This document shows positions 1 through 64,000 of a stretch of DNA of 64,000 bases, piece after piece; the stretch's first letter is position 1, and every line of letters begins with the position of its first letter. The position numbers and the translations under genes were made by a program. The notes under the pieces are model-generated. The model was not told the origin of the DNA. It saw nothing but the letters and a program-made list of their open reading frames with translations, and did no database searches. Source of the stretch: an uncultured Bacteroidales bacterium (GTDB taxonomy: Bacteria > Bacteroidota > Bacteroidia > Bacteroidales > JAGOPY01); the NCBI GenBank assembly GCA_963787195.1, contig CAWBCI010000026.1, positions 129,605 to 193,604 of the forward strand, read 5' to 3'.

Positions 1-214
1 TATCCTTCACATCGGCTTCATCCGGAAAATTATGCATTACATTTTTCAGCATTTCTTCTCCTGCAATTTGAAAGGTATTAAAAGGAATGTCATTAACATA
101 AGTCTCTTCCGTCATGGCTGGGATGCAATTATTAGCCATGGCTTCAACATTTTTACTATAGACGGAAAAAGTGAAGAGGAAGATTAAGAGCGGAGTTATT
201 AATAGTGATTTCAT
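1..214 (-). CDS. hypothetical secreted protein, N-terminal part only (gene runs off the left edge)
   Basis: Reverse-strand ATG at 212-214 opens MKSLLITPLLIFLFTFSVYS..., a signal-peptide-like N-terminus. The frame stays open to position 1. It is absent from the ORF track because no stop lies inside the window. Confidence 0.35.
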   Translation of the reverse strand, partial: MKSLLITPLLIFLFTFSVYSKNVEAMANNCIPAMTEETYVNDIPFNTFQIAGEEMLKNVMHNFPDEADVKD

Positions 215-397
215 TTTACTGAATTTTTGAATTGGCATTAGGCCTAATTATTAGCACAATCTGTGCCACTGTGTTTACAATGCTAAATATCAGATTATTA
301 CAAGGATTATAAAGGGTTAAAAAAAACGGATATCTGTTCGTTAAGCATACAAAATTGTACGACAGCGAACAGATTTAGAAAATATGGAAGGGAATGA

Positions 398-1066
398 TTA
401 TTTTCCTGCAATAACGATCACGATCTCACCTTTGACGCTTCCCTGGCTGAAATAAGCGATCAGTTCCGGGAGAGTGCCCCTGACGGTTTCTTCATAAATC
501 TTGGTGAGTTCCCTTGAAACACTGGCTTTACGCTCAGGACCGAATACCCCTGCGAATTGTTCCAGGGTTTTTACAAGGCGATGCGGGGATTCATAAAATA
601 TCATGGTATACTCCTGTCCGGCCAATTGCTGCAACCTGGTCTGCCTTCCCTTCTTCACAGGCAAAAAACCTTCGAAATAAAAACGATCTGCAGGAAGACC
701 AGAATTTACGAGCGCGGGAATGAATGCAGTAGGGCCCGGAAGACATTCCACTTCTATATTCCTTTGCACACATTCCCTGACCAGCAGGTAGCCCGGATCG
801 GAAATGGCAGGGGTGCCTGCATCTGTCACAAGCGCTATAGTTTCCCCGTTCTCAATACGGTCGGCAATGCCAGCTACTGTATGGTGTTCATTGAACTGAT
901 GATGAGCGCTCATCTTCTTGCTGATCTCAAAATGCTTCAGGAGGATACCGGTCTTTCGGGTGTCTTCGGCCAGAATAAGGTCTACCTCTTTCAAAACCTC
1001 CAGAGCCCTGAGGGTTATGTCCTGAAGATTTCCGATCGGGGTCGGGACGAGGTAGAGTTTGGCCAT
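398..1066 (-). CDS. rsmI: 16S rRNA (cytidine1402-2'-O)-methyltransferase
   Basis: N-terminus LYLVPTPIGNLQDITLRALEVLKEVDLILAEDTRKTG and DAGTPAISDPGY, YESPHR and RELTK motifs match the RsmI tetrapyrrole-methylase-fold family along the full length. Confidence 0.9.
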   Translation of the reverse strand: MAKLYLVPTPIGNLQDITLRALEVLKEVDLILAEDTRKTGILLKHFEISKKMSAHHQFNEHHTVAGIADRIENGETIALVTDAGTPAISDPGYLLVRECVQRNIEVECLPGPTAFIPALVNSGLPADRFYFEGFLPVKKGRQTRLQQLAGQEYTMIFYESPHRLVKTLEQFAGVFGPERKASVSRELTKIYEETVRGTLPELIAYFSQGSVKGEIVIVIAGK

Positions 1067-1072
1067 GAGCGC

Positions 1073-2323
1073 TCAGGATTTAAATTTGAAGAAGTCTACA
1101 AGTAGTTTGAAAAGCCCGTCATATCCGCCAAGGGGCAGGTCCTCCGCACGGTCTTTTACGCTGTGGTATTCATTGTATATCTTACTTCTTGTATAAATGA
1201 AAAATGAAGGCACCCCTTTTTTATAGAAAGGACAATGATCGCTGTTGCAACTTTCTCCGCGAGGGAGAATTTCAGGTAAGAAATTATTCTCGTCATTGAT
1301 CCTGATCATCTCATCGAAATCCTTTTGGAAAGCCGTAGCATTAACTATAGTAATGCCCTCATCCCCGGTTCCAACCATATCCAGGTTCACCAGGAAGGCT
1401 ATTTTATTCAGGGGAAATAAAGGGTGTTCTGCATCAAAGGAAGATCCCAGTAAACCGGCCTCTTCGCCGGCAAAGGCCATGAACACCATTGAATAGGTCG
1501 GCCGGTTTTCAGGCTGGGAGTAATAACGGGCAAGGTCCATCATCATGGCGGTACCGCTGGCATTGTCATTGGCTCCGGGGAAATAGGTCTTCCGTCCCAT
1601 TTGTCCCAGGTGATCATAGTGGGCGCTCACTACCAGGAAGGAATCCGGCACGGCACTTCCTTTGATGAAGGCAATCACATTCTGTGTTTTATAATCCGGT
1701 TCAAATCTATTCCTGACTTCTACAGTTATAGTCTGAGACTGTTCGTTAAGCCTGGGAGAGCGCACTATGACTGTCATATAATCCTGTACCAGGTTCCCGT
1801 TCGAAACATGCCACCAGAGATTATCTTCTTCCCCGATGGGGATGACAATTCCTTTGGAATGAAAGGGGTTATTAAGTGAAAGATCACGGATATTGCCTCC
1901 CTTCATAACCACAAACTTATCATGCAGGTCCATCTTTTTAAAAGCAGCAGTATCACCGTCAAACCAGACCAGTCCGAAGGTTCCGTGCATAGCCGGGGAA
2001 GACGATGCAACCAGGAATTCGCTTCCGGGTTCTAGTTTCACATCGTCTATCCCTACTTCCAGTTTCCCCGGAAGAATGTTTATGGGCATTCTGAAATACT
2101 GGAAATAATTCTTCCCAAAAAACTGCAGGTGGTCTTTCTTGAATTCCCTGGCAATAAAACGGGCTGCAATATGATCTCCTTTTTTAAGATAGCCCCGGCC
2201 ATGAAATTCAGGTGATGCCAGTTTTCCTATTATATCCTTCGCATAAGGCTTGTCCTGTCCTGTAACAGGCTGAAATGCAAGCAACAGGACAATGATCGCC
2301 AGATTAAAAAAGCTTTTAAACAT
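1073..2323 (-). CDS. M28 family metallopeptidase (aminopeptidase-like), secreted
   Basis: Signal peptide is present. M28 zinc-ligand motifs SAHYDHLG, GANDNASG, FAGEEAGLLGS and NLDMVG are present. Confidence 0.85.
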   Translation of the reverse strand: MFKSFFNLAIIVLLLAFQPVTGQDKPYAKDIIGKLASPEFHGRGYLKKGDHIAARFIAREFKKDHLQFFGKNYFQYFRMPINILPGKLEVGIDDVKLEPGSEFLVASSSPAMHGTFGLVWFDGDTAAFKKMDLHDKFVVMKGGNIRDLSLNNPFHSKGIVIPIGEEDNLWWHVSNGNLVQDYMTVIVRSPRLNEQSQTITVEVRNRFEPDYKTQNVIAFIKGSAVPDSFLVVSAHYDHLGQMGRKTYFPGANDNASGTAMMMDLARYYSQPENRPTYSMVFMAFAGEEAGLLGSSFDAEHPLFPLNKIAFLVNLDMVGTGDEGITIVNATAFQKDFDEMIRINDENNFLPEILPRGESCNSDHCPFYKKGVPSFFIYTRSKIYNEYHSVKDRAEDLPLGGYDGLFKLLVDFFKFKS

Positions 2324-2332
2324 AATGCACAG

Positions 2333-3277
2333 TTAAAATTTTCTCCGGATCAGATCTACAAATGCCCTGGCTGTATTTTCTTCCATGTCCCAGTTATGGG
2401 TCAGGCGTAATTCGGTCAGTATGAGTTCGGCCTGGGAAACGGCGGCACAATTATTCAGGCGGTTGATCGACTCCTCATAGGACCTGAGGTTCCCATCAAA
2501 CAATTCATTGATAAAGAGAAATTTCTCATTGATCCCGATATGGGATTTCAGATCGTGAACACGGTTTTCTTTCAGTTTTTCAGCGATGCTTTTCTCCGTA
2601 TGGTCCTTGAGTTTGTCAGCCAGAGTGCTGGACGGTTCATTGAAGAGATCAAGGGTAGTGAGTTTGGCCTTTTCATGATTTTCGTTCTCATTCTTATCAT
2701 TTTTCGGATCCTCTGCAGCTTGTCTCGGCTCCTGCTGAGTAGTTTCCTGAATACTAATCCCCGGGACATTCCTTTCGGGCATATTCGGATCGGGGGCTGT
2801 TTCTTCCGACAAATTCATGGAAAATCTGTGAGTGGCTTCAGGCTTCTTTTCAGGTTCAGGCGCTTTTTCTTCCTTTTTTGAAAATTCCTCCGCTTTTTGG
2901 ATCTCCGGCTTTTTATATTCCGGTTGCATTACCACTGGCTCGGGTTCGGGTTTGGGTTCCGGTTCGGGCTCCGGTTCTGATTCATGCTCTGATTCGGGTT
3001 CTGATTCCTGAACTGGTTCCGGCTTCGTTTGAGTTTCGGGTATAGTTTTTAACTTCTCTGATTCCGGCTGAGTATTAGATTCCAGACTGAAATATATTTC
3101 CGGCCGGTTTTCCTTTTCCAGCTCTAACAGGAGTTCATAAATATTCCGGATATTTTCCTTTAAAAGGTCCAGTTCGATCAATGGGATCTTTTCCGAATGA
3201 TTCCGGATTATCCCAAATTGTTCATTAATTATCTCCAGCTTGTCTTCTATGGCTTTCTTCAACATTTCCTTATCCAT
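2333..3277 (-). CDS. hypothetical protein with central Glu/Pro-rich low-complexity linker
   Basis: 314-aa ORF. Its structured N- and C-terminal parts are joined by ESEPESEHESEPEPEPEPKPEPEP. No family recognised. Confidence 0.6.
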   Translation of the reverse strand: MDKEMLKKAIEDKLEIINEQFGIIRNHSEKIPLIELDLLKENIRNIYELLLELEKENRPEIYFSLESNTQPESEKLKTIPETQTKPEPVQESEPESEHESEPEPEPEPKPEPEPVVMQPEYKKPEIQKAEEFSKKEEKAPEPEKKPEATHRFSMNLSEETAPDPNMPERNVPGISIQETTQQEPRQAAEDPKNDKNENENHEKAKLTTLDLFNEPSSTLADKLKDHTEKSIAEKLKENRVHDLKSHIGINEKFLFINELFDGNLRSYEESINRLNNCAAVSQAELILTELRLTHNWDMEENTARAFVDLIRRKF

Positions 3278-3514
3278 ATCAATAATTTATTCTAGGATGA
3301 TTATCAGTATTATTTTGCCTTAATTGCTAACTTTGTCCTGAACGGATAGTTAAAATTACTAAGAATTTTAGAATACGGGTTAATAACAGCTATTTGTGAG
3401 CTTTATTTTGATAAATGGGATTTTTAAGCTTTTATTTGCAGATTGAAAATCACAGTTAGTCCCCGTAATGAGCAGCTGTAACTATTGATTATTAAATTAT
3501 ATCCTCCATTTTGA

Positions 3515-4093
3515 ATGTTTCTGGAAAGATTGCATAGTAACCGCAGGACAGGCTGGATAGAAGTGATCTGCGGGTCCATGTTTTCGGGTAAGACCGAAGA
3601 GCTGATCCGCAGGCTGAAGAGGGCACAAATCGCCAGGCAAAGCGTGGAGATCTTCAAGCCTTCGGTAGATATCCGCTATGATGTTGAAGATGTGGTTTCC
3701 CATGATTCCCGCGTGGTACACTCCACCCCGGTGGACACGGCTTCCCAGATATTGCTTTATGCCAATGATTATGATGTGGTTGGTATCGATGAAGCCCAGT
3801 TCTTCGACAACGAACTTGTTTCGGTATGCAATACCCTCGCCGATATGGGGACCCGTGTGATAGTCGCCGGCCTGGATATGGATTATATGCGCAAGCCTTT
3901 CGGGCCAATGCCGGCCCTGCTCGCCTCCGCCGAATACGTGGATAAAGTGCATGCTATCTGCATCAGTTGCGGTGGACTGGCCCAGTATTCCCACCGGACA
4001 ATAAACAAGGAAGGCCTCGTCGTGCTAGGCGAGACCGACAACTACGAGCCGCTTTGCAGGCAATGTTACCTTGAGAAGATGAAAGGGAAATGA
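3515..4093 (+). CDS. tdk: thymidine kinase
   Basis: P-loop [14 protein letters not shown], the DEAQFF motif and a C-terminal Cys zinc ribbon (CISCG...CRQC) are typical of type II TK. Confidence 0.92.
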
Positions 4094-4094
4094 C

Positions 4095-4285
4095 GTAGCG
4101 ATGTAGCTCTCCCGCCCCCATCCCCTGGCCCCTTCCCCCAAACGGGTGAAGGGGAAGATTTAACGATGTGACGAAATGTCGATATGACGAACTAATTCGA
4201 AAATCATACATTATATCGAAAATCGATAATTGACTATCGTGTAATCTGCTCAACCCATTCTCCCAAATGGGTGAAGGGAAAATCC
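4095..4285. repeat. GC-rich hairpin-ended MITE-like element, copy A
   Basis: Shares CCCGCCCCCATCCCCTGGCCCCTTCCCCC..GGGTGAAGGGGAA plus an AT-rich core (GACGATGT..ATCGATATGACGAA.TAATTCGAA..ATACATTATATCGAAAATCGA.AAT) with copy C. The right end is degenerate. Confidence 0.6.
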
Positions 4286-4288
4286 GGA

Positions 4289-4681
4289 CTACTTATTTTT
4301 AATTTCTGTTTCTATTCTTTCTATTACGGATTCTAATTGGTTCATTACTTCCTCATTTTTGAAGCGTAACTCATTTATACCCAATTTTTTTAAAATAGCC
4401 GTTCGTTCTTTATCTCTTTCTTCCTGTTTCTTTTGATCATGAACTTCCCCGTCAACTTCGATCACTAACATAGCATCATAACAGAAAAAATCCACAATGA
4501 AATCCTTTATCGGGTGTTGTCGTCTGAACCGATAGCCTAAAAGCTGCTTATTCCGCAATTTCTCCCACAGGACCTTCTCGGCAACAGTCATTGAATTCCT
4601 CAATTTCCACGCGAACTTCAACAGGTCTACTTTGGCGCCAAAATAAAACGGGAATTCCTCCCTGCCACCTAATTTTACCAT
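4289..4681 (-). CDS. DUF559 (Vsr-like endonuclease fold) domain protein
   Basis: LWEKLRNKQLLGYRFRRQHPI..FIVDFFCYDAMLVIEVDGEVH matches the DUF559 signature. Confidence 0.8.
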   Translation of the reverse strand: MVKLGGREEFPFYFGAKVDLLKFAWKLRNSMTVAEKVLWEKLRNKQLLGYRFRRQHPIKDFIVDFFCYDAMLVIEVDGEVHDQKKQEERDKERTAILKKLGINELRFKNEEVMNQLESVIERIETEIKNK

Positions 4682-4704
4682 ATTATTTAAATAAAATTTA
4701 ACCG

Positions 4705-4890
4705 AATGTAACGATATGCTTCCCTGCCCCTAACCCCTGGCCCCTTCCCCCAAAACGGGGGAAGGGGAATGATTTGACGATGTAGCCATTTGAACGAAGT
4801 TTAAGATTTAATAGATTGAAATTCTATTCACCTCCCCCCGATTGGGGGGAGGCCGGGAGGGGGACTGGAAAATTCGACAGTTCAATAGCT
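4705..4890. repeat. GC-rich hairpin-ended MITE-like element, copy B (divergent core)
   Basis: The left end CTGCCCCTAACCCCTGGCCCCTTCCCCCAAAACGGGGGAAGGGGAATGATTTGACGATGT is near-identical to copy C. The right end GGGAGGGGGACTGGAAAATTCGACA resembles the copy C right end. Confidence 0.5.
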
Positions 4891-4892
4891 TC

Positions 4893-6392
4893 TCACTCCT
4901 TTATCCACTTCCCGCCCTCAATCGTTCCTTTCTCGTTTTCTATTCTCCAGATATAGGTTCCCGGCGGAAAATTCGAGGTATTTATGGTGTTATGATCATT
5001 GATTGACTTTCTTGTCAGGATTTCTTTCCCATCTATACTAAAAAGTCTGAAAACCGCATTGGGCCAATCACAGATTATATTCAGATGATCTGATCCGGGA
5101 TTGGGATAAACCAATGCATTGGCCTGGGTGACTGTATGATTTTCAGGTAGGTCCGTCAATATGCCATTGTCATTCACTTTCAAAACCCAGGCATCAAAAT
5201 TCAATGGCGGATCCACATTATGATCACTGTCATATCTTTGATTACAAAGAATTACTCCACCATCACTCGTTACATTTATATCAACATTTAAATAATACTT
5301 ATTATCCAGATTATAATACCGGGTAAACAAATGATTAAAATTTGAATCCAGTTTAGTAAGCGTTATCCAGGATACGACATCTGGATAATACCCGATGGTC
5401 ACATTATGCGTTCCGGATATATAAATATCACCCTCCTGGTTTATGTCAATGGCTCTAAAAAAAGATGGGTAGTCTAAAGTATCTTTCGTTCCAATCATAT
5501 ATGATTCCAGGAAATTAGCATTTGAATCTATTCTAAACACCTGGACATCATCGTCCTGTGTTTTATACGGATAAATATATAGTGCACTCCCCAGCCAACT
5601 TTCAGGGCTTTCTTGAATTATATTGAATGGAGTCCCGATTTCTGGATGGAACTCTTGCATGGAGAGCAAATTAAAATCCAGGTCAAATTTAACCAACTGG
5701 TTTACCCCCCCCTGAAATCCCTGTCCAAATATCCAAATTTGTGTTGAATCAGCATTGAAGCAGGCATCATTTACATGTTGCCCCCCTTCCATTTTAATTA
5801 ACTGCGAACAGATAGTATCGCCATTTGAATTGTACTTATAAAAACAGAGATCACCTGGATCAAAACCTTGATTATTATATGGCTCACTCAGTGAAACGGC
5901 AAAAATAAAATTACCTTCATGATCAGTAAGTAGGTGTTTCGATTTGGTTCTAAAATCATAGTATACTGATGGTATATGAAAAGCTTTTTTTTGGATAATT
6001 TCCAGATCGCTATTAATTAGCATATTATACATCCCATAGGATAAATTCGAATCTAATGATGTATATGTTCCAATTACTAATAAATTTCCTCCAACAGAAA
6101 TAATAGTATTTATACTAATACTTGAATCCGGGAAGTGAACAAATCTTTGAATAGTATTACCATCAATATCTGATTTAATAAAATTCAAGGAGTAATGACC
6201 GGGGACTATACTGTCTCTTATCCCTCCCATGAAATAATAATTATTATCAGTATGCTCATGTGATAGACCAACACTTTCAGAAAATTTCGATTTTAAAAAG
6301 AAACTAAAAGTGGACTGTGCATTGGAAATCATTCCTGAAAAGAAAATCAAGAAAAGAATGGAGATCGATTTAAAAAATGTAATCCCTGGCAT
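4893..6392 (-). CDS. secreted beta-propeller-like protein with T9SS C-terminal sorting domain
   Basis: N-terminal signal peptide. C-terminal ~80 aa (LVYPNPGSDHLNI...FRLFSIDGKEIL...GTYIWRIE) fit the Por/T9SS CTD pattern. Confidence 0.75.
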   Translation of the reverse strand: MPGITFFKSISILFLIFFSGMISNAQSTFSFFLKSKFSESVGLSHEHTDNNYYFMGGIRDSIVPGHYSLNFIKSDIDGNTIQRFVHFPDSSISINTIISVGGNLLVIGTYTSLDSNLSYGMYNMLINSDLEIIQKKAFHIPSVYYDFRTKSKHLLTDHEGNFIFAVSLSEPYNNQGFDPGDLCFYKYNSNGDTICSQLIKMEGGQHVNDACFNADSTQIWIFGQGFQGGVNQLVKFDLDFNLLSMQEFHPEIGTPFNIIQESPESWLGSALYIYPYKTQDDDVQVFRIDSNANFLESYMIGTKDTLDYPSFFRAIDINQEGDIYISGTHNVTIGYYPDVVSWITLTKLDSNFNHLFTRYYNLDNKYYLNVDINVTSDGGVILCNQRYDSDHNVDPPLNFDAWVLKVNDNGILTDLPENHTVTQANALVYPNPGSDHLNIICDWPNAVFRLFSIDGKEILTRKSINDHNTINTSNFPPGTYIWRIENEKGTIEGGKWIKE

Positions 6393-6484
6393 ATAAGTAA
6401 ATTAAGATTCAAATATAGAGATTTCGGTAGTTTTTCAAAATTAAATCTAAAATAAAATTACACTTTATTGTTTAAGAGATGCGT

Positions 6485-6712
6485 AATGACGTATCGCCCC
6501 TGCCCCCATCCCCTGGCCCCTTCCCCCGGACGGGGGAAGGGGAATGATTTGACGATGTAAAGAAATATCGATATGACGAATTAATTCGAATATCGTACAT
6601 TATATCGAAAATCGACAATGGACAATCGTGTAATTCCTCTGTTCCCTTCCCCCGTTTGGGGGAAGGGTTGGGGATGGGGGCGGGAAAGTTCGACATTTCG
6701 ATATTTCGTTAC
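6485..6712. repeat. GC-rich hairpin-ended MITE-like element, copy C (most complete)
   Basis: The left arm CCCCTGCCCCCATCCCCTGGCCCCTTCCCCC (about 6497-6527) is the inverted complement of the right arm GGGGGAAGGGTTGGGGATGGGGGCGGG (about 6657-6683). Each arm also contains its own small hairpin. Confidence 0.65.
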
Positions 6713-6772
6713 ATCTTAACACTTTTCTTCCTACTTTTGTGATCTTATAAAAATTAATGTAAGTCAAACAAC

Positions 6773-7420
6773 ATGAAAAAGATCATTTTATTCACACTCA
6801 TCCTGCTATTAGGATATAATCAAGCAACCATGTCACAGGACAAATCGAAGAACAACAAGGAAACCCTTGTGTTGATCAAAACAAATTTCGGGGATATCAC
6901 CGCGAAGCTATACAACGACACGCCTTTGCACCGCGATAATTTTATCAAGCTGATCAAGGAAGGCTGGTATAAGAATTCTCCTTTCCACCGCGTTATCAAC
7001 GGTTTTATGATACAGGGCGGAGGAAATGCGGATGGCCGTACCGATCCGGGTTATACTATCCCTGCTGAGATAAGGCCCAACCATTTTCATAAAAAAGGCG
7101 CCCTTGCCGCGGCCCGTATGCCCGACCAGGTGAATCCCGAGAAAAAATCTTCAGGCAGCCAGTTTTACATAGTGCAGGGAACCGTGGTCCCCGAGTCTAC
7201 TCTGGATGCTTTCGAACAGCGTTCCGGCAAGAAATTCACTCCCGAAGAAAGAAAAATATATACTACCATCGGCGGAACTCCTCACCTTGACGGCAATTAT
7301 ACCGTTTTTGGAGAAATAATTTCCGGATTCGATGTAGTGGATAAGATCGCAGCAGTGAAAAGGGATGCGCATGATAAACCCCTCACCCCGGTTACGATGA
7401 ATATTTCAATTATAGAATAA
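6773..7420 (+). CDS. cyclophilin-type peptidyl-prolyl cis-trans isomerase, secreted
   Basis: Signal peptide is present. Cyclophilin motifs FHRVINGFMIQGG and SQFYIV are present. Confidence 0.9.
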   Translation: MKKIILFTLILLLGYNQATMSQDKSKNNKETLVLIKTNFGDITAKLYNDTPLHRDNFIKLIKEGWYKNSPFHRVINGFMIQGGGNADGRTDPGYTIPAEIRPNHFHKKGALAAARMPDQVNPEKKSSGSQFYIVQGTVVPESTLDAFEQRSGKKFTPEERKIYTTIGGTPHLDGNYTVFGEIISGFDVVDKIAAVKRDAHDKPLTPVTMNISIIE

Positions 7421-7438
7421 TAAGCTTTTCCTTACGAG

Positions 7439-7467
7439 GGCAGGCCGGAATATCCGGCCTGCCTTTT
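7439..7467 (+). terminator. intrinsic terminator-like hairpin after the PPIase gene
   Basis: GGCAGGCCGG-AATAT-CCGGCCTGCC is a perfect 10-bp GC stem followed by TTTT. Confidence 0.75.
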
Positions 7468-7484
7468 AAATCAGCAGCTTAGCC

Positions 7485-8507
7485 ATGAAAGAAGAGATCA
7501 AAAAATACCAGGAGGAGATCGAGGCCTTTGTGACCGACAGCAAAGAAGCCCTCGACCAGTTCCGTATACGTTACCTCAGTAAAAAGGGCATCATTCCTTC
7601 TCTTTTTGCCTCCTTTAAAGATGTGCAGCCTGAACTGCGCAAGGAGATCGGGCAGCAGCTGAACCAACTCAAGTTAATTGCCCAGGAAAAGCTGAATGAG
7701 TTGAAAGATCAACTTGAAGGAAGCACAGAGGTCGCGGGCCCCTCGCTTGACCTGAGCCTCCCTTCGGGATTTACCGAAGTAGGGTCACGTCATCCTATTT
7801 CCATTATCCGTAAAAAAATAGTGGATATATTTTCACGGATCGGATTCGTTGTGTCGGAAGGCCCTGAAATAGAGGACGACTGGCATAATTTCACGGCCCT
7901 GAATTTTGCAGAGGACCATCCGGCCAGGGATATGCAGGATACTTTCTTTATTTCCAATGATCCTGAGATCCTGCTTCGCACCCATACCTCGTCTGTCCAG
8001 ATCAGGGCGATGCAATTGCGTAAACCACCCATCAGGGAAATATACCCCGGAAGGGTTTTCCGTAATGAAGCTATCTCGGCCAGGGCGCATTGTATCTTCC
8101 ACCAGGTGGAAGGACTTTACGTGGATGAAAATGTTTCCTTCGCAGATCTGAAACAGACCCTCTTTTATTTCGCCAAGGAAATGTTCGGGGAAGCAACTGC
8201 CACCAGGTTCAGGCCCAGTTATTTCCCCTTCACCGAACCTTCGGCTGAAATGGATATCACCTGCAATATATGCGGCGGAAAAGGATGCAATATTTGTAAG
8301 TACACGGGATGGGTTGAAATCCTCGGCTGTGGCATGGTTGATCCGCAGGTACTGGAAAACTGCGGCATCGACAGTACAAAATATACAGGCTTTGCTTTTG
8401 GTATGGGGATAGAAAGAATAGCCATGCTGAAATACCAGGTCAATGATATCCGTCTCTACTTCGAAAATGACATGCGCTTCCTGAAACAATTCACATCGGC
8501 CATCTGA
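7485..8507 (+). CDS. pheS: phenylalanine--tRNA ligase alpha subunit
   Basis: Full-length match to PheS: class II aaRS motifs HPARDMQDTFF, FRNEAISARAH and GFAFGMGIERIAML. Confidence 0.95.
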   Translation: MKEEIKKYQEEIEAFVTDSKEALDQFRIRYLSKKGIIPSLFASFKDVQPELRKEIGQQLNQLKLIAQEKLNELKDQLEGSTEVAGPSLDLSLPSGFTEVGSRHPISIIRKKIVDIFSRIGFVVSEGPEIEDDWHNFTALNFAEDHPARDMQDTFFISNDPEILLRTHTSSVQIRAMQLRKPPIREIYPGRVFRNEAISARAHCIFHQVEGLYVDENVSFADLKQTLFYFAKEMFGEATATRFRPSYFPFTEPSAEMDITCNICGGKGCNICKYTGWVEILGCGMVDPQVLENCGIDSTKYTGFAFGMGIERIAMLKYQVNDIRLYFENDMRFLKQFTSAI

Positions 8508-8509
8508 GC

Positions 8510-8965
8510 CTATTTCCCCAGCATGTGCAGTTCGATCTCTTCAAAGATTACGTCTGCATTTTTCAATTTGTCGGGATTAATTACAAAGGCGGTCAGGACC
8601 TGTTCCACTGATTTTATCTGCTGAATGAGATGCTTTAATTTTGCTTCCTCCAGAATATCGTCAACAACAAGAAAAAAATCTATGGCTCTCTGGGATGGCA
8701 CAAGGCGGCCTTCAGGATGCTGGTTCTGTATCAGAAAATAATTTCTTCTTTCATCATTATCCTTAAAAAGATAAAAAGAATATGCCCTGTCGTTTTGTTC
8801 ATCCGGAATAATCAGATCATCTATCCTTTTAAAAGAAAAATTCATCTTGCGGTTAATCCCGAAAGCCAGGCGGTAATTCTTCAACTGGCATGATATTCCG
8901 ATCAGTGTGAATTCTGAAGATGAGGAAGATGACTGAATTTTGAATTTCTTTACCACAAAAAACAA
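8510..8965 (-). CDS. IPExxxVDY-family-like hypothetical protein
   Basis: The ~150-aa Bacteroidota pattern is present: LIGISCQLKNYRLAFGINRKM near the N-terminus and LVPSQRAIDFFL at the position of the IPExxxVDY signature. Confidence 0.55.
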   Translation of the reverse strand: MFFVVKKFKIQSSSSSSEFTLIGISCQLKNYRLAFGINRKMNFSFKRIDDLIIPDEQNDRAYSFYLFKDNDERRNYFLIQNQHPEGRLVPSQRAIDFFLVVDDILEEAKLKHLIQQIKSVEQVLTAFVINPDKLKNADVIFEEIELHMLGK

Positions 8966-8980
8966 AGATTATTTAAACGA

Positions 8981-10612
8981 TCATTTTTTAAGTACCTGCC
9001 AGTCGCCATAGTTTTCCCAGTTCACGTAGGTTTTAGGCTCGGTAGTCCAGAACTGATTGGAATTATAGGTCCATTCCATGGTTTTGGAACCGCCGCCACT
9101 CTGGGTGGTGACCAGCAGTCCTCCACTCACATAACCAATGGCAAAAGCCTGGTCACGGCCCCAATCCTTGTCGCCACGGCTCGGGTCGACCGGCACCCAG
9201 CCATAATTCGGAAGGTAAACTTCGACCCAACGGTGAAAGACATCATCCATGCTGGCTTCCTCACCCCTGACTACGACTGCACCAACGTAACGGGCCGGCA
9301 AGCCGGCGGCCCTGCACATCGAAATGAAGACGAAAGTATATTCGGAGCAGGAACCGTTTCCACGTGCCAGTACAGTCGGAGCTGTATTCCAGCCTCCGCT
9401 CATCTCATAATACATATGATCATTGATATAATCAAAGATCTTCCGGACTATCCAGTAAGGGTTCTTTTCCTTTCCAACAGCGGTATCAAGGGCATTTTGT
9501 ATGATAGGGTCATTCATCTGGAATTTTTCATTGTCTTCCAGATATTTTCCTTTCACATCGGCTGGAATATCTTCTAAGCTTCCCACTTTTTCAGGGTAAA
9601 TAAAATATCTGATATCCCAGGTTTTTACTTCAGTGGTCATTTCAACTGATTTACTCTCCCCGGCTTTGATATTATCAAAATGATAATGGGCCGTTTCCTG
9701 CCCCCAGCGATCGCTGACAAAATCACTGGGTTTTGTATTATACTTTATTTTATTCAGAATTTCCTGGTTCACCCTGTTTACCGGAACGGCCAGGTACATA
9801 TCGGCTGTCAGAATTTTACCTGGACCGAAATTCCTGACCTCTTGTTTATAAACCAGTTCACGCGTGGTCTCATTCTCACGTATATATTTCTCGTCATCCC
9901 TGACCTTCAGTTTATATAGTTTATGTTCCTGGTAATCGACCGCCCAGAGATATTGTCCGTCGTAACAAAGCCCCGAAATATAAGGCCCGGGGGCATTTGT
10001 AAGGATAATTACCTTTCCTGTAAGCGGATCCACCATATAGATTTCATTGAGACTATGGTCGCTCAGCCACAAGTACTTTCCGTCGAAAGCCAGGCCTGAA
10101 CAATTCTGTGAAGGCGCTTTAAATGAATGCAGCGTAGTTCCATCTTTCGGACTGAACTGTATAAGTTCATCTGAAAGATTATCGACACTCCAGAGGTAAT
10201 TTCCGTCCCAGGCCAGTCCGACAGGGCTTTTGGAGGGGGCCGCGAGGGTTTGCAGGATATCTCCGTTTTCCGGATCCAGGCGGTAAATAATACCATCATA
10301 ATCTTCAGAAACATCCTTACCGCCCTTCAGATCGGAATTCCAGAGGTATTTTCCGTCCCAGGCTATTCCGAGAGGCCAGTAGGCAGGCGATTCAAGGGTC
10401 CTGACTACTTTTCCGTCGACGGGATTTATACAGAATAATTTATCGGCTTGCCTGTCGGCCATCCAGATATATTTCCCGTCAAAGCCAAGTCCTGTCGGAT
10501 ACTCAGACGGGGTATCGTAGGAAGTAATCACTTCTCCGGTATAACTAAATGCAAAAAGAGGGAAAATTACGATTGTAATAATGGCTGGAATAATCTTTTT
10601 AAAGCTGTACAT
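8981..10612 (-). CDS. secreted beta-propeller / transglutaminase-like fusion protein
   Basis: Five N-terminal repeats of the type G(L/I)A(F/W)DGKYLW(x)SD. The C-terminal transglutaminase core has Cys (GNGSCSEYTFVF) and His/Asp (FHRWVEVYLPNYGWVPVDPS). Confidence 0.8.
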   Translation of the reverse strand: MYSFKKIIPAIITIVIFPLFAFSYTGEVITSYDTPSEYPTGLGFDGKYIWMADRQADKLFCINPVDGKVVRTLESPAYWPLGIAWDGKYLWNSDLKGGKDVSEDYDGIIYRLDPENGDILQTLAAPSKSPVGLAWDGNYLWSVDNLSDELIQFSPKDGTTLHSFKAPSQNCSGLAFDGKYLWLSDHSLNEIYMVDPLTGKVIILTNAPGPYISGLCYDGQYLWAVDYQEHKLYKLKVRDDEKYIRENETTRELVYKQEVRNFGPGKILTADMYLAVPVNRVNQEILNKIKYNTKPSDFVSDRWGQETAHYHFDNIKAGESKSVEMTTEVKTWDIRYFIYPEKVGSLEDIPADVKGKYLEDNEKFQMNDPIIQNALDTAVGKEKNPYWIVRKIFDYINDHMYYEMSGGWNTAPTVLARGNGSCSEYTFVFISMCRAAGLPARYVGAVVVRGEEASMDDVFHRWVEVYLPNYGWVPVDPSRGDKDWGRDQAFAIGYVSGGLLVTTQSGGGSKTMEWTYNSNQFWTTEPKTYVNWENYGDWQVLKK

Positions 10613-10703
10613 GATTTTATTAATGAAGGAATGATGAAAATATTCAGATCAATATGCATCTATCCAAAAGTAATAAAAGATTTTTAAGCGAAGATCAGGA
10701 ATT

Positions 10704-11438
10704 TCAATCCTCGTCGGGCCCCAATATTTTTTCGCAAGCTCTTTGGGCAGCCACTTGTTCAGCGCCTTTGATAGAAAAATCCTGACCGCGCGAAACCGCG
10801 TCTCCTTCTATAAATAATTCCACGAGGTACTGTTTTTTGTATCCTTCACCTATTTCATCGATCACCTTGAATTCGAGATTCATTTTTTCCCTTTGAATAT
10901 ATTCCAGGATACGGCTTTTAAAGTTAGATTCCGTTTTTTCAATTTCTTCAATATCCAGGTGAAGATCAATGATCCGCCGGAGGATCACTTTGCGGGTAAA
11001 TTTATAGCCGCGGTCGATATACACAGCTCCTATAAGTGCTTCAAAAGTATCTCCATAGATGGATTTGCTGGCAGTACGATTATAATCACTACCATTAAAG
11101 ATAAGTTTATCGATTCCCATTTTCACTGCAAGACGGTTCAGCCTGGATCGGCTTACCAGGCGGGAACGCATCTCAGTGAGGAAGCCTTCATTTTGTAAAG
11201 GATATTTACGGTAGAGGAAATCAGCCACCACGGAACTGAGCACTGCATCGCCAAGGTATTCAAGGCGTTCATTATTTAAATTTTGACCGTTAAAAGTCTT
11301 TTGGGGAGAGGCTTTGTGACAGAGCGCAAGTTCAAAAAGCCGTAGATTGCGAGGGCGGAAACCGAAGAGGTTCTTGATAGATTTGGAAAGTCTTTTTTCT
11401 CCGTAGTTACGGAGTTTGAAAGTAGCGATTATACTCAA
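10704..11438 (-). CDS. rnc: ribonuclease III
   Basis: RNase III signature NERLEYLGDAVL, plus FEALIGAVYID and a C-terminal dsRBD. Confidence 0.9.
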   Translation of the reverse strand: MSIIATFKLRNYGEKRLSKSIKNLFGFRPRNLRLFELALCHKASPQKTFNGQNLNNERLEYLGDAVLSSVVADFLYRKYPLQNEGFLTEMRSRLVSRSRLNRLAVKMGIDKLIFNGSDYNRTASKSIYGDTFEALIGAVYIDRGYKFTRKVILRRIIDLHLDIEEIEKTESNFKSRILEYIQREKMNLEFKVIDEIGEGYKKQYLVELFIEGDAVSRGQDFSIKGAEQVAAQRACEKILGPDED

Positions 11439-11452
11439 ACTCTAAGGTTAAA

Positions 11453-12706
11453 TTACTTCCTGAATTTTTTAAAGATGACGGAAGCATTGTGACCGCCAAA
11501 ACCAAAAGTATTACTCAGAGCGGCATTCACAACCCTGTTCTTTGCTTTATGAAAAGTAAAATCGAGTTGATTATCAATCTCGGGATCGTCTGTAAAATGA
11601 TTGATAGTCGGCGGAATAATGTCGTTCTGCACTGCCAAAATGGTAGCTATTGCTTCAATTGCGCCGGCGGCACCCAACAGGTGTCCGGTCATCGATTTTG
11701 TTGAATTAATACTGATCTTATAGGCATATTCCCCAAATGTTCCAATGATAGCTTTAGGTTCGGCAATATCACCAAGAGGGGTTGACGTTCCATGGGTATT
11801 AATATGGTCAATATCTTCAGGTTTGAATCCGGCATCTTTCAAAGCATTGTTCATAGAGATGATTGCTCCTTTACCTTCCGGATGAGGTGAGGTCATATGA
11901 TATGCATCACCAGACATGCCGCCACCCGCTACTTCGGCATATATCTTAGCGCCCCGGGCTAAAGCATGATCCAGATCTTCAAATATCAATCCGGCACCAC
12001 CTTCTCCGAGGACAAAACCATCCCTGTCTTTATCAAAAGGACGGGAGGCTGTTTTAGGATCGTCATTACGGGTTGAGATGGCGTGCATGGAATTAAATCC
12101 GCCGACACCTCCCGGGGTGATAGCTGATTCGGATCCACCTGTAATAAATACATCGGCCATTCCCAGCCTGATATAGTTATAGGAATCGATCATAGCATTG
12201 GCGGAGGATGCACAGGCCGATACGGTCGCAAAATTGGGACCCATGAAACCAAATTTGATGGAAATATGCCCGGCGGCAATGTCAGCGATCATTTTGGGGA
12301 TGAAAAAGGGATTGAAACGCGGGGTTCCGTCACCCTGTCCAAAATAAAGCACCTCATCCTCGAAAGTTTTGAGCCCTCCGATACCGGAGGCCCAGATGAC
12401 ACCAGCCCTGCCCATATCAAGCTTCTCCAGATCCAGGCCGGAATCCAGCACAGCCTGTTCACTGGCAATCAGTGCAAACTGTGCGTAACCATCGTACTTT
12501 CTGACTTCTTTCCTTTCAAAATATAACAAGGGGTCATAATTCTTGACCTCACAGGCAAAACGCGTTTTGAATTTGGATGCATCAAAACGTGTAATACCAT
12601 CAGCACCACTAACCCCATTGATCAATCCTTCCCACGTTTCACTGGTGGACTTGCCCAATGGGGTTATGGCGCCTAAACCTGTTACAACTACTCGCCGTAA
12701 TTGCAT
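11453..12706 (-). CDS. fabF: beta-ketoacyl-ACP synthase II
   Basis: Active-site context VSACASS, HGTSTP and GHLLGAAG. Full-length KAS II pattern, directly downstream of acpP. Confidence 0.95.
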   Translation of the reverse strand: MQLRRVVVTGLGAITPLGKSTSETWEGLINGVSGADGITRFDASKFKTRFACEVKNYDPLLYFERKEVRKYDGYAQFALIASEQAVLDSGLDLEKLDMGRAGVIWASGIGGLKTFEDEVLYFGQGDGTPRFNPFFIPKMIADIAAGHISIKFGFMGPNFATVSACASSANAMIDSYNYIRLGMADVFITGGSESAITPGGVGGFNSMHAISTRNDDPKTASRPFDKDRDGFVLGEGGAGLIFEDLDHALARGAKIYAEVAGGGMSGDAYHMTSPHPEGKGAIISMNNALKDAGFKPEDIDHINTHGTSTPLGDIAEPKAIIGTFGEYAYKISINSTKSMTGHLLGAAGAIEAIATILAVQNDIIPPTINHFTDDPEIDNQLDFTFHKAKNRVVNAALSNTFGFGGHNASVIFKKFRK

Positions 12707-12721
12707 CTAAGATTGGAATTA

Positions 12722-12958
12722 TTATTTGGTGTTATCTTCAATATATTTGATTGCTTCACCAACTGTTCCAATTTTCTCAGCAGCATCATCAGGAATCGCA
12801 ATGTTGAATTCTTTTTCGAATTCCATGATGAGCTCCACGGTGTCGAGAGAATCGGCACCCAGATCATTTGTGAAGCTTGCTTCCGGGGTAACCTCGTTTT
12901 CATCTACACCAAGCTTATCAATAATGATAGCTTTTACTCTGTTCGCTATGTCAGACAT
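12722..12958 (-). CDS. acpP: acyl carrier protein
   Basis: 78 aa with the phosphopantetheine site [16 protein letters not shown]. Confidence 0.95.
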
Positions 12959-13172
12959 ACATTTATTATTTTGGTTAAACAGAGTGCAAAGAAAGCAATA
13001 TTATTAAAAAAAAACAAAAGAATTAAAAAATATTTATGGCTTCACAATTGTAATAATCTATATAATAATAACTTATAGTTTTTTAGATACTTATATATGA
13101 TCTATGGACCAGCATCCACCATTTACTCAATAACAAGTGTTCCAAGACCTTGAATAAGCCGGTGAAATTCTC

Positions 13173-13180
13173 TAATTTTG
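13173..13180 (+). promoter_or_regulatory. Bacteroidota-type -7 promoter box (TAATTTTG) for purN
   Basis: Matches TAnnTTTG and lies 30 nt upstream of the purN ATG. Confidence 0.35.
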
Positions 13181-13209
13181 CAGAACTTTGAAAAAGTAAT
13201 CTTCCCCTA

Positions 13210-13800
13210 ATGACGGCAAAACACATCGCCATATTTGCTTCCGGCAGCGGCACCAATGCTCAGAATATTGCTGAATATTTCAGGAGCAATCCTGAAGTCA
13301 GTGTATCCCTCATTCTTACAAATAAAGAAGATGCTTTTGTTCTGACAAGGGCAGCCCAACTTAACATTCCATCCCTTGTATTCAAGCGTAAGGAATTTTA
13401 TGAAAGTGACACGATATTGAAGAGATTAGTTGAATATCATATTGATTTTATCATTCTGGCCGGATTTTTATGGTTGATTCCTGTCAATATTCTGAAAGCT
13501 TATCCCTGGAAAATTATTAATATACATCCCGCCCTGCTTCCGAAATACGGTGGAAAAGGAATGTACGGCGACAAAGTGCACAAGGCTGTTTACGAGGCAG
13601 GAGAAAAAAGAAGCGGAATCAGCATACATTTTGTAAATGAAAAATATGATGATGGAAAGATCATCTTTCAAAAATCCTTTGAAATAGAAAAAGGCGATAA
13701 TCCGGAAAGTATCGCCTCTAAAGTACATGTTTTGGAATACCAACATTTCCCGCGGATCATCGAAAAGGTGATCCTGGGAAATATTGAAGATCAGGAATAG
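13210..13800 (+). CDS. purN: phosphoribosylglycinamide formyltransferase
   Basis: IAIFASGSGTNAQNI, LAGF and NIHPALLPKYGG motifs of PurN are present. Confidence 0.9.
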   Translation: MTAKHIAIFASGSGTNAQNIAEYFRSNPEVSVSLILTNKEDAFVLTRAAQLNIPSLVFKRKEFYESDTILKRLVEYHIDFIILAGFLWLIPVNILKAYPWKIINIHPALLPKYGGKGMYGDKVHKAVYEAGEKRSGISIHFVNEKYDDGKIIFQKSFEIEKGDNPESIASKVHVLEYQHFPRIIEKVILGNIEDQE

Positions 13801-14348
13801 GTATTATAACTGAACAGTTGTTCCGGCGCTTTTCTGATTTTAAGCCTGAGCTTGTACCCTTCTGCCGCATAACCCAGTGTAATCAGCAATCCTATCCTCT
13901 TTCCCGAAGGGATATTCAGGAGTTTCTTTACCTGTTTCTCATTAAACCATCCCAGCATACAGGTTCCAAGGCCTTCTTCAGCAGCCTGCAGACAAAAATG
14001 CTCGGCACTTATTCCAATATCGATCAGGGGGAATTCCCGGTCCTTCAGGTAGGCTCCGATCTGCGTTACATTTTTCATCTTTTCTATCACCAGGGCAATG
14101 ATTACCGGCGCTTCGGGCACGAATTTATTAAAGGTATTCAAAGGACCGTAAGTTTCCAGAGCCAGCTTGCTCACCAGTTCAGGATCATCAGCCACTACAT
14201 ATTTCCAGGGCTGTCCGTTACTTGCTGAAGGAGCCAGCCGGGCTGCTTCAAGACAATGTTCTATCTTCTCCCTTTCCACCTTCCGGCTGGAATATTTCCT
14301 CACGCTCTGCCGTTGATTAACAAGTTCTATAAAGGAAGTCATTCCCAT
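13791..14348 (-). CDS. nitroreductase family protein
   Basis: RQSVRKYS...LEAARLAPSASNGQPW is the nitroreductase N-terminal signature. Confidence 0.8.
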   Translation of the reverse strand: MGMTSFIELVNQRQSVRKYSSRKVEREKIEHCLEAARLAPSASNGQPWKYVVADDPELVSKLALETYGPLNTFNKFVPEAPVIIALVIEKMKNVTQIGAYLKDREFPLIDIGISAEHFCLQAAEEGLGTCMLGWFNEKQVKKLLNIPSGKRIGLLITLGYAAEGYKLRLKIRKAPEQLFSYNTYS

Positions 14349-14362
14349 ATCTTTAGGTTTTT

Positions 14363-15721
14363 TCAGATACCGATTTTACTGATCTTCTTCTGTATCTCTT
14401 CAGTTTGTTTTTCAAATCCGGGTTTTCCGAGCAGGGCAAACATATTGCTTTTATATTCCTCCACACCCGGCTGGTTGAAAGGATTTACCCCCAGCAGGTA
14501 GCCACTCAGGCCGCAAGACATTTCAAAGAAATAAATCAGCTGCCCAAGGGTGTCTTCATTGATAAGCGGAACGCTGACCCTGATATTCGGCACTCCCCCA
14601 TCAACATGGGCGAGCATAGTGCCCAGTTCAGCCATGCGGTTAACATAATGTATATGTTTGCCGGCGAGATAGTTCAGGCCGTCATCATCATTGGAAGCAT
14701 TCGGGACGACCACATTGGCATTTGATTTCTCAACTGAGATGACAGTTTCAAAAATATTCCTGAGGCCTTGCTGTATATATTGCCCCATGGAATGCAGATC
14801 GGTAGTAAAACTCACCCCTGCCGGGAAAAGACCCTTTCCCTCCTTACCTTCGCTTTCCCCGTAAAGTTGTTTCCACCATTCATTAAAATATAATAGGTTT
14901 GGCAGAAAGTTTACCAGAATTTCCACTGTCTTGCCTGAACGATAAAGTGCATTTCTTGCTGCGGCATAAGCCGCGACCGGATTTTCTCCTATCTTTTTTG
15001 AAGACTTAACAAATTCTTCCATCTTAGCGGCACCTTTTAAAAGTGCTTTGATATCGAAACCGGCGACAGCAATGGGCAGCAGTCCAACCGGTGTCAGAAC
15101 TGAATAGCGACCTCCCACATCATCAGGAACAACATAAGTCGGGTAAGCTTCTTCATCCGCTAGTTTTTTAAGGGCCCCTTTATGAGCATCAGTTATGGCG
15201 ATGATCCGTTTTCTTGCTTCTTCCCTGCCATATTTATTCTCCAGATGTTTGCGAAGTATGCGGAATGCAAGGGCCGGCTCGGTAGTTGTCCCTGACTTGG
15301 AGATCACAGTAAGTGCATAATCCCTGACATCAAGTATTTCCAGGAGATCAGCCATATACTCTTCACTCAACTGGTTTCCGGCATATACAATAAATGGATC
15401 TTTACCTTTATCATGAAGCTCGCTGAAATGGTGGCTCAGGGCTTCGATCACTGCCCGGGCGCCCAGGTAAGAACCCCCGATTCCTATTACGATATATATC
15501 TCTGCCTTCAGCCGGATCTGGGCGGCATGTTTCTCAATACTGTCAATTATAGCAGGGTCGAATTGTGAGGGAAGATTAATCCAGCCTAAAAAATCATTTC
15601 CTTTACCTGTTCCCGAATACAATGCCGGAAGCAAGGAATCTATCTCTTCCTGCATTTTCAGAAGGTCCTTTTCCGGTACAAATCCGTATACCTGGCTTAA
15701 GTCTATCTTTAAATCTGTCAT
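14363..15721 (-). CDS. pgi: glucose-6-phosphate isomerase
   Basis: Short (~450 aa) PGI form with IGIGGSYLGARA, SKSGTTTEP, GGRYSVLT and QLYGESEGK motifs. Confidence 0.9.
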   Translation of the reverse strand: MTDLKIDLSQVYGFVPEKDLLKMQEEIDSLLPALYSGTGKGNDFLGWINLPSQFDPAIIDSIEKHAAQIRLKAEIYIVIGIGGSYLGARAVIEALSHHFSELHDKGKDPFIVYAGNQLSEEYMADLLEILDVRDYALTVISKSGTTTEPALAFRILRKHLENKYGREEARKRIIAITDAHKGALKKLADEEAYPTYVVPDDVGGRYSVLTPVGLLPIAVAGFDIKALLKGAAKMEEFVKSSKKIGENPVAAYAAARNALYRSGKTVEILVNFLPNLLYFNEWWKQLYGESEGKEGKGLFPAGVSFTTDLHSMGQYIQQGLRNIFETVISVEKSNANVVVPNASNDDDGLNYLAGKHIHYVNRMAELGTMLAHVDGGVPNIRVSVPLINEDTLGQLIYFFEMSCGLSGYLLGVNPFNQPGVEEYKSNMFALLGKPGFEKQTEEIQKKISKIGI

Positions 15722-15783
15722 GTCAATTATTTTTAGGAGTTATATTTACTAAGTTAATAAATTGCATTGGAAAATAAATTTAC

Positions 15784-15819
15784 AAAAAAAGTGCGGTCCG
15801 CTTGCCCGCGGACCACACT
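15784..15819 (-). terminator. intrinsic terminator on the minus strand, upstream of pgi
   Basis: The reverse strand reads GTGTGGTCCGCG-GGCAA-GCGGACCGCAC followed by TTTTTTT. Confidence 0.6.
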
Positions 15820-15965
15820 CCCAATAAACCAAAAACCAAAATTATGAATCAGACGTTGTTGCGCAGTGTATAATCTACCTTGATTCGTATGGTCAGATTG
15901 TACACCACAAAGATACGGCGCAAAAATTGCCATGCTTGTTAAAGAAATTTAATGAACGTTAAAAG

Positions 15966-17438
15966 ATGTTAAATGCCCTTGTAAAATCCTATCTTAGAGT
16001 ATTTTTGCAGAAAATGAAACAACGCGGCATCATTTATATTGTAGGCATTCTGTCCATAGCCCTGCTTGGCTTTTCGGTAATTCAGGGTTATTGGGTCCAA
16101 AATGCCTATCTTGCCAAACAGGAAAATTTCACAAGGATAGTCAATGAAGCTGCCCAGAAAGTGATTGTCACACTGGAAAAAATGGAGATGGTAAAACGCT
16201 TCCAGCAGTCAAACACGCTGGCCGACTCAACTACATACCTGAATACCCTGGATTCCATTAACCGGGTCATGCTGAAGGAAATGCAATCGATCAATACCCG
16301 GAAAGATCTGGAGATCTTTTTTAATAAATATTTCATGACCCGTGACCTGATAGAGGATGTGATGATAGAACAAGGTGTAAAGCCTATTGAGAAACGTCTA
16401 AATCAACATTTACTGGATTCACTTCTGAGAAGGGAATTTGAATCCCGGAATATGAATACTCCTTACGAATATGGAATTTTCAGTTCCAGCAGGGACCTCC
16501 TGGTAATGAAAAGCCCCGATGCCAATGAGCAAGCCCTTATAAATCCCCGAACAAGTTTTCATTTCGAAATTTTTCCCGATGATATGTATCCGCGTCCTGA
16601 TTACCTCTATCTAAATTTCCCCTATGAACGCAAGTTTCTCCTCAACCAGATGTGGCCCTTACTGAGCATATCCATCATTCTTATCCTGATTATCATAATA
16701 TCTTTTACCTATACTCTCATCCAGCTTTTCAGGCAAAGACGTTTGTCGGAGCTGAAGACCGATTTCATCAATAATATGACCCATGAATTTAAAACGCCGG
16801 TCTCAACCATATCTTTGGCATGTGAAGCATTGAGTGACAAGGACATTCAAAAATCGGAGGAACTTTACAGGAATTATATCGGCATTATCCGGGAGGAAAA
16901 CCACCGCCTGGGGCAGATGGCCGAGCGTATCCTTCAATCGGCGAAATCAGAAAAAGGCGAAGTAGCCCTGAATAAGGAAACAGTCGATATTCATGATATT
17001 ATTACTGAGGTCATCAAAAATATCCGGATCCAGGTGGAAATAAAAGACGGCCAGATCATCAAGGATTTCCAGGCCAAAAACAGCATACTGGTGGTCGACC
17101 GTATGCACATGACAAACGTGATACACAACTTGTTGGATAATGCCAACAAATACACCCCCATAAAACCTCAGCTGATAGTTTCAACGCGGGATGTAAAAAA
17201 TGGGGTAATTATTTCAGTAGAAGATAATGGCATAGGTATTAGTAAGGTGGACCAGAAAAAGATTTTTGAAAAGCTTTACCGTGTACCGGAAGGAAATGTG
17301 CATAATTTTAAAGGCTTTGGCCTTGGGTTATCATATGTGAAAACCATTGTTGAAAGACATGGCGGATTTATAAAACTTGAGAGTGAATTGAAAAAAGGCA
17401 CTAAATTTGAGGTGTTTATTCCGACAAACCATCGTTGA
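15966..17438 (+). CDS. sensor histidine kinase (two TM segments)
   Basis: H-box FINNMTHEFKTPVSTI, N-box NLLDNANKYTP, G-boxes DNGIGI and GFGLGLSYV. Confidence 0.85.
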   Translation: MLNALVKSYLRVFLQKMKQRGIIYIVGILSIALLGFSVIQGYWVQNAYLAKQENFTRIVNEAAQKVIVTLEKMEMVKRFQQSNTLADSTTYLNTLDSINRVMLKEMQSINTRKDLEIFFNKYFMTRDLIEDVMIEQGVKPIEKRLNQHLLDSLLRREFESRNMNTPYEYGIFSSSRDLLVMKSPDANEQALINPRTSFHFEIFPDDMYPRPDYLYLNFPYERKFLLNQMWPLLSISIILILIIIISFTYTLIQLFRQRRLSELKTDFINNMTHEFKTPVSTISLACEALSDKDIQKSEELYRNYIGIIREENHRLGQMAERILQSAKSEKGEVALNKETVDIHDIITEVIKNIRIQVEIKDGQIIKDFQAKNSILVVDRMHMTNVIHNLLDNANKYTPIKPQLIVSTRDVKNGVIISVEDNGIGISKVDQKKIFEKLYRVPEGNVHNFKGFGLGLSYVKTIVERHGGFIKLESELKKGTKFEVFIPTNHR

Positions 17439-18151
17439 AAAGCAATATTATGGAAAATGAAGAAGTAAAAGTACTCCTGGCAGAAGATGATAAAAACCTT
17501 GGATCTGTGTTGAAAGCATATCTTGAGGCTAAAGGATTTCCTACAACCCTGTGCATTAACGGGAAGGAAGCATTCGACATGTACAATAAAAAATCTTTTG
17601 ACTTTTGTATTTTAGATGTGATGATGCCCATTAAAGACGGATTTACTCTTGCACAGGAAATCCGGAAATCAGATAAGAAGATACCCATACTCTTCCTTAC
17701 GGCCAAGTCACTTCAGGAGGACAAGCTGAAGGGATTTGAAGCCGGCGGGGATGATTATCTGACCAAACCTTTCAGCATGGAAGAATTGCTTGTTCGGATG
17801 AAAGCCATTCTGAGAAGGATACATGAGGGAGAAAATGACGAACAAAGATCCCCGGTGTACCAGCTGGGAGGCATGGTATTCGATTATAACCACCAGACAC
17901 TTAAGCACGGACAGGTTGAAAATAAGCTCACTTCAAAGGAGGCTGAATTGCTGAGGCTGCTTTGCGATAATTCCAACCAGGTGCTCGACAGGAGTATAGC
18001 CCTGAACCGTATCTGGCAGGATGACAGTTATTTCAATGCCCGTAGTATGGATGTTTATATTACTAAGCTCAGGAAGTATTTGAAGGAGGACCCTTCCATA
18101 GAACTCCTGAATGTCCATGGCATCGGCTTTAAACTGGTATTACCTGCATAA
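17435..18151 (+). CDS. OmpR/PhoB-family response regulator
   Basis: Receiver domain (LLAEDD, LDVMMP, LTAK) plus a winged-helix output domain (LTSKEAELLRLL...YITKLRKYL). It overlaps the kinase stop by 4 nt. Confidence 0.9.
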   Translation: MKSNIMENEEVKVLLAEDDKNLGSVLKAYLEAKGFPTTLCINGKEAFDMYNKKSFDFCILDVMMPIKDGFTLAQEIRKSDKKIPILFLTAKSLQEDKLKGFEAGGDDYLTKPFSMEELLVRMKAILRRIHEGENDEQRSPVYQLGGMVFDYNHQTLKHGQVENKLTSKEAELLRLLCDNSNQVLDRSIALNRIWQDDSYFNARSMDVYITKLRKYLKEDPSIELLNVHGIGFKLVLPA

Positions 18152-18156
18152 TTAAC

Positions 18157-19383
18157 TCAATCCCCGTTTTCCTCCAGTCGTTCTTCACGGTCGGATATTT
18201 TCCCGGTATATCCCAGCTCGAAGCGATTGTCATCAAGAATATCCCAGTAAATTGTAGAAGAAGGTCCACGATCCATATTGGTAAGGACAATTATGGTTTT
18301 CTCCTGTTTCAGATCACGGATGAAATAGGAACGAAAGCCCTTCCACCAACCAAAATGATAAACCGCATCCGGCCTGTCATCCTTTAATCTCCAGCCAAAC
18401 CCATAATTTTTATGTCTTCTCCGGTATTTCGGACTACCTGGAGTAAATGCCTTTTTTAGGGTCGAATCACTCACCAGGCTATGGTCCCAGAGAGCCTGGT
18501 CCCATTTGAAAAGATCATCCACAGTGGAATAAACTCCCTTATCACCCATCACACCGTTCAGATAATCATTGGGTTCACGTACCGGCCTCCATCTCCTGTA
18601 TCGATGGCCCGGAACACCTTTCTCTATGTAAAATGGCACAAGAGTATCACCGCGCATGTTATAGATAAAGGTATGATTCATTTTTAAGGGCTTGAAAATA
18701 TTTTCTTCCATGAATTGATCAAAGTGTTCTTTACTGATCCTTTCCACAACCGAAGCCAATAAAGCATAATTGGTATTGCAATAATGAAAACCTCCGTCAG
18801 GACTGAAATAGGGTTTGGGATGATATTTGACGAGCATGGCCACCATCTCCTCATTATTCATGGGAACTTTTTTATCGGGCCATTCATTATCTGCAAGGCT
18901 CATATAGCGTGGCAGGCCTGAACGGTGAGTCAGCAGTTGCCTTATAGTCACATCAGTATATGGCAATTCAGGTATGTATTTCACAACCGGATCATCATAA
19001 TCCAACTTACCCTCCTCCTGCAAAATCATTATGGCCATTGCCGTGAACATCTTGGATACAGAAGCAAGCTGAAAGGCACTGTTTACCGTGAGAGCCTCCT
19101 TTTTTCTGATATTGGAATACCCATAGGCCCCTTCGAATACCAACCTGCCTTTTTCAGCATACATCACACAGCCATTGAAAAGATTTCGCTTATGCAGTCT
19201 TTTGAAAATACTGTCGATTATATGAGCTTTCTTGTCAATGAGTTTTTTATCCAGATCCGTAATCAGTTTTTCAGGCTTAAACTGAGGTGCTCTTGTCTTC
19301 GGATTGACATCATTACAGGATTGAGGGATGATTGTAAGCAGGACAAATCCCAGGATTGAAAGATATTTCAGCAGCTTCTTCAA
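18157..19383 (-). CDS. serine hydrolase (beta-lactamase/PBP4-like family)
   Basis: SxxK motif ASVSKMFT, a YCNTNY (YxN) motif and a signal/lipoprotein N-terminus. Confidence 0.85.
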   Translation of the reverse strand: MKKLLKYLSILGFVLLTIIPQSCNDVNPKTRAPQFKPEKLITDLDKKLIDKKAHIIDSIFKRLHKRNLFNGCVMYAEKGRLVFEGAYGYSNIRKKEALTVNSAFQLASVSKMFTAMAIMILQEEGKLDYDDPVVKYIPELPYTDVTIRQLLTHRSGLPRYMSLADNEWPDKKVPMNNEEMVAMLVKYHPKPYFSPDGGFHYCNTNYALLASVVERISKEHFDQFMEENIFKPLKMNHTFIYNMRGDTLVPFYIEKGVPGHRYRRWRPVREPNDYLNGVMGDKGVYSTVDDLFKWDQALWDHSLVSDSTLKKAFTPGSPKYRRRHKNYGFGWRLKDDRPDAVYHFGWWKGFRSYFIRDLKQEKTIIVLTNMDRGPSSTIYWDILDDNRFELGYTGKISDREERLEENGD

Positions 19384-19469
19384 GATAAATTCTTATACTT
19401 TCTAAAACAGCAAAAGTAGGATTTTATTTCTTGAAGGATAAGGAACACTTACCCTGTCTGAAAATAATT

Positions 19470-20162
19470 TCAGTGTTTGGCCGGATGTTTATCCATCCAT
19501 TTCAAAGCTTCTTTTTTACTGAAATTTGAAATGTTTTCACTTTCCACAAAGCTTTTTACAAATTCAGGATTGGTTTTGGAATATTCACGTAAGGTCCATC
19601 CAATAGCTTTCCTGATAAAAAATTCTTTTGAGTCTGAAAGTTCCCGTACGTATTTTGTCAGGAGGCCGGTATCGGTGGAGTTCTTATATTTTAGCTGGAA
19701 CAGAAGTGATGATCGTTGCAACCACATATTTCCAGAAGCCATCCATTTTTCAGTATAGGGTAATATCTGTTCAGGGAACATTTTAAAATGATATCCTACC
19801 AGAACTGCCGCAATATAATCGACCGTGTCCCACCATGACTTATTCAGCAGAAGTTCTTCATAAACTTTAATAAAACCGGCCGGGATTTTCTTTTTCTGCC
19901 GGTTCATGAAGCTCATGGCCACATATTGATATTCTCTCTCGGGCCTGTCCCAAAGCAGATTAACTGCTTTTTCCAGATGATCCACAGGAGGAAGGCCGTG
20001 AACCTTGATAAACTGCTTTAGCAATTCGCTTCTCACAGGCGTTTGTATTCCATGATATTCAAACTGGTTCAGCATATATTTTTTCATATAGGCAGCCTTT
20101 GCAACATCGGCATTTTGCTTGAAGCTTTCCTCTAATGGAGCTATATAAGAAGGGATTTCCAT
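19470..20162 (-). CDS. DNA alkylation repair protein (AlkD-like HEAT repeats)
   Basis: Size and WWDTVD, RKAIGWTLREYSK motifs are typical of this family. Confidence 0.8.
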   Translation of the reverse strand: MEIPSYIAPLEESFKQNADVAKAAYMKKYMLNQFEYHGIQTPVRSELLKQFIKVHGLPPVDHLEKAVNLLWDRPEREYQYVAMSFMNRQKKKIPAGFIKVYEELLLNKSWWDTVDYIAAVLVGYHFKMFPEQILPYTEKWMASGNMWLQRSSLLFQLKYKNSTDTGLLTKYVRELSDSKEFFIRKAIGWTLREYSKTNPEFVKSFVESENISNFSKKEALKWMDKHPAKH

Positions 20163-20195
20163 AATTTTCTGGTTTTATTTAGGTTTTTGAATGAT

Positions 20196-22586
20196 TTAAT
20201 ATGAAGAATGAAGGTAAAGCACTTTTTTCCAATCAAGTTTTTTTTGGTCATCAGAATAAAGGCAGAGCATATAACTGCCTTCGGCAATATTACCCGGTTC
20301 CCATCTAAGATCCTTCTGTTCAGGGTAAACAGGCATTTCTTCAATCAGCCGGCCTGAAATGTTGAAAATCCGGAGCGTAGCAGGTTCATCAATACTGCAG
20401 CGGATTTTATAATATCCATTTGAAGGATTCGGGAAGATTTCAAGTTTACCTCCGGGGCTGTCCTGATATTCATTTATTCCAACCTGATTATCATAAACTG
20501 CCAGGACATAATCCCCCAACTGAAGATTGGGTACGTTCAGGTTGCCTATGGACCAAATACCGGCTTTGCTGAATGGAATCGAATGCCAGTCTTCAGAAGC
20601 ATCCTTGCGGTAAAGTATCACCAATGAATCTGTCTGATTCAATATCAATGTGTTATCCAGATAATTATTGCGGGTATAGAAGAAGCTTCCACTTGCCTGA
20701 AAATCCTGTGGTATCACACCATTGATCGTCCAATAGCGGTAATCCGACAAACGGAGGCCCGGAACTGCCTGCTTCAGGCTGTCGGGCGGCACCCAGTTAT
20801 GCACAGCCTGTATGAAAGCCGAATCGTTTAGCTGTTCTATAGATATCTTGAAAAAGGAGGATGGAAAAGTATATTCGGATGCCGATGTAAACACCTTGTA
20901 ACTATCTGTGGTGGCATCGCACATTTTTTCCTCCGGATCGGGGAAGATAGCCACTGGTGCAAACGGTAGCATTTTAACCGAAGTACCAACAGGGCCTGAA
21001 AATTTGACAGTATCACTGAATCTTTGCCAGTCCTGGCTCATAAACATCAGCTCCACGATATTATCATTCCCGGAAAAATCACCACCCTTGCGTTTTTGTT
21101 TCATGTGGATGCTGACCTGGAATTGATCTCCCGAAGGAATAACTTCAAAGGAATCTACAGAATAATGCGGGGTTCCCGGATTGAAAACCCAGTTATCGAA
21201 GAATCCATTCATATCAATTCCGGAATAAGTTGTCAAAAAATCCCTCATATCATATGAAGTTGCCGAATTGTAGGCAAAATTTGCGAGGTAAGCTTTAAGG
21301 CCTCCGAAAAAGAGACTATCCCCCAAATAAAAGCGAAGGGCCTGCGTACTTGCTGCTCCTTTGTTGTAAGCGGTCATTCCATATGTATGCGACTGGGGAA
21401 TATTATTCTGGGGAAAGTAAGCGCCGTCACCGCCGGGAGTATGACAAAACTGCATCACATCTGCTAAGTTGGTACGCATGCTTGTTTTAAACAGATCGTA
21501 ATTATTATACAGTATGGCAGCATAATACATTCCGAAAAATTCGGCCCAGCCTTCATTGAGCCACATTTCATAGGGCGAAGCACAGGTCACCATATCTCCG
21601 ACCCACATATGTGAGAGTTCATGCACAAGAATGGACTCATTACCTGTTCCTCCATTTATCATTGAATTCGGAATGAATATATTGGAGACATGTTCCATGG
21701 CTCCCAGTGCAGTTCCGGTATAGCCCACCCTTGACCAGGGATAAGGTCCCATCAGGTTTTCAAAAATGGAAAGCACCTCTTTCAGATGCACAAAAGTTCC
21801 GGCCACTTTGCTCGAATCAATGGGTCTGACAAAAATATCGACCGGCACTTCTTGCTGCTGTCCCTGGAAAGTATCGGAAATCATCGTATAATCACCAATG
21901 GCAATCGAGGCAAGGTAAGTTGGGATAGTGTGATTAATATGCCAATGGTATGTAATAGTCCCATCCCCATTAATAGTCTTGTCTACCAACAGGCCTCCTC
22001 CAATTGCAGTATAGCCCTGATCTACTGTAGCGCTTACATCATAACCAGCCCGGTCGGTAAAATCGTCAATACAGGGGAACCAGCTTTTTCCAAGGTTATG
22101 AGGGATAAAACTGATGCCCACTCCGAGATTAAATGCATAATCATTCGAAAAGTGAAATCCTCCCCAGTCTTCATGGAATGGCACACCATGATAATACATT
22201 GTGACTTCCATGGTGTCTTCAATACCTGCCGGCGAATCAAGATGCAGGCTGATCAGGCTGTCGCCCTGGTAGAAATTTCCAGTCATTTGCCCGTTTAAAA
22301 AAACCGAATCTACGCTAAGGTTGATGAGCTCAAGGGAAAATTCCGAAATATTATTTATTTTAGGGACCAGTCTGACAGTGGTAAAGGCTGATATTTGATG
22401 AGAAGTGAAATCAATGGATAATAAATTTATATCATAATGAATTGCATGGATAGTATCTCCCGGAGGAGAAACCAGGTTATTTTCTGTTTTGTCAATATTT
22501 TTCCGGAAGTATTGGGCCCGGGAGGTAAAAGAATTGATACAAAAACAGCTAATAAGGATCAATTGTAATATTGCTAAGCGCTTCAT
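20196..22586 (-). CDS. M1 family metallopeptidase with T9SS C-terminal sorting domain
   Basis: Gluzincin HELSHMWVGD...(18 aa)...E within WLNEGWAEF. The C-terminus is LEIFPNPSNGYYKI...LRIFNISGRLIEE...GSYMLCLY. Confidence 0.85.
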   Translation of the reverse strand: MKRLAILQLILISCFCINSFTSRAQYFRKNIDKTENNLVSPPGDTIHAIHYDINLLSIDFTSHQISAFTTVRLVPKINNISEFSLELINLSVDSVFLNGQMTGNFYQGDSLISLHLDSPAGIEDTMEVTMYYHGVPFHEDWGGFHFSNDYAFNLGVGISFIPHNLGKSWFPCIDDFTDRAGYDVSATVDQGYTAIGGGLLVDKTINGDGTITYHWHINHTIPTYLASIAIGDYTMISDTFQGQQQEVPVDIFVRPIDSSKVAGTFVHLKEVLSIFENLMGPYPWSRVGYTGTALGAMEHVSNIFIPNSMINGGTGNESILVHELSHMWVGDMVTCASPYEMWLNEGWAEFFGMYYAAILYNNYDLFKTSMRTNLADVMQFCHTPGGDGAYFPQNNIPQSHTYGMTAYNKGAASTQALRFYLGDSLFFGGLKAYLANFAYNSATSYDMRDFLTTYSGIDMNGFFDNWVFNPGTPHYSVDSFEVIPSGDQFQVSIHMKQKRKGGDFSGNDNIVELMFMSQDWQRFSDTVKFSGPVGTSVKMLPFAPVAIFPDPEEKMCDATTDSYKVFTSASEYTFPSSFFKISIEQLNDSAFIQAVHNWVPPDSLKQAVPGLRLSDYRYWTINGVIPQDFQASGSFFYTRNNYLDNTLILNQTDSLVILYRKDASEDWHSIPFSKAGIWSIGNLNVPNLQLGDYVLAVYDNQVGINEYQDSPGGKLEIFPNPSNGYYKIRCSIDEPATLRIFNISGRLIEEMPVYPEQKDLRWEPGNIAEGSYMLCLYSDDQKKLDWKKVLYLHSSY

Positions 22587-22703
22587 ATGAAAAGTTTATA
22601 AGAATTTCTAAAATTATTCAAAATATAAGAATATAAAGGATTTAAACCGTCGAAAAATTTGTAATTTTGACCGATAAGTTTTTATCAAATCAATCCTATA
22701 CAG

Positions 22704-24158
22704 ATGAGCCGCGCCAATAAGCAGTTTCCGAAGTATATCTATCTGTTTCATATCCTTCTGATCGTCCTTCTTTTGCCTGGAACTTACCTTTTCGGGCAAA
22801 AGGAAATGTCACTTCAGGATTGTATACAATATGCCCTTGATCACAACATAGATATAAAAAAACAGGTTTTAACTGTGGAAACGCAGAAAAAAACATTAAT
22901 GCAAAGCAAGCTGGGTCTACTTCCCACATTGAATGCAGGGGCCACCCACGGATATAACTGGGGACAGACGATAGACCGTTATACCAATCAGTTTGCCACA
23001 TCCCGTGTAAGGTCCAATAACTTTTACGTTTCAAGTAATTTCAATGTTTTCAGTGGGTTCCGTGATATTAATACGGTAAAACAGAACCAGATGGAACTGA
23101 TGGCCACCAATTATGATCTGGATCTGCTGATGGATAACATTTCAGTTACTGTTGCAGGGTATTATCTTGACATACTTTATAATCAGGAATTACTTGATGT
23201 AGCAAGGTCCCAGCTGGAAGTCACAAAGCTCCAGGTTAACCGGATGCAAAAACTGGTGGATGCAGGTTCCATGGCAAAAGGAGATTTGCTGAATATACAA
23301 GCTCAGGCAGCTACCGAGGAACTCCAGGTGGTAAATGCCGAAAACACCCTTTCAATATCATATCTAAGTCTCCAGCAACTAATAGATTATCCCGTAAGCT
23401 CCGATTTTAAAATAGAAAAACCGGAGCTTCGGCCTATAGAAGCCCCGGAAGTGAGTATCAGGCCGGAAGATGTATATAATATTGCAGTGGATAAAAGGCC
23501 GGAAATCAAGAGTGCCGAACAAAGGTTATTGAGCGCAGAAAAGGGTATAGCCATCGCCCGTGGATATCAAAGTCCGAGCCTGAGTCTGAGCGGTAGTTGG
23601 GCAACAGGTTATTCGGGGGCCGCCCAGGAAGGTGTTGACCCCATCCAGAAACTGGTTCCCGTAGGATTTACCCAAAATACAGGAGACACTGTGCTGAGTC
23701 TCTACAATGAATTTTCCAGCTACAGGGTTATCCCCTTTACCGACCAGTGGAAAAAGAACCAGAACAAGAGCCTGAATCTGACCCTCCAGATTCCGATTTT
23801 TAACGGATGGCAGGTCCGTACCGGAATAAATAAAGCCAAAATAGGAAGGGAACTTGCCAGTTATAATCTGCAACAAGCTAAACTTAACCTGGATAAAACC
23901 ATCCAACAATCCTATGCTGACGCGGTTGCCGCCCTCAAAAATTATACTGCATCCCAGAAAAAAGTGGAAGCCCAGCAGGAAGCCTTTAAATACGCGGATG
24001 AAAAATTTCAGGTAGGTCTTATGAATTCTGTAGATTATAACAAAACAAAAAGCGATCTTACCACGGCAGAATCGGATCTGCTGCAAGCCAAGTACCATTT
24101 CATCTATACTACAACTATTCTGAAATTTTATATGGGAAATGATTTGAGGCTCGAGTAG
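22704..24158 (+). CDS. TolC-family outer membrane efflux protein
   Basis: Two repeated coiled-coil/beta halves. The N-terminal LQDCIQYALDHN and alpha-helical repeat pattern are typical of Bacteroidota TolC. Confidence 0.85.
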   Translation: MSRANKQFPKYIYLFHILLIVLLLPGTYLFGQKEMSLQDCIQYALDHNIDIKKQVLTVETQKKTLMQSKLGLLPTLNAGATHGYNWGQTIDRYTNQFATSRVRSNNFYVSSNFNVFSGFRDINTVKQNQMELMATNYDLDLLMDNISVTVAGYYLDILYNQELLDVARSQLEVTKLQVNRMQKLVDAGSMAKGDLLNIQAQAATEELQVVNAENTLSISYLSLQQLIDYPVSSDFKIEKPELRPIEAPEVSIRPEDVYNIAVDKRPEIKSAEQRLLSAEKGIAIARGYQSPSLSLSGSWATGYSGAAQEGVDPIQKLVPVGFTQNTGDTVLSLYNEFSSYRVIPFTDQWKKNQNKSLNLTLQIPIFNGWQVRTGINKAKIGRELASYNLQQAKLNLDKTIQQSYADAVAALKNYTASQKKVEAQQEAFKYADEKFQVGLMNSVDYNKTKSDLTTAESDLLQAKYHFIYTTTILKFYMGNDLRLE

Positions 24159-24208
24159 GAATTTGTTTGAAATAGATAAGTTTTTAGGATCAATTATAAA
24201 GATCAGCA

Positions 24209-25549
24209 ATGAAATTATTTAAATCGAAAAAGAACAGGATTATCATCATTGCAGTTGCAGTGTTAGTGATCGTTTTAATCATACTGGCGGTGAATAAGGG
24301 CCGGAACCAGGGAGCTATCAGAGTTACTGCTGAGAAGGCTGAAAAGCGGACCGTCATTGAATCCGTTTCCGCCAACGGTAAAATACAACCGGAACTGGAT
24401 GTCAAAATAAGCCCTTATATTTCGGGTGAAGTAGTGGGTTTATATGTGGAAGAAGGAGACCGGGTGAAAAAAGGTGACCTCCTGGCAAAGATCGATCCGC
24501 AAATCTATATCGCCAATTTTGAACAGGCAAAAGCCTCATTGAACGGGCAAAAGGCCAATGAAGCCAATTCCAGGGCAAGAGTTGCCCAGGTTGAGGCGCA
24601 GTTTGAGAATGCTAAGCTTAGTTACGAGCGGAATAAGAAACTTTGGAACCAGCAGGTTATCTCCCAGTCGGATTATGACGCTGCCGAATCAGCCTATAAA
24701 GTGGCCAAAGCGGAAGTGGATGCTGCCAAGGAAACCCTGAAAAGCGCCGAGTTTGGCGTAGCAAGTTCCAAGGCGCTGCTTGACCAGGCCCAGGAAAATC
24801 TGACCAAGACTACCATTGTGGCTCCCAGCGATGGTACAGTTTCCAAACTGAGCGTCGAATCGGGGGAAAGGGTAACCGGGGCCTCCCAATTCTCAAGCGG
24901 TACCGAGATCATGCGTATTGCCAATCTGGACGTGATGGAGGTCAATGTAGAAGTAAGTGAAAATGATATAGTCAGAGTGGCCCTGGATGATACCTGCCTG
25001 ATTGAAGTCGATGCCTATCTGGACCGGAAATTCAAAGGCCTTGTGACTGAAATTGCCACATCAGCTAATACCACCGGTACCAGCGCAGACCAGGTGACCA
25101 ATTTTGATGTAAAAATTCGTATCCTCAGGGATTCATACAAAGATTTGATTACTGACAGCAGTAAGATCAATTCTCCTTTCCGTCCGGGTATGTCGGCAAC
25201 GGTCGAAATTCAAACGGCCACCGTTCATGATAAGCTTACTGTTCCGATACAGGCGGTGACAGTGAGAAAAGATACCACCGGAGTGGTGGCTACTTTGGAA
25301 TCAAATATTGAGGCCCCTGAAACTGATCAAAGCATGAAGGAATATGTTTTCCTGTATGATAACGGAATTGCAAAAATGCAGGAAGTAAAAACAGGGATAC
25401 AGGATAATACTTATATCGTAATTACCAGTGGTCTTGATGATGGGCAGGAAGTTATCACCGGGCCCTACCGGGCAATTTCCAAGCAGTTGAAAAACGGGGA
25501 CGAGGTGAAAAAAGTTGATAAGAAATTTCTCTTCAGTGAGGAAAAATAA
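24209..25549 (+). CDS. HlyD/MacA-type periplasmic efflux adaptor
   Basis: N-terminal TM anchor, biotinyl-lipoyl-like segment (ISGEVVGLYVEEGDRVKKGDLLAKIDP), long coiled coil, and beta-barrel C-terminus. Confidence 0.85.
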   Translation: MKLFKSKKNRIIIIAVAVLVIVLIILAVNKGRNQGAIRVTAEKAEKRTVIESVSANGKIQPELDVKISPYISGEVVGLYVEEGDRVKKGDLLAKIDPQIYIANFEQAKASLNGQKANEANSRARVAQVEAQFENAKLSYERNKKLWNQQVISQSDYDAAESAYKVAKAEVDAAKETLKSAEFGVASSKALLDQAQENLTKTTIVAPSDGTVSKLSVESGERVTGASQFSSGTEIMRIANLDVMEVNVEVSENDIVRVALDDTCLIEVDAYLDRKFKGLVTEIATSANTTGTSADQVTNFDVKIRILRDSYKDLITDSSKINSPFRPGMSATVEIQTATVHDKLTVPIQAVTVRKDTTGVVATLESNIEAPETDQSMKEYVFLYDNGIAKMQEVKTGIQDNTYIVITSGLDDGQEVITGPYRAISKQLKNGDEVKKVDKKFLFSEEK

Positions 25550-25583
25550 TTGGCTGCCCTTTTAACATTCCATATTTTTAAAT

Positions 25584-26303
25584 ATGCCTTTACTCTTGCA
25601 TCTGGAAACTGCAACACAGGTGTGTTCAGTTGTTCTGTCGTTAGATGGAAAAGCGATCTCCTCAAGGGAAAGCAATGAAAAAAATATACATTCTTCCGTC
25701 ATCACGGTTTTTATCGGCCAGGTATTGGAAGAGTGCGGGTTTAAACCCGCTGATCTTGACGGGATCTGCATCAGCCAGGGGCCAGGATCATATACCGGTT
25801 TGAGAATCGGGGTGTCAACAGCTAAAGGTCTTTGTTATGCCCTTGATAAACCACTCATTGCAATTAATACCCTGCGATCTATGGCAGAAGGCAAAATCCA
25901 TGAAATGGATGAAAAACATTATACATCAGACAGAAGCATACTCTTATGCCCTATGATCGATGCCCGCAGGATGGAAGTGTATAATGCCCTTTTCGAGCGG
26001 AAAGGAAAAATACTGAGGGAGACTCAGGCGGAAATTATTGAAAATAATTCCTTTTCGGATTTACTCTCAGAAAATGAAATCTGGTTTTTCGGAAATGGGG
26101 CGGAAAAATGTATCCCCTTGTTAGAGATGCAGCCAAATGCCCGTTTCGATACAGAGATCCAGCCTTCTGCTGCAAATATGATATCACTTGCAGAAAAGAA
26201 ATATGCGGCAAAGGAATTTGAAGATGTAGCTTATTTCGAACCCTTTTACCTGAAAGATTTCATGGCCGGAATTCCGAAAGTTAAAGGGCTGTTTGATTTC
26301 TGA
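25584..26303 (+). CDS. tsaB: tRNA t6A37 biosynthesis protein TsaB
   Basis: LLHLETATQVCSV...GPGSYTGLRIGVSTAKGL is the TsaB/YeaZ signature. Confidence 0.85.
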   Translation: MPLLLHLETATQVCSVVLSLDGKAISSRESNEKNIHSSVITVFIGQVLEECGFKPADLDGICISQGPGSYTGLRIGVSTAKGLCYALDKPLIAINTLRSMAEGKIHEMDEKHYTSDRSILLCPMIDARRMEVYNALFERKGKILRETQAEIIENNSFSDLLSENEIWFFGNGAEKCIPLLEMQPNARFDTEIQPSAANMISLAEKKYAAKEFEDVAYFEPFYLKDFMAGIPKVKGLFDF

Positions 26304-26336
26304 TTTCAGATTTCAGATTTCAGATTTCAGATTTTT
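26295..26336. repeat. tandem heptamer array (GATTTCA/TCAGATT, about 5-6 units)
   Basis: GATTTCTGATTTCAGATTTCAGATTTCAGATTTCAGATTTT overlaps the tsaB stop codon. Confidence 0.8.
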
Positions 26337-26367
26337 TGGACCTGAACTATACGATAAATCTGAAACT

Positions 26368-27018
26368 CTAACAGCAGTCGACATCCAGACTTTTCGCTCT
26401 TTCAAATGACTCCATGCCTTCTTTAGCAGAAAAATAGATGATCCCCGCAGTCCCCAGTATATCTATCCATCCCAGATGGAGCCATTCATATGCCAGGCTG
26501 GAAATGAGCAATACCACCGACATATAGACGCAAACAAGGTTGCAGTTGGCATCGGCTGTGAGAGGGGGGGAAGAAAGTTTTTTACCTAGAAGTTTCTTGA
26601 AATAAATCAGCCCGAGCATCAGTGAGATAGAAATGAGTGAGATTATCACCCCTGCTATGGTTGAGTTGGGTTTGCTGCCCTCATAGATATTGAACACGAT
26701 ACCCGCGGCAAGCAAAACGGAAAGTAGATAAAAACACCATCCTGTGATCTGCAGAGCAAGCTTTTCAAATTTACTTTTAGGAGTTCCGGGATATTTTTGA
26801 ATTCTCAAAATCATCACCGACACACCTATTGCAGAGATGGTTTCAATAAAACTGTCCATTCCGAAACCAAAGAGAGTCAACGCTTCATCTGCAATTCCGA
26901 AATAAATCGAGACCAGACCTTCAGCGACGTTGAAAATGATGGTAAATATAGCCAGTATCTGGGCATATTGCCAGAGTTTTTTATGATCTTCCATAGAAAA
27001 ACAAATCAGGGAAAACAA
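26368..27018 (-). CDS. cation-diffusion-facilitator-like membrane protein (TMD only)
   Basis: Six predicted TM helices and a GMDSFIE motif resembling the CDF TM2 metal site. No cytoplasmic CTD. C-terminal DVDCC. Confidence 0.55.
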   Translation of the reverse strand: MFSLICFSMEDHKKLWQYAQILAIFTIIFNVAEGLVSIYFGIADEALTLFGFGMDSFIETISAIGVSVMILRIQKYPGTPKSKFEKLALQITGWCFYLLSVLLAAGIVFNIYEGSKPNSTIAGVIISLISISLMLGLIYFKKLLGKKLSSPPLTADANCNLVCVYMSVVLLISSLAYEWLHLGWIDILGTAGIIYFSAKEGMESFERAKSLDVDCC

Positions 27019-27164
27019 AGATAGATCAAAAATATTCGGGATATTCAGATTTGATTTTAACAGAAAAATGAATTAGTCAAAATATCCATTATTGCTCTTT
27101 AGCCACTATCCATTAAATGTCATCCGGACTTCTCATGAAAAAAATATGTGCTTTTAAAGAATTT

Positions 27165-27211
27165 ATTTGTACGAATAAAGTTAAAAAACACTGGAATTTA
27201 TTCGTACAAAT
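27165..27211. promoter_or_regulatory. 15-bp perfect inverted repeat in the long AT-rich leader of the choice-of-anchor L gene
   Basis: ATTTGTACGAATAAA (27165-27179) and TTTATTCGTACAAAT (27197-27211) are exact reverse complements separated by 17 nt. Confidence 0.35.
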
Positions 27212-27416
27212 ACCTAAAAATATTCCTGTAAGACCCTGTATTTATTTGATTTACAAAAATTAAAATCATCTGAATTCCAAAATATGATGTATTCCTTAAT
27301 TTACATGGATAAGAAGCCATAATAAGCCCCCTTGACTTATAAGTCCTTCAACTCATATTTTAGCATCCTCAAATAATTAGATATATCGATGAATAATAAT
27401 TAAAAAACATTTTAAC

Positions 27417-28346
27417 ATGAAAACAATTGTTACCTTTTTATTGATTTTTTTGATGATTGCAGGAAGTACTCTCCAGGCCCAAAATAAAACAAGGGGCACA
27501 ACTCCGCCAAAAGCGATGAACGGGAACCGTTCTTCCATTGCAGTAACTCCACTTTCGGGAGCTGTTACAGCTACTACACTGGTCGAAAGAATACTCGGAC
27601 CGGGTGTAACATACAGTAATGTTCAATTTACCGGTTCCACCGGTGCAACAACCTCCTCAGCCGGGCTCTTTATAAATGGTTTTGCAGCCGGTATGGATAT
27701 TGACACCGGTATTGTTTTATCTTCCGGTTTGATCCAGAATGCCGTGGGGCCAAATACTAACGGAGGTATTTCTGAATGCTTCGGGACTCCCGGAGATGCT
27801 GATCTTACTGCATATGCGAGTCAGCAAACCTATGATGCGACGGTGCTTGAATTTGACTTTGAAGCCAACGCCGATTCAATTTTCATCGATTTTGTTTTCG
27901 GTTCTGAGGAATACGATGAATGGATAGGACAGTTTAATGATGTTTTCGCCTTCTTCCTGGACGGGAATAATATCGCCCTGGTCCCCGGAACAAATGATCC
28001 TGTGAGTGTCAATACTATCAATAATGGGCCTGTTAATTCCGGCCCTTGCACGAATTGCGCCTACTTCGTGGATAATACCAATGCAAGCCACGATATAGAA
28101 TGTGATGGATTCACTCATCATATCCGGGGACGTGCAGCCACAACCCCGGGTAACACACATCATATCAAACTAGCCATTGCCGATGGTGGCGATTGCGAGC
28201 TTGATTCCTGGGTATTCATCGAAGCCTCCAGTTTTACAACCACTCCGGTCGGCCAGGTTCCGATTGCTCCCTGGGCTCTTATTTTAGGAGGTGTACTTAT
28301 GGCGGTATTTATTGTGGTAAGAACCCGCTATTTCGCAAGATCTTAA
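27417..28346 (+). CDS. choice-of-anchor L domain protein with C-terminal motif-TM-basic tail anchor
   Basis: Signal peptide is present. The core (GTPGDADL...LEFDF...FVFGSEEYDEWIGQFNDVFAFFLDG...VNTINN...DGFT) fits choice-of-anchor L. The C-terminus is VPIAPWALILGGVLMAVFIVVRTRYFARS. Confidence 0.7.
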   Translation: MKTIVTFLLIFLMIAGSTLQAQNKTRGTTPPKAMNGNRSSIAVTPLSGAVTATTLVERILGPGVTYSNVQFTGSTGATTSSAGLFINGFAAGMDIDTGIVLSSGLIQNAVGPNTNGGISECFGTPGDADLTAYASQQTYDATVLEFDFEANADSIFIDFVFGSEEYDEWIGQFNDVFAFFLDGNNIALVPGTNDPVSVNTINNGPVNSGPCTNCAYFVDNTNASHDIECDGFTHHIRGRAATTPGNTHHIKLAIADGGDCELDSWVFIEASSFTTTPVGQVPIAPWALILGGVLMAVFIVVRTRYFARS

Positions 28347-28370
28347 ACTTTTGTTTTCAATCATACAAAT

Positions 28371-28402
28371 AAAAAAGCCGTCCCAATGAGACGGCTTTTT
28401 TA
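28371..28402. terminator. bidirectional intrinsic terminator between convergent genes
   Basis: AAAAAAGCCGTC-CCAATGA-GACGGCTTTTTT has an A-run and a T-run flanking a GC stem. Confidence 0.8.
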
Positions 28403-28456
28403 TTATACTCATGGCCTGCTACTAAGCCCATGCCTTATTCTCTGATAATCAGGGAA

Positions 28457-28840
28457 TCAAAAATCATTTTCCAGACTATCCAGAAACTCTTCATCATTAA
28501 ATTGCTCATAAGAATCATCTTCCGGAATGATGCCTTCAGGCGGCGCATCTTCAATATCCAAATCCAGTATATAATTTTCACCGGCTTCCAGATCCTCAAT
28601 TTCAGCATTTTCAAATAATTCATTAACTTCTACCTGGAGATCTTTATACATAATTTCATCGATCCTATCCATTACATCCTTATAATTCTTACTTCTAACC
28701 TCCTTGAGCAATTCCGTAAACTCAGGATCATTCACGATTTCCTCCCGGATATCTTCCACATAATCATTTAAGTCATCATACTCACCATGCTCGATCGTTT
28801 CCCGGATCGACTCAAGGTATTCAAACTTTCGCGTTTCCAT
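28457..28840 (-). CDS. small, extremely acidic hypothetical protein
   Basis: 127 aa and very rich in D/E across the whole length (for example EDLEAGENYILDLDIEDAPPEGIIPEDDSYEQFNDEEFLDSLENDF). No signal peptide. Confidence 0.6.
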   Translation of the reverse strand: METRKFEYLESIRETIEHGEYDDLNDYVEDIREEIVNDPEFTELLKEVRSKNYKDVMDRIDEIMYKDLQVEVNELFENAEIEDLEAGENYILDLDIEDAPPEGIIPEDDSYEQFNDEEFLDSLENDF

Positions 28841-29104
28841 AGTTCAATCGTTCTAAGTGATTTCAAGCCTGTCTTTATACCACATAAATATAATCAATTT
28901 AGATATAAAAAACGAATTTACAGGCACCAATATTGTAAATTTTTCATAGTATCTGTCGGGTACAAAATCTCAACTTTAATATGCTCCGGCTTTTAAATAT
29001 TTTTAACATTAAACCGGGCAAACAGGCTCTAAATCAATAAACTTAATGAATACTTTTTTGTTTTTTATCATAACAAACTTTAAAACTAAGTGGAGGACAT
29101 AAAA

Positions 29105-29587
29105 ATGAAAAATTCAATCACAATTAGACGAATCGTATATTTGATGCTCTTTGGAGCAGGCTTCCTTACATTACAAAGTTGTGTAACCACCAATGTATAC
29201 AAAACCCCTCCTGTTACAGTTCCTGATATTATTCAGATGAGCAAGCAAGGAGTTCCGGCCCAGACTATCATCGCTAAAATGAGAAAATCCCATACCGTTT
29301 ACCGTCTGAAGGCTGACCAGCTAGCGGAATTACAAAAAGATGGCGTTTCTTCCGATGTTATCAACTACATGGAACAAACCCATATTGATGCTGTGAGACA
29401 TAATCAGCAACTGGAAGACCTGGGTTACTGGTGGCCAGGTTGGGACGGTTATTATTATGGTGGCCCCGCGTTCGGCTGGCCCTATAATTACTGGAACTTT
29501 AACTGGGGGCCCGGAATTATCTTAGAAGGCCATGGTCATGGCGAAGGTCATGAGGGAGAGGAACATGAAGGCCATGAAAAGCATTGA
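29105..29587 (+). CDS. lipoprotein with His/Glu/Gly-rich C-terminal tail
   Basis: ATG at 29105 gives MKNSITIRRIVYLMLFGAGFLTLQSC, a lipobox-like sequence. The tail is GHGHGEGHEGEEHEGHEKH. The track's GTG start at 29090 is less likely. Confidence 0.6.
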   Translation: MKNSITIRRIVYLMLFGAGFLTLQSCVTTNVYKTPPVTVPDIIQMSKQGVPAQTIIAKMRKSHTVYRLKADQLAELQKDGVSSDVINYMEQTHIDAVRHNQQLEDLGYWWPGWDGYYYGGPAFGWPYNYWNFNWGPGIILEGHGHGEGHEGEEHEGHEKH

Positions 29588-29646
29588 GGTGCTTATGTGG
29601 TCAATCGTTTAGCTAAATGATTTAATGTAATTTATTAAGATAATGC

Positions 29647-29683
29647 GCCTGTGGTGGATTTTCACCCACTACAGGCTTTTTTT
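29647..29683 (+). terminator. intrinsic terminator after the His-tail lipoprotein gene
   Basis: GCCTGTGGTGG...CCACTACAGGC stem followed by TTTTTTT. Confidence 0.7.
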
Positions 29684-29772
29684 AACTTGAATTCGTTCGG
29701 ATAAGGCTTTACTTGTAATTTCATAATCCTGATTTTAATTTACTTTTCCTGTAAACTTATTTTAGGACGAGA

Positions 29773-29833
29773 CACCTTATCACCTTATCACCTTATCACC
29801 TTTCCACTTTATCACCTTATCACTCTTCCACAC
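29773..29833. repeat. tandem octamer array (CACCTTAT and variants)
   Basis: The sequence is CACCTTATCACCTTATCACCTTATCACCTTTCCACTTTATCACCTTATCACTCTTCCACAC. Confidence 0.8.
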
Positions 29834-29938
29834 GAACTATTTTCCTCCATTCCATTGCAATACAGTCCCCTAAAGTGTTGATAAAAAGAAAAGAAAGCAA
29901 GACCGATAAATCTTAATTTTGAAGAAATAAATATAAAT

Positions 29939-31375
29939 ATGACACCGGAGGAATTTAGAAAGTACGCGCATTTGATGGTGGATTGGATGGCCGATTACCT
30001 TGAACAGGTAGAGAAATTCCCTGTAAAATCACAGGTAATGCCTGGAGATATCCTGAAACAACTTCCCGATAAGGCGCCTGAACAAGGGGAAGATATGGAG
30101 AGCATCTTTTCCGATTTCCTGAAGATCATCTTGCCTGGCATGACCCACTGGCAGAGTCCTAATTTTTTCGGCTACTTCCCTGCTAATTCAAGTTATCCAT
30201 CGGTATTAGCTGAAATGCTGACAGCAACACTCGGGGCACAATGTATGAAGTGGGAAACTTCACCTGCTGCTGCTGAGCTGGAGGAGAAAGTCATGAACTG
30301 GCTTAAGGAGATGTGCGGCCTGCCACATCATTTCCAGGGGGCAATCCAGGATTCGGCCTCCACAGCCACATTGGTTGCCATACTTTCGGCCCGGGAAAAA
30401 CATTCGGATTACCAGGTCAATGAAAAGGGATTGAAATGGTTCGATAATTTCCGCGTTTATTGCTCGACCGAAACGCATTCATCTATAGAAAAAGCTGTGA
30501 AGATAGCAGGCATCGGAACACAGAACCTCGTGAAAATAGCCGTGGATGATGACCAGAGAATGAGTATCAGGGCGCTAAAAATGGCTATAGAATCGGACCT
30601 GCAGGTGAACAACAAACCCCTGTGTGTGATAGCCACCCTGGGGACTACCGGTACTACCGCTGTGGATCCTTTGGAAGATATCGCCAGCCTCTGTTCCCGC
30701 TATGACATATGGCTGCACGTGGATGCGGCCTATGCCGGGAATGCCCTCATACTGCCCGAATATCGCTGGATGCTGAAGGGCATGGAATATGTCGACAGTA
30801 TAGTGTTCAACCCCCACAAGTGGATGTTCACCAACTTCGATTGCTCGGCTTATTTCGTGAAGGATAAATATACTCTTTTGAGGACTTTGCAAATCGTACC
30901 GGAATACCTGAGGACCAAAAACCAGGGCAAAGTGAATGACTATTGCGACTGGAGCGTTCCCCTGGGAAGACGTTTCAGAGCCCTGAAACTCTGGTTCGTG
31001 CTGCGTTCTTACGGATTGGAAGAACTTCAAAGAAAACTCCGCTATCATATCGAAATAGCCAATAAAATCTCAGATAAAATCCGGCAGCACCCTGACTTCG
31101 AGCTGATGGCGCCTGTGAACTTTAACCTGGTCTGCTTTCGTTATAAACCTCAGGGGATAGAAGATACCAAGGCCCTTAATGAAGCCAACGAACTGCTGAT
31201 GCACACGATAAACCAGAGTGGGAAAGCATTCTTCAGCCATACCCGCATTGGAGAAAGTTTTGTGATCCGGATGGTGACCGGGCAAACCAATGTAGAGCAA
31301 AGGCATGCCGACCAGGCCTGGAATCTGGTTCTGGAAACCGCTGCACAGATCCATATAGAAAACCCGGATGATTGA
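29939..31375 (+). CDS. PLP-dependent group II aromatic-L-amino-acid/tyrosine decarboxylase-like enzyme
   Basis: WQSPNFFGYFPAN, DAAYAG and NPHKWMFTNFDCS (PLP-lysine context) are typical of DOPA/aromatic amino acid decarboxylases. Confidence 0.9.
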   Translation: MTPEEFRKYAHLMVDWMADYLEQVEKFPVKSQVMPGDILKQLPDKAPEQGEDMESIFSDFLKIILPGMTHWQSPNFFGYFPANSSYPSVLAEMLTATLGAQCMKWETSPAAAELEEKVMNWLKEMCGLPHHFQGAIQDSASTATLVAILSAREKHSDYQVNEKGLKWFDNFRVYCSTETHSSIEKAVKIAGIGTQNLVKIAVDDDQRMSIRALKMAIESDLQVNNKPLCVIATLGTTGTTAVDPLEDIASLCSRYDIWLHVDAAYAGNALILPEYRWMLKGMEYVDSIVFNPHKWMFTNFDCSAYFVKDKYTLLRTLQIVPEYLRTKNQGKVNDYCDWSVPLGRRFRALKLWFVLRSYGLEELQRKLRYHIEIANKISDKIRQHPDFELMAPVNFNLVCFRYKPQGIEDTKALNEANELLMHTINQSGKAFFSHTRIGESFVIRMVTGQTNVEQRHADQAWNLVLETAAQIHIENPDD

Positions 31376-31414
31376 GCGGGTTAGCCGATTCAATCTTACA
31401 AAAGTCCAAATAAG

Positions 31415-32506
31415 ATGAAAAAATTAGTCTTTCTCATCCTGCTCCTGCCTTTAATCTCCTGCCGGCCCGGGGCCGGCAAAATTGCCCGTGTCCGACAGCC
31501 CGTTGATACCGTGGGCTTTGCAAGCCACGCCTGGCAGATGGATTCGCTGATGCATCGGATAAACCGGCAATATGACGGTTTGATGGACAGTATGCGGGAA
31601 AAAGCCGGCATAGAGAGCAATACCTCCTGGAGGCTAGCTATATCTCCTCACGATGATTACACCTACGTGGGGCCGCTCTACCCACTGGTGCTGCAACCCC
31701 TGAAAGCCAAAACCGTCATCATGTTCGGAGTGGCCCATAAAGCACGCCTGTTGGGGCTGGAGAACAAGCTTGTTTTCGACACTTACCCTTATTGGAAAAC
31801 ACCTTACGGAGATTTGAAAATGACGGATTTGAGGGAGGATTTGATCCGGCTATTACCGAAGGATATTTACACGGTGAATGACAGCATGCAGGGCATGGAA
31901 CATTCCCTGGAAGCCATCGTGCCCTTTCTTCAGTATTATGACCGGAATGTGAAATTCATTCCCATACTCGTGCCTTACATGAGCTATGAGCGCATGGATT
32001 CGATCGCGAAGCCTTTGGCGAATGCCCTGGCTAAGCTGGTAAAAGAGAAAGGTCTGGAATGGGGCCGGGATTTTGCTATTGTAATATCTACTGATGCGGT
32101 GCATTACGGAGATGAGGACTGGGGCGGACAGAATTATGCCCCCTATGGAGCCGACAGCACCGGCTATCTCCGGGCCGTGCTGCATGAGCACGGGATTATC
32201 GACACCTGCCTGAACGGGGAACTCAGCCCGGAAAAGATCCGGGACTTCTTTCAATATACAGTTAAAGAAAACAACTACAAAGATTACAAATGGACCTGGT
32301 GCGGGCGCTATTCTGTTCCGCTGGGATTGCTCACTGCATATTACCTGCAGAAAGACATGGGCGAAGACCCGCTGGAAGGTGTCTCAGTGGGCTATTTCAC
32401 CAGTATCGATCATGATACCATACCTGTTCATGATATCGGTATGGGTGTGACGGCGCCGGCCAGATTAAGTCATTGGGTTGGCTACGCTGCGGAAGGATAC
32501 CGGTGA
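31415..32506 (+). CDS. Memo-like (AmmeMemoRadiSam system protein B family) lipoprotein
   Basis: SPHDDYTYVG, FGVAH, MEHSLEAIVPFLQYY and ISTDAVHYG align by eye with conserved Memo motifs. N-terminal lipobox LISC. Confidence 0.7.
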   Translation: MKKLVFLILLLPLISCRPGAGKIARVRQPVDTVGFASHAWQMDSLMHRINRQYDGLMDSMREKAGIESNTSWRLAISPHDDYTYVGPLYPLVLQPLKAKTVIMFGVAHKARLLGLENKLVFDTYPYWKTPYGDLKMTDLREDLIRLLPKDIYTVNDSMQGMEHSLEAIVPFLQYYDRNVKFIPILVPYMSYERMDSIAKPLANALAKLVKEKGLEWGRDFAIVISTDAVHYGDEDWGGQNYAPYGADSTGYLRAVLHEHGIIDTCLNGELSPEKIRDFFQYTVKENNYKDYKWTWCGRYSVPLGLLTAYYLQKDMGEDPLEGVSVGYFTSIDHDTIPVHDIGMGVTAPARLSHWVGYAAEGYR

Positions 32507-32525
32507 TTTATATATCATTGAGCAT

Positions 32526-33296
32526 TTAGCATTTAACACTCAACGATTCCCTGACCACTTTCCGGTAGCTCCTCCCTATGTTTAATACAACATCATCCAC
32601 CGTAACTTCATCATAAGAAATGTTTTTTATTTTTTCTTTATTTATGATAAAAGAACGGTGGATCCTCAGGAAAATATCCGGTAATCGGGATGCCAGCTTG
32701 CTTATTTTTTCCTTGCTTACAATCTGATCATTCAGGGTGTTGATTTTAATATAATCGGAAAGGCTTTCGATATAGATGATATCGTCGTATGGTATCTTTA
32801 CAATCTTCCGGTTGGACATGACTTCCAGGAAGGATTTCTTCATCTTTTCGTTTTCATCTTTCAATTGTTGAATTAACAGTCGATTCTCTCTTATCTGGTT
32901 TATTATTAATAAAAATGAGCCGATGAAAACGAGCAAGTACAGAATGACCGCCAGTAAGATGGTATCCCTGGCATTGGGGGGAAGGTGACCGTAACTGAAT
33001 TTTGCCAGGTAAATAAAAGAGAACATTAACACGATCATTTCGAGATACAATGAAACAATGACCGTATAAAAGGTATACAGGCTGAACCTTAAAAACCTTC
33101 TCTTTAAAAAATATTTAGGTACCAGGAAGTAATTGAAGAAATAGGAAGTTCCCAAAACAACAGGCAACAACATAGTGATGAAGAAAAAAGCGGCCGTTCC
33201 GCTTCCCCATGACGATCCGAAAACCAGTGTCAGGACTATAATCACAAGGATCCAGTAGGCAATATGATAATATGGATTGGATGAATTTTTGATCAT
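32526..33296 (-). CDS. membrane-anchored LytTR-domain DNA-binding protein
   Basis: Four N-terminal TM helices and a C-terminal LytTR domain (IIYIESLSDYIKINT...RIHRSFIINKEKI). Confidence 0.8.
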   Translation of the reverse strand: MIKNSSNPYYHIAYWILVIIVLTLVFGSSWGSGTAAFFFITMLLPVVLGTSYFFNYFLVPKYFLKRRFLRFSLYTFYTVIVSLYLEMIVLMFSFIYLAKFSYGHLPPNARDTILLAVILYLLVFIGSFLLIINQIRENRLLIQQLKDENEKMKKSFLEVMSNRKIVKIPYDDIIYIESLSDYIKINTLNDQIVSKEKISKLASRLPDIFLRIHRSFIINKEKIKNISYDEVTVDDVVLNIGRSYRKVVRESLSVKC

Positions 33297-33447
33297 TTAT
33301 CTTACTAATTTCACACTAAAATCGTTAAAAGTAATATAAGTTCAAATTTAAGTCGACATATGACATGTTAAGGACCGGATTTGACCTTGATAAAACCCCT
33401 GGCAAACTATTAATTTGGCCTCAGTATTAATTTTAAAAAATATTGTT

Positions 33448-33831
33448 ATGAAAGAATTATTTTTTATGGGAGGCCCGGGTTTCATGGGGATTTTAACAAT
33501 ACTGCTGATCATCATGGCGGCGTGGATCATTTATCATTTTATAAGGATATATGTCAAGAAACAAATTGATCCGGAAACTGCGCTTCGAAAACTTAATTAC
33601 GGAAGGGCCATCGGCTTGTTCGCGCTTATTACCGGTATCCTGGGACAGTTGATCGGATTATACCAGGCCTTTTCAGCCATACAAAGGGCCGGCGACATTT
33701 CCCCCTACCTGGTGTACGGTGGAATAAAAGTATCCATGATCTCAACACTATATGGGATTTTCATTTATCTGCTTTCTTTACTTCTTTGGTTTATAGCCAG
33801 CCAGATAATCGAGAACAAACTGAAAAATTAA
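33448..33831 (+). CDS. small MotA/TolQ/ExbB-like membrane protein
   Basis: ATG at 33448 (MKELFFMGGPGFMG...). Three TM helices with GGIKVSMISTLYG resembling the channel helix of the family. Confidence 0.6.
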   Translation: MKELFFMGGPGFMGILTILLIIMAAWIIYHFIRIYVKKQIDPETALRKLNYGRAIGLFALITGILGQLIGLYQAFSAIQRAGDISPYLVYGGIKVSMISTLYGIFIYLLSLLLWFIASQIIENKLKN

Positions 33832-33854
33832 ATGGGATGGTGTGGCAGAATATG

Positions 33855-33900
33855 ATTTCAGAATTCAGATTTCAGACGTCTGAAATCTGAATTCTGAAAT
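33855..33900. terminator. perfect 46-nt palindrome between convergent genes (bidirectional terminator-like)
   Basis: ATTTCAGAATTCAGATTTCAGAC|GTCTGAAATCTGAATTCTGAAAT has 23-nt arms with no mismatches and is built from the TCAGATT word. Confidence 0.8.
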
Positions 33901-33911
33901 GTGCTTTGTAA

Positions 33912-34538
33912 CTACTTCCTCAATTTAAAATCGATCCCAAACATCTGGTATCCCAGCACAAAACCATTATTTCCGAAATACAGGCTGAGGGGGCGGATCT
34001 CAAAGGCAAGCCGCCTATTTTCAGGGGCTATTCGTATTGCCAGGGAGGCCCCTGCCCCAACATATAATAACCTGAAATATTCTGAACTGCTATTGTTTTC
34101 CTGGTGCCATCCGCCGGTCCCCAGTATTCCCCTTGAATAATTTACAAAGATGCCTCCTGTAGTAACCAATGATACGGCCCTGTTTTTCAGCAGATCATAA
34201 TGAAGGTTCAATCCAAAGCTCGTGGATCTGTAAAACTGGTCCCTGACATCGGTCATGATCAGGGGGCTAAAACCCCCGAATGTAATATTGGGATTTATCC
34301 TTAACCTTTCCTTTTCCCCCAAACTTTTCTGCCATCCTATGGAATAAACCAATCCAAATCCCATTTCCTTCCGGCCTTCATTGTAGCCTATGCCCAATCC
34401 CGTTCGTATGGAGGACTTTCTGAATTCGTATTCCTGAGAATATGTTACTCTAAAAGCCGTAAAGAAAATGAGTAAAAAGAAAAGCAAGGTTTTAAGCCCG
34501 CTACTGTTGCTTATCCATTTTTGGTAATCTTTATTCAT
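33912..34538 (-). CDS. hypothetical small outer-membrane beta-barrel-like protein
   Basis: Signal peptide and alternating hydrophobic/Gly-rich beta-strand pattern. No family recognised. Confidence 0.5.
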   Translation of the reverse strand: MNKDYQKWISNSSGLKTLLFFLLIFFTAFRVTYSQEYEFRKSSIRTGLGIGYNEGRKEMGFGLVYSIGWQKSLGEKERLRINPNITFGGFSPLIMTDVRDQFYRSTSFGLNLHYDLLKNRAVSLVTTGGIFVNYSRGILGTGGWHQENNSSSEYFRLLYVGAGASLAIRIAPENRRLAFEIRPLSLYFGNNGFVLGYQMFGIDFKLRK

Positions 34539-34570
34539 GAGATTTTCTTTTATCTTTCATCAATCTCCCT

Positions 34571-34598
34571 CTACACTCTACACTCTACACTCTACACT
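34571..34598. repeat. tandem heptamer array (CTACACT x4)
   Basis: CTACACTCTACACTCTACACTCTACACT overlaps the stop codon of the 34597..35202 gene. Confidence 0.8.
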
Positions 34599-35202
34599 AA
34601 AATTCATGGTGGTAACCGATTGAAAAGGTTATCGGCGCGGGTTCGGTGATATCAGTAATGCGTGGATCATTCTTCATCCGCTTATAATCATCATCAAAAT
34701 CAGGGTCCCTGAATAAATAGTCCAACTCTATATCGAAGCCGTTCTTCTTACTTGTTCCGAACCTAAGCTGACCGACTAAACCAGCAGAGAATCCTTTGTA
34801 GATTTTGTTGTACTCAGATCCTACACTAGTGCCTTTCAAATCATTTTCTATAAGAATCTCCGAATTTGTGCCGTACATCACTTTACCGGCCAGCCGGAAG
34901 GATTTGAGGGTTGTTTTGGGAATAATATATCCCAGTGCCCCTATCTGCCATCCAAAACCAATCAAGTAATATCCTCCTGAAACAAAAAAGCCCAGACGCT
35001 CAATAGGCGAAACTTCAAATTTAGCACCAAGGAAGCCTCCGTAATCAATCCCATAACCAAATCCTATGTCATACATATGATGAAGGCTTATTTTCTCCTG
35101 CTTTTGAGGGTTTATTTCATCCCTCACCTTTATCTGGGGAAAGACAAACAAAGGCAGCAAAAAAAAGCACACTATGAACGCGAAATTTTTTGTAAGTCTC
35201 AT
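34597..35202 (-). CDS. hypothetical small outer-membrane beta-barrel-like protein
   Basis: Signal peptide, beta-strand periodicity and a C-terminal aromatic residue (...GYHHEF) typical of OMPs. Confidence 0.5.
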   Translation of the reverse strand: MRLTKNFAFIVCFFLLPLFVFPQIKVRDEINPQKQEKISLHHMYDIGFGYGIDYGGFLGAKFEVSPIERLGFFVSGGYYLIGFGWQIGALGYIIPKTTLKSFRLAGKVMYGTNSEILIENDLKGTSVGSEYNKIYKGFSAGLVGQLRFGTSKKNGFDIELDYLFRDPDFDDDYKRMKNDPRITDITEPAPITFSIGYHHEF

Positions 35203-35317
35203 GGCAAAATGATTTTTATAAGATTTCTTTACAAGTTTAAAAAATCATTCTTTATAGATGAAGTAAAATGACAATTTAGATTTTGTAAAAATAGGCCTCC
35301 TTTAATTATCTGAATTT

Positions 35318-36094
35318 TTGATCAAAATGCCTACTTTTGACTTTTCTAATTATCAATTTATGTCAGATAAGAATCCGGGTGTAAAAGCCGGGGCGCCGAG
35401 GCCCTTACATAAGATATTTACGGAGGTGCCCGGGCAGTACGATCTTATAAACCGACTTTTTACACTTCGCCTGGATGAGAGCTGGAGGAAGAAAGCGGTG
35501 AAAGAATGCCTGGCAGATAAGCCTCAACGGATCATGGACCTATGCACCGGCACGGGCGACCTGGCCATGCGGCTTTCCAGGAACTCTTCCAATGGCACCC
35601 AAATTACCGGCTATGATTACAGCCCCCCCATGCTGGAAATCGCGAAAGAAAAAGTCTCTAAAGCCGGTTTGCAGAATATCCGCCTGGTTCATGGGGATGC
35701 GGCAGACATGCCCTTTGATGACGGACAATTTGATACCATCGGTATAGCTTTTGCATTCCGCAACCTGACTTATAAAAACCCGGATACACCTAAATTCCTC
35801 GCGGAGATCAACCGGGTGCTCAGGAAAGGAGGGCGCTTTGTCATAGTCGAGAGCAGCCAGCCTGCTTCCCCGATTATGAAAGCCCTCAGCCGGATCTATA
35901 CCAAAATTATTGTCTACCGCCTGGGCAGCCTCATTTCCGGGAACAAGGCAGCTTACCGCTACCTGGCCTATTCCGTCATAAATTATTATAAACCTGAAGA
36001 AATTGTGGCCTTGCTGAAACAATACGGATTCAGCCAGATTAGCTATAAACGATTATTCGGCGGGGTTGCCGCCATACATACAGCCATCAAATGA
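35318..36094 (+). CDS. ubiE: demethylmenaquinone/ubiquinone C-methyltransferase
   Basis: YDLINRLFTLRLDESWRKK and the SAM motif DLCTGTGDLA are present. Class I MTase length is consistent with UbiE/MenG. Confidence 0.85.
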   Translation: MIKMPTFDFSNYQFMSDKNPGVKAGAPRPLHKIFTEVPGQYDLINRLFTLRLDESWRKKAVKECLADKPQRIMDLCTGTGDLAMRLSRNSSNGTQITGYDYSPPMLEIAKEKVSKAGLQNIRLVHGDAADMPFDDGQFDTIGIAFAFRNLTYKNPDTPKFLAEINRVLRKGGRFVIVESSQPASPIMKALSRIYTKIIVYRLGSLISGNKAAYRYLAYSVINYYKPEEIVALLKQYGFSQISYKRLFGGVAAIHTAIK

Positions 36095-36477
36095 AACTTA
36101 TCATGCTGCTTAGCGGTGGTGCCATCGGAACGGTATTGAGATACCTGGTTTCAGGCTACAGCCATCGCATATTCGAGACGACTTTTCCCCTGGGGACACT
36201 CGTGGTGAACCTGGTCGGTTCTTTTCTGATCGGCCTCACCTGGGGACTGACCGAAAGCCAGAATTTTTCGCCCAACCTGAAAGCATTCATATTTATCGGC
36301 ATATTCGGCGGATTCACTACCTTTTCATCCTTTTCGCTGGAGACCCTTGAACTGATCCGCAGCGGTGCTGCAGGTTTAGGTATCCTGAACATCCTGCTGA
36401 GTAATATCCTGGGGCTGGGACTAGTGTTTTTAGGATTGATTTCCGGTAAGGCTATTGTTCAACTCATTAAATTATGA
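36091..36477 (+). CDS. crcB: fluoride ion channel CrcB/FluC
   Basis: 128 aa, four TM helices, GAIGTVLRY and GFTTFSSF motifs. The ATGA overlaps the ubiE stop. Confidence 0.9.
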   Translation: MKLIMLLSGGAIGTVLRYLVSGYSHRIFETTFPLGTLVVNLVGSFLIGLTWGLTESQNFSPNLKAFIFIGIFGGFTTFSSFSLETLELIRSGAAGLGILNILLSNILGLGLVFLGLISGKAIVQLIKL

Positions 36478-36481
36478 TCTT

Positions 36482-36829
36482 ATGAAACTTCCGCAAGAAG
36501 GCACGCTATTGCGCATCTTTATAGGTGAAGATGACCGCTATCAAGGGAAACCCCTTTACGAAGCCATCGTGATGAGAGCCCGGGAACTGCAGTTTGCAGG
36601 GGCTACCGTGATTCGAGGGATAATGGGCTTCGGAGCCGAGAGCCGCATACATACCGCCAAAGTCCTTAGGCTATCGGAAGACCTGCCCATCATTATCGAA
36701 ATCATCGACACCCGCGACAAGATCGATGAGATCATTCCTTTCCTGGACGAAACCGTAAAAGAAGGCCTCATAACCCTGGAAAAAGTTCAGGTAATAAAGT
36801 ACCGGCACAGTAAGAGCGAGCTGGATTGA
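36482..36829 (+). CDS. DUF190 domain protein (commonly crcB-associated)
   Basis: LLRIFIGEDDRYQGKPLYEAIV...GATVIRGIMGFG is the DUF190 pattern. ATG at 36482 lies 4 nt after the crcB stop. Confidence 0.8.
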   Translation: MKLPQEGTLLRIFIGEDDRYQGKPLYEAIVMRARELQFAGATVIRGIMGFGAESRIHTAKVLRLSEDLPIIIEIIDTRDKIDEIIPFLDETVKEGLITLEKVQVIKYRHSKSELD

Positions 36830-36846
36830 ACTTTGAGTATTGAACC

Positions 36847-37779
36847 TTAAACCGTAACTTTCTTCTCTTCCGGCAAAATGCTCAGTTCAACCAATTGTCC
36901 GCGGCGGATAAGCGTTATGGTTGTAAGCTGAAAGATATTTTCATTAGTCAGCATTTTAAAAAGGTTTGATGAGCTGGTAACCCTTTCTCCGGAAAAATAC
37001 ACTATGATATCTCCTTCCTGCAGTCCGGCTTTTTGCGCGGGGGAATTGCCTTCCACACTAATGATCAACAGTCCTTTATTTGCTTCAAGCTTATGATAGT
37101 TACGGACTCTCGGATGGATCTCTATCTCCTGCATCATAATGCCCAAATAGCCTTTTCTGATTTTACCATATTCTATAAGTTGCCGGGCCACTTCCTTGGC
37201 AGTGTTGATATCGATGGCGAAGCTCAGTCCGTGCGCTCCCATGATGATGGCGGTATTAATTCCCACCACCTCGCCATCTGAATTGATCAGCGGTCCCCCG
37301 GAGTTACCGGGGTTAAGGGCCGCGTCGGTTTGCAACACATTGTCGATAAACTGCCCCTGTGGAGTGCGTAAAGTCCTCCCCACGCCGCTAAGTATGCCAC
37401 TTGAAACCGAATGCTGGTATCCCAGCGGGTTTCCGATGGCTATCAGGAGTTGCCCAATCTGCAATTCATGGGAATCGCCCAGTTTGGCCACCGAATAACC
37501 CTCACCGTAAATCTTGAGGATGGCTATATCGGTGTCAGGGTCCCGGCCGATGACATCGGCCGTATATTCAGAACCATCCAGTATGGTTACCTTGATCGTT
37601 CCTTTGAGAGCTATCACATGCGAATTGGTAAAAACCATGCCATCACTGGAAAAGATAAAGCCTGAGCCGGAACCGACCAGGAAATCCTTCCCGTTCCTTT
37701 TATCTATAAGATCTACCCTGACAACTGCATTCTTTACCTGGTTTATTGCATTTATAATAATGCTTGAAAAACTGTCCAT
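36847..37779 (-). CDS. S1C (HtrA/DegP-like) serine protease with C-terminal PDZ
   Basis: Catalytic triad contexts TNSHV, DIAILK and GNSGGPL. PDZ-like tail GLQEGDIIV. Confidence 0.85.
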   Translation of the reverse strand: MDSFSSIIINAINQVKNAVVRVDLIDKRNGKDFLVGSGSGFIFSSDGMVFTNSHVIALKGTIKVTILDGSEYTADVIGRDPDTDIAILKIYGEGYSVAKLGDSHELQIGQLLIAIGNPLGYQHSVSSGILSGVGRTLRTPQGQFIDNVLQTDAALNPGNSGGPLINSDGEVVGINTAIIMGAHGLSFAIDINTAKEVARQLIEYGKIRKGYLGIMMQEIEIHPRVRNYHKLEANKGLLIISVEGNSPAQKAGLQEGDIIVYFSGERVTSSSNLFKMLTNENIFQLTTITLIRRGQLVELSILPEEKKVTV

Positions 37780-37864
37780 TTATTTCCTTTCTTCAAAATA
37801 AAAAGAAAGCTTATCAAGAATTGAACCAGAGGGCATGTTGTCATTGAGGAAGGAACAATTGACA

Positions 37865-37910
37865 GGTGGAACAGTGGAAAGGTGGAAAAGTGATAAGGTG
37901 ATATGGTGGA
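37865..37910. repeat. inverted copy of the CACCTTAT-type word array
   Basis: GGTGGAACAGTGGAAAGGTGGAAAAGTGATAAGGTGATATGGTGGA is the reverse-complement type of the array at 29773-29833. Confidence 0.7.
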
Positions 37911-37954
37911 ATTGTATCTAAGGAGGGACTCCCGTATTTCCGTAAGTTCCGGAG

Positions 37955-38112
37955 GGAGGACGCAAAATCCAGTTCAAAGTTCAAAATTCAAAGTGAAGAG
38001 TTTAAGTTGATTAGTTATTAAGTTTTGTCTGGTGCTTGGTAGGAATAGAAACACAATATCAGCTGAACACACGTACTTCGTCCTTAAAGGACGGCACAAC
38101 AATAGCCCCGGC
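37955..38112 (+). repeat. dispersed ~155-nt repeat, copy R1
   Basis: CCAGTTCAAAGTTCAAAATTCAAAGTGA.GAGTTTAAGTTGATTAGTTATT.AGTTTTGTCTGG.GCTTGGTAGGAATAGAAACACAATATCAGCTGAAC.CACGTACTTCG is shared with R2 with only a few mismatches. REP-like GC hairpins follow. Confidence 0.8.
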
Positions 38113-38241
38113 CTTAGGGCCGGGGGCTTGAATGAACCAGTCCGTACCCCATCCCGAAGGGACAACACGACATAGGCCCGGGCCTTAAAAGTTGGTTCTC
38201 CTGATATTTTTATTCAGGAAAATTTAAAGAAACAATAAGCT

Positions 38242-38547
38242 CTATAAGAAAGCTGCTGCCCCTCCTAAAACAGCACCAAAAACAGTAATTAGTAAAATAA
38301 TCCCTATTAATGAAATCACTAATCCTGCAATGGCTAATCCTTTTGGCTGTTTAAATACACCAACAAAAGATAATATTAGCCCTAACAACCATAGGACCCA
38401 ACCTAAAAAAGGGACCCAACCTAAAAATATTGCGATTAGAGCCAGAACAAAACCAGCAGTTCCAACACCATTCGATCGCTTATCAGTCTGATTAATAATC
38501 ACTGTCTGTCCAGATTGACTTTGTGGGTTTAGAGTATCATTCATCAT
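38242..38547 (-). CDS. small membrane protein (DUF4190-like)
   Basis: 101 aa with a polar N-terminus, then three hydrophobic helices rich in G/L/I/W (GFVLALIAIFLGWVPFLGWVLWLLGLILSFVGVF...). Confidence 0.6.
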   Translation of the reverse strand: MMNDTLNPQSQSGQTVIINQTDKRSNGVGTAGFVLALIAIFLGWVPFLGWVLWLLGLILSFVGVFKQPKGLAIAGLVISLIGIILLITVFGAVLGGAAAFL

Positions 38548-38945
38548 TTTTACTTTATTTAGTATTTCCTACTCGTATGGCTTTTCGGAATACGCCCCGT
38601 TTATTGATGTGGTCGCTGGACTCCACTTCCTTTTAATTTCATGTCGGCTGTCTCAAACTTTCCTAAAAGGATTGAGTATATGTACAGGCTACAATTATTT
38701 TGCTTATATCTATGTTAAGAATTAGTAATGATTTTTTGGAAGAAGACTTGACAGCACTTATAGTTTCAGCCTTAGTAAATGTTTTTGGCTTGGTTTTTTC
38801 ACAAGCTAAATTTCAAAATTATTTTTTGAAATTCCAAATTTAATTAGATAAAAGTTGAATTATATTTTGCTGATGGCAGATTTAAGAGTTCCGTCCTAAG
38901 AAAATGGCACAACAATAGACCCCCTTGAATTTTATAGCCCTTAAA

Positions 38946-39105
38946 GGAGCGACACAAATCCCAGTTCAAAGTTCAAAATTCAAAGTGATGAGTTTAAGTT
39001 GATTAGTTATTTAGTTTTGTCTGGAGCTTGGTAGGAATAGAAACACAATATCAGCTGAACGCACGTACTTCGACCTGAAAGGAGGTCACCGCAATAGCCC
39101 GGGTA
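38946..39105 (+). repeat. dispersed ~155-nt repeat, copy R2
   Basis: Direct copy of R1 about 990 nt downstream. It continues into further REP-like hairpins (GTCCTGAAAGGAC, CCGGCAAAGGCCGG). Confidence 0.8.
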
Positions 39106-39172
39106 TTTATGCCTGGGGAAAAGGACGCCCTTAAAATCGCAAGTCCTGAAAGGACGACACTGGGCCGGCAAA

Positions 39173-39218
39173 GGCCGGGATCTGGTAGCGGAATGCAGAC
39201 AGGGAATGAATTCAGATT
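39173..39218 (+). repeat. 46-nt direct repeat, left copy (island boundary)
   Basis: GGCCGGGATCTGGTAGCGGAATGCAGACAGGGAATGAATTCAGATT is identical to 44336-44381 except for one base. Confidence 0.85.
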
Positions 39219-39231
39219 ATTTAAAGATATT

Positions 39232-39894
39232 TCATCCCTGATTTATTATACTTTGAAGTTTCATCCTGTCAATACCACCTCCTTGTTGAGAAATATCTCC
39301 TATCTCGCTTTGTTCTTTAATAAATCCGTTTTCTATCAAAACATCAGAAATTAAATCCTGAAAAGCATTTTTCACTCTTGAGTATCTAAAGAAGACCTTT
39401 ATAATAGGAGATCTTTTTTGCGCTACTATACTTAATTTTTTCTCGAAGAAGCTTGGTATTGTCAAACTGACTAAGCGCCTATACTCATTTCTAGTCATAT
39501 TCCGATAATTTATCGAAGTATCTACACTATTTAAAGGGTATGGCGAAATGTCGATTATCAAAAATCCAATTTCATTACAAATTTTTAAAAATTCTTTTTT
39601 GTTTGATATTGAAATGTTTAAAGCTTCTTCCAAATCACTCCTGTGAAAAAATTGACTGTTTTTTGTCTCGGGATTATAAATATATTTTTTCATTTTACCC
39701 CAAAGCGGAGCTTCGGCAATCATCAAATACCTGACCTTTTCTATATTTTCCAAATTTTCGAACCATATCTTGTTTATTTCATTATAAGAGCTTTCCAAAT
39801 AAGCATCTTCCTTTACGAATTCGTCTGATAATCCTAGTCTTTTATAAAATGATTCAATTATAGGTTTGTTGGGTTCGTAATCTATATTTTTCAT
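39232..39894 (-). CDS. hypothetical protein (island gene 6)
   Basis: 220-aa ORF ending 14 nt from the left direct repeat. VRYLMIAEAPLWG and FLIIDISPYPLN weakly recall UDG-superfamily motifs A and B. No secure family. Confidence 0.6.
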   Translation of the reverse strand: MKNIDYEPNKPIIESFYKRLGLSDEFVKEDAYLESSYNEINKIWFENLENIEKVRYLMIAEAPLWGKMKKYIYNPETKNSQFFHRSDLEEALNISISNKKEFLKICNEIGFLIIDISPYPLNSVDTSINYRNMTRNEYRRLVSLTIPSFFEKKLSIVAQKRSPIIKVFFRYSRVKNAFQDLISDVLIENGFIKEQSEIGDISQQGGGIDRMKLQSIINQG

Positions 39895-40012
39895 GAATTC
39901 AATTATTAATCAAATATAAATATCATCGTGAAATTCTATGCAAAATGACTTTGAAAAAGGAATTAACTTATATAATGATATTTTCGGTTTTGAGCGTTAA
40001 TATTATATCTCC

Positions 40013-40234
40013 CTATTCCCCTTCCCCAAGAAAATAAATAGAATGAAGGGGTAATTTATTCTTCTTTTCATCCGACAGATTATTGTAGTATTCCTGCCAC
40101 AATTCAATAAAGCGTTCAATATCTATAAGTTCGATGTGTTTTGAGAAGCTGCGGGCTTCCTGGATTGCTGTTTGTTTGGCTCTCGCCATCATGAGTAATA
40201 CAATTTGTAAAACCGTCTTGGTATTTTCACTCAA
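40013..40234 (-). pseudogene. probable C-terminal remnant of an Mrr-like restriction endonuclease
   Basis: ...AIQEARSFSKHIELIDIERFIELWQEYYNNLSDEKKNKLPLHSIYFL resembles the extreme C-terminus of Mrr_cat-type restriction proteins. There is no catalytic region, and only a TTG start that overlaps the upstream stop. Confidence 0.4.
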
Positions 40235-41042
40235 ATAACCTTGTCTGCCTTTCGATTTTAGGATGAAAAGTCCCGATGATCATAAAGGGATTCCGTGAAA
40301 CGTAATGATTCAATTTAGTTGTTCCTAAAAAGAAATGCAGGTCTTTAGTTTTGGAGAAATCATCAAAATATTTTTTTCTTACGTCTTCAATAGCCTTTTT
40401 TTCGTTCCCTTCATGTCTTGCAAGGCAATTCCAGTAAAGTTGTCCGGTCTCCCAGTCTTCTATCATCATATGGCTTTCTGTGCCTTGATTGTCTTTGAAC
40501 ACGAATTTGAACTTATACGGTAATTTCTGGACAACTATAAATCTTCCTTCGGACGTCGTTTCAAAAATATTAAGCTGGTTTAACTTTTCCAGTCTGGCTG
40601 TGTCCCAGTTCCGTTCCACACTTTCGGCTGTGAAATCCATAATTTCAGTCGGCTTGAAAACGGCTAATGAAGTACAAATATTTTTATCTTTTGCTTCTGC
40701 AATAAGTTCGGAAAGATTGTAATAAATCTTCCCGAGACAAATTTTCTTTCGCTCATGCCAGTTCCCGGCGGAAACAATATGGCCTGTTACTTTAATTTCT
40801 TCGTCAATGGTTTTAGGCCGAAAACTTTCCGGTCTGAAATCATTGTTATTTTTTACCAGATCCACTTCTATCCAGTCATATTTCTTGTACTGCTCGTTAT
40901 ATGATTTTTGCCGAAACCGAACCGGATAAATTCTTATCCATGTGCCATCTTCCCTAAAACCAGCTGTGCATACAAGTTCATCATACTTGGAGGAAAGTGT
41001 CGGATAGGTTTTTACAGTGATCAGTACTTTTGTCAATGCCAT
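40227..41042 (-). CDS. hypothetical protein, 271 aa (island gene 4, partner of the DUF488 fusion)
   Basis: Clean ORF. Its ATG lies 2 nt after the upstream stop (TGA-TA-ATG). Beta-rich N-terminus (ITVKTYPTLSSKYDELVCTAGF..WIRIYPVRF) and a C-terminal IEDWETGQLYW...FMIIGTFHPK block. Family not recognised. Confidence 0.7.
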   Translation of the reverse strand: MALTKVLITVKTYPTLSSKYDELVCTAGFREDGTWIRIYPVRFRQKSYNEQYKKYDWIEVDLVKNNNDFRPESFRPKTIDEEIKVTGHIVSAGNWHERKKICLGKIYYNLSELIAEAKDKNICTSLAVFKPTEIMDFTAESVERNWDTARLEKLNQLNIFETTSEGRFIVVQKLPYKFKFVFKDNQGTESHMMIEDWETGQLYWNCLARHEGNEKKAIEDVRKKYFDDFSKTKDLHFFLGTTKLNHYVSRNPFMIIGTFHPKIERQTRLFE

Positions 41043-41044
41043 TA

Positions 41045-41929
41045 TCAGATATGTTTTACTTCATAGTTAAATCCGGCTAATGTCGAAATGGATTCAGCCA
41101 AATGTTTTCTGTGGCATTTATTAATATCGGCTTCAAAACAGGTAAGAGCAATGCGTTGATTTTTCTTTAATATGTTAAATATTTCTTCCTGCTCGTCTAT
41201 AGTCTCTTTCAGGTTATCCATCTTATACCAGGAAAAGAGTTTGTCATAATCCGCCTGGGTATTCAGTTCCTGTCTTTGCCCTGATTGTATGCCTAGCTCC
41301 GGAATATGTACGTATTGTATGCCAAGACTTTCACAGTATCGTTTTAACAGGCTCTTGCTAAAGCCAAATTTCATGCTCAGCGGGTTATTGCGAACGTCGA
41401 CCAACACTTTTACGTCATTCTGAAGTAACCTGACCAAATATTCCTCGAGCGATATGCCTTCATAACCTATGGTGAACAGTACCGTTTTACTACTATCAGG
41501 TTTTGCCGCATTAATCCTCTCAAGCTGTATTATATTCAGAATATTTTCGGCCGCTTCACTTTTTATGGCATAGAAGGGAAAGTTTATATAGGTATGCTTC
41601 ATCAGGGCATTGGCATTCATATGGCCATAGGCGGCTTTCACTTCCTCTGATATCTTCCTGTCTTCCGGTTTAAGCTGTTTCAGGTAATCCGTTTTATCGG
41701 CTTTTTTAAAGTGAGATTTGGTTTCCTGTAAGATCCCTTTTGAGGCCATAGTCGTCATATCTGCATTAGCCGAAAAAGAATAAGAGCCGAATTTGTAAGG
41801 TATAAAATCATAAACGGCCTTCGTCTGCCTCTTCGAAAATAAGAAAAGCAACTTCTGAATCCGGATTTTATCCAATTCGTCTTCAAAAAGCTGTAATAAG
41901 GCCAAGATGACTTTTCTCCTGTAAAACAT
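41045..41929 (-). CDS. fusion protein: wHTH/Panacea-like N-domain plus C-terminal DUF488
   Basis: The C-terminal half (LFTIGYEGISLEEY...LVDVRNNPLSMKFGFSK...LGIQYVHIPELG...ALTCFEADINKCHRKHLA) matches the long DUF488 pattern. The N-terminal IQKLLFLFSKRQTKAVYDFIPYKFGSYSF weakly resembles DUF4065/SocA-type domains. Confidence 0.75.
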   Translation of the reverse strand: MFYRRKVILALLQLFEDELDKIRIQKLLFLFSKRQTKAVYDFIPYKFGSYSFSANADMTTMASKGILQETKSHFKKADKTDYLKQLKPEDRKISEEVKAAYGHMNANALMKHTYINFPFYAIKSEAAENILNIIQLERINAAKPDSSKTVLFTIGYEGISLEEYLVRLLQNDVKVLVDVRNNPLSMKFGFSKSLLKRYCESLGIQYVHIPELGIQSGQRQELNTQADYDKLFSWYKMDNLKETIDEQEEIFNILKKNQRIALTCFEADINKCHRKHLAESISTLAGFNYEVKHI

Positions 41930-42121
41930 TTTGCAAAGTTACGCTCTATAATGAGATTTCTAAAGCTAAATCCTTTTTGAATGCTGAAATAGTCTAAACT
42001 ATAATTTTGAAGGAATGACTAATAAATATTACTACTGATATTCCATGCTGGTTCCGTCAACACGATTTTTAAATTCTGTATTGCGCAGGTGGTCAGGATG
42101 TCTTGTTATTGTGTGTAGTGA

Positions 42122-42688
42122 TTATCCCACTAATATTCTTTTTTTTCTATAGTTATTTAGGTGCTTTTTTAGGTGTTCTTCGATTTGAAACAATCTCATT
42201 ATTGGTGTTGAAAAATATGCTGTTTGTTTTAATGCAATAGACCGCAATTTTTTCACCGCCGATTCAAACTTTTCGTTTATAATTAATTCCAGATTAACAT
42301 CGAATTCCTTATCAATGGAATCCTTTAATCTTAAAAGCTCTGTTCGTGTGTTATATTTTGCATTGGGTCCACTAACTTTAACGATAGGAGACCAAATCAT
42401 AGGAATTATAGACTTGTATTCGCTAAAGTACTTTCTTGCATAATTTATATCCTTTTTAAACTTCGCGTAAAATCGGTTATAGTCATCAGGCCTTTTGTTT
42501 TTAACATATTGAAGCCCTTGAATATGTGCTGCGACTTCACAGACATAAACCTTTTTATCTAGCAAGCTAATTCCTACTACATCTATTTCTCCTTGAATGT
42601 CAGGATTATTTACATTGTATTGTATGAAATCACATTTGAGAGCTAATTTCAAATATTCACCACATATCTCCTCACTTACAGTTTGCAT
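42122..42688 (-). CDS. hypothetical PD-(D/E)xK-like nuclease-fold protein
   Basis: GEIDVVGISLLDKKVYVCEVAAH resembles the D...(E/D)x(K) core of YraN/NucS-type restriction-fold proteins, although the Lys position is not obvious. Confidence 0.55.
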   Translation of the reverse strand: MQTVSEEICGEYLKLALKCDFIQYNVNNPDIQGEIDVVGISLLDKKVYVCEVAAHIQGLQYVKNKRPDDYNRFYAKFKKDINYARKYFSEYKSIIPMIWSPIVKVSGPNAKYNTRTELLRLKDSIDKEFDVNLELIINEKFESAVKKLRSIALKQTAYFSTPIMRLFQIEEHLKKHLNNYRKKRILVG

Positions 42689-42838
42689 ATAGTTTTTATT
42701 TTATTTTTTTATTCTGAATGTTATCCACAACTCCCCATTCTTTATACCACGTTATCGTTTTTCCTAATTAAACTTAATAATTCTCTATTTATTGATATTA
42801 CTATTATCTTCCGGAAATTAGTCATTATGCGTTGTGTT

Positions 42839-43672
42839 TCATTTAATCTTATTGAGGTATTTATAGTGAGCTTTAATATTATGAAAATAGTAGCTTCCTA
42901 TCGAATTAGAGTTAATTAATTCATCATACACTTTCTTTGGAACATCTACGTATTGGAAAACATCACCATGATGGAATTCTATTTCCATAATCTTATTTTC
43001 AGCATCATAACCTATAGAAGCAATATTGGAAGAACTAACAGGAATCCTTTTTATGTTTTGTGTATGGAATTCTGTCAGCATTTTTGCAACACCGGCTGAT
43101 ACATACATTTGGTACCTGCTGGTTGGTTTTTCGGGTAGGATAAGTTGCAGCCAGCCTAATTCTACTAAAGGTTTAATGTGTCTCGTGTAATTTTTATTAT
43201 TATTGTAAAGCGCTATAAATTCAAATATGTCCTCGCGAGATTTTGCTTCAGTACAAAATTTTAAAATCGAAAAAATAGTGTCTCCGATTTTACTTATCAA
43301 TTCATTTCTGTCTTTGGTCCATCCTTGGTCCTTTACTGACCTAAGATAAGAATCAATTTCTTCTAATGTTTTAATATCCGGTATTTTATCTTTGGCTCTA
43401 TCTTTGGCTCCGGTTAATTTCACAGCACCAGCAAGAGGATGGATTTTAATTGTGCAAAGAAAATAAGACCTGTCATCATCGGTTTCGAAAACCGGTGGCG
43501 GCGACCCGTTTTTCTCCAATTCGCTGTGTATTATATTGTAAAATCTTACTGATTCGGCGCTGCCGGGAACTATGGTTATATCCACCGGATTCCATCCCTT
43601 TTTCAACTCAATCCTATCCCATTCAACGGTATGGCCATTAATCAGTTCATTTATATTTATGGGTAGTTCCAA
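42839..43672 (-). CDS. mosaic protein: collapsed AlbA_2/HATPase_c_4-type regulator, wHTH and C-terminal KTSC domain
   Basis: The N-terminal [21 protein letters not shown] (AlbA_2 start) runs directly into [25 protein letters not shown] (end of HATPase_c_4). Then come [25 protein letters not shown] (wHTH tail) and [51 protein letters not shown] (KTSC). Confidence 0.65.
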
Positions 43673-44249
43673 ATTAATATTTCTATGGATTCTTGAAAAG
43701 CTATTTATGATTTCTCAAATAATCGATTTTGATTTCAGCAAGTTTTAAAACATCCCTGGTCTTTTTTCATTTGAATTAAATTGCTTGCCATTGCTTGTTA
43801 AAAGTACGCGGATAATTTTACCCCGTGGATTTTTTTTACAATAGTTGTCAACACAAAAGTCTAATTATCGGGAAGATTGCATTCTGTAAAATTTAGGGAA
43901 TACCACCATATTCTCCTGCTCAAATTCTCATTTATGTGTTCATTTTCCATTTTCAATATATATTATACTTCGTTTATATTTAATGCATAAATGCAATATT
44001 TGTATAATTTTAAAAGGTAGATTTTTTTTATCCCGGCAAACTTGATGAACGAAATTTCGGGATAATTTTATGAAAATCAAAATTTTATTTAATGAAGAAA
44101 ATGATTTCAGATAGCCGGATTCAGATTTCAGATTTACGTCTTCCAGGATGGAAGTATAATAATTCTGACTGTTTCGCTTTGCCGGCGTCACTGCAAAAAG
44201 CTATCAGATCTTGACTTTCGTCAGGATGACGCCACATCTTGCTTAATAG

Positions 44250-44302
44250 AAAAGCGGCGCGGCACGCCTTGAAGATTTCCAGAGGTGTGCCGCGCCGCTT
44301 TT
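44250..44302 (-). terminator. strong stem-loop terminator downstream of the RND operon (bidirectional form)
   Basis: AAAAGCGGCGCGGCACGCC-loop-GGTGTGCCGCGCCGCTTTT has a roughly 19-bp GC-rich stem flanked by an A-run and a T-run. Confidence 0.75.
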
Positions 44303-44335
44303 ATAAAAATACCATAAAGACGTCATCCCGGCGCA

Positions 44336-44381
44336 GGCCGGGATCTGGTAGCGGAATGCAGACAGGGAATGAAATCAGATT
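44336..44381 (+). repeat. 46-nt direct repeat, right copy (island boundary)
   Basis: GGCCGGGATCTGGTAGCGGAATGCAGACAGGGAATGAAATCAGATT. It is preceded by the REP-like hairpin ATCCCGGC-GCA-GGCCGGGAT. Confidence 0.85.
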
Positions 44382-44477
44382 TCAGATGGCAAATTTTAGA
44401 TTGACGAAAAAATAAGGACCCCCACTTAATGACCACCATTAACATGATGCGCCGGAGGACATAGCCCTAAAAAATAA

Positions 44478-45845
44478 TCAGAAACTGAACTTCAGACTGA
44501 ATACAAATTCATCCTTATCCTTCAGCATTGCAAAAGCGCTTTCCCCTTCTCCCCGGATCAACCTCAGGCCTAGTGAAATTGTGGTATTCAGGTTAGGCAT
44601 GTAATCGATCGAAGGCATATAAATCCAAGCGTAATTGCCCGGAATATCCTTCCAGTCTGAAACTACAAAAGCCATCGTTAGCGGTTTGATATTCAGTTTA
44701 TCTTCAAAAAATTTCTTCTCATAATTCAAAACAAAATAATCATTCAGGTTCTTTGATCCCATTTCATTCATAAAACCATGTAGATACTGGAAATTCAAAT
44801 AAGATCCATCGCTAAAACTGTAATCCCCGCCGATAACGAATTTGATATAAGGAGTATTATCCAGTAATAGCGTATCAGTGGGAGGAAGACCGAATGAAGA
44901 AAGATCATTGCTGGCAATTACTTTATTTTCCGGAATAAAAGCCGCAGCCTCGGCCCAAAGACCGATGCCCTTCACAGAAGTTGCCATATCGGCGCCAATG
45001 ATGTGCTGCCTCGGGTAAGACATATAGGAACGTATGTCTAAAGCACCTTCCATACCGACCGGTGCGATTACGTTATGATATGGCAGGGGCAACTGTGTCC
45101 GGCCATAGACATAACTCAGCGAAAAATCAATACTGCTGAGATATCCCCCGAATTTCAGGCCGTAAGTCGAATTCCCGCGTAAGTTCAGGGCAGGCATGGC
45201 CAGGCTGTCGGAAAAATTCGCAAGGTAAAATCCGGCGGGGACCGGGATAGAAGTTGTCAGGGCGGAAGACCAATCGCCTAAAGGCAAGGTGGCCGGCCTG
45301 AACAGGGCAATATAGTCGCCTTCTATGTAAAAATCCTTGATGTAATAAGTGGCATGTATACCGTCCGAGCCATTATGCCGGCCGAAATCCCAGATATCCT
45401 CCAGGTCATATGAATTCAGATTATCCGTTGGATTCAGCCGGTCGGCAGTGCCCCAGGCAATCCGCTGCCTTCCGATCTTGACATCCAGGTTCTTACTGAG
45501 AAAACCGTATAATTCCACATAGGCTTCACGTATATCAATATTATAAGGTGAAGTTAGATCCTTGTTGAACAATTGATCCGTATTCGTTATCAAAGGAAAA
45601 CCAAATGACCTCAGCCAGACTTCACTGTGGAATTTAGCCTTATCGGTAAATTTTTTCTCCAGTTGAAGGTCCAGGCGGTTTTCATTCCATGACCATTGCC
45701 CGTCATTCAGCCTGAAACGATTGTCGGTATAAATCTCTCCATAGAGTTTTATTGGATTTTCCTGTGCCTGCAAACGGGTAAAAGGAAGCAAGGAAATAAG
45801 GATCAAGCCGGCCAAAATTCTTCGTTTTAAACTTCTTCTTTTCAT
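44478..45845 (-). CDS. outer-membrane beta-barrel (porin-like) protein
   Basis: Signal peptide, beta-strand periodicity and a C-terminal ...FSLKFSF aromatic terminus. Last gene of the RND operon. Confidence 0.6.
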   Translation of the reverse strand: MKRRSLKRRILAGLILISLLPFTRLQAQENPIKLYGEIYTDNRFRLNDGQWSWNENRLDLQLEKKFTDKAKFHSEVWLRSFGFPLITNTDQLFNKDLTSPYNIDIREAYVELYGFLSKNLDVKIGRQRIAWGTADRLNPTDNLNSYDLEDIWDFGRHNGSDGIHATYYIKDFYIEGDYIALFRPATLPLGDWSSALTTSIPVPAGFYLANFSDSLAMPALNLRGNSTYGLKFGGYLSSIDFSLSYVYGRTQLPLPYHNVIAPVGMEGALDIRSYMSYPRQHIIGADMATSVKGIGLWAEAAAFIPENKVIASNDLSSFGLPPTDTLLLDNTPYIKFVIGGDYSFSDGSYLNFQYLHGFMNEMGSKNLNDYFVLNYEKKFFEDKLNIKPLTMAFVVSDWKDIPGNYAWIYMPSIDYMPNLNTTISLGLRLIRGEGESAFAMLKDKDEFVFSLKFSF

Positions 45846-45868
45846 TTTAACCTGGAATATTCAATTTC

Positions 45869-46606
45869 TTATTGTTTTAATTTTCTTACACTAAAATCGT
45901 CGTCCGGGATATTCGTGTCAAATTTGATATCCGTCGTGATCATCTCTGTTTTATGGTCTTTTGCCATGTCAGTCATCAGCATATCGGTGGCTGTCCAATA
46001 ATTTCCAATCTTTTCAATTTTGGTATTCAGCAGTTCTTTCACTTTCCTCCCTCCTCTGTCATAATAATCCACTTTGCGGAAATAGTAATTATCTTTTCCT
46101 ATGGTAATGATCTGTTTTGAATAATCCGAAGCGGAAGGATCTTTGGGTGTAAGTTCCAGAACATAAGTATCCGGATTGTCTTCCAAAAGTTTGGGATTAA
46201 ACTTTTCCGACATAGGCTTGGATTCCATATCGTCATAAGAAAAATCTGTTCCGGCAAAATTCTGGTTTTTGATGGATGATGCTATCCTCCTTTCTTTTCC
46301 ATAAGCCGGAAGATAGAGGTACATCACATTATCGGGAAGGGAGAGAAAAGCGATTCCCGCCTGGGATGCAGGAGCCGTAAAACGAAAGAGGCGCATTTCA
46401 TTCCCTTTCTGGATAAATTCAGCCTCCCTGCTTTGCTGATTTCCTTTTTTATCTGTTATGATAATTTTTATACTTGCCCTCTGGTCTTTCGGGGCATAAG
46501 TCACATCATCGGTTTTTTTCAGGATCTGTGAGGCATCCTGGGAATATGTGTTGCCACTTAGCATCAAAATAAAAATGCTTGTTATTATAAATGATATACT
46601 TTTCAT
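45869..46606 (-). CDS. outer membrane lipoprotein-sorting (LolA-like) protein
   Basis: Signal peptide. ILKKTDDV...KIIITDKKGNQQSREAEFIQKGNEMRLFRFTAPASQAGIAFL fits the LolA_like family that accompanies MMPL/RND permeases. Confidence 0.75.
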   Translation of the reverse strand: MKSISFIITSIFILMLSGNTYSQDASQILKKTDDVTYAPKDQRASIKIIITDKKGNQQSREAEFIQKGNEMRLFRFTAPASQAGIAFLSLPDNVMYLYLPAYGKERRIASSIKNQNFAGTDFSYDDMESKPMSEKFNPKLLEDNPDTYVLELTPKDPSASDYSKQIITIGKDNYYFRKVDYYDRGGRKVKELLNTKIEKIGNYWTATDMLMTDMAKDHKTEMITTDIKFDTNIPDDDFSVRKLKQ

Positions 46607-46616
46607 AATTTAAATT

Positions 46617-54867: not shown

Positions 54868-56853
54868 CTATTTCCCCGCTTCTTCCGGTTTCACAGTCAG
54901 AATAACCGGTTCATTTATAAATCTCTCCTGGTCTTTAACCGCCCTGGCATAAGAAGGCCATTCGTCAGCCTGATAAATCCGCTTATTGAAGATGGCAAGC
55001 TGGTTCATACGCAAGGTTTTTCCGGCCAGGCTCAGCTGATAATTCCCATCAAAAGTGGCGGTGGAATCGATAAATTTGTCTTTCTCAGGCGCATATGCCA
55101 ATTCAAAAATTCCGGGAAGTTTAATTGCCTCACTTAACTCAACAAGACGTGAACAGCGATCCCTGAAAGGATAAATGCGATTTTGAAGGTCTGTATCCAT
55201 GTACAATTCCGCCATGGCCCTTTTAAGAAAACCGGAAGCAATGAATGATTTCAGGATGATATGATTATCGCTCATGAGGGCATAGCCAGGAATGCGGTAT
55301 TTGAGGCTGATCCGGATAGGCCCCTTCATATAATCATAGGGGTCGTCATATGTTGTTTCGATCAGTTGAGCTGCCGGATTAACTCTTTTCAGTTCGGCTT
55401 CGATTACATTATTCCAGTTATCCTTATAGGAAGAAGTAAACATCCTTCTAACCGCAGCATCCGACTGCCCCTCGGCCCGGATAATAATCTCTCCGCTAAG
55501 AGTTCCGTCAACAGATAATTCAGCATTTCCAAACATTCGGATGAAATGTTTTTCAGGAGGAGAAACCGGGGTAATCCCAAGGTCAGCGCCTTCAGGCAGA
55601 CCCATCAGGTAATTCTGCTGTTGCTCGGCACTTGACCAAAGTTCCCTTACAAAGGGCACCCAGGTTGGATCCAGCAAATGGTACTTCCCATCGGAAAGTT
55701 TTACGACGGTAACACTGTGATTGAACTGATCTGCCGGGATATAATCTATCCTGGAACCTGCCATAGTCATAGCCGGATAGGACTTAAAGCCCGCAGCCCG
55801 CAACATGGTGACGAGCATTCCGGCTTTATCTTTACAAACGCCGCAACGATCGGTAAAAGTCATCTCCCCTTTATGCAGGGTATATCCTTCTCCGCATCCC
55901 ATCGAAATACCTGAATAACGGACTTCATCAGCAACCCAGTGAGTAAGCCTTGAAACCGAGTCCATCTCGGTTTTTGCACCTTTTAATATCTCATCTACCT
56001 TCGCTTTGATATCCGGACTAACATCAAAACTCCCAAAATCTTCGTTTACTTTATAAAACCAAATCGATTTGGCATACCAGTCGGGACTTGTAGACATGAG
56101 GAGTTTGGGCGCCACATCCGACATAGCCACCATATTGGGTTCATGCTTCATCGGCATAATGTCCTTCTTCGAAAAAGTATATATCATCCTGTCACCTTTC
56201 CGGATGGCGGATGACTGAGCCTCCCCGTTATAGAATTCATATTGAAGCGTTTTATCGGCTGGCAGGTTGGCTATGTAAACTTTCTCCAGAACAGGTTCAT
56301 CACTCCAAAAAGGGACAATATCATAGAATTGACCTTTCATGGGAGGGATATATTTACTATCGTCATCATTTTCAGGATCTCCGAGAAGAGCATAAGTAAA
56401 GCCCTTTTTGAAGAGAAAAACCTCAACGGCATCCCCGGGATCCAAATGGCCAACCTGAATCATTTTCTCCCTGGCACCCCAATAAATCATCCTGGCGGGT
56501 GCCGGATAATCAAGTACTTTGGATGTATCAAGTACTTCGGTGTCGCCGTTTGCACGATAAATGACTACTTTCTGAATATCAACATAGGCCGAAAGCGGAT
56601 CATAATCATATTTGACAACATCCAGCTGAAGTGCTCCTTCCGGGGTAAAGACTTTATAAAGCTTATGGGTATTCACAAAAGTCAGCCCTGATTCCTGCAC
56701 ATTAGAAAATGTACTGTCGAAGATCACAAGAAGATTAGCATTAGGGTAATCTGAAGGCTTCCCGGCATTTTTTATCTGGTCTTCCACCGGGCCGGCAAAG
56801 GCTATGGGAATTATAAAAGTAGCCAGAAATATCAAAAACAATTTTTTCAACAT
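54868..56853 (-). CDS. DUF3857 / transglutaminase-like secreted protein
   Basis: Signal peptide. Transglutaminase core CGVCKDKAGMLVTMLRAAGF ... NHSVTVVKLSDGKYHLLDPT (Cys/His/Asp contexts). Confidence 0.75.
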   Translation of the reverse strand: MLKKLFLIFLATFIIPIAFAGPVEDQIKNAGKPSDYPNANLLVIFDSTFSNVQESGLTFVNTHKLYKVFTPEGALQLDVVKYDYDPLSAYVDIQKVVIYRANGDTEVLDTSKVLDYPAPARMIYWGAREKMIQVGHLDPGDAVEVFLFKKGFTYALLGDPENDDDSKYIPPMKGQFYDIVPFWSDEPVLEKVYIANLPADKTLQYEFYNGEAQSSAIRKGDRMIYTFSKKDIMPMKHEPNMVAMSDVAPKLLMSTSPDWYAKSIWFYKVNEDFGSFDVSPDIKAKVDEILKGAKTEMDSVSRLTHWVADEVRYSGISMGCGEGYTLHKGEMTFTDRCGVCKDKAGMLVTMLRAAGFKSYPAMTMAGSRIDYIPADQFNHSVTVVKLSDGKYHLLDPTWVPFVRELWSSAEQQQNYLMGLPEGADLGITPVSPPEKHFIRMFGNAELSVDGTLSGEIIIRAEGQSDAAVRRMFTSSYKDNWNNVIEAELKRVNPAAQLIETTYDDPYDYMKGPIRISLKYRIPGYALMSDNHIILKSFIASGFLKRAMAELYMDTDLQNRIYPFRDRCSRLVELSEAIKLPGIFELAYAPEKDKFIDSTATFDGNYQLSLAGKTLRMNQLAIFNKRIYQADEWPSYARAVKDQERFINEPVILTVKPEEAGK

Positions 56854-57008
56854 GATATATAGGATTTTAATTTCCTGAAAGATTTTTATTAAACCAATAT
56901 TATCCGTTCAATTATTTTAATTAATTTTTAAACAATGCGAAATTACTAATCATTTAAAATCAATTTTGAAAAAAACGGACAAAATCCAAAAAGCTTATTA
57001 TATAAGGT

Positions 57009-57818
57009 CTATTTATAGAGGATGGTGTTCCTTATTTCTTCAATTTGCCGGGAAGATAATCCTTCGGGCATAAAACCTGCGTTACGGCAGGTTAAAAATA
57101 TCTTCGCTGCTTTTGCCAGTATATCAATACGATCGAAAGCCTGGCCTACATCATCTCCAATCGAAAGTACTCCATGTTTTTCCCATAGCACAACTTTATG
57201 ACTACGAAGGGATTCAATGCTTGCATCGGCCATCTCCGAAGTTCCGGGTACACAAAAGGGCACATAGCCAATACCTTCAGGAATAAAAAAGAGCGTTTCA
57301 GTATGCATACTCCAAAGCAAACGGTTCAGGGCCTCTTCGCTTTTGTATTCAGGTATATGTGTGAGACTAATAAGCTCATGCGCATGTGTATGGAGAATTG
57401 CTTTTTCAGTTGAATTATTCAGGAGAAGCAGTTCATGGATGCCAAGGTGGGTAAGAAGCTCAGAAGACGCATCATGCGGGTTTTGAAGATCCTCGAATAG
57501 TAGCTGGAACATATCCCCGCTTTTATTGATCTTTACCAGACAAAAATTATTCCCGGGCTCATCCGGAAAATCCCTCATACGCGCCCCTTTGCGGGTAATC
57601 ATGATGAACTGTCCGGCTAAAGCCGGATAAGGCCTGTGAAGCGGGAGCAGTGGAAATGTGCGGAAATCCATCTGTATGCCGGAATAGTATTCGGACACAT
57701 TCACAGATATGTTACCTGCACCTGCTTCAGCCCATCCTCTTTCCCAGAGGAAGCCCGCGACGCGGGCTATTTCATGTGCAAGAATCCTGGCTCCTTCATT
57801 GGTTTTGGTAAGCTGCAT
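57009..57818 (-). CDS. class II aldolase, rhamnulose-1-phosphate aldolase-like
   Basis: GWAEAGAGNISV, AILHTHAHELISLTH and VPGTSEMA...VVLWEKHGVLSIG align by eye with E. coli RhaD. Confidence 0.8.
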   Translation of the reverse strand: MQLTKTNEGARILAHEIARVAGFLWERGWAEAGAGNISVNVSEYYSGIQMDFRTFPLLPLHRPYPALAGQFIMITRKGARMRDFPDEPGNNFCLVKINKSGDMFQLLFEDLQNPHDASSELLTHLGIHELLLLNNSTEKAILHTHAHELISLTHIPEYKSEEALNRLLWSMHTETLFFIPEGIGYVPFCVPGTSEMADASIESLRSHKVVLWEKHGVLSIGDDVGQAFDRIDILAKAAKIFLTCRNAGFMPEGLSSRQIEEIRNTILYK

Positions 57819-57820
57819 AT

Positions 57821-58267
57821 CTATCTCTTCCTTTTAAAAAATTCTTTTAAAATTACTGAACATTCCTCTTCCAGCACACCCGACTGAAGAATAGTTTTCG
57901 GGTGCAAAATATTTATATCCAGATTTGTAAAGCCTCTTTTTTCATCCCTTGCTCCGTAAACAATTTTTCCTATTTGTGTCCAGAACGCAGCACCCGCGCA
58001 CATTATACAGGGTTCCAGGGTAACATACAGGGTACAATCTTCAAGGTATTTGGCTCCCAGATAGTTGGAAGCAGAGGTAAAAGACTGCATCTCGGCATGG
58101 GCAGTCACATCGTTCAGGCGTTCGGTCAGGTTATGTCCGCGGGCTATGATACGTTCGTTGCACACTATTACGGCGCCTATCGGTACCTCATCCAATTCCA
58201 GGGCTTTATGTGCCTCCTTCAGGGCTTCATTCATAAAATATTCGTCGGACAGGAAATTAATGTTCAT
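57821..58267 (-). CDS. tadA: tRNA adenosine(34) deaminase
   Basis: CDA-fold zinc motifs HAEM and PCIMCAGA, with the TadA-type N-terminus EYFMNEALKEA. Confidence 0.9.
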   Translation of the reverse strand: MNINFLSDEYFMNEALKEAHKALELDEVPIGAVIVCNERIIARGHNLTERLNDVTAHAEMQSFTSASNYLGAKYLEDCTLYVTLEPCIMCAGAAFWTQIGKIVYGARDEKRGFTNLDINILHPKTILQSGVLEEECSVILKEFFKRKR

Positions 58268-58335
58268 CGGCTTAAATCTGTATATAAGACGCTAAATTAA
58301 TGCTTTATGCCTTAACTTTTTGTAAGGGAGCAAAT

Positions 58336-58360
58336 TCAAAAGAGGGACCGGGGCCCCTCT
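58336..58360 (-). terminator. terminator-like hairpin after the BNR/T9SS gene
   Basis: The reverse strand reads AGAGGG-GCCCCGGT-CCCTCT followed by TTTGAATTTG. Confidence 0.5.
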
Positions 58361-58380
58361 TTATAAGTCTGAAAATAAAC

Positions 58381-58490
58381 TACCCAGCCGCAAGCAGCGG
58401 GGTATCTTAAGGAAATATCTCTTATTCGTCTCAAGAGACGGGGAATTTAGTCCCATCAGATCCCGAATAAGACTTCGTCTTTTCGGGATC
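58381..58490. repeat. string of three REP-like imperfect hairpins
   Basis: The three hairpins are TACCCAGCCGCAAGCAGCGGGGTA, CGTCT-CAAG-AGACG and GATCCCGAATAAGAC-TTC-GTCTTTTCGGGATC. Confidence 0.5.
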
Positions 58491-58555
58491 AATTCGACTA
58501 ACAATTTTTTCTTCGCTTCGCTTGAAAAAATTGAGTCTCATTGATAAATGTTTTA

Positions 58556-61300
58556 TTATTTCTGAAGAATGATCTTTTCAGTCCTGATGCCTTCAGAAGA
58601 TTCGATTTTCAAAATATACTCCCCTGAAGGATGGGCACTAAGATCTACCTTCATGCTGCGAGCATTAACAGCCTGGTCAAATAGTTTTTGCCCTCTTGTA
58701 TTGAAAACACTCACCCGGGCATTTTCATTCAATTTCTTAGCAAAATCCAAAACAAATTCTCCCCTGGTAGGATTCGGATAAATCTTAAGCGAAGGCCCCT
58801 GAGCCAGTTCATTAAGGCCTGTTGAAATATCCCAGAAAGTTGTGGCAAGGCCCCGGCCATGGGTTGCTGCTATGACAGTATTGTCGCTGGTCCTCATCTT
58901 CAGCATATCCACTCTCACGTTAGCGAGGCCGTCATTGGCAGGCGTCCAGCTAACATCGGGCTGATCCAGGTTAGAGCTAGTCCAAATACCCATTTCGGTT
59001 GCCAGCATGGCATATTTTCCGTTTGTCGGATAATACAGGGCCCAGCGTATGGGCATATCCGGAAGATTCCCTTCAACATCGGTCCAGCTGTTTCCGCCAT
59101 CATAGGTCTGCCATACTGAAGTCACCCCGTAATTGGAGAAAGTGACCAGGAGTGTATCCTCTGAACCGCCGATAGCAACGCAGGATATATTTCCCAGCGG
59201 GAAATCATTTCCGGTAATGTCGGTAGTGATCGGTGTTCCCTGTGCGTTCTCCACCTTGAAGAGGTTTCCTGAAGCGCTGCCCAGGAAAAGTGTTGACTTA
59301 TTCACCGGTGAATACCGGGAATAGGTAAGTGCCGAGAACCAGGTGTCAAGCCCTGTATTTACCGGGATAAAGGAGCCGTTAATGGAATTGGGAATCCCCG
59401 AAATCTTCAAAATCTTATTTATATCAGTCCCTACATAATCACATGCATTATTATACAAGATCTTCAGGTTGTCGTCATAATCCGCCGGGTTCACGAATAT
59501 CCCGCTCTGCCAGTCATTCATTGATTGATAATAATTACCGTTTCTCCATAAAGTATACTGATTATAATAAACTGAAGTAATCATATACTGCGGATCCTTC
59601 TGATCGATAAAGCAATATGCCCCGTCACCACCGTCTATCATATCATTCAATCCAAAAGGAGTTCCTGTATAATAAACTGTTCCATTATCCTGCAATCCGC
59701 CGAGATATTCAGAAACCCCTGCATTTGGATTGATAGCACAGGAATAGAACTGTAAAGATCCGTATTGCTGGTTCCTTTGCTGGAAAGCTGGTGTATTTTG
59801 ACTTGCCTCATTGGTATAGAATATTCCTCCATCGCTTGTAACAAGCATTTCATTAGAAGAACCCGGTTTAAATAAGATGTCATGAATATCAGCATGCGTA
59901 TATTGGTCTCCACCACCGTAATACATCAGGACCCAGTCAGAAGCCTGTTGCCAGCTCTGGCCTCCATTGCTTGAACCATAAACATCCAGACCCCCGATAA
60001 AAACATGATCTGCATTGTTCGGGTCAACAGCTGCTTTGAGAGCATGCCAGGCAATCGTTGCCCAGAAATAATAACCCCCTGAAGGAATGGGTCTTGAATT
60101 CCATGTAACTCCGCCATCATCGGTCCGGGCAATATAACGGCCCTGGGAATATACAAATCCATCACTACTATCCACATATCCTGCTCCGAAAAGTGCATAG
60201 GCTACATTCGGATCGGAAGGGGCCGCAGCCAGCATTACCCTGTCGGGAAGGGGAAAATTGGAATTATTTTCAATGATACTCACATAATCATCAAATATGG
60301 TCCAGGTGCCTGCTATTCCCTGATCAGAATAAAGTATGGTAGCGCCTCCATCCCCGTCAATGTTGGGCATAGTACCGATGAGGATACGGCCTGAGGCGGT
60401 AATTTCAATATCTGCCGGGGAATAAGCCCTGGTGCTGCCCGGTATGAGCGGCAATACCTGATCCCAGTTTTGTCCGCCGTCAATTGAACGGTATAAACCA
60501 TCATTGGGCTGGCTGAGATGCGTCCCGTGATAATTTCCGGAAACCACGCCGGCATATATTACGCTGGTTCCGTTTTCATCTCTGATCTTGATATCTGTTA
60601 CATATTTGAATCCGCTGGTTGAAGCCAGGAGGTCCCAGCTTTGTCCTCCATCCAAAGATTTAAAAATACCCATTCCCAGTCCGGAGGATTCCCGGTAACC
60701 GATACGTGCAGTAAATGCTTCACCGGTTCCAATATACATGGTCTGGGTATTGTTCGGATCAAAGGTAATTGCGCTGATTGCCAGATCCGGCAGGAAATCA
60801 CCTACGGGGACCCAAAGCGATAAAGCACTTGTTATATTATCATTATACCAGAGTCCTCCGGTAACTGATCCGGCCCAGACTTTATTCCCGCTGGAAGCAT
60901 TCGGGTCATAGGTAACACAACGGGTACGGCCACCCATATTTGATGAAACTATGTTCCAGACAGGTGGTTCAGGTGAATCGGATTTCAAACGGGCCGATTG
61001 TTCGAGTTCCCGGGTTATTTTCCTTGCATTGATCAGCCTTTCGGACGGGACCCTTCCGTCCTTCGGGTCCAGGGTCATAAAATAATCCTGCAGGGCCGCC
61101 ATTTCCGGCTGATCTGCTTTGGCGGGACCTTCCTTTTCCTTTTCCTGAGGTTTGAATTTCAGGTACTCGCTGCGGAGCATCATGTCATATTTTTTCCTTT
61201 GATTTGCTTTGCTGTTTTTGCCTTGATTCAGTCCTGCAAAAATCATCAGTAAGGCCAGGAAGATGATAGGGAAAAGGGTAAAAACGTTGAATTTCTTCAT
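58556..61300 (-). CDS. BNR/Asp-box repeat (sortilin/Ycf48-like) secreted protein with T9SS C-terminal sorting domain
   Basis: Asp-boxes SLDGGQSW, SIDGGQNW, TDDGGVTW, SSNGGQSW and TYDGGNSW. The C-terminus is LKIYPNPTRGEFVLDF...VSVFNTRGQKLFD...GEYILKIES. Confidence 0.8.
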   Translation of the reverse strand: MKKFNVFTLFPIIFLALLMIFAGLNQGKNSKANQRKKYDMMLRSEYLKFKPQEKEKEGPAKADQPEMAALQDYFMTLDPKDGRVPSERLINARKITRELEQSARLKSDSPEPPVWNIVSSNMGGRTRCVTYDPNASSGNKVWAGSVTGGLWYNDNITSALSLWVPVGDFLPDLAISAITFDPNNTQTMYIGTGEAFTARIGYRESSGLGMGIFKSLDGGQSWDLLASTSGFKYVTDIKIRDENGTSVIYAGVVSGNYHGTHLSQPNDGLYRSIDGGQNWDQVLPLIPGSTRAYSPADIEITASGRILIGTMPNIDGDGGATILYSDQGIAGTWTIFDDYVSIIENNSNFPLPDRVMLAAAPSDPNVAYALFGAGYVDSSDGFVYSQGRYIARTDDGGVTWNSRPIPSGGYYFWATIAWHALKAAVDPNNADHVFIGGLDVYGSSNGGQSWQQASDWVLMYYGGGDQYTHADIHDILFKPGSSNEMLVTSDGGIFYTNEASQNTPAFQQRNQQYGSLQFYSCAINPNAGVSEYLGGLQDNGTVYYTGTPFGLNDMIDGGDGAYCFIDQKDPQYMITSVYYNQYTLWRNGNYYQSMNDWQSGIFVNPADYDDNLKILYNNACDYVGTDINKILKISGIPNSINGSFIPVNTGLDTWFSALTYSRYSPVNKSTLFLGSASGNLFKVENAQGTPITTDITGNDFPLGNISCVAIGGSEDTLLVTFSNYGVTSVWQTYDGGNSWTDVEGNLPDMPIRWALYYPTNGKYAMLATEMGIWTSSNLDQPDVSWTPANDGLANVRVDMLKMRTSDNTVIAATHGRGLATTFWDISTGLNELAQGPSLKIYPNPTRGEFVLDFAKKLNENARVSVFNTRGQKLFDQAVNARSMKVDLSAHPSGEYILKIESSEGIRTEKIILQK

Positions 61301-61416
61301 TTTAAAATATTTTGAACGTTTGCAAATTTTGCTTATTCCTATAGAGGAAAAGCAAATTTACATTTAATGTTCTTTGATATTTGGAAATAGGTGAGAAATT
61401 TGGGGCGAACAATTTG

Positions 61417-63000
61417 CTATCCCTCCCGGCAATGTTTCCTGTTCTTCCGCTTGCGGATGAGAAGTTTAAGCCAGACTATAGTACCAGAGATCAACAGTAT
61501 AATTGCAAATATCCCAAAAACAGGTATTAGTAAAATGTAGAAATCCCCGATAAGAAAATGAAATATCCTCCCGGTATGGACCTCCAGGGCAAAGTTCCAC
61601 CATGATATAGGACTTTTCCGGATAATTTGGTCAGGCATGGAACTAAATGCAGTATTGCTATTCAGCGGAACAGCCCCGAGATTATAATCAAAATAATATT
61701 CCCGGCCCTGATCATCTTTCAGGTACGCCGTTACCATATGATCGCTAATCGGACGGCCACTTGTGACTGTAGTTGGAACATCGCCCGTAAAAAAATCATA
61801 TACTGCCACTTTCATGGGTGACCAGAGATAAAGCCCGCTGAAGGAACCAACAAGATAGGTCCCGGGGGCATATTTGCGAAAAACATTAATGCCCATTACT
61901 GAAACCGGTGGCTGAGCATGCATCAGGGCCGGGGGACCTGAAAAGGCTGTATCCTCCATGTAAATACCTTCAGAAGTGGCCAGCAGGAAGGCTTTCATAT
62001 CTTCATCATAAAGAATGTCCCGCATCTTATCCTCCCAGGCATTCGGGCTGTCGAGCAGGGTTCCCGGAATCTTTTTAACCTGCGAGTCTGCAATAGTAAT
62101 AAGGAAAGGAGGCCTGAGGAAGGTGCCTGTCAAAGTATTCAGCAATAATAATAAAACAATGTAAATCCCGATGCGATTGTGCCATTTCGATGAAAAACGT
62201 TTTATGCGGGAATATTTCAGAAGGCTTTTCCCGGCTTTTTTTCTCCTTTTTAATATAGATGGAATGAAAAAATGCAGTATGCCTGTTATGGTCAGGAAAA
62301 TGACGATAAATCCGACCAGGTCCACTATAAGTCTTCCGACCTTGCCATAAATCTCCCCGCTATGTATGACCCAGATAGTCCGAAACAGGCTGACTGTATT
62401 GTCATAGCCCAGGGGGGCCGGGACCACGATGATAAGCGGATTGAAATTCCCCGGATCGTCATCTGCTTTAATGACTTCAGATCGCGTCAGAATATATATT
62501 TTCCCATCATTTTCTGTGAGTCCTGTAATTCTTTCTTCCTTGCCGGGGATGGGAATTTTTTTCCAAATATTTTTTTCTTTTGAATGATAATAAAGGCCGA
62601 AAAAAGTAGCTGCGTAAAGGTTTCCCCTGCGACTATGAAGTACAGAACTCACCTTGCGATTATCAATCCCCCTTGGAAACCCATCATTAAAATCTCTGAA
62701 ACCACTATAATTTCCATCAGTCAGCCAGGTCCCTATATTCCCGTATATGATGACACTGTCATTGCCAATAACTACGGATCCCTTTACGGCGGAATTGTTC
62801 CATTTATAATAGCGGTACTCCGCCGGAAGGTTCTTTCGCGGAATATCGCTGGAAGACAGAAGCTTCCGATGGTTCATCACTATGCCCGACATGGCCCAGA
62901 GTACAAACAGTAAACCGAAAATCAGACCGGGCCAGCGATGCCATTTTTTAAAGAGATTCAGGAAACGATTGTTCTTATTCTTTTTCGCTTTAACATTCAT
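61417..63000 (-). CDS. PepSY-associated TM helix domain protein
   Basis: WHRWPGLIFGLLFVLWAMSGIVMNH and WHNRIGIY motifs are present. The preferred start is the ATG at 62998-63000, which overlaps the upstream stop as TAATG. Confidence 0.8.
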   Translation of the reverse strand: MNVKAKKNKNNRFLNLFKKWHRWPGLIFGLLFVLWAMSGIVMNHRKLLSSSDIPRKNLPAEYRYYKWNNSAVKGSVVIGNDSVIIYGNIGTWLTDGNYSGFRDFNDGFPRGIDNRKVSSVLHSRRGNLYAATFFGLYYHSKEKNIWKKIPIPGKEERITGLTENDGKIYILTRSEVIKADDDPGNFNPLIIVVPAPLGYDNTVSLFRTIWVIHSGEIYGKVGRLIVDLVGFIVIFLTITGILHFFIPSILKRRKKAGKSLLKYSRIKRFSSKWHNRIGIYIVLLLLLNTLTGTFLRPPFLITIADSQVKKIPGTLLDSPNAWEDKMRDILYDEDMKAFLLATSEGIYMEDTAFSGPPALMHAQPPVSVMGINVFRKYAPGTYLVGSFSGLYLWSPMKVAVYDFFTGDVPTTVTSGRPISDHMVTAYLKDDQGREYYFDYNLGAVPLNSNTAFSSMPDQIIRKSPISWWNFALEVHTGRIFHFLIGDFYILLIPVFGIFAIILLISGTIVWLKLLIRKRKNRKHCREG

Positions 63001-63524
63001 TATTTTTTCAGGAAATAATTGAAAAAACATTCTTCTGATTCCTTGGAAGTCCAGTTTTCAAAACCCTGGGCTACTACCTTGTCAATGAGTGGCGTCGGCA
63101 TGAAGGGGGTGATCAGTTCAAAGATATCACCCGCTTCCAGTCCGCGGACTTCCTGCAGCACTTCTCCAACAGGATGCCCACCTTCTTCGATGATAGGCCG
63201 GGCATCGAGGCTTTTCCTGATTTTGGACTTATCAAACCAGGAAGGTTGAATATCCGGTGATTTGGCTCCGTCATCCAGGCCGTCCAGTTCTTCCTGTCCG
63301 GCTTTTTTTCTGAGAGCATTTACGAGCGTATGAACGGGGATTTCTCCTACTGATGCAGCTTGTTGAAGGGATGTGATCCTTGCGATTGTATTCCTCAGGA
63401 AAGGATTTTTTAATTTTTTAAATGCCGGCGCCAGATCAACGAGGGTCTCCTCCAATTCGGGATAAGCATTGAGCAGTTCGGCTATTTTTGTTTTGGGGGT
63501 GATAATCATTCCAGGACTATTCAT
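63000..63524 (-). CDS. DUF1858 plus DUF2249 two-domain protein
   Basis: The N-terminal ITPKTKIAELLNAYPELEETLVDLAPAFKKLKNPFLRNT fits DUF1858. The C-terminal DARPIIEEGGHPVGEVLQEVRGLEAGDIFELITPFMPTPLI fits DUF2249. Confidence 0.75.
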   Translation of the reverse strand: MNSPGMIITPKTKIAELLNAYPELEETLVDLAPAFKKLKNPFLRNTIARITSLQQAASVGEIPVHTLVNALRKKAGQEELDGLDDGAKSPDIQPSWFDKSKIRKSLDARPIIEEGGHPVGEVLQEVRGLEAGDIFELITPFMPTPLIDKVVAQGFENWTSKESEECFFNYFLKK

Positions 63525-63535
63525 TTCTTTATTCT

Positions 63536-64000
63536 TTAATTTCCGTAAGATAAAATTCTCTGTTCGCCTTCAAGGGCTCTTTTTGCCGTGAGATCCTGGG
63601 ATACTTCAAGCGTTCCGAGGAATTCACCCTTTTCATCCCTGAGGGCAAAATATTCAATATGTATAAATTTATCATGCATTTGTATCCAGAATGGAGCGCT
63701 CTCCTGTTTCCCGTTCCGGAAATCATCCAGGATCTTTTCCACTACACCGACACTGGATGGAGGATGGCATAATTTCACATCCCTGTTCAGGATAGCCCGT
63801 GTCCGATGGAAAATCCGTTCTTTTCCCTGGCTGAAATAGCGGACTTTTTCATTCTTATCCACAAAGGTCAGGTCAAGCGGCAGGGCATTCAATATGGCCT
63901 GTAATTCGGTTTTAGTAAAATTCCCGCTGGGTAATTGCACGATCTCAGGGTCGCCCTGATGGACCTCAGCTTCGCCGATGTCCTGCGGCTTCCATTCTAT
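63536..64000 (-). CDS. DUF438/PAS-like domain protein, C-terminal part (gene runs off the right edge)
   Basis: LPLDLTFVDKNEKVRYFSQGKERIFHRTRAILNRDVKLCHPPSS...FIHIEYFALRD fits DUF438. The frame stays open upstream of the track's GTG start to position 64000. Confidence 0.75.
   Translation of the reverse strand: MEWKPQDIGEAEVHQGDPEIVQLPSGNFTKTELQAILNALPLDLTFVDKNEKVRYFSQGKERIFHRTRAILNRDVKLCHPPSSVGVVEKILDDFRNGKQESAPFWIQMHDKFIHIEYFALRDEKGEFLGTLEVSQDLTAKRALEGEQRILSYGN

Follow-up and report, generated by a model that had tools for sequence, protein, structure and literature searches.

Among described systems, the closest counterparts of the locus presented here are CIMEs and other integrase-less islets, defence islands, and the two-gene systems PDC-M19 and DarTG. 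A 5.1-kb segment (39219-44335) of an uncultured Bacteroidales chromosome, analysed in a 64-kb window (the whole stretch of DNA under study), resembles CIMEs in being a low-GC accessory segment between direct repeats of about 50 nt, placed in a housekeeping context, with no recombinase inside and with a cargo of defence-type genes and gene remnants. Unlike CIMEs, its target is neither a tRNA nor the 3' end of a gene, its right end carries host-like intergenic sequence, and the islet is known here without a cognate integrase or a related ICE or IME. Like a defence island or hotspot, it combines a complete candidate system with the stump of a restriction-enzyme gene and with orphan genes, and is enclosed by conserved core genes, although at 5 kb it is very small for one. 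It is a real but fairly ordinary small genomic islet. We regard it, with moderate confidence, as a horizontally acquired mosaic of defence and accessory genes, with a bounding repeat that is probably native sequence duplicated at integration.

The intact system belongs to PDC-M19, which comprises a DUF488 protein (A) and a protein of about 270 aa (B), and the pair in the islet is a member with no structural difference. PDC systems are candidates that have been validated for some only (PMC12881386). A literature search returned no paper on PDC-M19 function or anti-phage activity. Like DarTG, PDC-M19 is a tight two-gene operon found on mobile elements and in defence neighbourhoods. In contrast to DarTG, it has neither the DarT ADP-ribosyltransferase nor a macrodomain, and in many homologous pairs the DUF488 protein is short and lacks the N-terminal domain.

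The islet occupies an intergenic, terminator-proximal position between an RND-LolA-DUF1302 operon and the DUF805/S1C-protease genes, and the flanking genes are chromosomal housekeeping genes (DnaG, UbiE, CrcB, the S1C protease and the RND operon). In relatives the RND-LolA-DUF1302 operon is kept and the DNA next after it varies; the closest homologue of the flanking DUF1302 gene is 62-65% identical, and the closest relatives are not syntenic downstream. Inside the islet are six substantial ORFs and one doubtful 83-aa ORF, every one on the minus strand. The features that define its boundaries are as follows.

39165..39218, plus strand: left repeat copy, 54 nt (46-nt core 39173-39218), 14 nt downstream of the stop codon of the last islet gene
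44328..44381, plus strand: right repeat copy, 54 nt (46-nt core 44336-44381), 97 nt downstream of the DUF1302-family stop codon
44478-45845: DUF1302-family gene, with 97 nt from its stop to the right repeat copy

The first-pass annotation had claimed a 46-nt direct repeat in the same orientation, and exactly two copies are indeed present in the window, both on the plus strand and with one mismatch; none of 100 shuffled sequences contained such a match. The repeat extends from 46 to 54 nt at 94% identity, with a perfectly identical 38-nt centre, and gapped local alignment places sharp ends on both sides. The copies differ from each other at both ends (AA/GC and T/A). The left copy starts with a small hairpin (CCGGC-AAA-GGCCGG) and finishes in TCAGATT. 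This CCGG hairpin of 5-8 bp at one end is the only one in the 54-mer (fold z-scores of -0.3 to -2.8, depending on copy and strand), and no Rfam family covers the repeat. A sensitive blastn search of the 64 kb, with about 45 intergenic regions, found no further partial copies, and the 23-nt core of the repeat had no match in 185,579 GTDB species genomes, JGI metagenomes or IMG/VR, so across these collections it is not a widespread dispersed family.

The enclosed DNA had been described as more AT-rich than its flanks, and its GC content is 0.343 (39219-44335) against 0.426 elsewhere in the window. A GC as low as that of the islet is reached by only 0.17% of 5.1-kb sliding windows, and the lowest of all starts at 39201; the composition boundary coincides with the repeat. 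The genes of the islet lie below the 53 other genes of the window in GC (Mann-Whitney p = 2e-4), M19A and M19B being only mildly low at 0.38-0.39, near the low end of host genes. The reported absence of an integrase or transposase also stands, as no such family was detected in any islet ORF with Pfam, NCBIfam, PADLOC or PHROGs, and no recombinase was found in ten flanking ORFs, within about 8 kb to the left and 12 kb to the right. Nor is there a tRNA, first noted as missing from the segment itself, or a tmRNA anywhere in the window; the insertion site is intergenic, with no other known att target at the repeat. An insertion sequence, composite transposon or MITE was considered and rejected, since no inverted repeat joins the islet ends, there is no transposase, and the direct repeat is far longer than typical target duplications.

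PADLOC analysis of the islet proteins, which the first-pass annotation had proposed as a check, identified a full-length PDC-M19 pair, together with a PDC-S02 match for a 73-aa remnant.

41045..41929, minus strand: PDC-M19A, 294 aa (PADLOC PDLC04505, E 2.2e-126, residues 1-294 against profile 1-294)
40227..41042, minus strand: PDC-M19B, 271 aa (PADLOC PDLC04508, E 3.6e-128, residues 1-270 against profile 1-269)
41934..41941, minus strand: promoter box TAACTTTG, 5 nt upstream of the M19A start codon, read from the sequence

The two genes are adjacent and co-oriented with a spacer of 2 nt, forming an intact two-gene operon, and M19A lies directly upstream of M19B in 71 of 71 other loci with room for it. 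None of the other islet genes co-occurs beside the pair in these 71 loci. The box upstream of M19A, which we take to be a Bacteroidetes-type -7 promoter box, has a TA.(C/T)TTTG counterpart at the equivalent place in most of about 60 loci homologous to M19AB. This self-promoted operon, a candidate anti-phage system, would be the working core of the islet.

Across Bacteroidota, M19A and M19B are 70-86% identical to their homologues, whereas the neighbouring DUF1302 gene reaches at most 65% to any homologue. M19B has 6590 homologues, of which the best 120 share 76-86% identity with it, and the nearest other locus shows nucleotide homology (74.7%) over 41943-40233 only. Judging from these comparisons, the 1.7-kb M19AB pair is a unit that moves between genomes. 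It is carried as well by plasmids from many phyla, by Sulfolobus plasmids and by Gordonia prophages, in which it sits beside an immunity repressor and an integrase. Its neighbours in 23 other loci often include type IIG and type I RM systems, DRT2, SoFic, MADS and PDC-S19. Of 32 other loci, 8 have direct repeats of 20 nt or more on both sides of the pair, compared with 4% of control positions. PDC-M19 itself is a computational candidate for an anti-phage role.

The domain composition of M19A may be antitoxin-like, as in DarG, combining a putative DarG-C-terminal/Panacea-like domain with an enzymatic one. The resemblance lies in an N-terminal winged-helix domain whose matches are weak: residues 4-96 match DarG models in PADLOC and NCBIfam at E of about 2e-4, far below the curated cut-offs, and Panacea at E 0.02. 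In contrast to DarG, M19A has DUF488, of PTP/rhodanese-like fold, as its enzyme domain, and its two domains come in the opposite order. This C-terminal domain is matched by Pfam DUF488 at E 3.5e-23, has C264, E266, C272, H273 and R274 as invariant residues in the alignment, and weakly resembles PTP phosphatases in fold searches (SsoPTP, TpbA and PRL, at E 0.05-0.3 although the probability reaches 0.94). M19B is predicted to have a beta-rich N-terminal part and an alpha/beta C-terminal part (AF2 pLDDT 67, pTM 0.70). It had no fold match in the PDB with E < 0.09, no match in Pfam, and matched only the PDC-M19B models in PADLOC; in PHROGs it belongs to phrog_25907, and M19A also has a PHROG family. 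The pair may have a toxin/antitoxin-like division of labour, with M19B the presumed effector and M19A its neutraliser.

Two of the islet genes had been suspected to be remnants of larger ones, and profile and tblastn searches bear this out: one is an Mrr-type C-terminal stump and the other a truncated ATP-binding-protein gene fused to KTSC.

40013..40234, minus strand: 73-aa remnant, the C-terminal end of an Mrr/PDC-S02-type restriction endonuclease, overlapping the stop codon of the upstream gene (M19B)
42839..43672, minus strand: 277-aa chimeric or truncated gene (Pfam KTSC, E 8e-22; Fic-like_C, E 4e-5)

The 73-aa product matches the last 45-60 or so positions of three PDC-S02 HMMs in PADLOC and is placed by tblastn on residues ~251-303 of an Mrr protein of 304 aa. 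About the last 55-70 codons of a gene of some 300 codons are preserved, abutting the M19AB operon. The 277-aa product consists of a short N-terminus, a winged helix/Fic-like_C part and a C-terminal KTSC domain; by tblastn, its residues 48-191 correspond to residues ~383-497 of a 509-aa ATP-binding or "RNA-binding domain" protein, which is the C-terminal quarter of the latter.

The right end of the islet is of another character and contains the following features.

44102..44142, plus strand: CAGATTT heptamer motif, 7 matches against 0.04 expected
44247..44305, no strand assigned: terminator-like bidirectional hairpin, a GC-rich inverted repeat with 23-bp arms, 91% complementary
43940..44191, minus strand: doubtful 83-aa ORF with a GTG start and GC 0.29, inside the 660-nt non-coding right tail

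The hairpin is flanked by A and T runs and lies inside the repeat-bounded segment, downstream of the RND-LolA-DUF1302 operon. The heptamer is an idiosyncratic intergenic repeat of the window that recurs at 26300-26334 and 33859-33896, and the doubtful ORF has no match in Pfam, NCBIfam, PADLOC or PHROGs. The rightmost ~450 nt within the repeats look host-like, and with a terminator hairpin and a host heptamer there, the repeats are not a clean divide between foreign and native DNA.

This bears on a different account, in which the 54-mers belong to a native type of intergenic repeat module specific to the lineage (resembling REP/BIME or MITE elements, or a 3'-UTR/terminator module), having spread or been duplicated locally without relation to the arrival of the genes, which would have accrued piecemeal in a recombination-prone region. 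The intergenic DNA of the window is a mosaic crowded with repeat modules, namely double-hairpin units, heptamer arrays and GC hairpins, the 54-mer itself opens with a similar CCGG hairpin and closes with the host heptamer TCAGATT, and both copies are found immediately 3' of a transcription unit on the minus strand. A separate direct repeat (157 nt, 90%) brackets the adjacent DUF805 cassette, so that local repeat shuffling among such modules could yield the 54-mer pair without an insertion. Local repeat families straddle M19AB in other genomes too, and the ends of Logan contigs within the right copy are not accounted for by two copies alone. However, the 64 kb contain just two copies, both at the edges of the lowest-GC stretch, and no public collection searched contains any; their sharp ends and identical centre are what duplication of a target or att site would leave, and the left copy folds no better than its shuffles. 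On balance this account is possible but rather unlikely. A mis-join of the contig at the 46-nt repeat, with the islet located elsewhere or on a separate circle, might be suspected because independent short contigs from sample ERR11523667 all end inside the repeat copies and none crosses them. However, de Bruijn assemblers normally break off at repeats that exceed k = 31. Since the copies differ at both ends, reads of more than 50 nt can phase them, and every short contig bears the variant expected for the integrated arrangement, which makes such an artefact highly improbable.

Direct repeats of about 50 nt are typical of att sites, and the islet could in principle be a decayed prophage, satellite or integrative mobilisable element of which only the att repeats and a "moron" or defence cargo are left. 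The PHROG families of M19A and M19B, the presence of the pair in the immunity/integrase region of Gordonia prophages and a PHROG match for the KTSC-domain gene fit this idea, whereas no phage structural, replication or integrase remnant was found in any islet ORF and the rest of the islet does not travel with M19AB; we regard such an origin as very unlikely. Least probable is an integron-like cassette array without integrase (CALIN) in which the repeats act as attC sites. The genes are on one strand, repeats stand at the 3' ends of units and an integrase is missing, as such an array would have it, but the GTT/AAC triplet is absent from either strand of the 54-mer, which consequently lacks R'/R'' core sites (RYYYAAC / GTTRRRY). 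It also forms no long imperfect hairpin and is absent between individual genes, and the single "cassette" would carry six genes, one with its own promoter.

Acquisition of a mosaic islet accords with the original reading of the locus as an old insertion, or a defence or variable spot with gene turnover, which gains support from the deviant composition, the boundary at the repeat, the PDC-M19 core, the two remnants and the absence of recombinase and tRNA genes. The placement of M19AB against the Mrr/PDC-S02 stump, near the truncated ATP-binding/KTSC gene and two orphans, indicates that one insertion or deletion after another has assembled the islet and worn it down. The repeat of 46-54 nt would most likely be a native intergenic sequence of which a second copy arose at integration of the islet or of its first version. 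We infer two routes by which this may have happened: a tyrosine or serine recombinase encoded elsewhere may have acted in trans, on an integrase-less element of the CIME type, or a circular DNA with the repeat sequence on it may have recombined by a single crossover. Recombination between the two copies would now permit precise loss of the islet.

A bolder version, which we think improbable, has the segment as a still-mobile recombinase-less cassette, excised and re-integrated in trans via the 46-54-nt repeat, and PDC-M19 as a new toxin-antitoxin-like abortive-infection module. If true, a DUF488 enzyme of cysteine-phosphatase fold, fused to a DarG-C/Panacea-like binding domain, would reverse or block M19B, and M19B would represent an effector fold not yet in the PDB. 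The module would be one kept at 70-86% identity across the phylum and common to archaeal plasmids and actinophages.

The two orphan genes of the islet are the following.

39232..39894, minus strand: orphan 220-aa gene, GC 0.30
42122..42688, minus strand: orphan 188-aa gene, GC 0.32

For these two, a nuclease assignment is not upheld by any significant family or structure match. The 220-aa protein has no match in Pfam, PADLOC, NCBIfam, PHROGs or the PDB. In hhalign, two of its motifs are in register with E. coli Ung at a probability of 2.7%, and a UDG-like fold is only a guess. It belongs to a small family (248 representatives) with the conserved motifs E-A-P..G, Y.YNP, D..P and RY, and its relatives are fused to HARE-HTH, S4, PIN or sigma70 region 1.1. 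The 188-aa protein, with no significant family or PDB match, has a possible PD-(D/E)xK-like motif (GEIDVVG...VCEVAAH), and its homologues, which are hypothetical genes, stand alone in accessory regions of Variovorax, Rossellomorea and haloarchaeal plasmids.

The DNA between the two copies of the repeat (39219-44335) has a GC content of 0.343, against 0.426 elsewhere in the window. GC this low is reached by just 0.17% of 5.1-kb windows; the minimum begins at 39201, within the left repeat copy, and the five island genes with 90 aa or more fall below the remaining 53 genes in GC (Mann-Whitney p = 2e-4). The first-pass annotation had described this segment as AT-rich, with its genes on one strand and with neither integrase nor tRNA, and these points hold: all segment ORFs are on the minus strand, no island ORF matches a recombinase family in Pfam, NCBIfam or PHROGs, and ARAGORN detects neither tRNA nor tmRNA anywhere in the 64 kb. 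The only Rfam family found in the window is the DUF805 RNA motif, which lies beyond the segment at 38562-38631, and a scan for sigma-70 promoters and terminators gave counts no higher than in shuffles. The earlier view of an insertion, or a defence or variable site with gene turnover, is supported by the content of the islet and by the two gene remnants already suspected there. The segment is probably a small, mosaic, horizontally acquired piece of defence and accessory DNA with gene turnover, bounded by direct repeats and without a recombinase. Its features are as follows.

39165-39218, plus strand: left copy of the 54-nt repeat
39232-39894, minus strand: gene for a protein of 220 aa
40013-40234, minus strand: stump of an Mrr/PDC-S02-type gene
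40227-41042, minus strand: M19B, of the candidate defence pair PDC-M19
41045-41929, minus strand: M19A, of the same pair
42122-42688, minus strand: gene for a protein of 188 aa
42839-43672, minus strand: gene with a KTSC domain, a truncated fused derivative
43940-44191, minus strand: ORF, probably not a gene
44247-44305: strong bidirectional terminator-like hairpin
44328-44381, plus strand: right copy of the 54-nt repeat

The flanks of the island are ordinary chromosomal genes. On the left these encode a UbiE-type methyltransferase, CrcB, DUF190 and a PDZ-containing S1C protease, together with a small membrane ORF that has the DUF805 RNA motif ahead of it; on the right come genes for a DUF1302-family protein, for one resembling LolA and for an MMPL/RND transporter, then DnaG primase. 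The host is an uncultured Bacteroidales-like bacterium, and the closest homologues of its DUF1302 protein anywhere are 62-65% identical, those in GTDB representatives at most 53%. In the DUF1302 relatives compared (47-65% identical) the RND-LolA-DUF1302 operon is kept and the genes after it vary by locus, so that no empty site can be defined. One relative (L013, also L014; DUF1302 62% identical) carries an M19A/M19B pair at 15382-17082, ~4 kb downstream of this operon, in opposite orientation and behind different genes.

As an island, this is a routine case of small defence cargo in a bacterial chromosome, and its value lies mainly in giving PDC-M19 a clean and compact natural setting. The most interesting part is this operon rather than the repeat: it is very widespread and unusually conserved, ranging over bacteria, archaeal plasmids and phages, with one partner of no recognisable fold and the other carrying the uncharacterised DUF488 enzyme domain. 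A PADLOC search, which the first-pass annotation had proposed, matches M19A and M19B over their full length to PDC-M19A (E 2e-126) and PDC-M19B (E 4e-128). The two genes are separated by 2 nt, and a Bacteroidetes-type TAACTTTG box, which we take to be a promoter element, lies 5 nt upstream of the M19A start, as it does in homologous loci. At the nearest other locus, nucleotide homology (74.7%) is limited to 41943-40233, that is, M19A, M19B and 14 nt of promoter. M19A is directly upstream of M19B in 71/71 metagenome and genome loci with room, none of which has another island gene along with the pair. Each protein has ~7,000 homologues at 90% clustering, the best 120 of which are 70-86% identical across Bacteroidota and Ignavibacteria, and both are far more conserved than the neighbouring chromosomal DUF1302 gene.

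Distant pairs occur on plasmids of cyanobacteria, Rhizobium, Streptomyces and Burkholderia, and beside an integrase on Sulfolobus conjugative plasmids. In Gordonia phages the M19B homologue follows the immunity repressor; in Nymphadora (L018) it is gp43, directly after and co-oriented with gp44. The DUF488 gene of this phage, gp42, is convergent, and its annotation as 'HipA toxin' looks like a mis-annotation. PHROG families exist for both proteins. The commonest immediate neighbours of the pair (n = 122, 23 non-redundant loci) are type IIG and type I restriction-modification, DRT2, SoFic, MADS and PDC-S19. PDC-M19 is an autonomous, highly mobile module, and its mobile, defence-type setting fits its PADLOC listing as a candidate defence system. 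The literature search gave no paper that names PDC-M19; PDC systems in general are candidates only, some of which have been validated (PMC12881386).

Several further sequence elements accompany the pair elsewhere. A conserved non-coding element of ~100 nt (CACAAAGC..ACCTTGCAAAAGAGC) occupies the first ~110 nt after M19B in many genomes (L036, L057, L062, L069, L070, L071, L086, L099, L103), with group II introns just downstream in L057 and L103. It is sometimes also found ahead of M19A, giving flanking direct repeats, and is absent from the window. In another locus, L021, four consecutive small genes upstream of M19A (6775-9048) share a 3' sequence of 34-57 nt (..GAAATAAAAATTGTGGAGGG.AAAT), and a 39-nt direct repeat (8045-8083 / 10818-10856) brackets M19AB and one gene, providing the last codons of the adjacent histidine kinase.

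What might the two proteins do? The C-terminal domain of M19A is DUF488 (Pfam, E 3.5e-23) and the N-terminal domain weakly matches the DarG C-terminal region and the Panacea antitoxin domain; neither M19A nor M19B matches a PDB sequence. The AlphaFold2 model of M19A (pLDDT 72) has an N-terminal winged helix and a C-terminal alpha/beta domain, whose recurrent, weak fold matches in the PDB are the PTP-fold phosphatases SsoPTP, TpbA, PRL and KAP (probability up to 0.94, E 0.05-0.3). Residues C264, E266, C272, H273 and R274 do not vary across the alignment. Burroughs and Aravind reportedly put DUF488 in the rhodanese-phosphatase superfamily in 2023, with which the weak PTP-fold matches agree; the literature found on the domain gives no function for it. 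The M19B model, of moderate quality (pLDDT 67, pTM 0.70), is beta-rich at the N-terminus and alpha/beta at the C-terminus, with no PDB fold match better than E 0.09 and non-significant OB-fold proteins as the best Foldseek hits. Architecture and context suggest a toxin/antitoxin-like pair in which M19B would be the effector and M19A would neutralise it by binding and/or enzymatic reversal. If PDC-M19 is a defence or toxin-antitoxin module, this would be the first biological role for DUF488.

The remaining genes are more heterogeneous. The ORF at 40013-40234 overlaps the M19B stop codon, matches only the last 45-60 positions of the PDC-S02 models and aligns with just the C-terminal ~55 residues of a 304-aa Mrr protein; it is a stump of a restriction-type gene. 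In 42839-43672, residues 48-191 align with positions ~383-497 of an ATP-binding / 'RNA-binding domain' protein of 509 aa, which together with the KTSC domain indicates a truncated, fused derivative. The 188-aa protein has no family match; homologues occur as single hypothetical genes within accessory regions of bacterial and haloarchaeal plasmids. The 220-aa protein also matches no known family; its own small family comprises 248 representatives with conserved motifs (E-A-P..G, Y.YNP, D..P, RY), and relatives are fused to HARE-HTH, S4, PIN or sigma-70 region 1.1. The family profile has no PDB match, and hhalign places the motifs in register with E. coli Ung in an alignment that is not significant; a UDG-like glycosylase fold is a guess.

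The 46-nt direct repeat of the first-pass annotation is real. It has exactly two copies in the 64-kb window (39173-39218 and 44336-44381), both on the plus strand and with one mismatch, and matches in 0/100 dinucleotide-preserving shuffles. By repeat finding and gapped local alignment it reaches 54 nt (94%), with a perfectly identical stretch of 38 nt at the centre and sharp edges on both sides; sensitive blastn finds no further partial copies in the window. A 23-nt core has 0 matches in GTDB genomes, JGI metagenomes and IMG/VR viral contigs. An ncRNA or att target was rejected on the basis of the unremarkable folding and an Rfam scan with no family at the repeat and sub-threshold matches alone (Acido-Lenti-1, ncr1175) near it, an integron attC on the lack of a GTT/AAC triplet in the 54-mer and of a long hairpin, and transposon ends on the lack of a transposase and of an inverted repeat joining the island ends.

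The repeat is probably native, since the terminator-like hairpin at the right end and the CAGATTT heptamer of the host (44122-44135; further copies in tandem arrays at 26300-26334 and 33859-33896) lie inside the segment, the 54-mer is made of local vocabulary (it has a CCGG hairpin and ends in TCAGATT), and a separate 157-nt repeat lies beside it. An insertion-associated duplication, of att or Campbell type, may then have produced the second copy, a step to which we give about an even chance within the somewhat better prospects of the islet explanation as a whole. It is favoured by the restriction to two sharp-ended copies at the edges of the lowest-GC stretch, by their absence from public collections, by a length close to the ~50 nt typical of att repeats, and by the direct repeats that straddle M19AB in 8/32 other loci vs 4% of control positions, the 39-nt repeat of L021 among them. 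A clean insertion scar is disfavoured by the lack of a recombinase and of a known target gene, by the host-like right end and by the 157-nt repeat alongside. That local repeat shuffling alone made the 54-mer pair, unrelated to insertion, is rather unlikely; it would account for the vocabulary shared with the surrounding intergenic DNA and for the DUF805 cassette next door with its own bracketing repeat. A decayed prophage or an integron-like array is less likely still. Should integrase-less islets of this kind be mobile, reads ought to show empty sites with one repeat copy as well as circular junctions.

Mis-assembly of the contig is likewise a minor alternative. Exact-protein look-ups gave just short Logan contigs of the same population, ending in repeats. 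Those of run ERR11523667 are 100% identical to the window over the island and left flank and 99.8% over the right flank, and confirm the island-to-repeat junctions; all end within repeat copies, as expected at k = 31, and none spans a whole copy. One (L026) ends in the left copy at 39181, where two copies and k = 31 predict. The ends of L011 (44345) and L012 (44356) in the right copy are off this prediction, and L012 differs from the window at 10/4992 positions, which suggests that the sample holds strain variants or further copies of the repeat.

Other repeats are frequent in the window. The 157-nt direct repeat (37955-38111 and 38946-39103, 90% identical) brackets the DUF805 RNA motif (RF03081, 74 bits) and the small membrane ORF (38242-38547), making a second cassette with bracketing repeats immediately to the left of the island; a 27-nt core of this repeat has 0 matches in IMG/VR viral contigs. 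Four double-hairpin units (CGTCCTTAAAGGACGGCACAACAATAGCCCCGGCCTTAGGGCCGGGG) lie at 38079-38125, 38150-38180, 38892-38922 and 39071-39101, one with a sub-threshold Rfam match to Acido-Lenti-1 (27 bits vs a gathering score of 37). Many intergenic regions hold heptamer or octamer tandem arrays, among them ACCATTA upstream of dnaG (49303-49414) and CACCTTAT and its inverse (29770-29857, 37856-37919). In L013 a GGTCACT/GGTCATT array of ~160 nt (11314-11490; nine overlapping 58-nt copies reported) directly follows the DUF1302 gene, and these arrays appear to be a trait of the lineage whose units are lineage-specific. A GC-rich hairpin repeat family (CCCCTGGCCCCTTCCCCC...GGGGGAAGGGGAA) occupies three intergenic regions (4115-4245, 4728-4784 and 6503-6634).

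Follow-up and report, generated by a model that had tools for sequence, protein, structure and literature searches.

Two adjacent genes, here called A and B, on the reverse strand of the window (the whole stretch of DNA analysed, 64,000 nt) form a real operon, which we regard as certain, and they almost certainly represent a member of PDC-M19, a phage defence candidate listed in PADLOC (Payne, Hughes, Fineran, Jackson, supplementary file 8; bioRxiv 10.1101/2024.01.29.577857). Overall, A and B form an obligate pair of neighbours that is mobile between genomic contexts unrelated to each other, and DUF488 proteins are the partners of B-family proteins in different bacterial phyla as well as on plasmids and in phages. 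A role of the pair in conflict, defence or addiction is likely, while the opinion that it is specifically a conflict module of two genes that is self-contained and spreads horizontally, catalogued as PDC-M19 and working by a DarTG-like logic, is evenly balanced in our assessment. The features of the locus are the following:

41934..41941, reverse strand: candidate promoter of A-B, TAACTTTG, which ends 4 nt upstream of the start codon of A
41929..41045, reverse strand: gene A, ORF of 294 aa with a Panacea/DarG-C-like N-domain and DUF488, corresponding to PDC-M19A
41495..41929, reverse strand: N-domain of A (residues 1-145), winged-helix-like and helical, with remote profile matches
41093..41449, reverse strand: DUF488 of A (residues 161-279), Pfam PF04343
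41043..41044, reverse strand: A-B spacer of 2 nt (TA), read from the sequence
41042..40227, reverse strand: gene B, ORF of 271 aa, tandem OB-fold-like, corresponding to PDC-M19B
40234..40013: ORF of 73 aa with a TTG start, 8 nt of which overlap with the end of B

The first-pass annotation had claimed a coupled two-gene pair, and we confirmed both ORFs as well as the 2-nt spacer between stop and ATG. The junction reads ...AAA CAT ATC TGA TA ATG GCA..., the stop codon TGA of A being followed, after TA, by the start codon of B; it is co-transcribed and probably also translationally coupled. The octamer TAACTTTG exactly fits the Bacteroidota -7 promoter consensus TAnnTTTG and could possibly serve as the promoter of the operon, in which case the leader would be very short or absent.

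Membership in PDC-M19 was assigned with the PADLOC-DB models. PDC-M19A (PDLC04505) matched residues 1-294 of the 294 residues of A (E 2.2e-126), PDC-M19B (PDLC04508) matched residues 1-270 of B over model positions 1-269 of 269 (E 3.6e-128), and the adjacent, same-strand order A>>B is that of the cassette that defines PDC-M19 (FAM_02799>>FAM_02993). Given these full-length matches, the window pair is a new copy of a catalogued, functionally unsolved system, so the earlier statement that it was not listed among named systems had to be dropped. Both proteins also fall into PHROG families (phrog_14939 for A, E 7.7e-63; phrog_25907 for B, E 8e-64), and the Pfam models DUF488-N3a and DuOB already touch the A and B families. 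According to the source paper, the 145 PDC systems are predictions without experimental test (bioRxiv 10.1101/2024.01.29.577857); in the searchable literature, we found no experimental test, phenotype or mechanism of PDC-M19 and no paper text that names it. Beyond the full-length matches and the shared gene order, the likeness extends to related loci that are likewise embedded in Type I RM. Structurally, the window copy does not differ, but it lies outside RM, within a small island that is AT-rich and contains remnants of genes.

In 84 of 85 related loci, a homologue of A directly precedes B in the same orientation; the remaining locus is truncated by the end of its contig. The two genes were 1-3 nt apart in 72 of these 84 loci and overlapped by 4 nt in 4. 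This pairing is far beyond chance. The flanks of the pair were variable between loci: clustering of 607 flanking proteins from 81 loci revealed no conserved third gene, the best cluster being present in 8 loci. At least 21 of 80 loci had RM neighbours (Type ISP in 8, HsdM in 7, HsdS, Eco57I-like and MmeI-like in 4 each), and integrases and other PADLOC candidates also occurred near related loci. In locus L051, the pair lies inside a Type I RM operon with the order hsdS - AAA_15 ATPase - A - B - hsdR. Such variable flanks, RM neighbours and Type I RM embedding, along with the occurrence on plasmids and in phages described below, fit the previously suggested reading as a conflict module. Among the points against that reading are the absence of an RM neighbour in about three quarters of the loci and the unusually high identity of A and B across Bacteroidota families (about 72-86%), which is unlike that of fast-evolving arms-race proteins. 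A had 7008 homologues; the best 120 of these 7008 were about 72% identical, and 118 of the 120 were 294 aa long.

Outside Bacteroidota, the DUF488 partner does not carry the N-domain and is transcribed convergently to B. This arrangement, with overlapping 3' ends, was observed for Rhizobium pRL8 (where the pair adjoins UzuA), for Streptomyces, Burkholderia and Pseudomonas plasmids and for 7 Gordonia phages, in which the pair (the DUF488 partner being gp42) lies beside an immunity repressor and an integrase. The Gordonia phage protein gp44, annotated as ‘immunity repressor’, was considered as a homologue of A and rejected (BLASTP E 0.09; an HTH_31 protein). In Calothrix, the B and DUF488 genes are co-directional, and on one phage contig, a complete A-like gene precedes B beside genes for portal and capsid. 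B homologues are likewise carried by conjugative plasmids, among them Sulfolobus pSOG2, IncP pYS1 and pRL8; DUF488 was not detectable in the partner of the pSOG2 homologue.

The DUF488 assignment of the C-domain of A was confirmed, with Pfam PF04343 matching residues 161-279 at 83 bits (E 3.5e-23; cut-off 22.2). A keeps the motifs GYEG, DVRxxPLSxKxGxSK and CFE-x5-CHR (C264, E266, C272, H273, R274), which proved invariant when A was aligned with the DUF488 partners from Rhizobium and Gordonia phages; the catalytic-looking residues of DUF488 are conserved across phyla. DUF488-N3a (PF22751) scored 19.9 bits against window A (E 9.7e-4; residues 242-282 only) and did not reach its cut-off of 27 bits, whereas the DUF488 protein paired with the B homologue of Rhizobium exceeds it (34.1 bits). 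Sequence and family-profile searches of A and B against the PDB returned nothing meaningful. With Foldseek, the model of A (pLDDT 70) retrieved cysteine-phosphatase folds first (SsoPTP, E 7.8e-3, prob 0.98), followed by LSF2/SEX4, PRL-3, Cdc14 and VH1, all weak matches of a low-confidence model, which suggests a weak likeness between the DUF488 half and cysteine phosphatases. Its cysteine motif is C264-x7-C272-H-R274, not the CX5R of the PTP/DSP P-loop. As the model of A is poor, the phosphatase-fold assignment leans on these weak Foldseek scores and on work of Burroughs and Aravind from 2023, who reportedly predicted members of the RapZ-C/DUF488/DUF4326 clade to be DNA-end processors in conflict systems. 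The literature searched contained no described function, substrate or activity for any DUF488 protein, in agreement with what had been noted before. Deletion of the E. coli DUF488 gene yeaO was shown to skew CRISPR spacer acquisition towards an IS4 locus (bioRxiv 10.1101/2024.05.24.595836), a hint of a link between DUF488 and DNA-fragment or DNA-end biology. An archaeal fusion of ParB-CTPase, DUF488 and HTH also exists.

The N-domain of A had been described as Panacea-like, which stands as a reasonable remote homology, but falls below the cut-off of the family model. SocA_Panacea (PF13274; DUF4065) scored 16.0 bits against the isolated window N-domain (E 0.024; cut-off 25.7 bits) and was the top or only Pfam match in 6 of 9 orthologue N-domains (E 2.7e-4 to 0.069), i.e. 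in 7 of 10 including the window. The best orthologue reached 22.3 bits, under the gathering score of 25.7. Because these matches are recurrent and colinear and all of them sub-threshold, they support remote similarity, but not family membership. The NCBIfam DarG equivalog aligned A residues 15-96 with model positions 183-264 (E 2.3e-4; 20.5 bits with a cut-off of 250), and the PADLOC models of DarG (E 1.9e-4) and of a C-terminal extension of the Type I S-subunit (E 2.1e-5) matched the N-domain as well. The AF2 model displays a helix-strand-helix-helix-hairpin pattern at low confidence. These sub-threshold but recurrent matches point to a divergent domain that resembles SocA/Panacea (DUF4065) and the C-domain of DarG, and we infer that it binds a partner.

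B had been regarded as unassignable. Indeed, no Pfam family matched it above threshold and Pfam, NCBIfam and PHROGs provided no functional name, but a fold could be assigned by AF2 and Foldseek, and B is probably a tandem OB-like nucleic-acid binder. Its AF2 model is confident (pLDDT 94.6, pTM 0.91) and, in the PDB, matched Teb1 AB (E 6.6e-5), CST/CTC1-ssDNA (E 6.5e-4) and p202 HIN2 (E 8.5e-3), while baculovirus LEF-3 was matched in BFVD (E 2e-5 to 2.4e-4). The RPA70/Teb1/CTC1/LEF-3 proteins are thus the best structural matches (E 2e-5 to 6.5e-4); B differs from them in showing no sequence similarity (identity 7-11%, global TM-scores 0.19-0.33 for the tandem-OB matches), in having its own invariant set of acidic and basic residues and in being found without a replication context. 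An internal duplication was not detectable by hhalign of the N-half against the C-half, and no toxin fold was detected. With such low TM-scores and no toxin fold, binding of ssDNA by B is itself something that we infer. The B family is large (6590 clusters at 90% identity, 2062 at 50%), and its conservation map shows R37, D68, R70, D196 and W197 as invariant and E72 and E198 as also conserved; the first barrel carries conserved basic and aromatic residues in addition to D68/R70/E72 and D196-W197-E198. The Pfam family DuOB (PF22557; cut-off 27 bits) did not match window B, matched 1 of 86 B family members (E 0.053) and was the best match of the Gordonia-phage and Sulfolobus-plasmid homologues (E about 2e-3, 18.6-18.7 bits), and precomputed Pfam data for actinobacterial B homologues contained no DuOB annotation. 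Since the scores of these far homologues are sub-threshold, the relationship is a distant one at most. A likeness to DUF488-N3a/DuOB is therefore seen in the Rhizobium partner, the far B homologues and the tandem OB-like fold of B, whereas the window proteins reach neither threshold.

Similar to DarTG, A would combine an enzymatic with a partner-binding domain, the latter resembling the C-domain of DarG (E 2e-4), and is paired with a protein that may be aimed at ssDNA. However, A has no macrodomain and B no ADP-ribosyltransferase fold: DarT and Macro models matched neither protein, and only the C-terminal region of DarG did (19-20.5 bits vs 250). Both orders are also reversed, the binding domain of A being N-terminal and the presumed neutraliser gene coming first. 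Kurata et al. 2022 (PMC8832971) describe Panacea antitoxins as neutralising diverse toxins by direct binding, and neutralisation by DarG as being both enzymatic and by binding. The pair shares with PanAT the SocA_Panacea match of the N-domain and the tight, mobile and patchy two-gene operon. It differs in that all PF13274 matches are sub-threshold, that PanA proteins are not described as DUF488 fusions, that B is absent from the toxin types in the parts of that paper examined (PMC8832971), and that the DUF488 partner in other phyla comes without a Panacea-like domain.

By analogy with these systems, a mechanism with B as effector and A as neutraliser can be put forward tentatively, well short of being probable. 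B would be a dual-OB, DNA-directed component that binds ssDNA or DNA ends, e.g. replication or packaging intermediates, and would be harmful or restrictive if unchecked. The Panacea/DarG-C-like N-domain of A would hold B by direct binding in a type II-like manner, and the DUF488 domain (cysteine-phosphatase-like, Cys-Glu...Cys-His-Arg) might remove or process, in a type IV-like manner, a phosphate-linked group carried by a nucleotide or by the end of a nucleic acid. Upon infection, or if the module were lost, the balance would then tip towards B. A bolder and unlikely version is that B is a new enzymatic or covalently acting DNA-directed toxin on a dual-OB scaffold, with R37/D68/R70/E72 and D196-W197-E198 as active site, and that DUF488 reverses its product on ssDNA or DNA ends. 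If true, this would be a new DarTG-like DNA-modification defence/TA pair and would provide the first biochemical function for the large DUF488 family, including E. coli YeaO. DUF488 proteins are found across prokaryotes, and their obligate partnership with the likewise large B family spans Bacteroidota, Proteobacteria, Actinobacteria, Cyanobacteria, plasmids and phages. As B probably has an OB fold, this partnership offers a testable handle on DUF488 chemistry, which would couple the processing of nucleic-acid ends or nucleotides to the recognition of ssDNA. PDC-M19, if confirmed as defence, would represent a new effector logic, to which the window adds one further copy of the catalogued candidate.

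An alternative explanation is that the pair is an enzyme-plus-adaptor defence and not a TA system. B would be a harmless sensor and targeting subunit for ssDNA or DNA ends and the DUF488 domain of A the effector. By modifying or removing phosphate-linked groups at the termini of invading DNA or RNA, this domain would block ligation, replication or packaging, and the N-domain would only dock A onto B or DNA. In favour of this, DUF488, which has the look of an enzyme, is universally conserved as the partner of B whether or not the N-domain is present, B itself resembles an OB scaffold without catalytic function, and DNA-end processing is what the RapZ-C/DUF488/DUF4326 clade is said to be predicted for. 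The embedding in RM loci is consistent with it as well, and the convergent layouts outside Bacteroidota, unusual for type II TA, argue against a classical TA operon. Nevertheless, we consider this explanation rather doubtful, as the invariant charged residues of B (R37, D68, R70, D196, W197, E198) exceed what a generic ssDNA binder needs, the literature searched gives DUF488 no substrate or activity, and Panacea-like domains are typical of antitoxins (PMC8832971). It is improbable that the pair lacks an immune role and instead serves mobile elements as an accessory module for DNA metabolism or maintenance, with an ssDNA-binding protein and an end-processing enzyme that help plasmids, phages and islands to replicate, recombine, transfer by conjugation or counter defences. 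The B homologues on conjugative plasmids (pSOG2, pYS1, pRL8) and in phages, the resemblance of B to viral ssDNA-binding proteins such as LEF-3 and the high sequence conservation of A and B would be in line with such a module. However, the Bacteroidota copies are mostly chromosomal and have no conserved replication or transfer genes nearby, only one close relative was found in IMG/VR, the temperate Gordonia phages carry the pair in their lysogeny/immunity region and not in the replication module, and the pair repeatedly occurs within or beside RM and other defence genes.

The immediate surroundings of the window copy bear on whether this copy is non-functional, a passenger in decay within an AT-rich island that is itself degraded. 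The AT-rich setting was confirmed (GC 0.30-0.38 over 38-44 kb compared to about 0.42-0.48 in the flanks), but the neighbouring island genes, which had been taken as supporting the conflict reading, are not part of the system, as no homologues of the island ORFs of 188, 220 and 277 aa were found near the pair in other loci. The 277-aa ORF is a KTSC/Fic-like_C chimera, and the 73-aa ORF, which had been called an Mrr-like remnant, matched only the C-terminal ~45 residues of the PADLOC PDC-S02 models (E 8e-7); its identification as a DUF3644/PDC-S19 fragment was tested and rejected. No integrase was found among the island ORFs, and a search of metagenome contigs for an empty site with the 54-nt repeat flanking the island gave no matches. 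These remnants and the missing integrase would suit a decaying passenger, but we judge this to be very improbable for the pair itself because A and B are of full length, match their HMMs end to end and contain all invariant residues, and the 2-nt junction between them is intact.

We confirmed in the sequence both members of the gene pair proposed by the first-pass annotation:

41929..41045, minus strand: ORF of protein A, 294 aa
41042..40227, minus strand: ORF of protein B, 271 aa, downstream of A

The A/B junction reads ...CAT ATC TGA TA ATG GCA... in the window, which leaves 2 nt between the stop codon of A and the start codon of B, and the two genes form a real operon. An exact TAnnTTTG (TAACTTTG, 41934-41941) stands 4 nt ahead of the start codon of A; we take it to be a putative match to the Bacteroidota -7 promoter box. 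The surroundings were AT-rich as described (GC 0.30-0.38 across 38-44 kb compared to ~0.42-0.48 in the flanks).

The proposal that the pair is novel and absent from named systems failed, because it is a member of PDC-M19, a PADLOC phage defence candidate, and touches Pfam families that already exist. In PADLOC-DB v2, protein A matches PDC-M19A (E 2.2e-126) and protein B matches PDC-M19B (E 3.6e-128), both end to end. Payne et al. list cassette CAS_00089 (FAM_02799>>FAM_02993, count 174) in supplementary file 8 with the decision 'Assign as candidate PDC-M19', the PDC candidates being untested by the authors' own statement (bioRxiv 10.1101/2024.01.29.577857). No mention of PDC-M19 was found in the searched paper texts. 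The proteins also match two PHROG families without assigned function (A, phrog_14939, E 8e-63; B, phrog_25907, E 8e-64). The analysis adds three points: B is predicted to belong to the tandem-OB class, a Panacea/DarG-C-like signal recurs in A, and B is linked to DUF488 across phyla, in three different gene arrangements.

The expected co-occurrence of the B family with DUF488 elsewhere was borne out: 84 of 85 loci (80 from GTDB species genomes, five from metagenome/genome look-ups) have A immediately upstream of B, and the remaining locus is cut by a contig end. The two genes are 1-3 nt apart in 72 loci and overlap by 4 nt in four. An IMG/VR phage contig encodes a full-length A-like protein of 293 aa (E 2e-46, 29% identity over both domains) ahead of a B-like gene, and portal, capsid and cement genes adjoin them. 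Outside Bacteroidota, the B homologue stands beside a short DUF488 gene lacking the N-domain, and most of these pairs are convergent with overlapping 3' ends:

Rhizobium pRL8: DUF488 over the DUF488-N3a threshold, followed by the Uzume-system gene UzuA
Streptomyces canus
Burkholderia pYS1 and Pseudomonas plasmids
seven Gordonia phages, in which gp43 (the B homologue) comes after the immunity repressor and gp42 is the DUF488 protein (in phage Nymphadora, L086, NC_031061, at 5816-6268, minus strand)

Nymphadora gp42 has PDC-M19A as its best PADLOC match (E 5e-29) and is 33.6% identical to protein A. Its label in the phage record, 'HipA toxin', is an apparent misannotation, given the DUF488/PDC-M19A match; sister phages carry 'hypothetical protein'. 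In Calothrix, B precedes DUF488 in the same direction. Among the cases examined, the Sulfolobus plasmid was the only one in which no DUF488 neighbour of the B homologue was detected. The partnership is obligate across phyla and mobile elements, and ancient, and the pair is mobile.

The DUF488 C-domain of protein A was verified (PF04343, residues 161-279, E 3.5e-23), with a sub-threshold match to PF22751, 'Active DUF488-N3 subclade'. The GYEG, DVRxxPLSxKxGxSK and CFE-x5-CHR motifs (the last with C264, E266, C272, H273 and R274) are invariant among 119 close homologues and persist in the Rhizobium and Gordonia-phage DUF488 partners, which are ~35% identical to A. With nothing but close homologues to build on, AF2 gave a poor model of A (pLDDT 70); its best PDB match was the cysteine-phosphatase fold of SsoPTP (E 7.8e-3, prob 0.98), followed by LSF2/SEX4, PRL-3, Cdc14, VH1 and PTPMT1 of the same fold type. 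For DUF488 there is one experimental hint, from E. coli: deleting yeaO, a gene without literature according to the authors, shifts nearly all CRISPR spacer acquisition to an IS4 locus (bioRxiv 10.1101/2024.05.24.595836). An archaeal ParB-CTPase-DUF488-HTH fusion binds CTP and links DUF488 to DNA-associated machinery.

The N-domain of A (residues 1-145) matches the C-domain region of DarG, from DarTG, in NCBIfam (E 2.3e-4) and PADLOC (E 1.9e-4) models, and also the C-terminal extension of a Type I S-subunit model. Searched in isolation, its top match was SocA_Panacea (PF13274, E 0.024). Six of nine orthologous N-domains also had this family as their top or only match, with E from 2.7e-4 to 0.069, and a phage homologue among the six aligned to model positions 2-112 of 113. 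The suggested Panacea-like similarity recurs, but every score lies under the curated cut-off, so we use 'Panacea/DarG-C-like' as the name of a remote resemblance, without assigning the domain to either family.

Protein B had been left unassigned, and it gave nothing of note in Pfam, NCBIfam or PDB sequence searches; its fold class, however, could be predicted. The model, built from an 86-sequence alignment, was confident (pLDDT 94.6, pTM 0.91), and its best PDB matches were tandem OB-fold ssDNA binders (Teb1 AB, E 6.6e-5; CST/CTC1 on telomeric ssDNA, E 6.5e-4; p202 HIN2, E 8.5e-3), with ribosomal S12 and Pot1 also among them. The best viral matches were the ssDNA-binding LEF-3 proteins of baculoviruses (E 2e-5 to 2.4e-4) and SSBs of phages. 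TM-scores were low (0.19-0.33), so that a tandem OB-like fold is predicted at the level of fold class only. The distant homologues Gordonia gp43 and a Sulfolobus pSOG2 ORF match best, below threshold (E ~2e-3), to Pfam DuOB, 'Dual OB-containing domain'. The family is large, with 6590 members (E<=1e-3) in the 90%-identity database and 2062 clusters at 50% identity. Conservation centres on the first barrel, at K11, P14, S17, E22, C25-T-A-G28, R37, P40, R44, K54, D68, R70, E72, S73, W95 and R98, with a second focus at D196-W197-E198.

Restriction-modification enzymes were the commonest neighbours (Type ISP in eight loci, HsdM in seven, HsdS, Eco57I-like IIG and MmeI-like in four each), with one within five genes in at least 21 of 80 loci; tyrosine integrases were near the pair in four. 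The flanks held no conserved third gene. DUF3024 (PDC-S43) adjoins the pair in four loci (L001, L009, L056, L083) and DUF3644 (PDC-S19) begins 1-2 nt after B in three (L059, L063, L066); either could be an optional third component or a cassette that travels with the pair. MADS, PARIS AriA and PbeA components were also found in a PADLOC scan of 150 immediate neighbours. Locus L051 (hsdS - AAA_15 ATPase - A - B - hsdR) reproduces the 'embedding' that defines PDC-M19, with two cassettes side by side within a Type I RM operon (3470-12508), one an AAA_15/AAA_21 ATPase gene and the other the A-B pair. The pair is frequently associated with defence genes.

The idea of a conflict module is reasonable for a mobile, obligate and defence-associated pair, though not as a novel system. 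We favour a DarTG-like logic in which B would bind ssDNA or DNA ends and be a DNA-directed harmful or restrictive component. A would be its dual neutraliser, tethered to B by the N-domain and acting enzymatically through DUF488, putatively a cysteine-dependent enzyme that processes phosphoryl groups at the ends of nucleic acids or on nucleotides. Direct binding is how Panacea antitoxins counter many unrelated toxins, and DarG combines it with enzymatic reversal (PMC8832971). In the main alternative, DUF488 would be the effector, with B as the subunit that targets it. The conservation of B exceeds the needs of a generic ssDNA binder, so a catalytic role for B is possible. That the pair serves mobile elements in maintenance or DNA metabolism is less probable.

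For genes that are mobile and patchily distributed, both families show unusual conservation. Among the top 120 homologues of each, identity is ~70-79% for A and 76-86% for B (the latter mostly from Bacteroidota, in the 90%-identity database), across several Bacteroidota orders. Such identity suggests a strongly constrained target or interface.

The island neighbours, cited earlier in support of a system, are not parts of it, as the adjoining ORFs (188, 220, 277, 73 and 83 aa) have no counterparts in other loci. The surroundings contain:

37959-38126 and 38951-39118: 168-nt direct repeat, 88%
38562-38631, minus strand: DUF805 RNA motif (Rfam RF03081), 74.2 bits against a gathering threshold of 51.1, E 9e-13
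39165-39218 and 44328-44381, plus strand: 54-nt direct repeat, 94% identical
40013-40234, minus strand: 73-aa TTG ORF, overlapping the B stop by 8 nt
42839-43672, minus strand: 277-aa ORF, Fic-like_C winged-helix stretch (E 3.9e-5) and C-terminal KTSC (E 8e-22)
44247-44305: 23-bp inverted repeat, 91% complementary, 13-nt loop

The 73-aa ORF aligns to no more than the C-terminal end (~45 residues) of the PADLOC PDC-S02 models (E 8e-7). It is probably what is left of a different candidate defence gene; a relationship to DUF3644/PDC-S19 was rejected. The 277-aa ORF looks like a chimeric or internally deleted gene. The 54-nt repeats bracket a ~5.1-kb AT-rich island that contains the pair and no integrase; their 38-nt core occurs only in these two copies in the window, and metagenome contigs gave no further copies of the repeat. 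The two may go back to an ancient att-like duplication or may both belong to an intergenic repeat. There are also several copies of a ~31-nt hairpin-rich unit (CGTCCTTAAAGGACGGCACAACAATAGCCCC-like), one copy with a sub-threshold Acido-Lenti-1 RNA match (27 vs 37 bits); with the 168-nt repeat they look like a family of repeated intergenic elements. The DUF805 motif lies directly upstream of a 101-aa membrane-protein ORF (38547..38242), and the inverted repeat is terminator-like, downstream of a 455-aa outer-membrane-like gene (44478..45845, minus strand).
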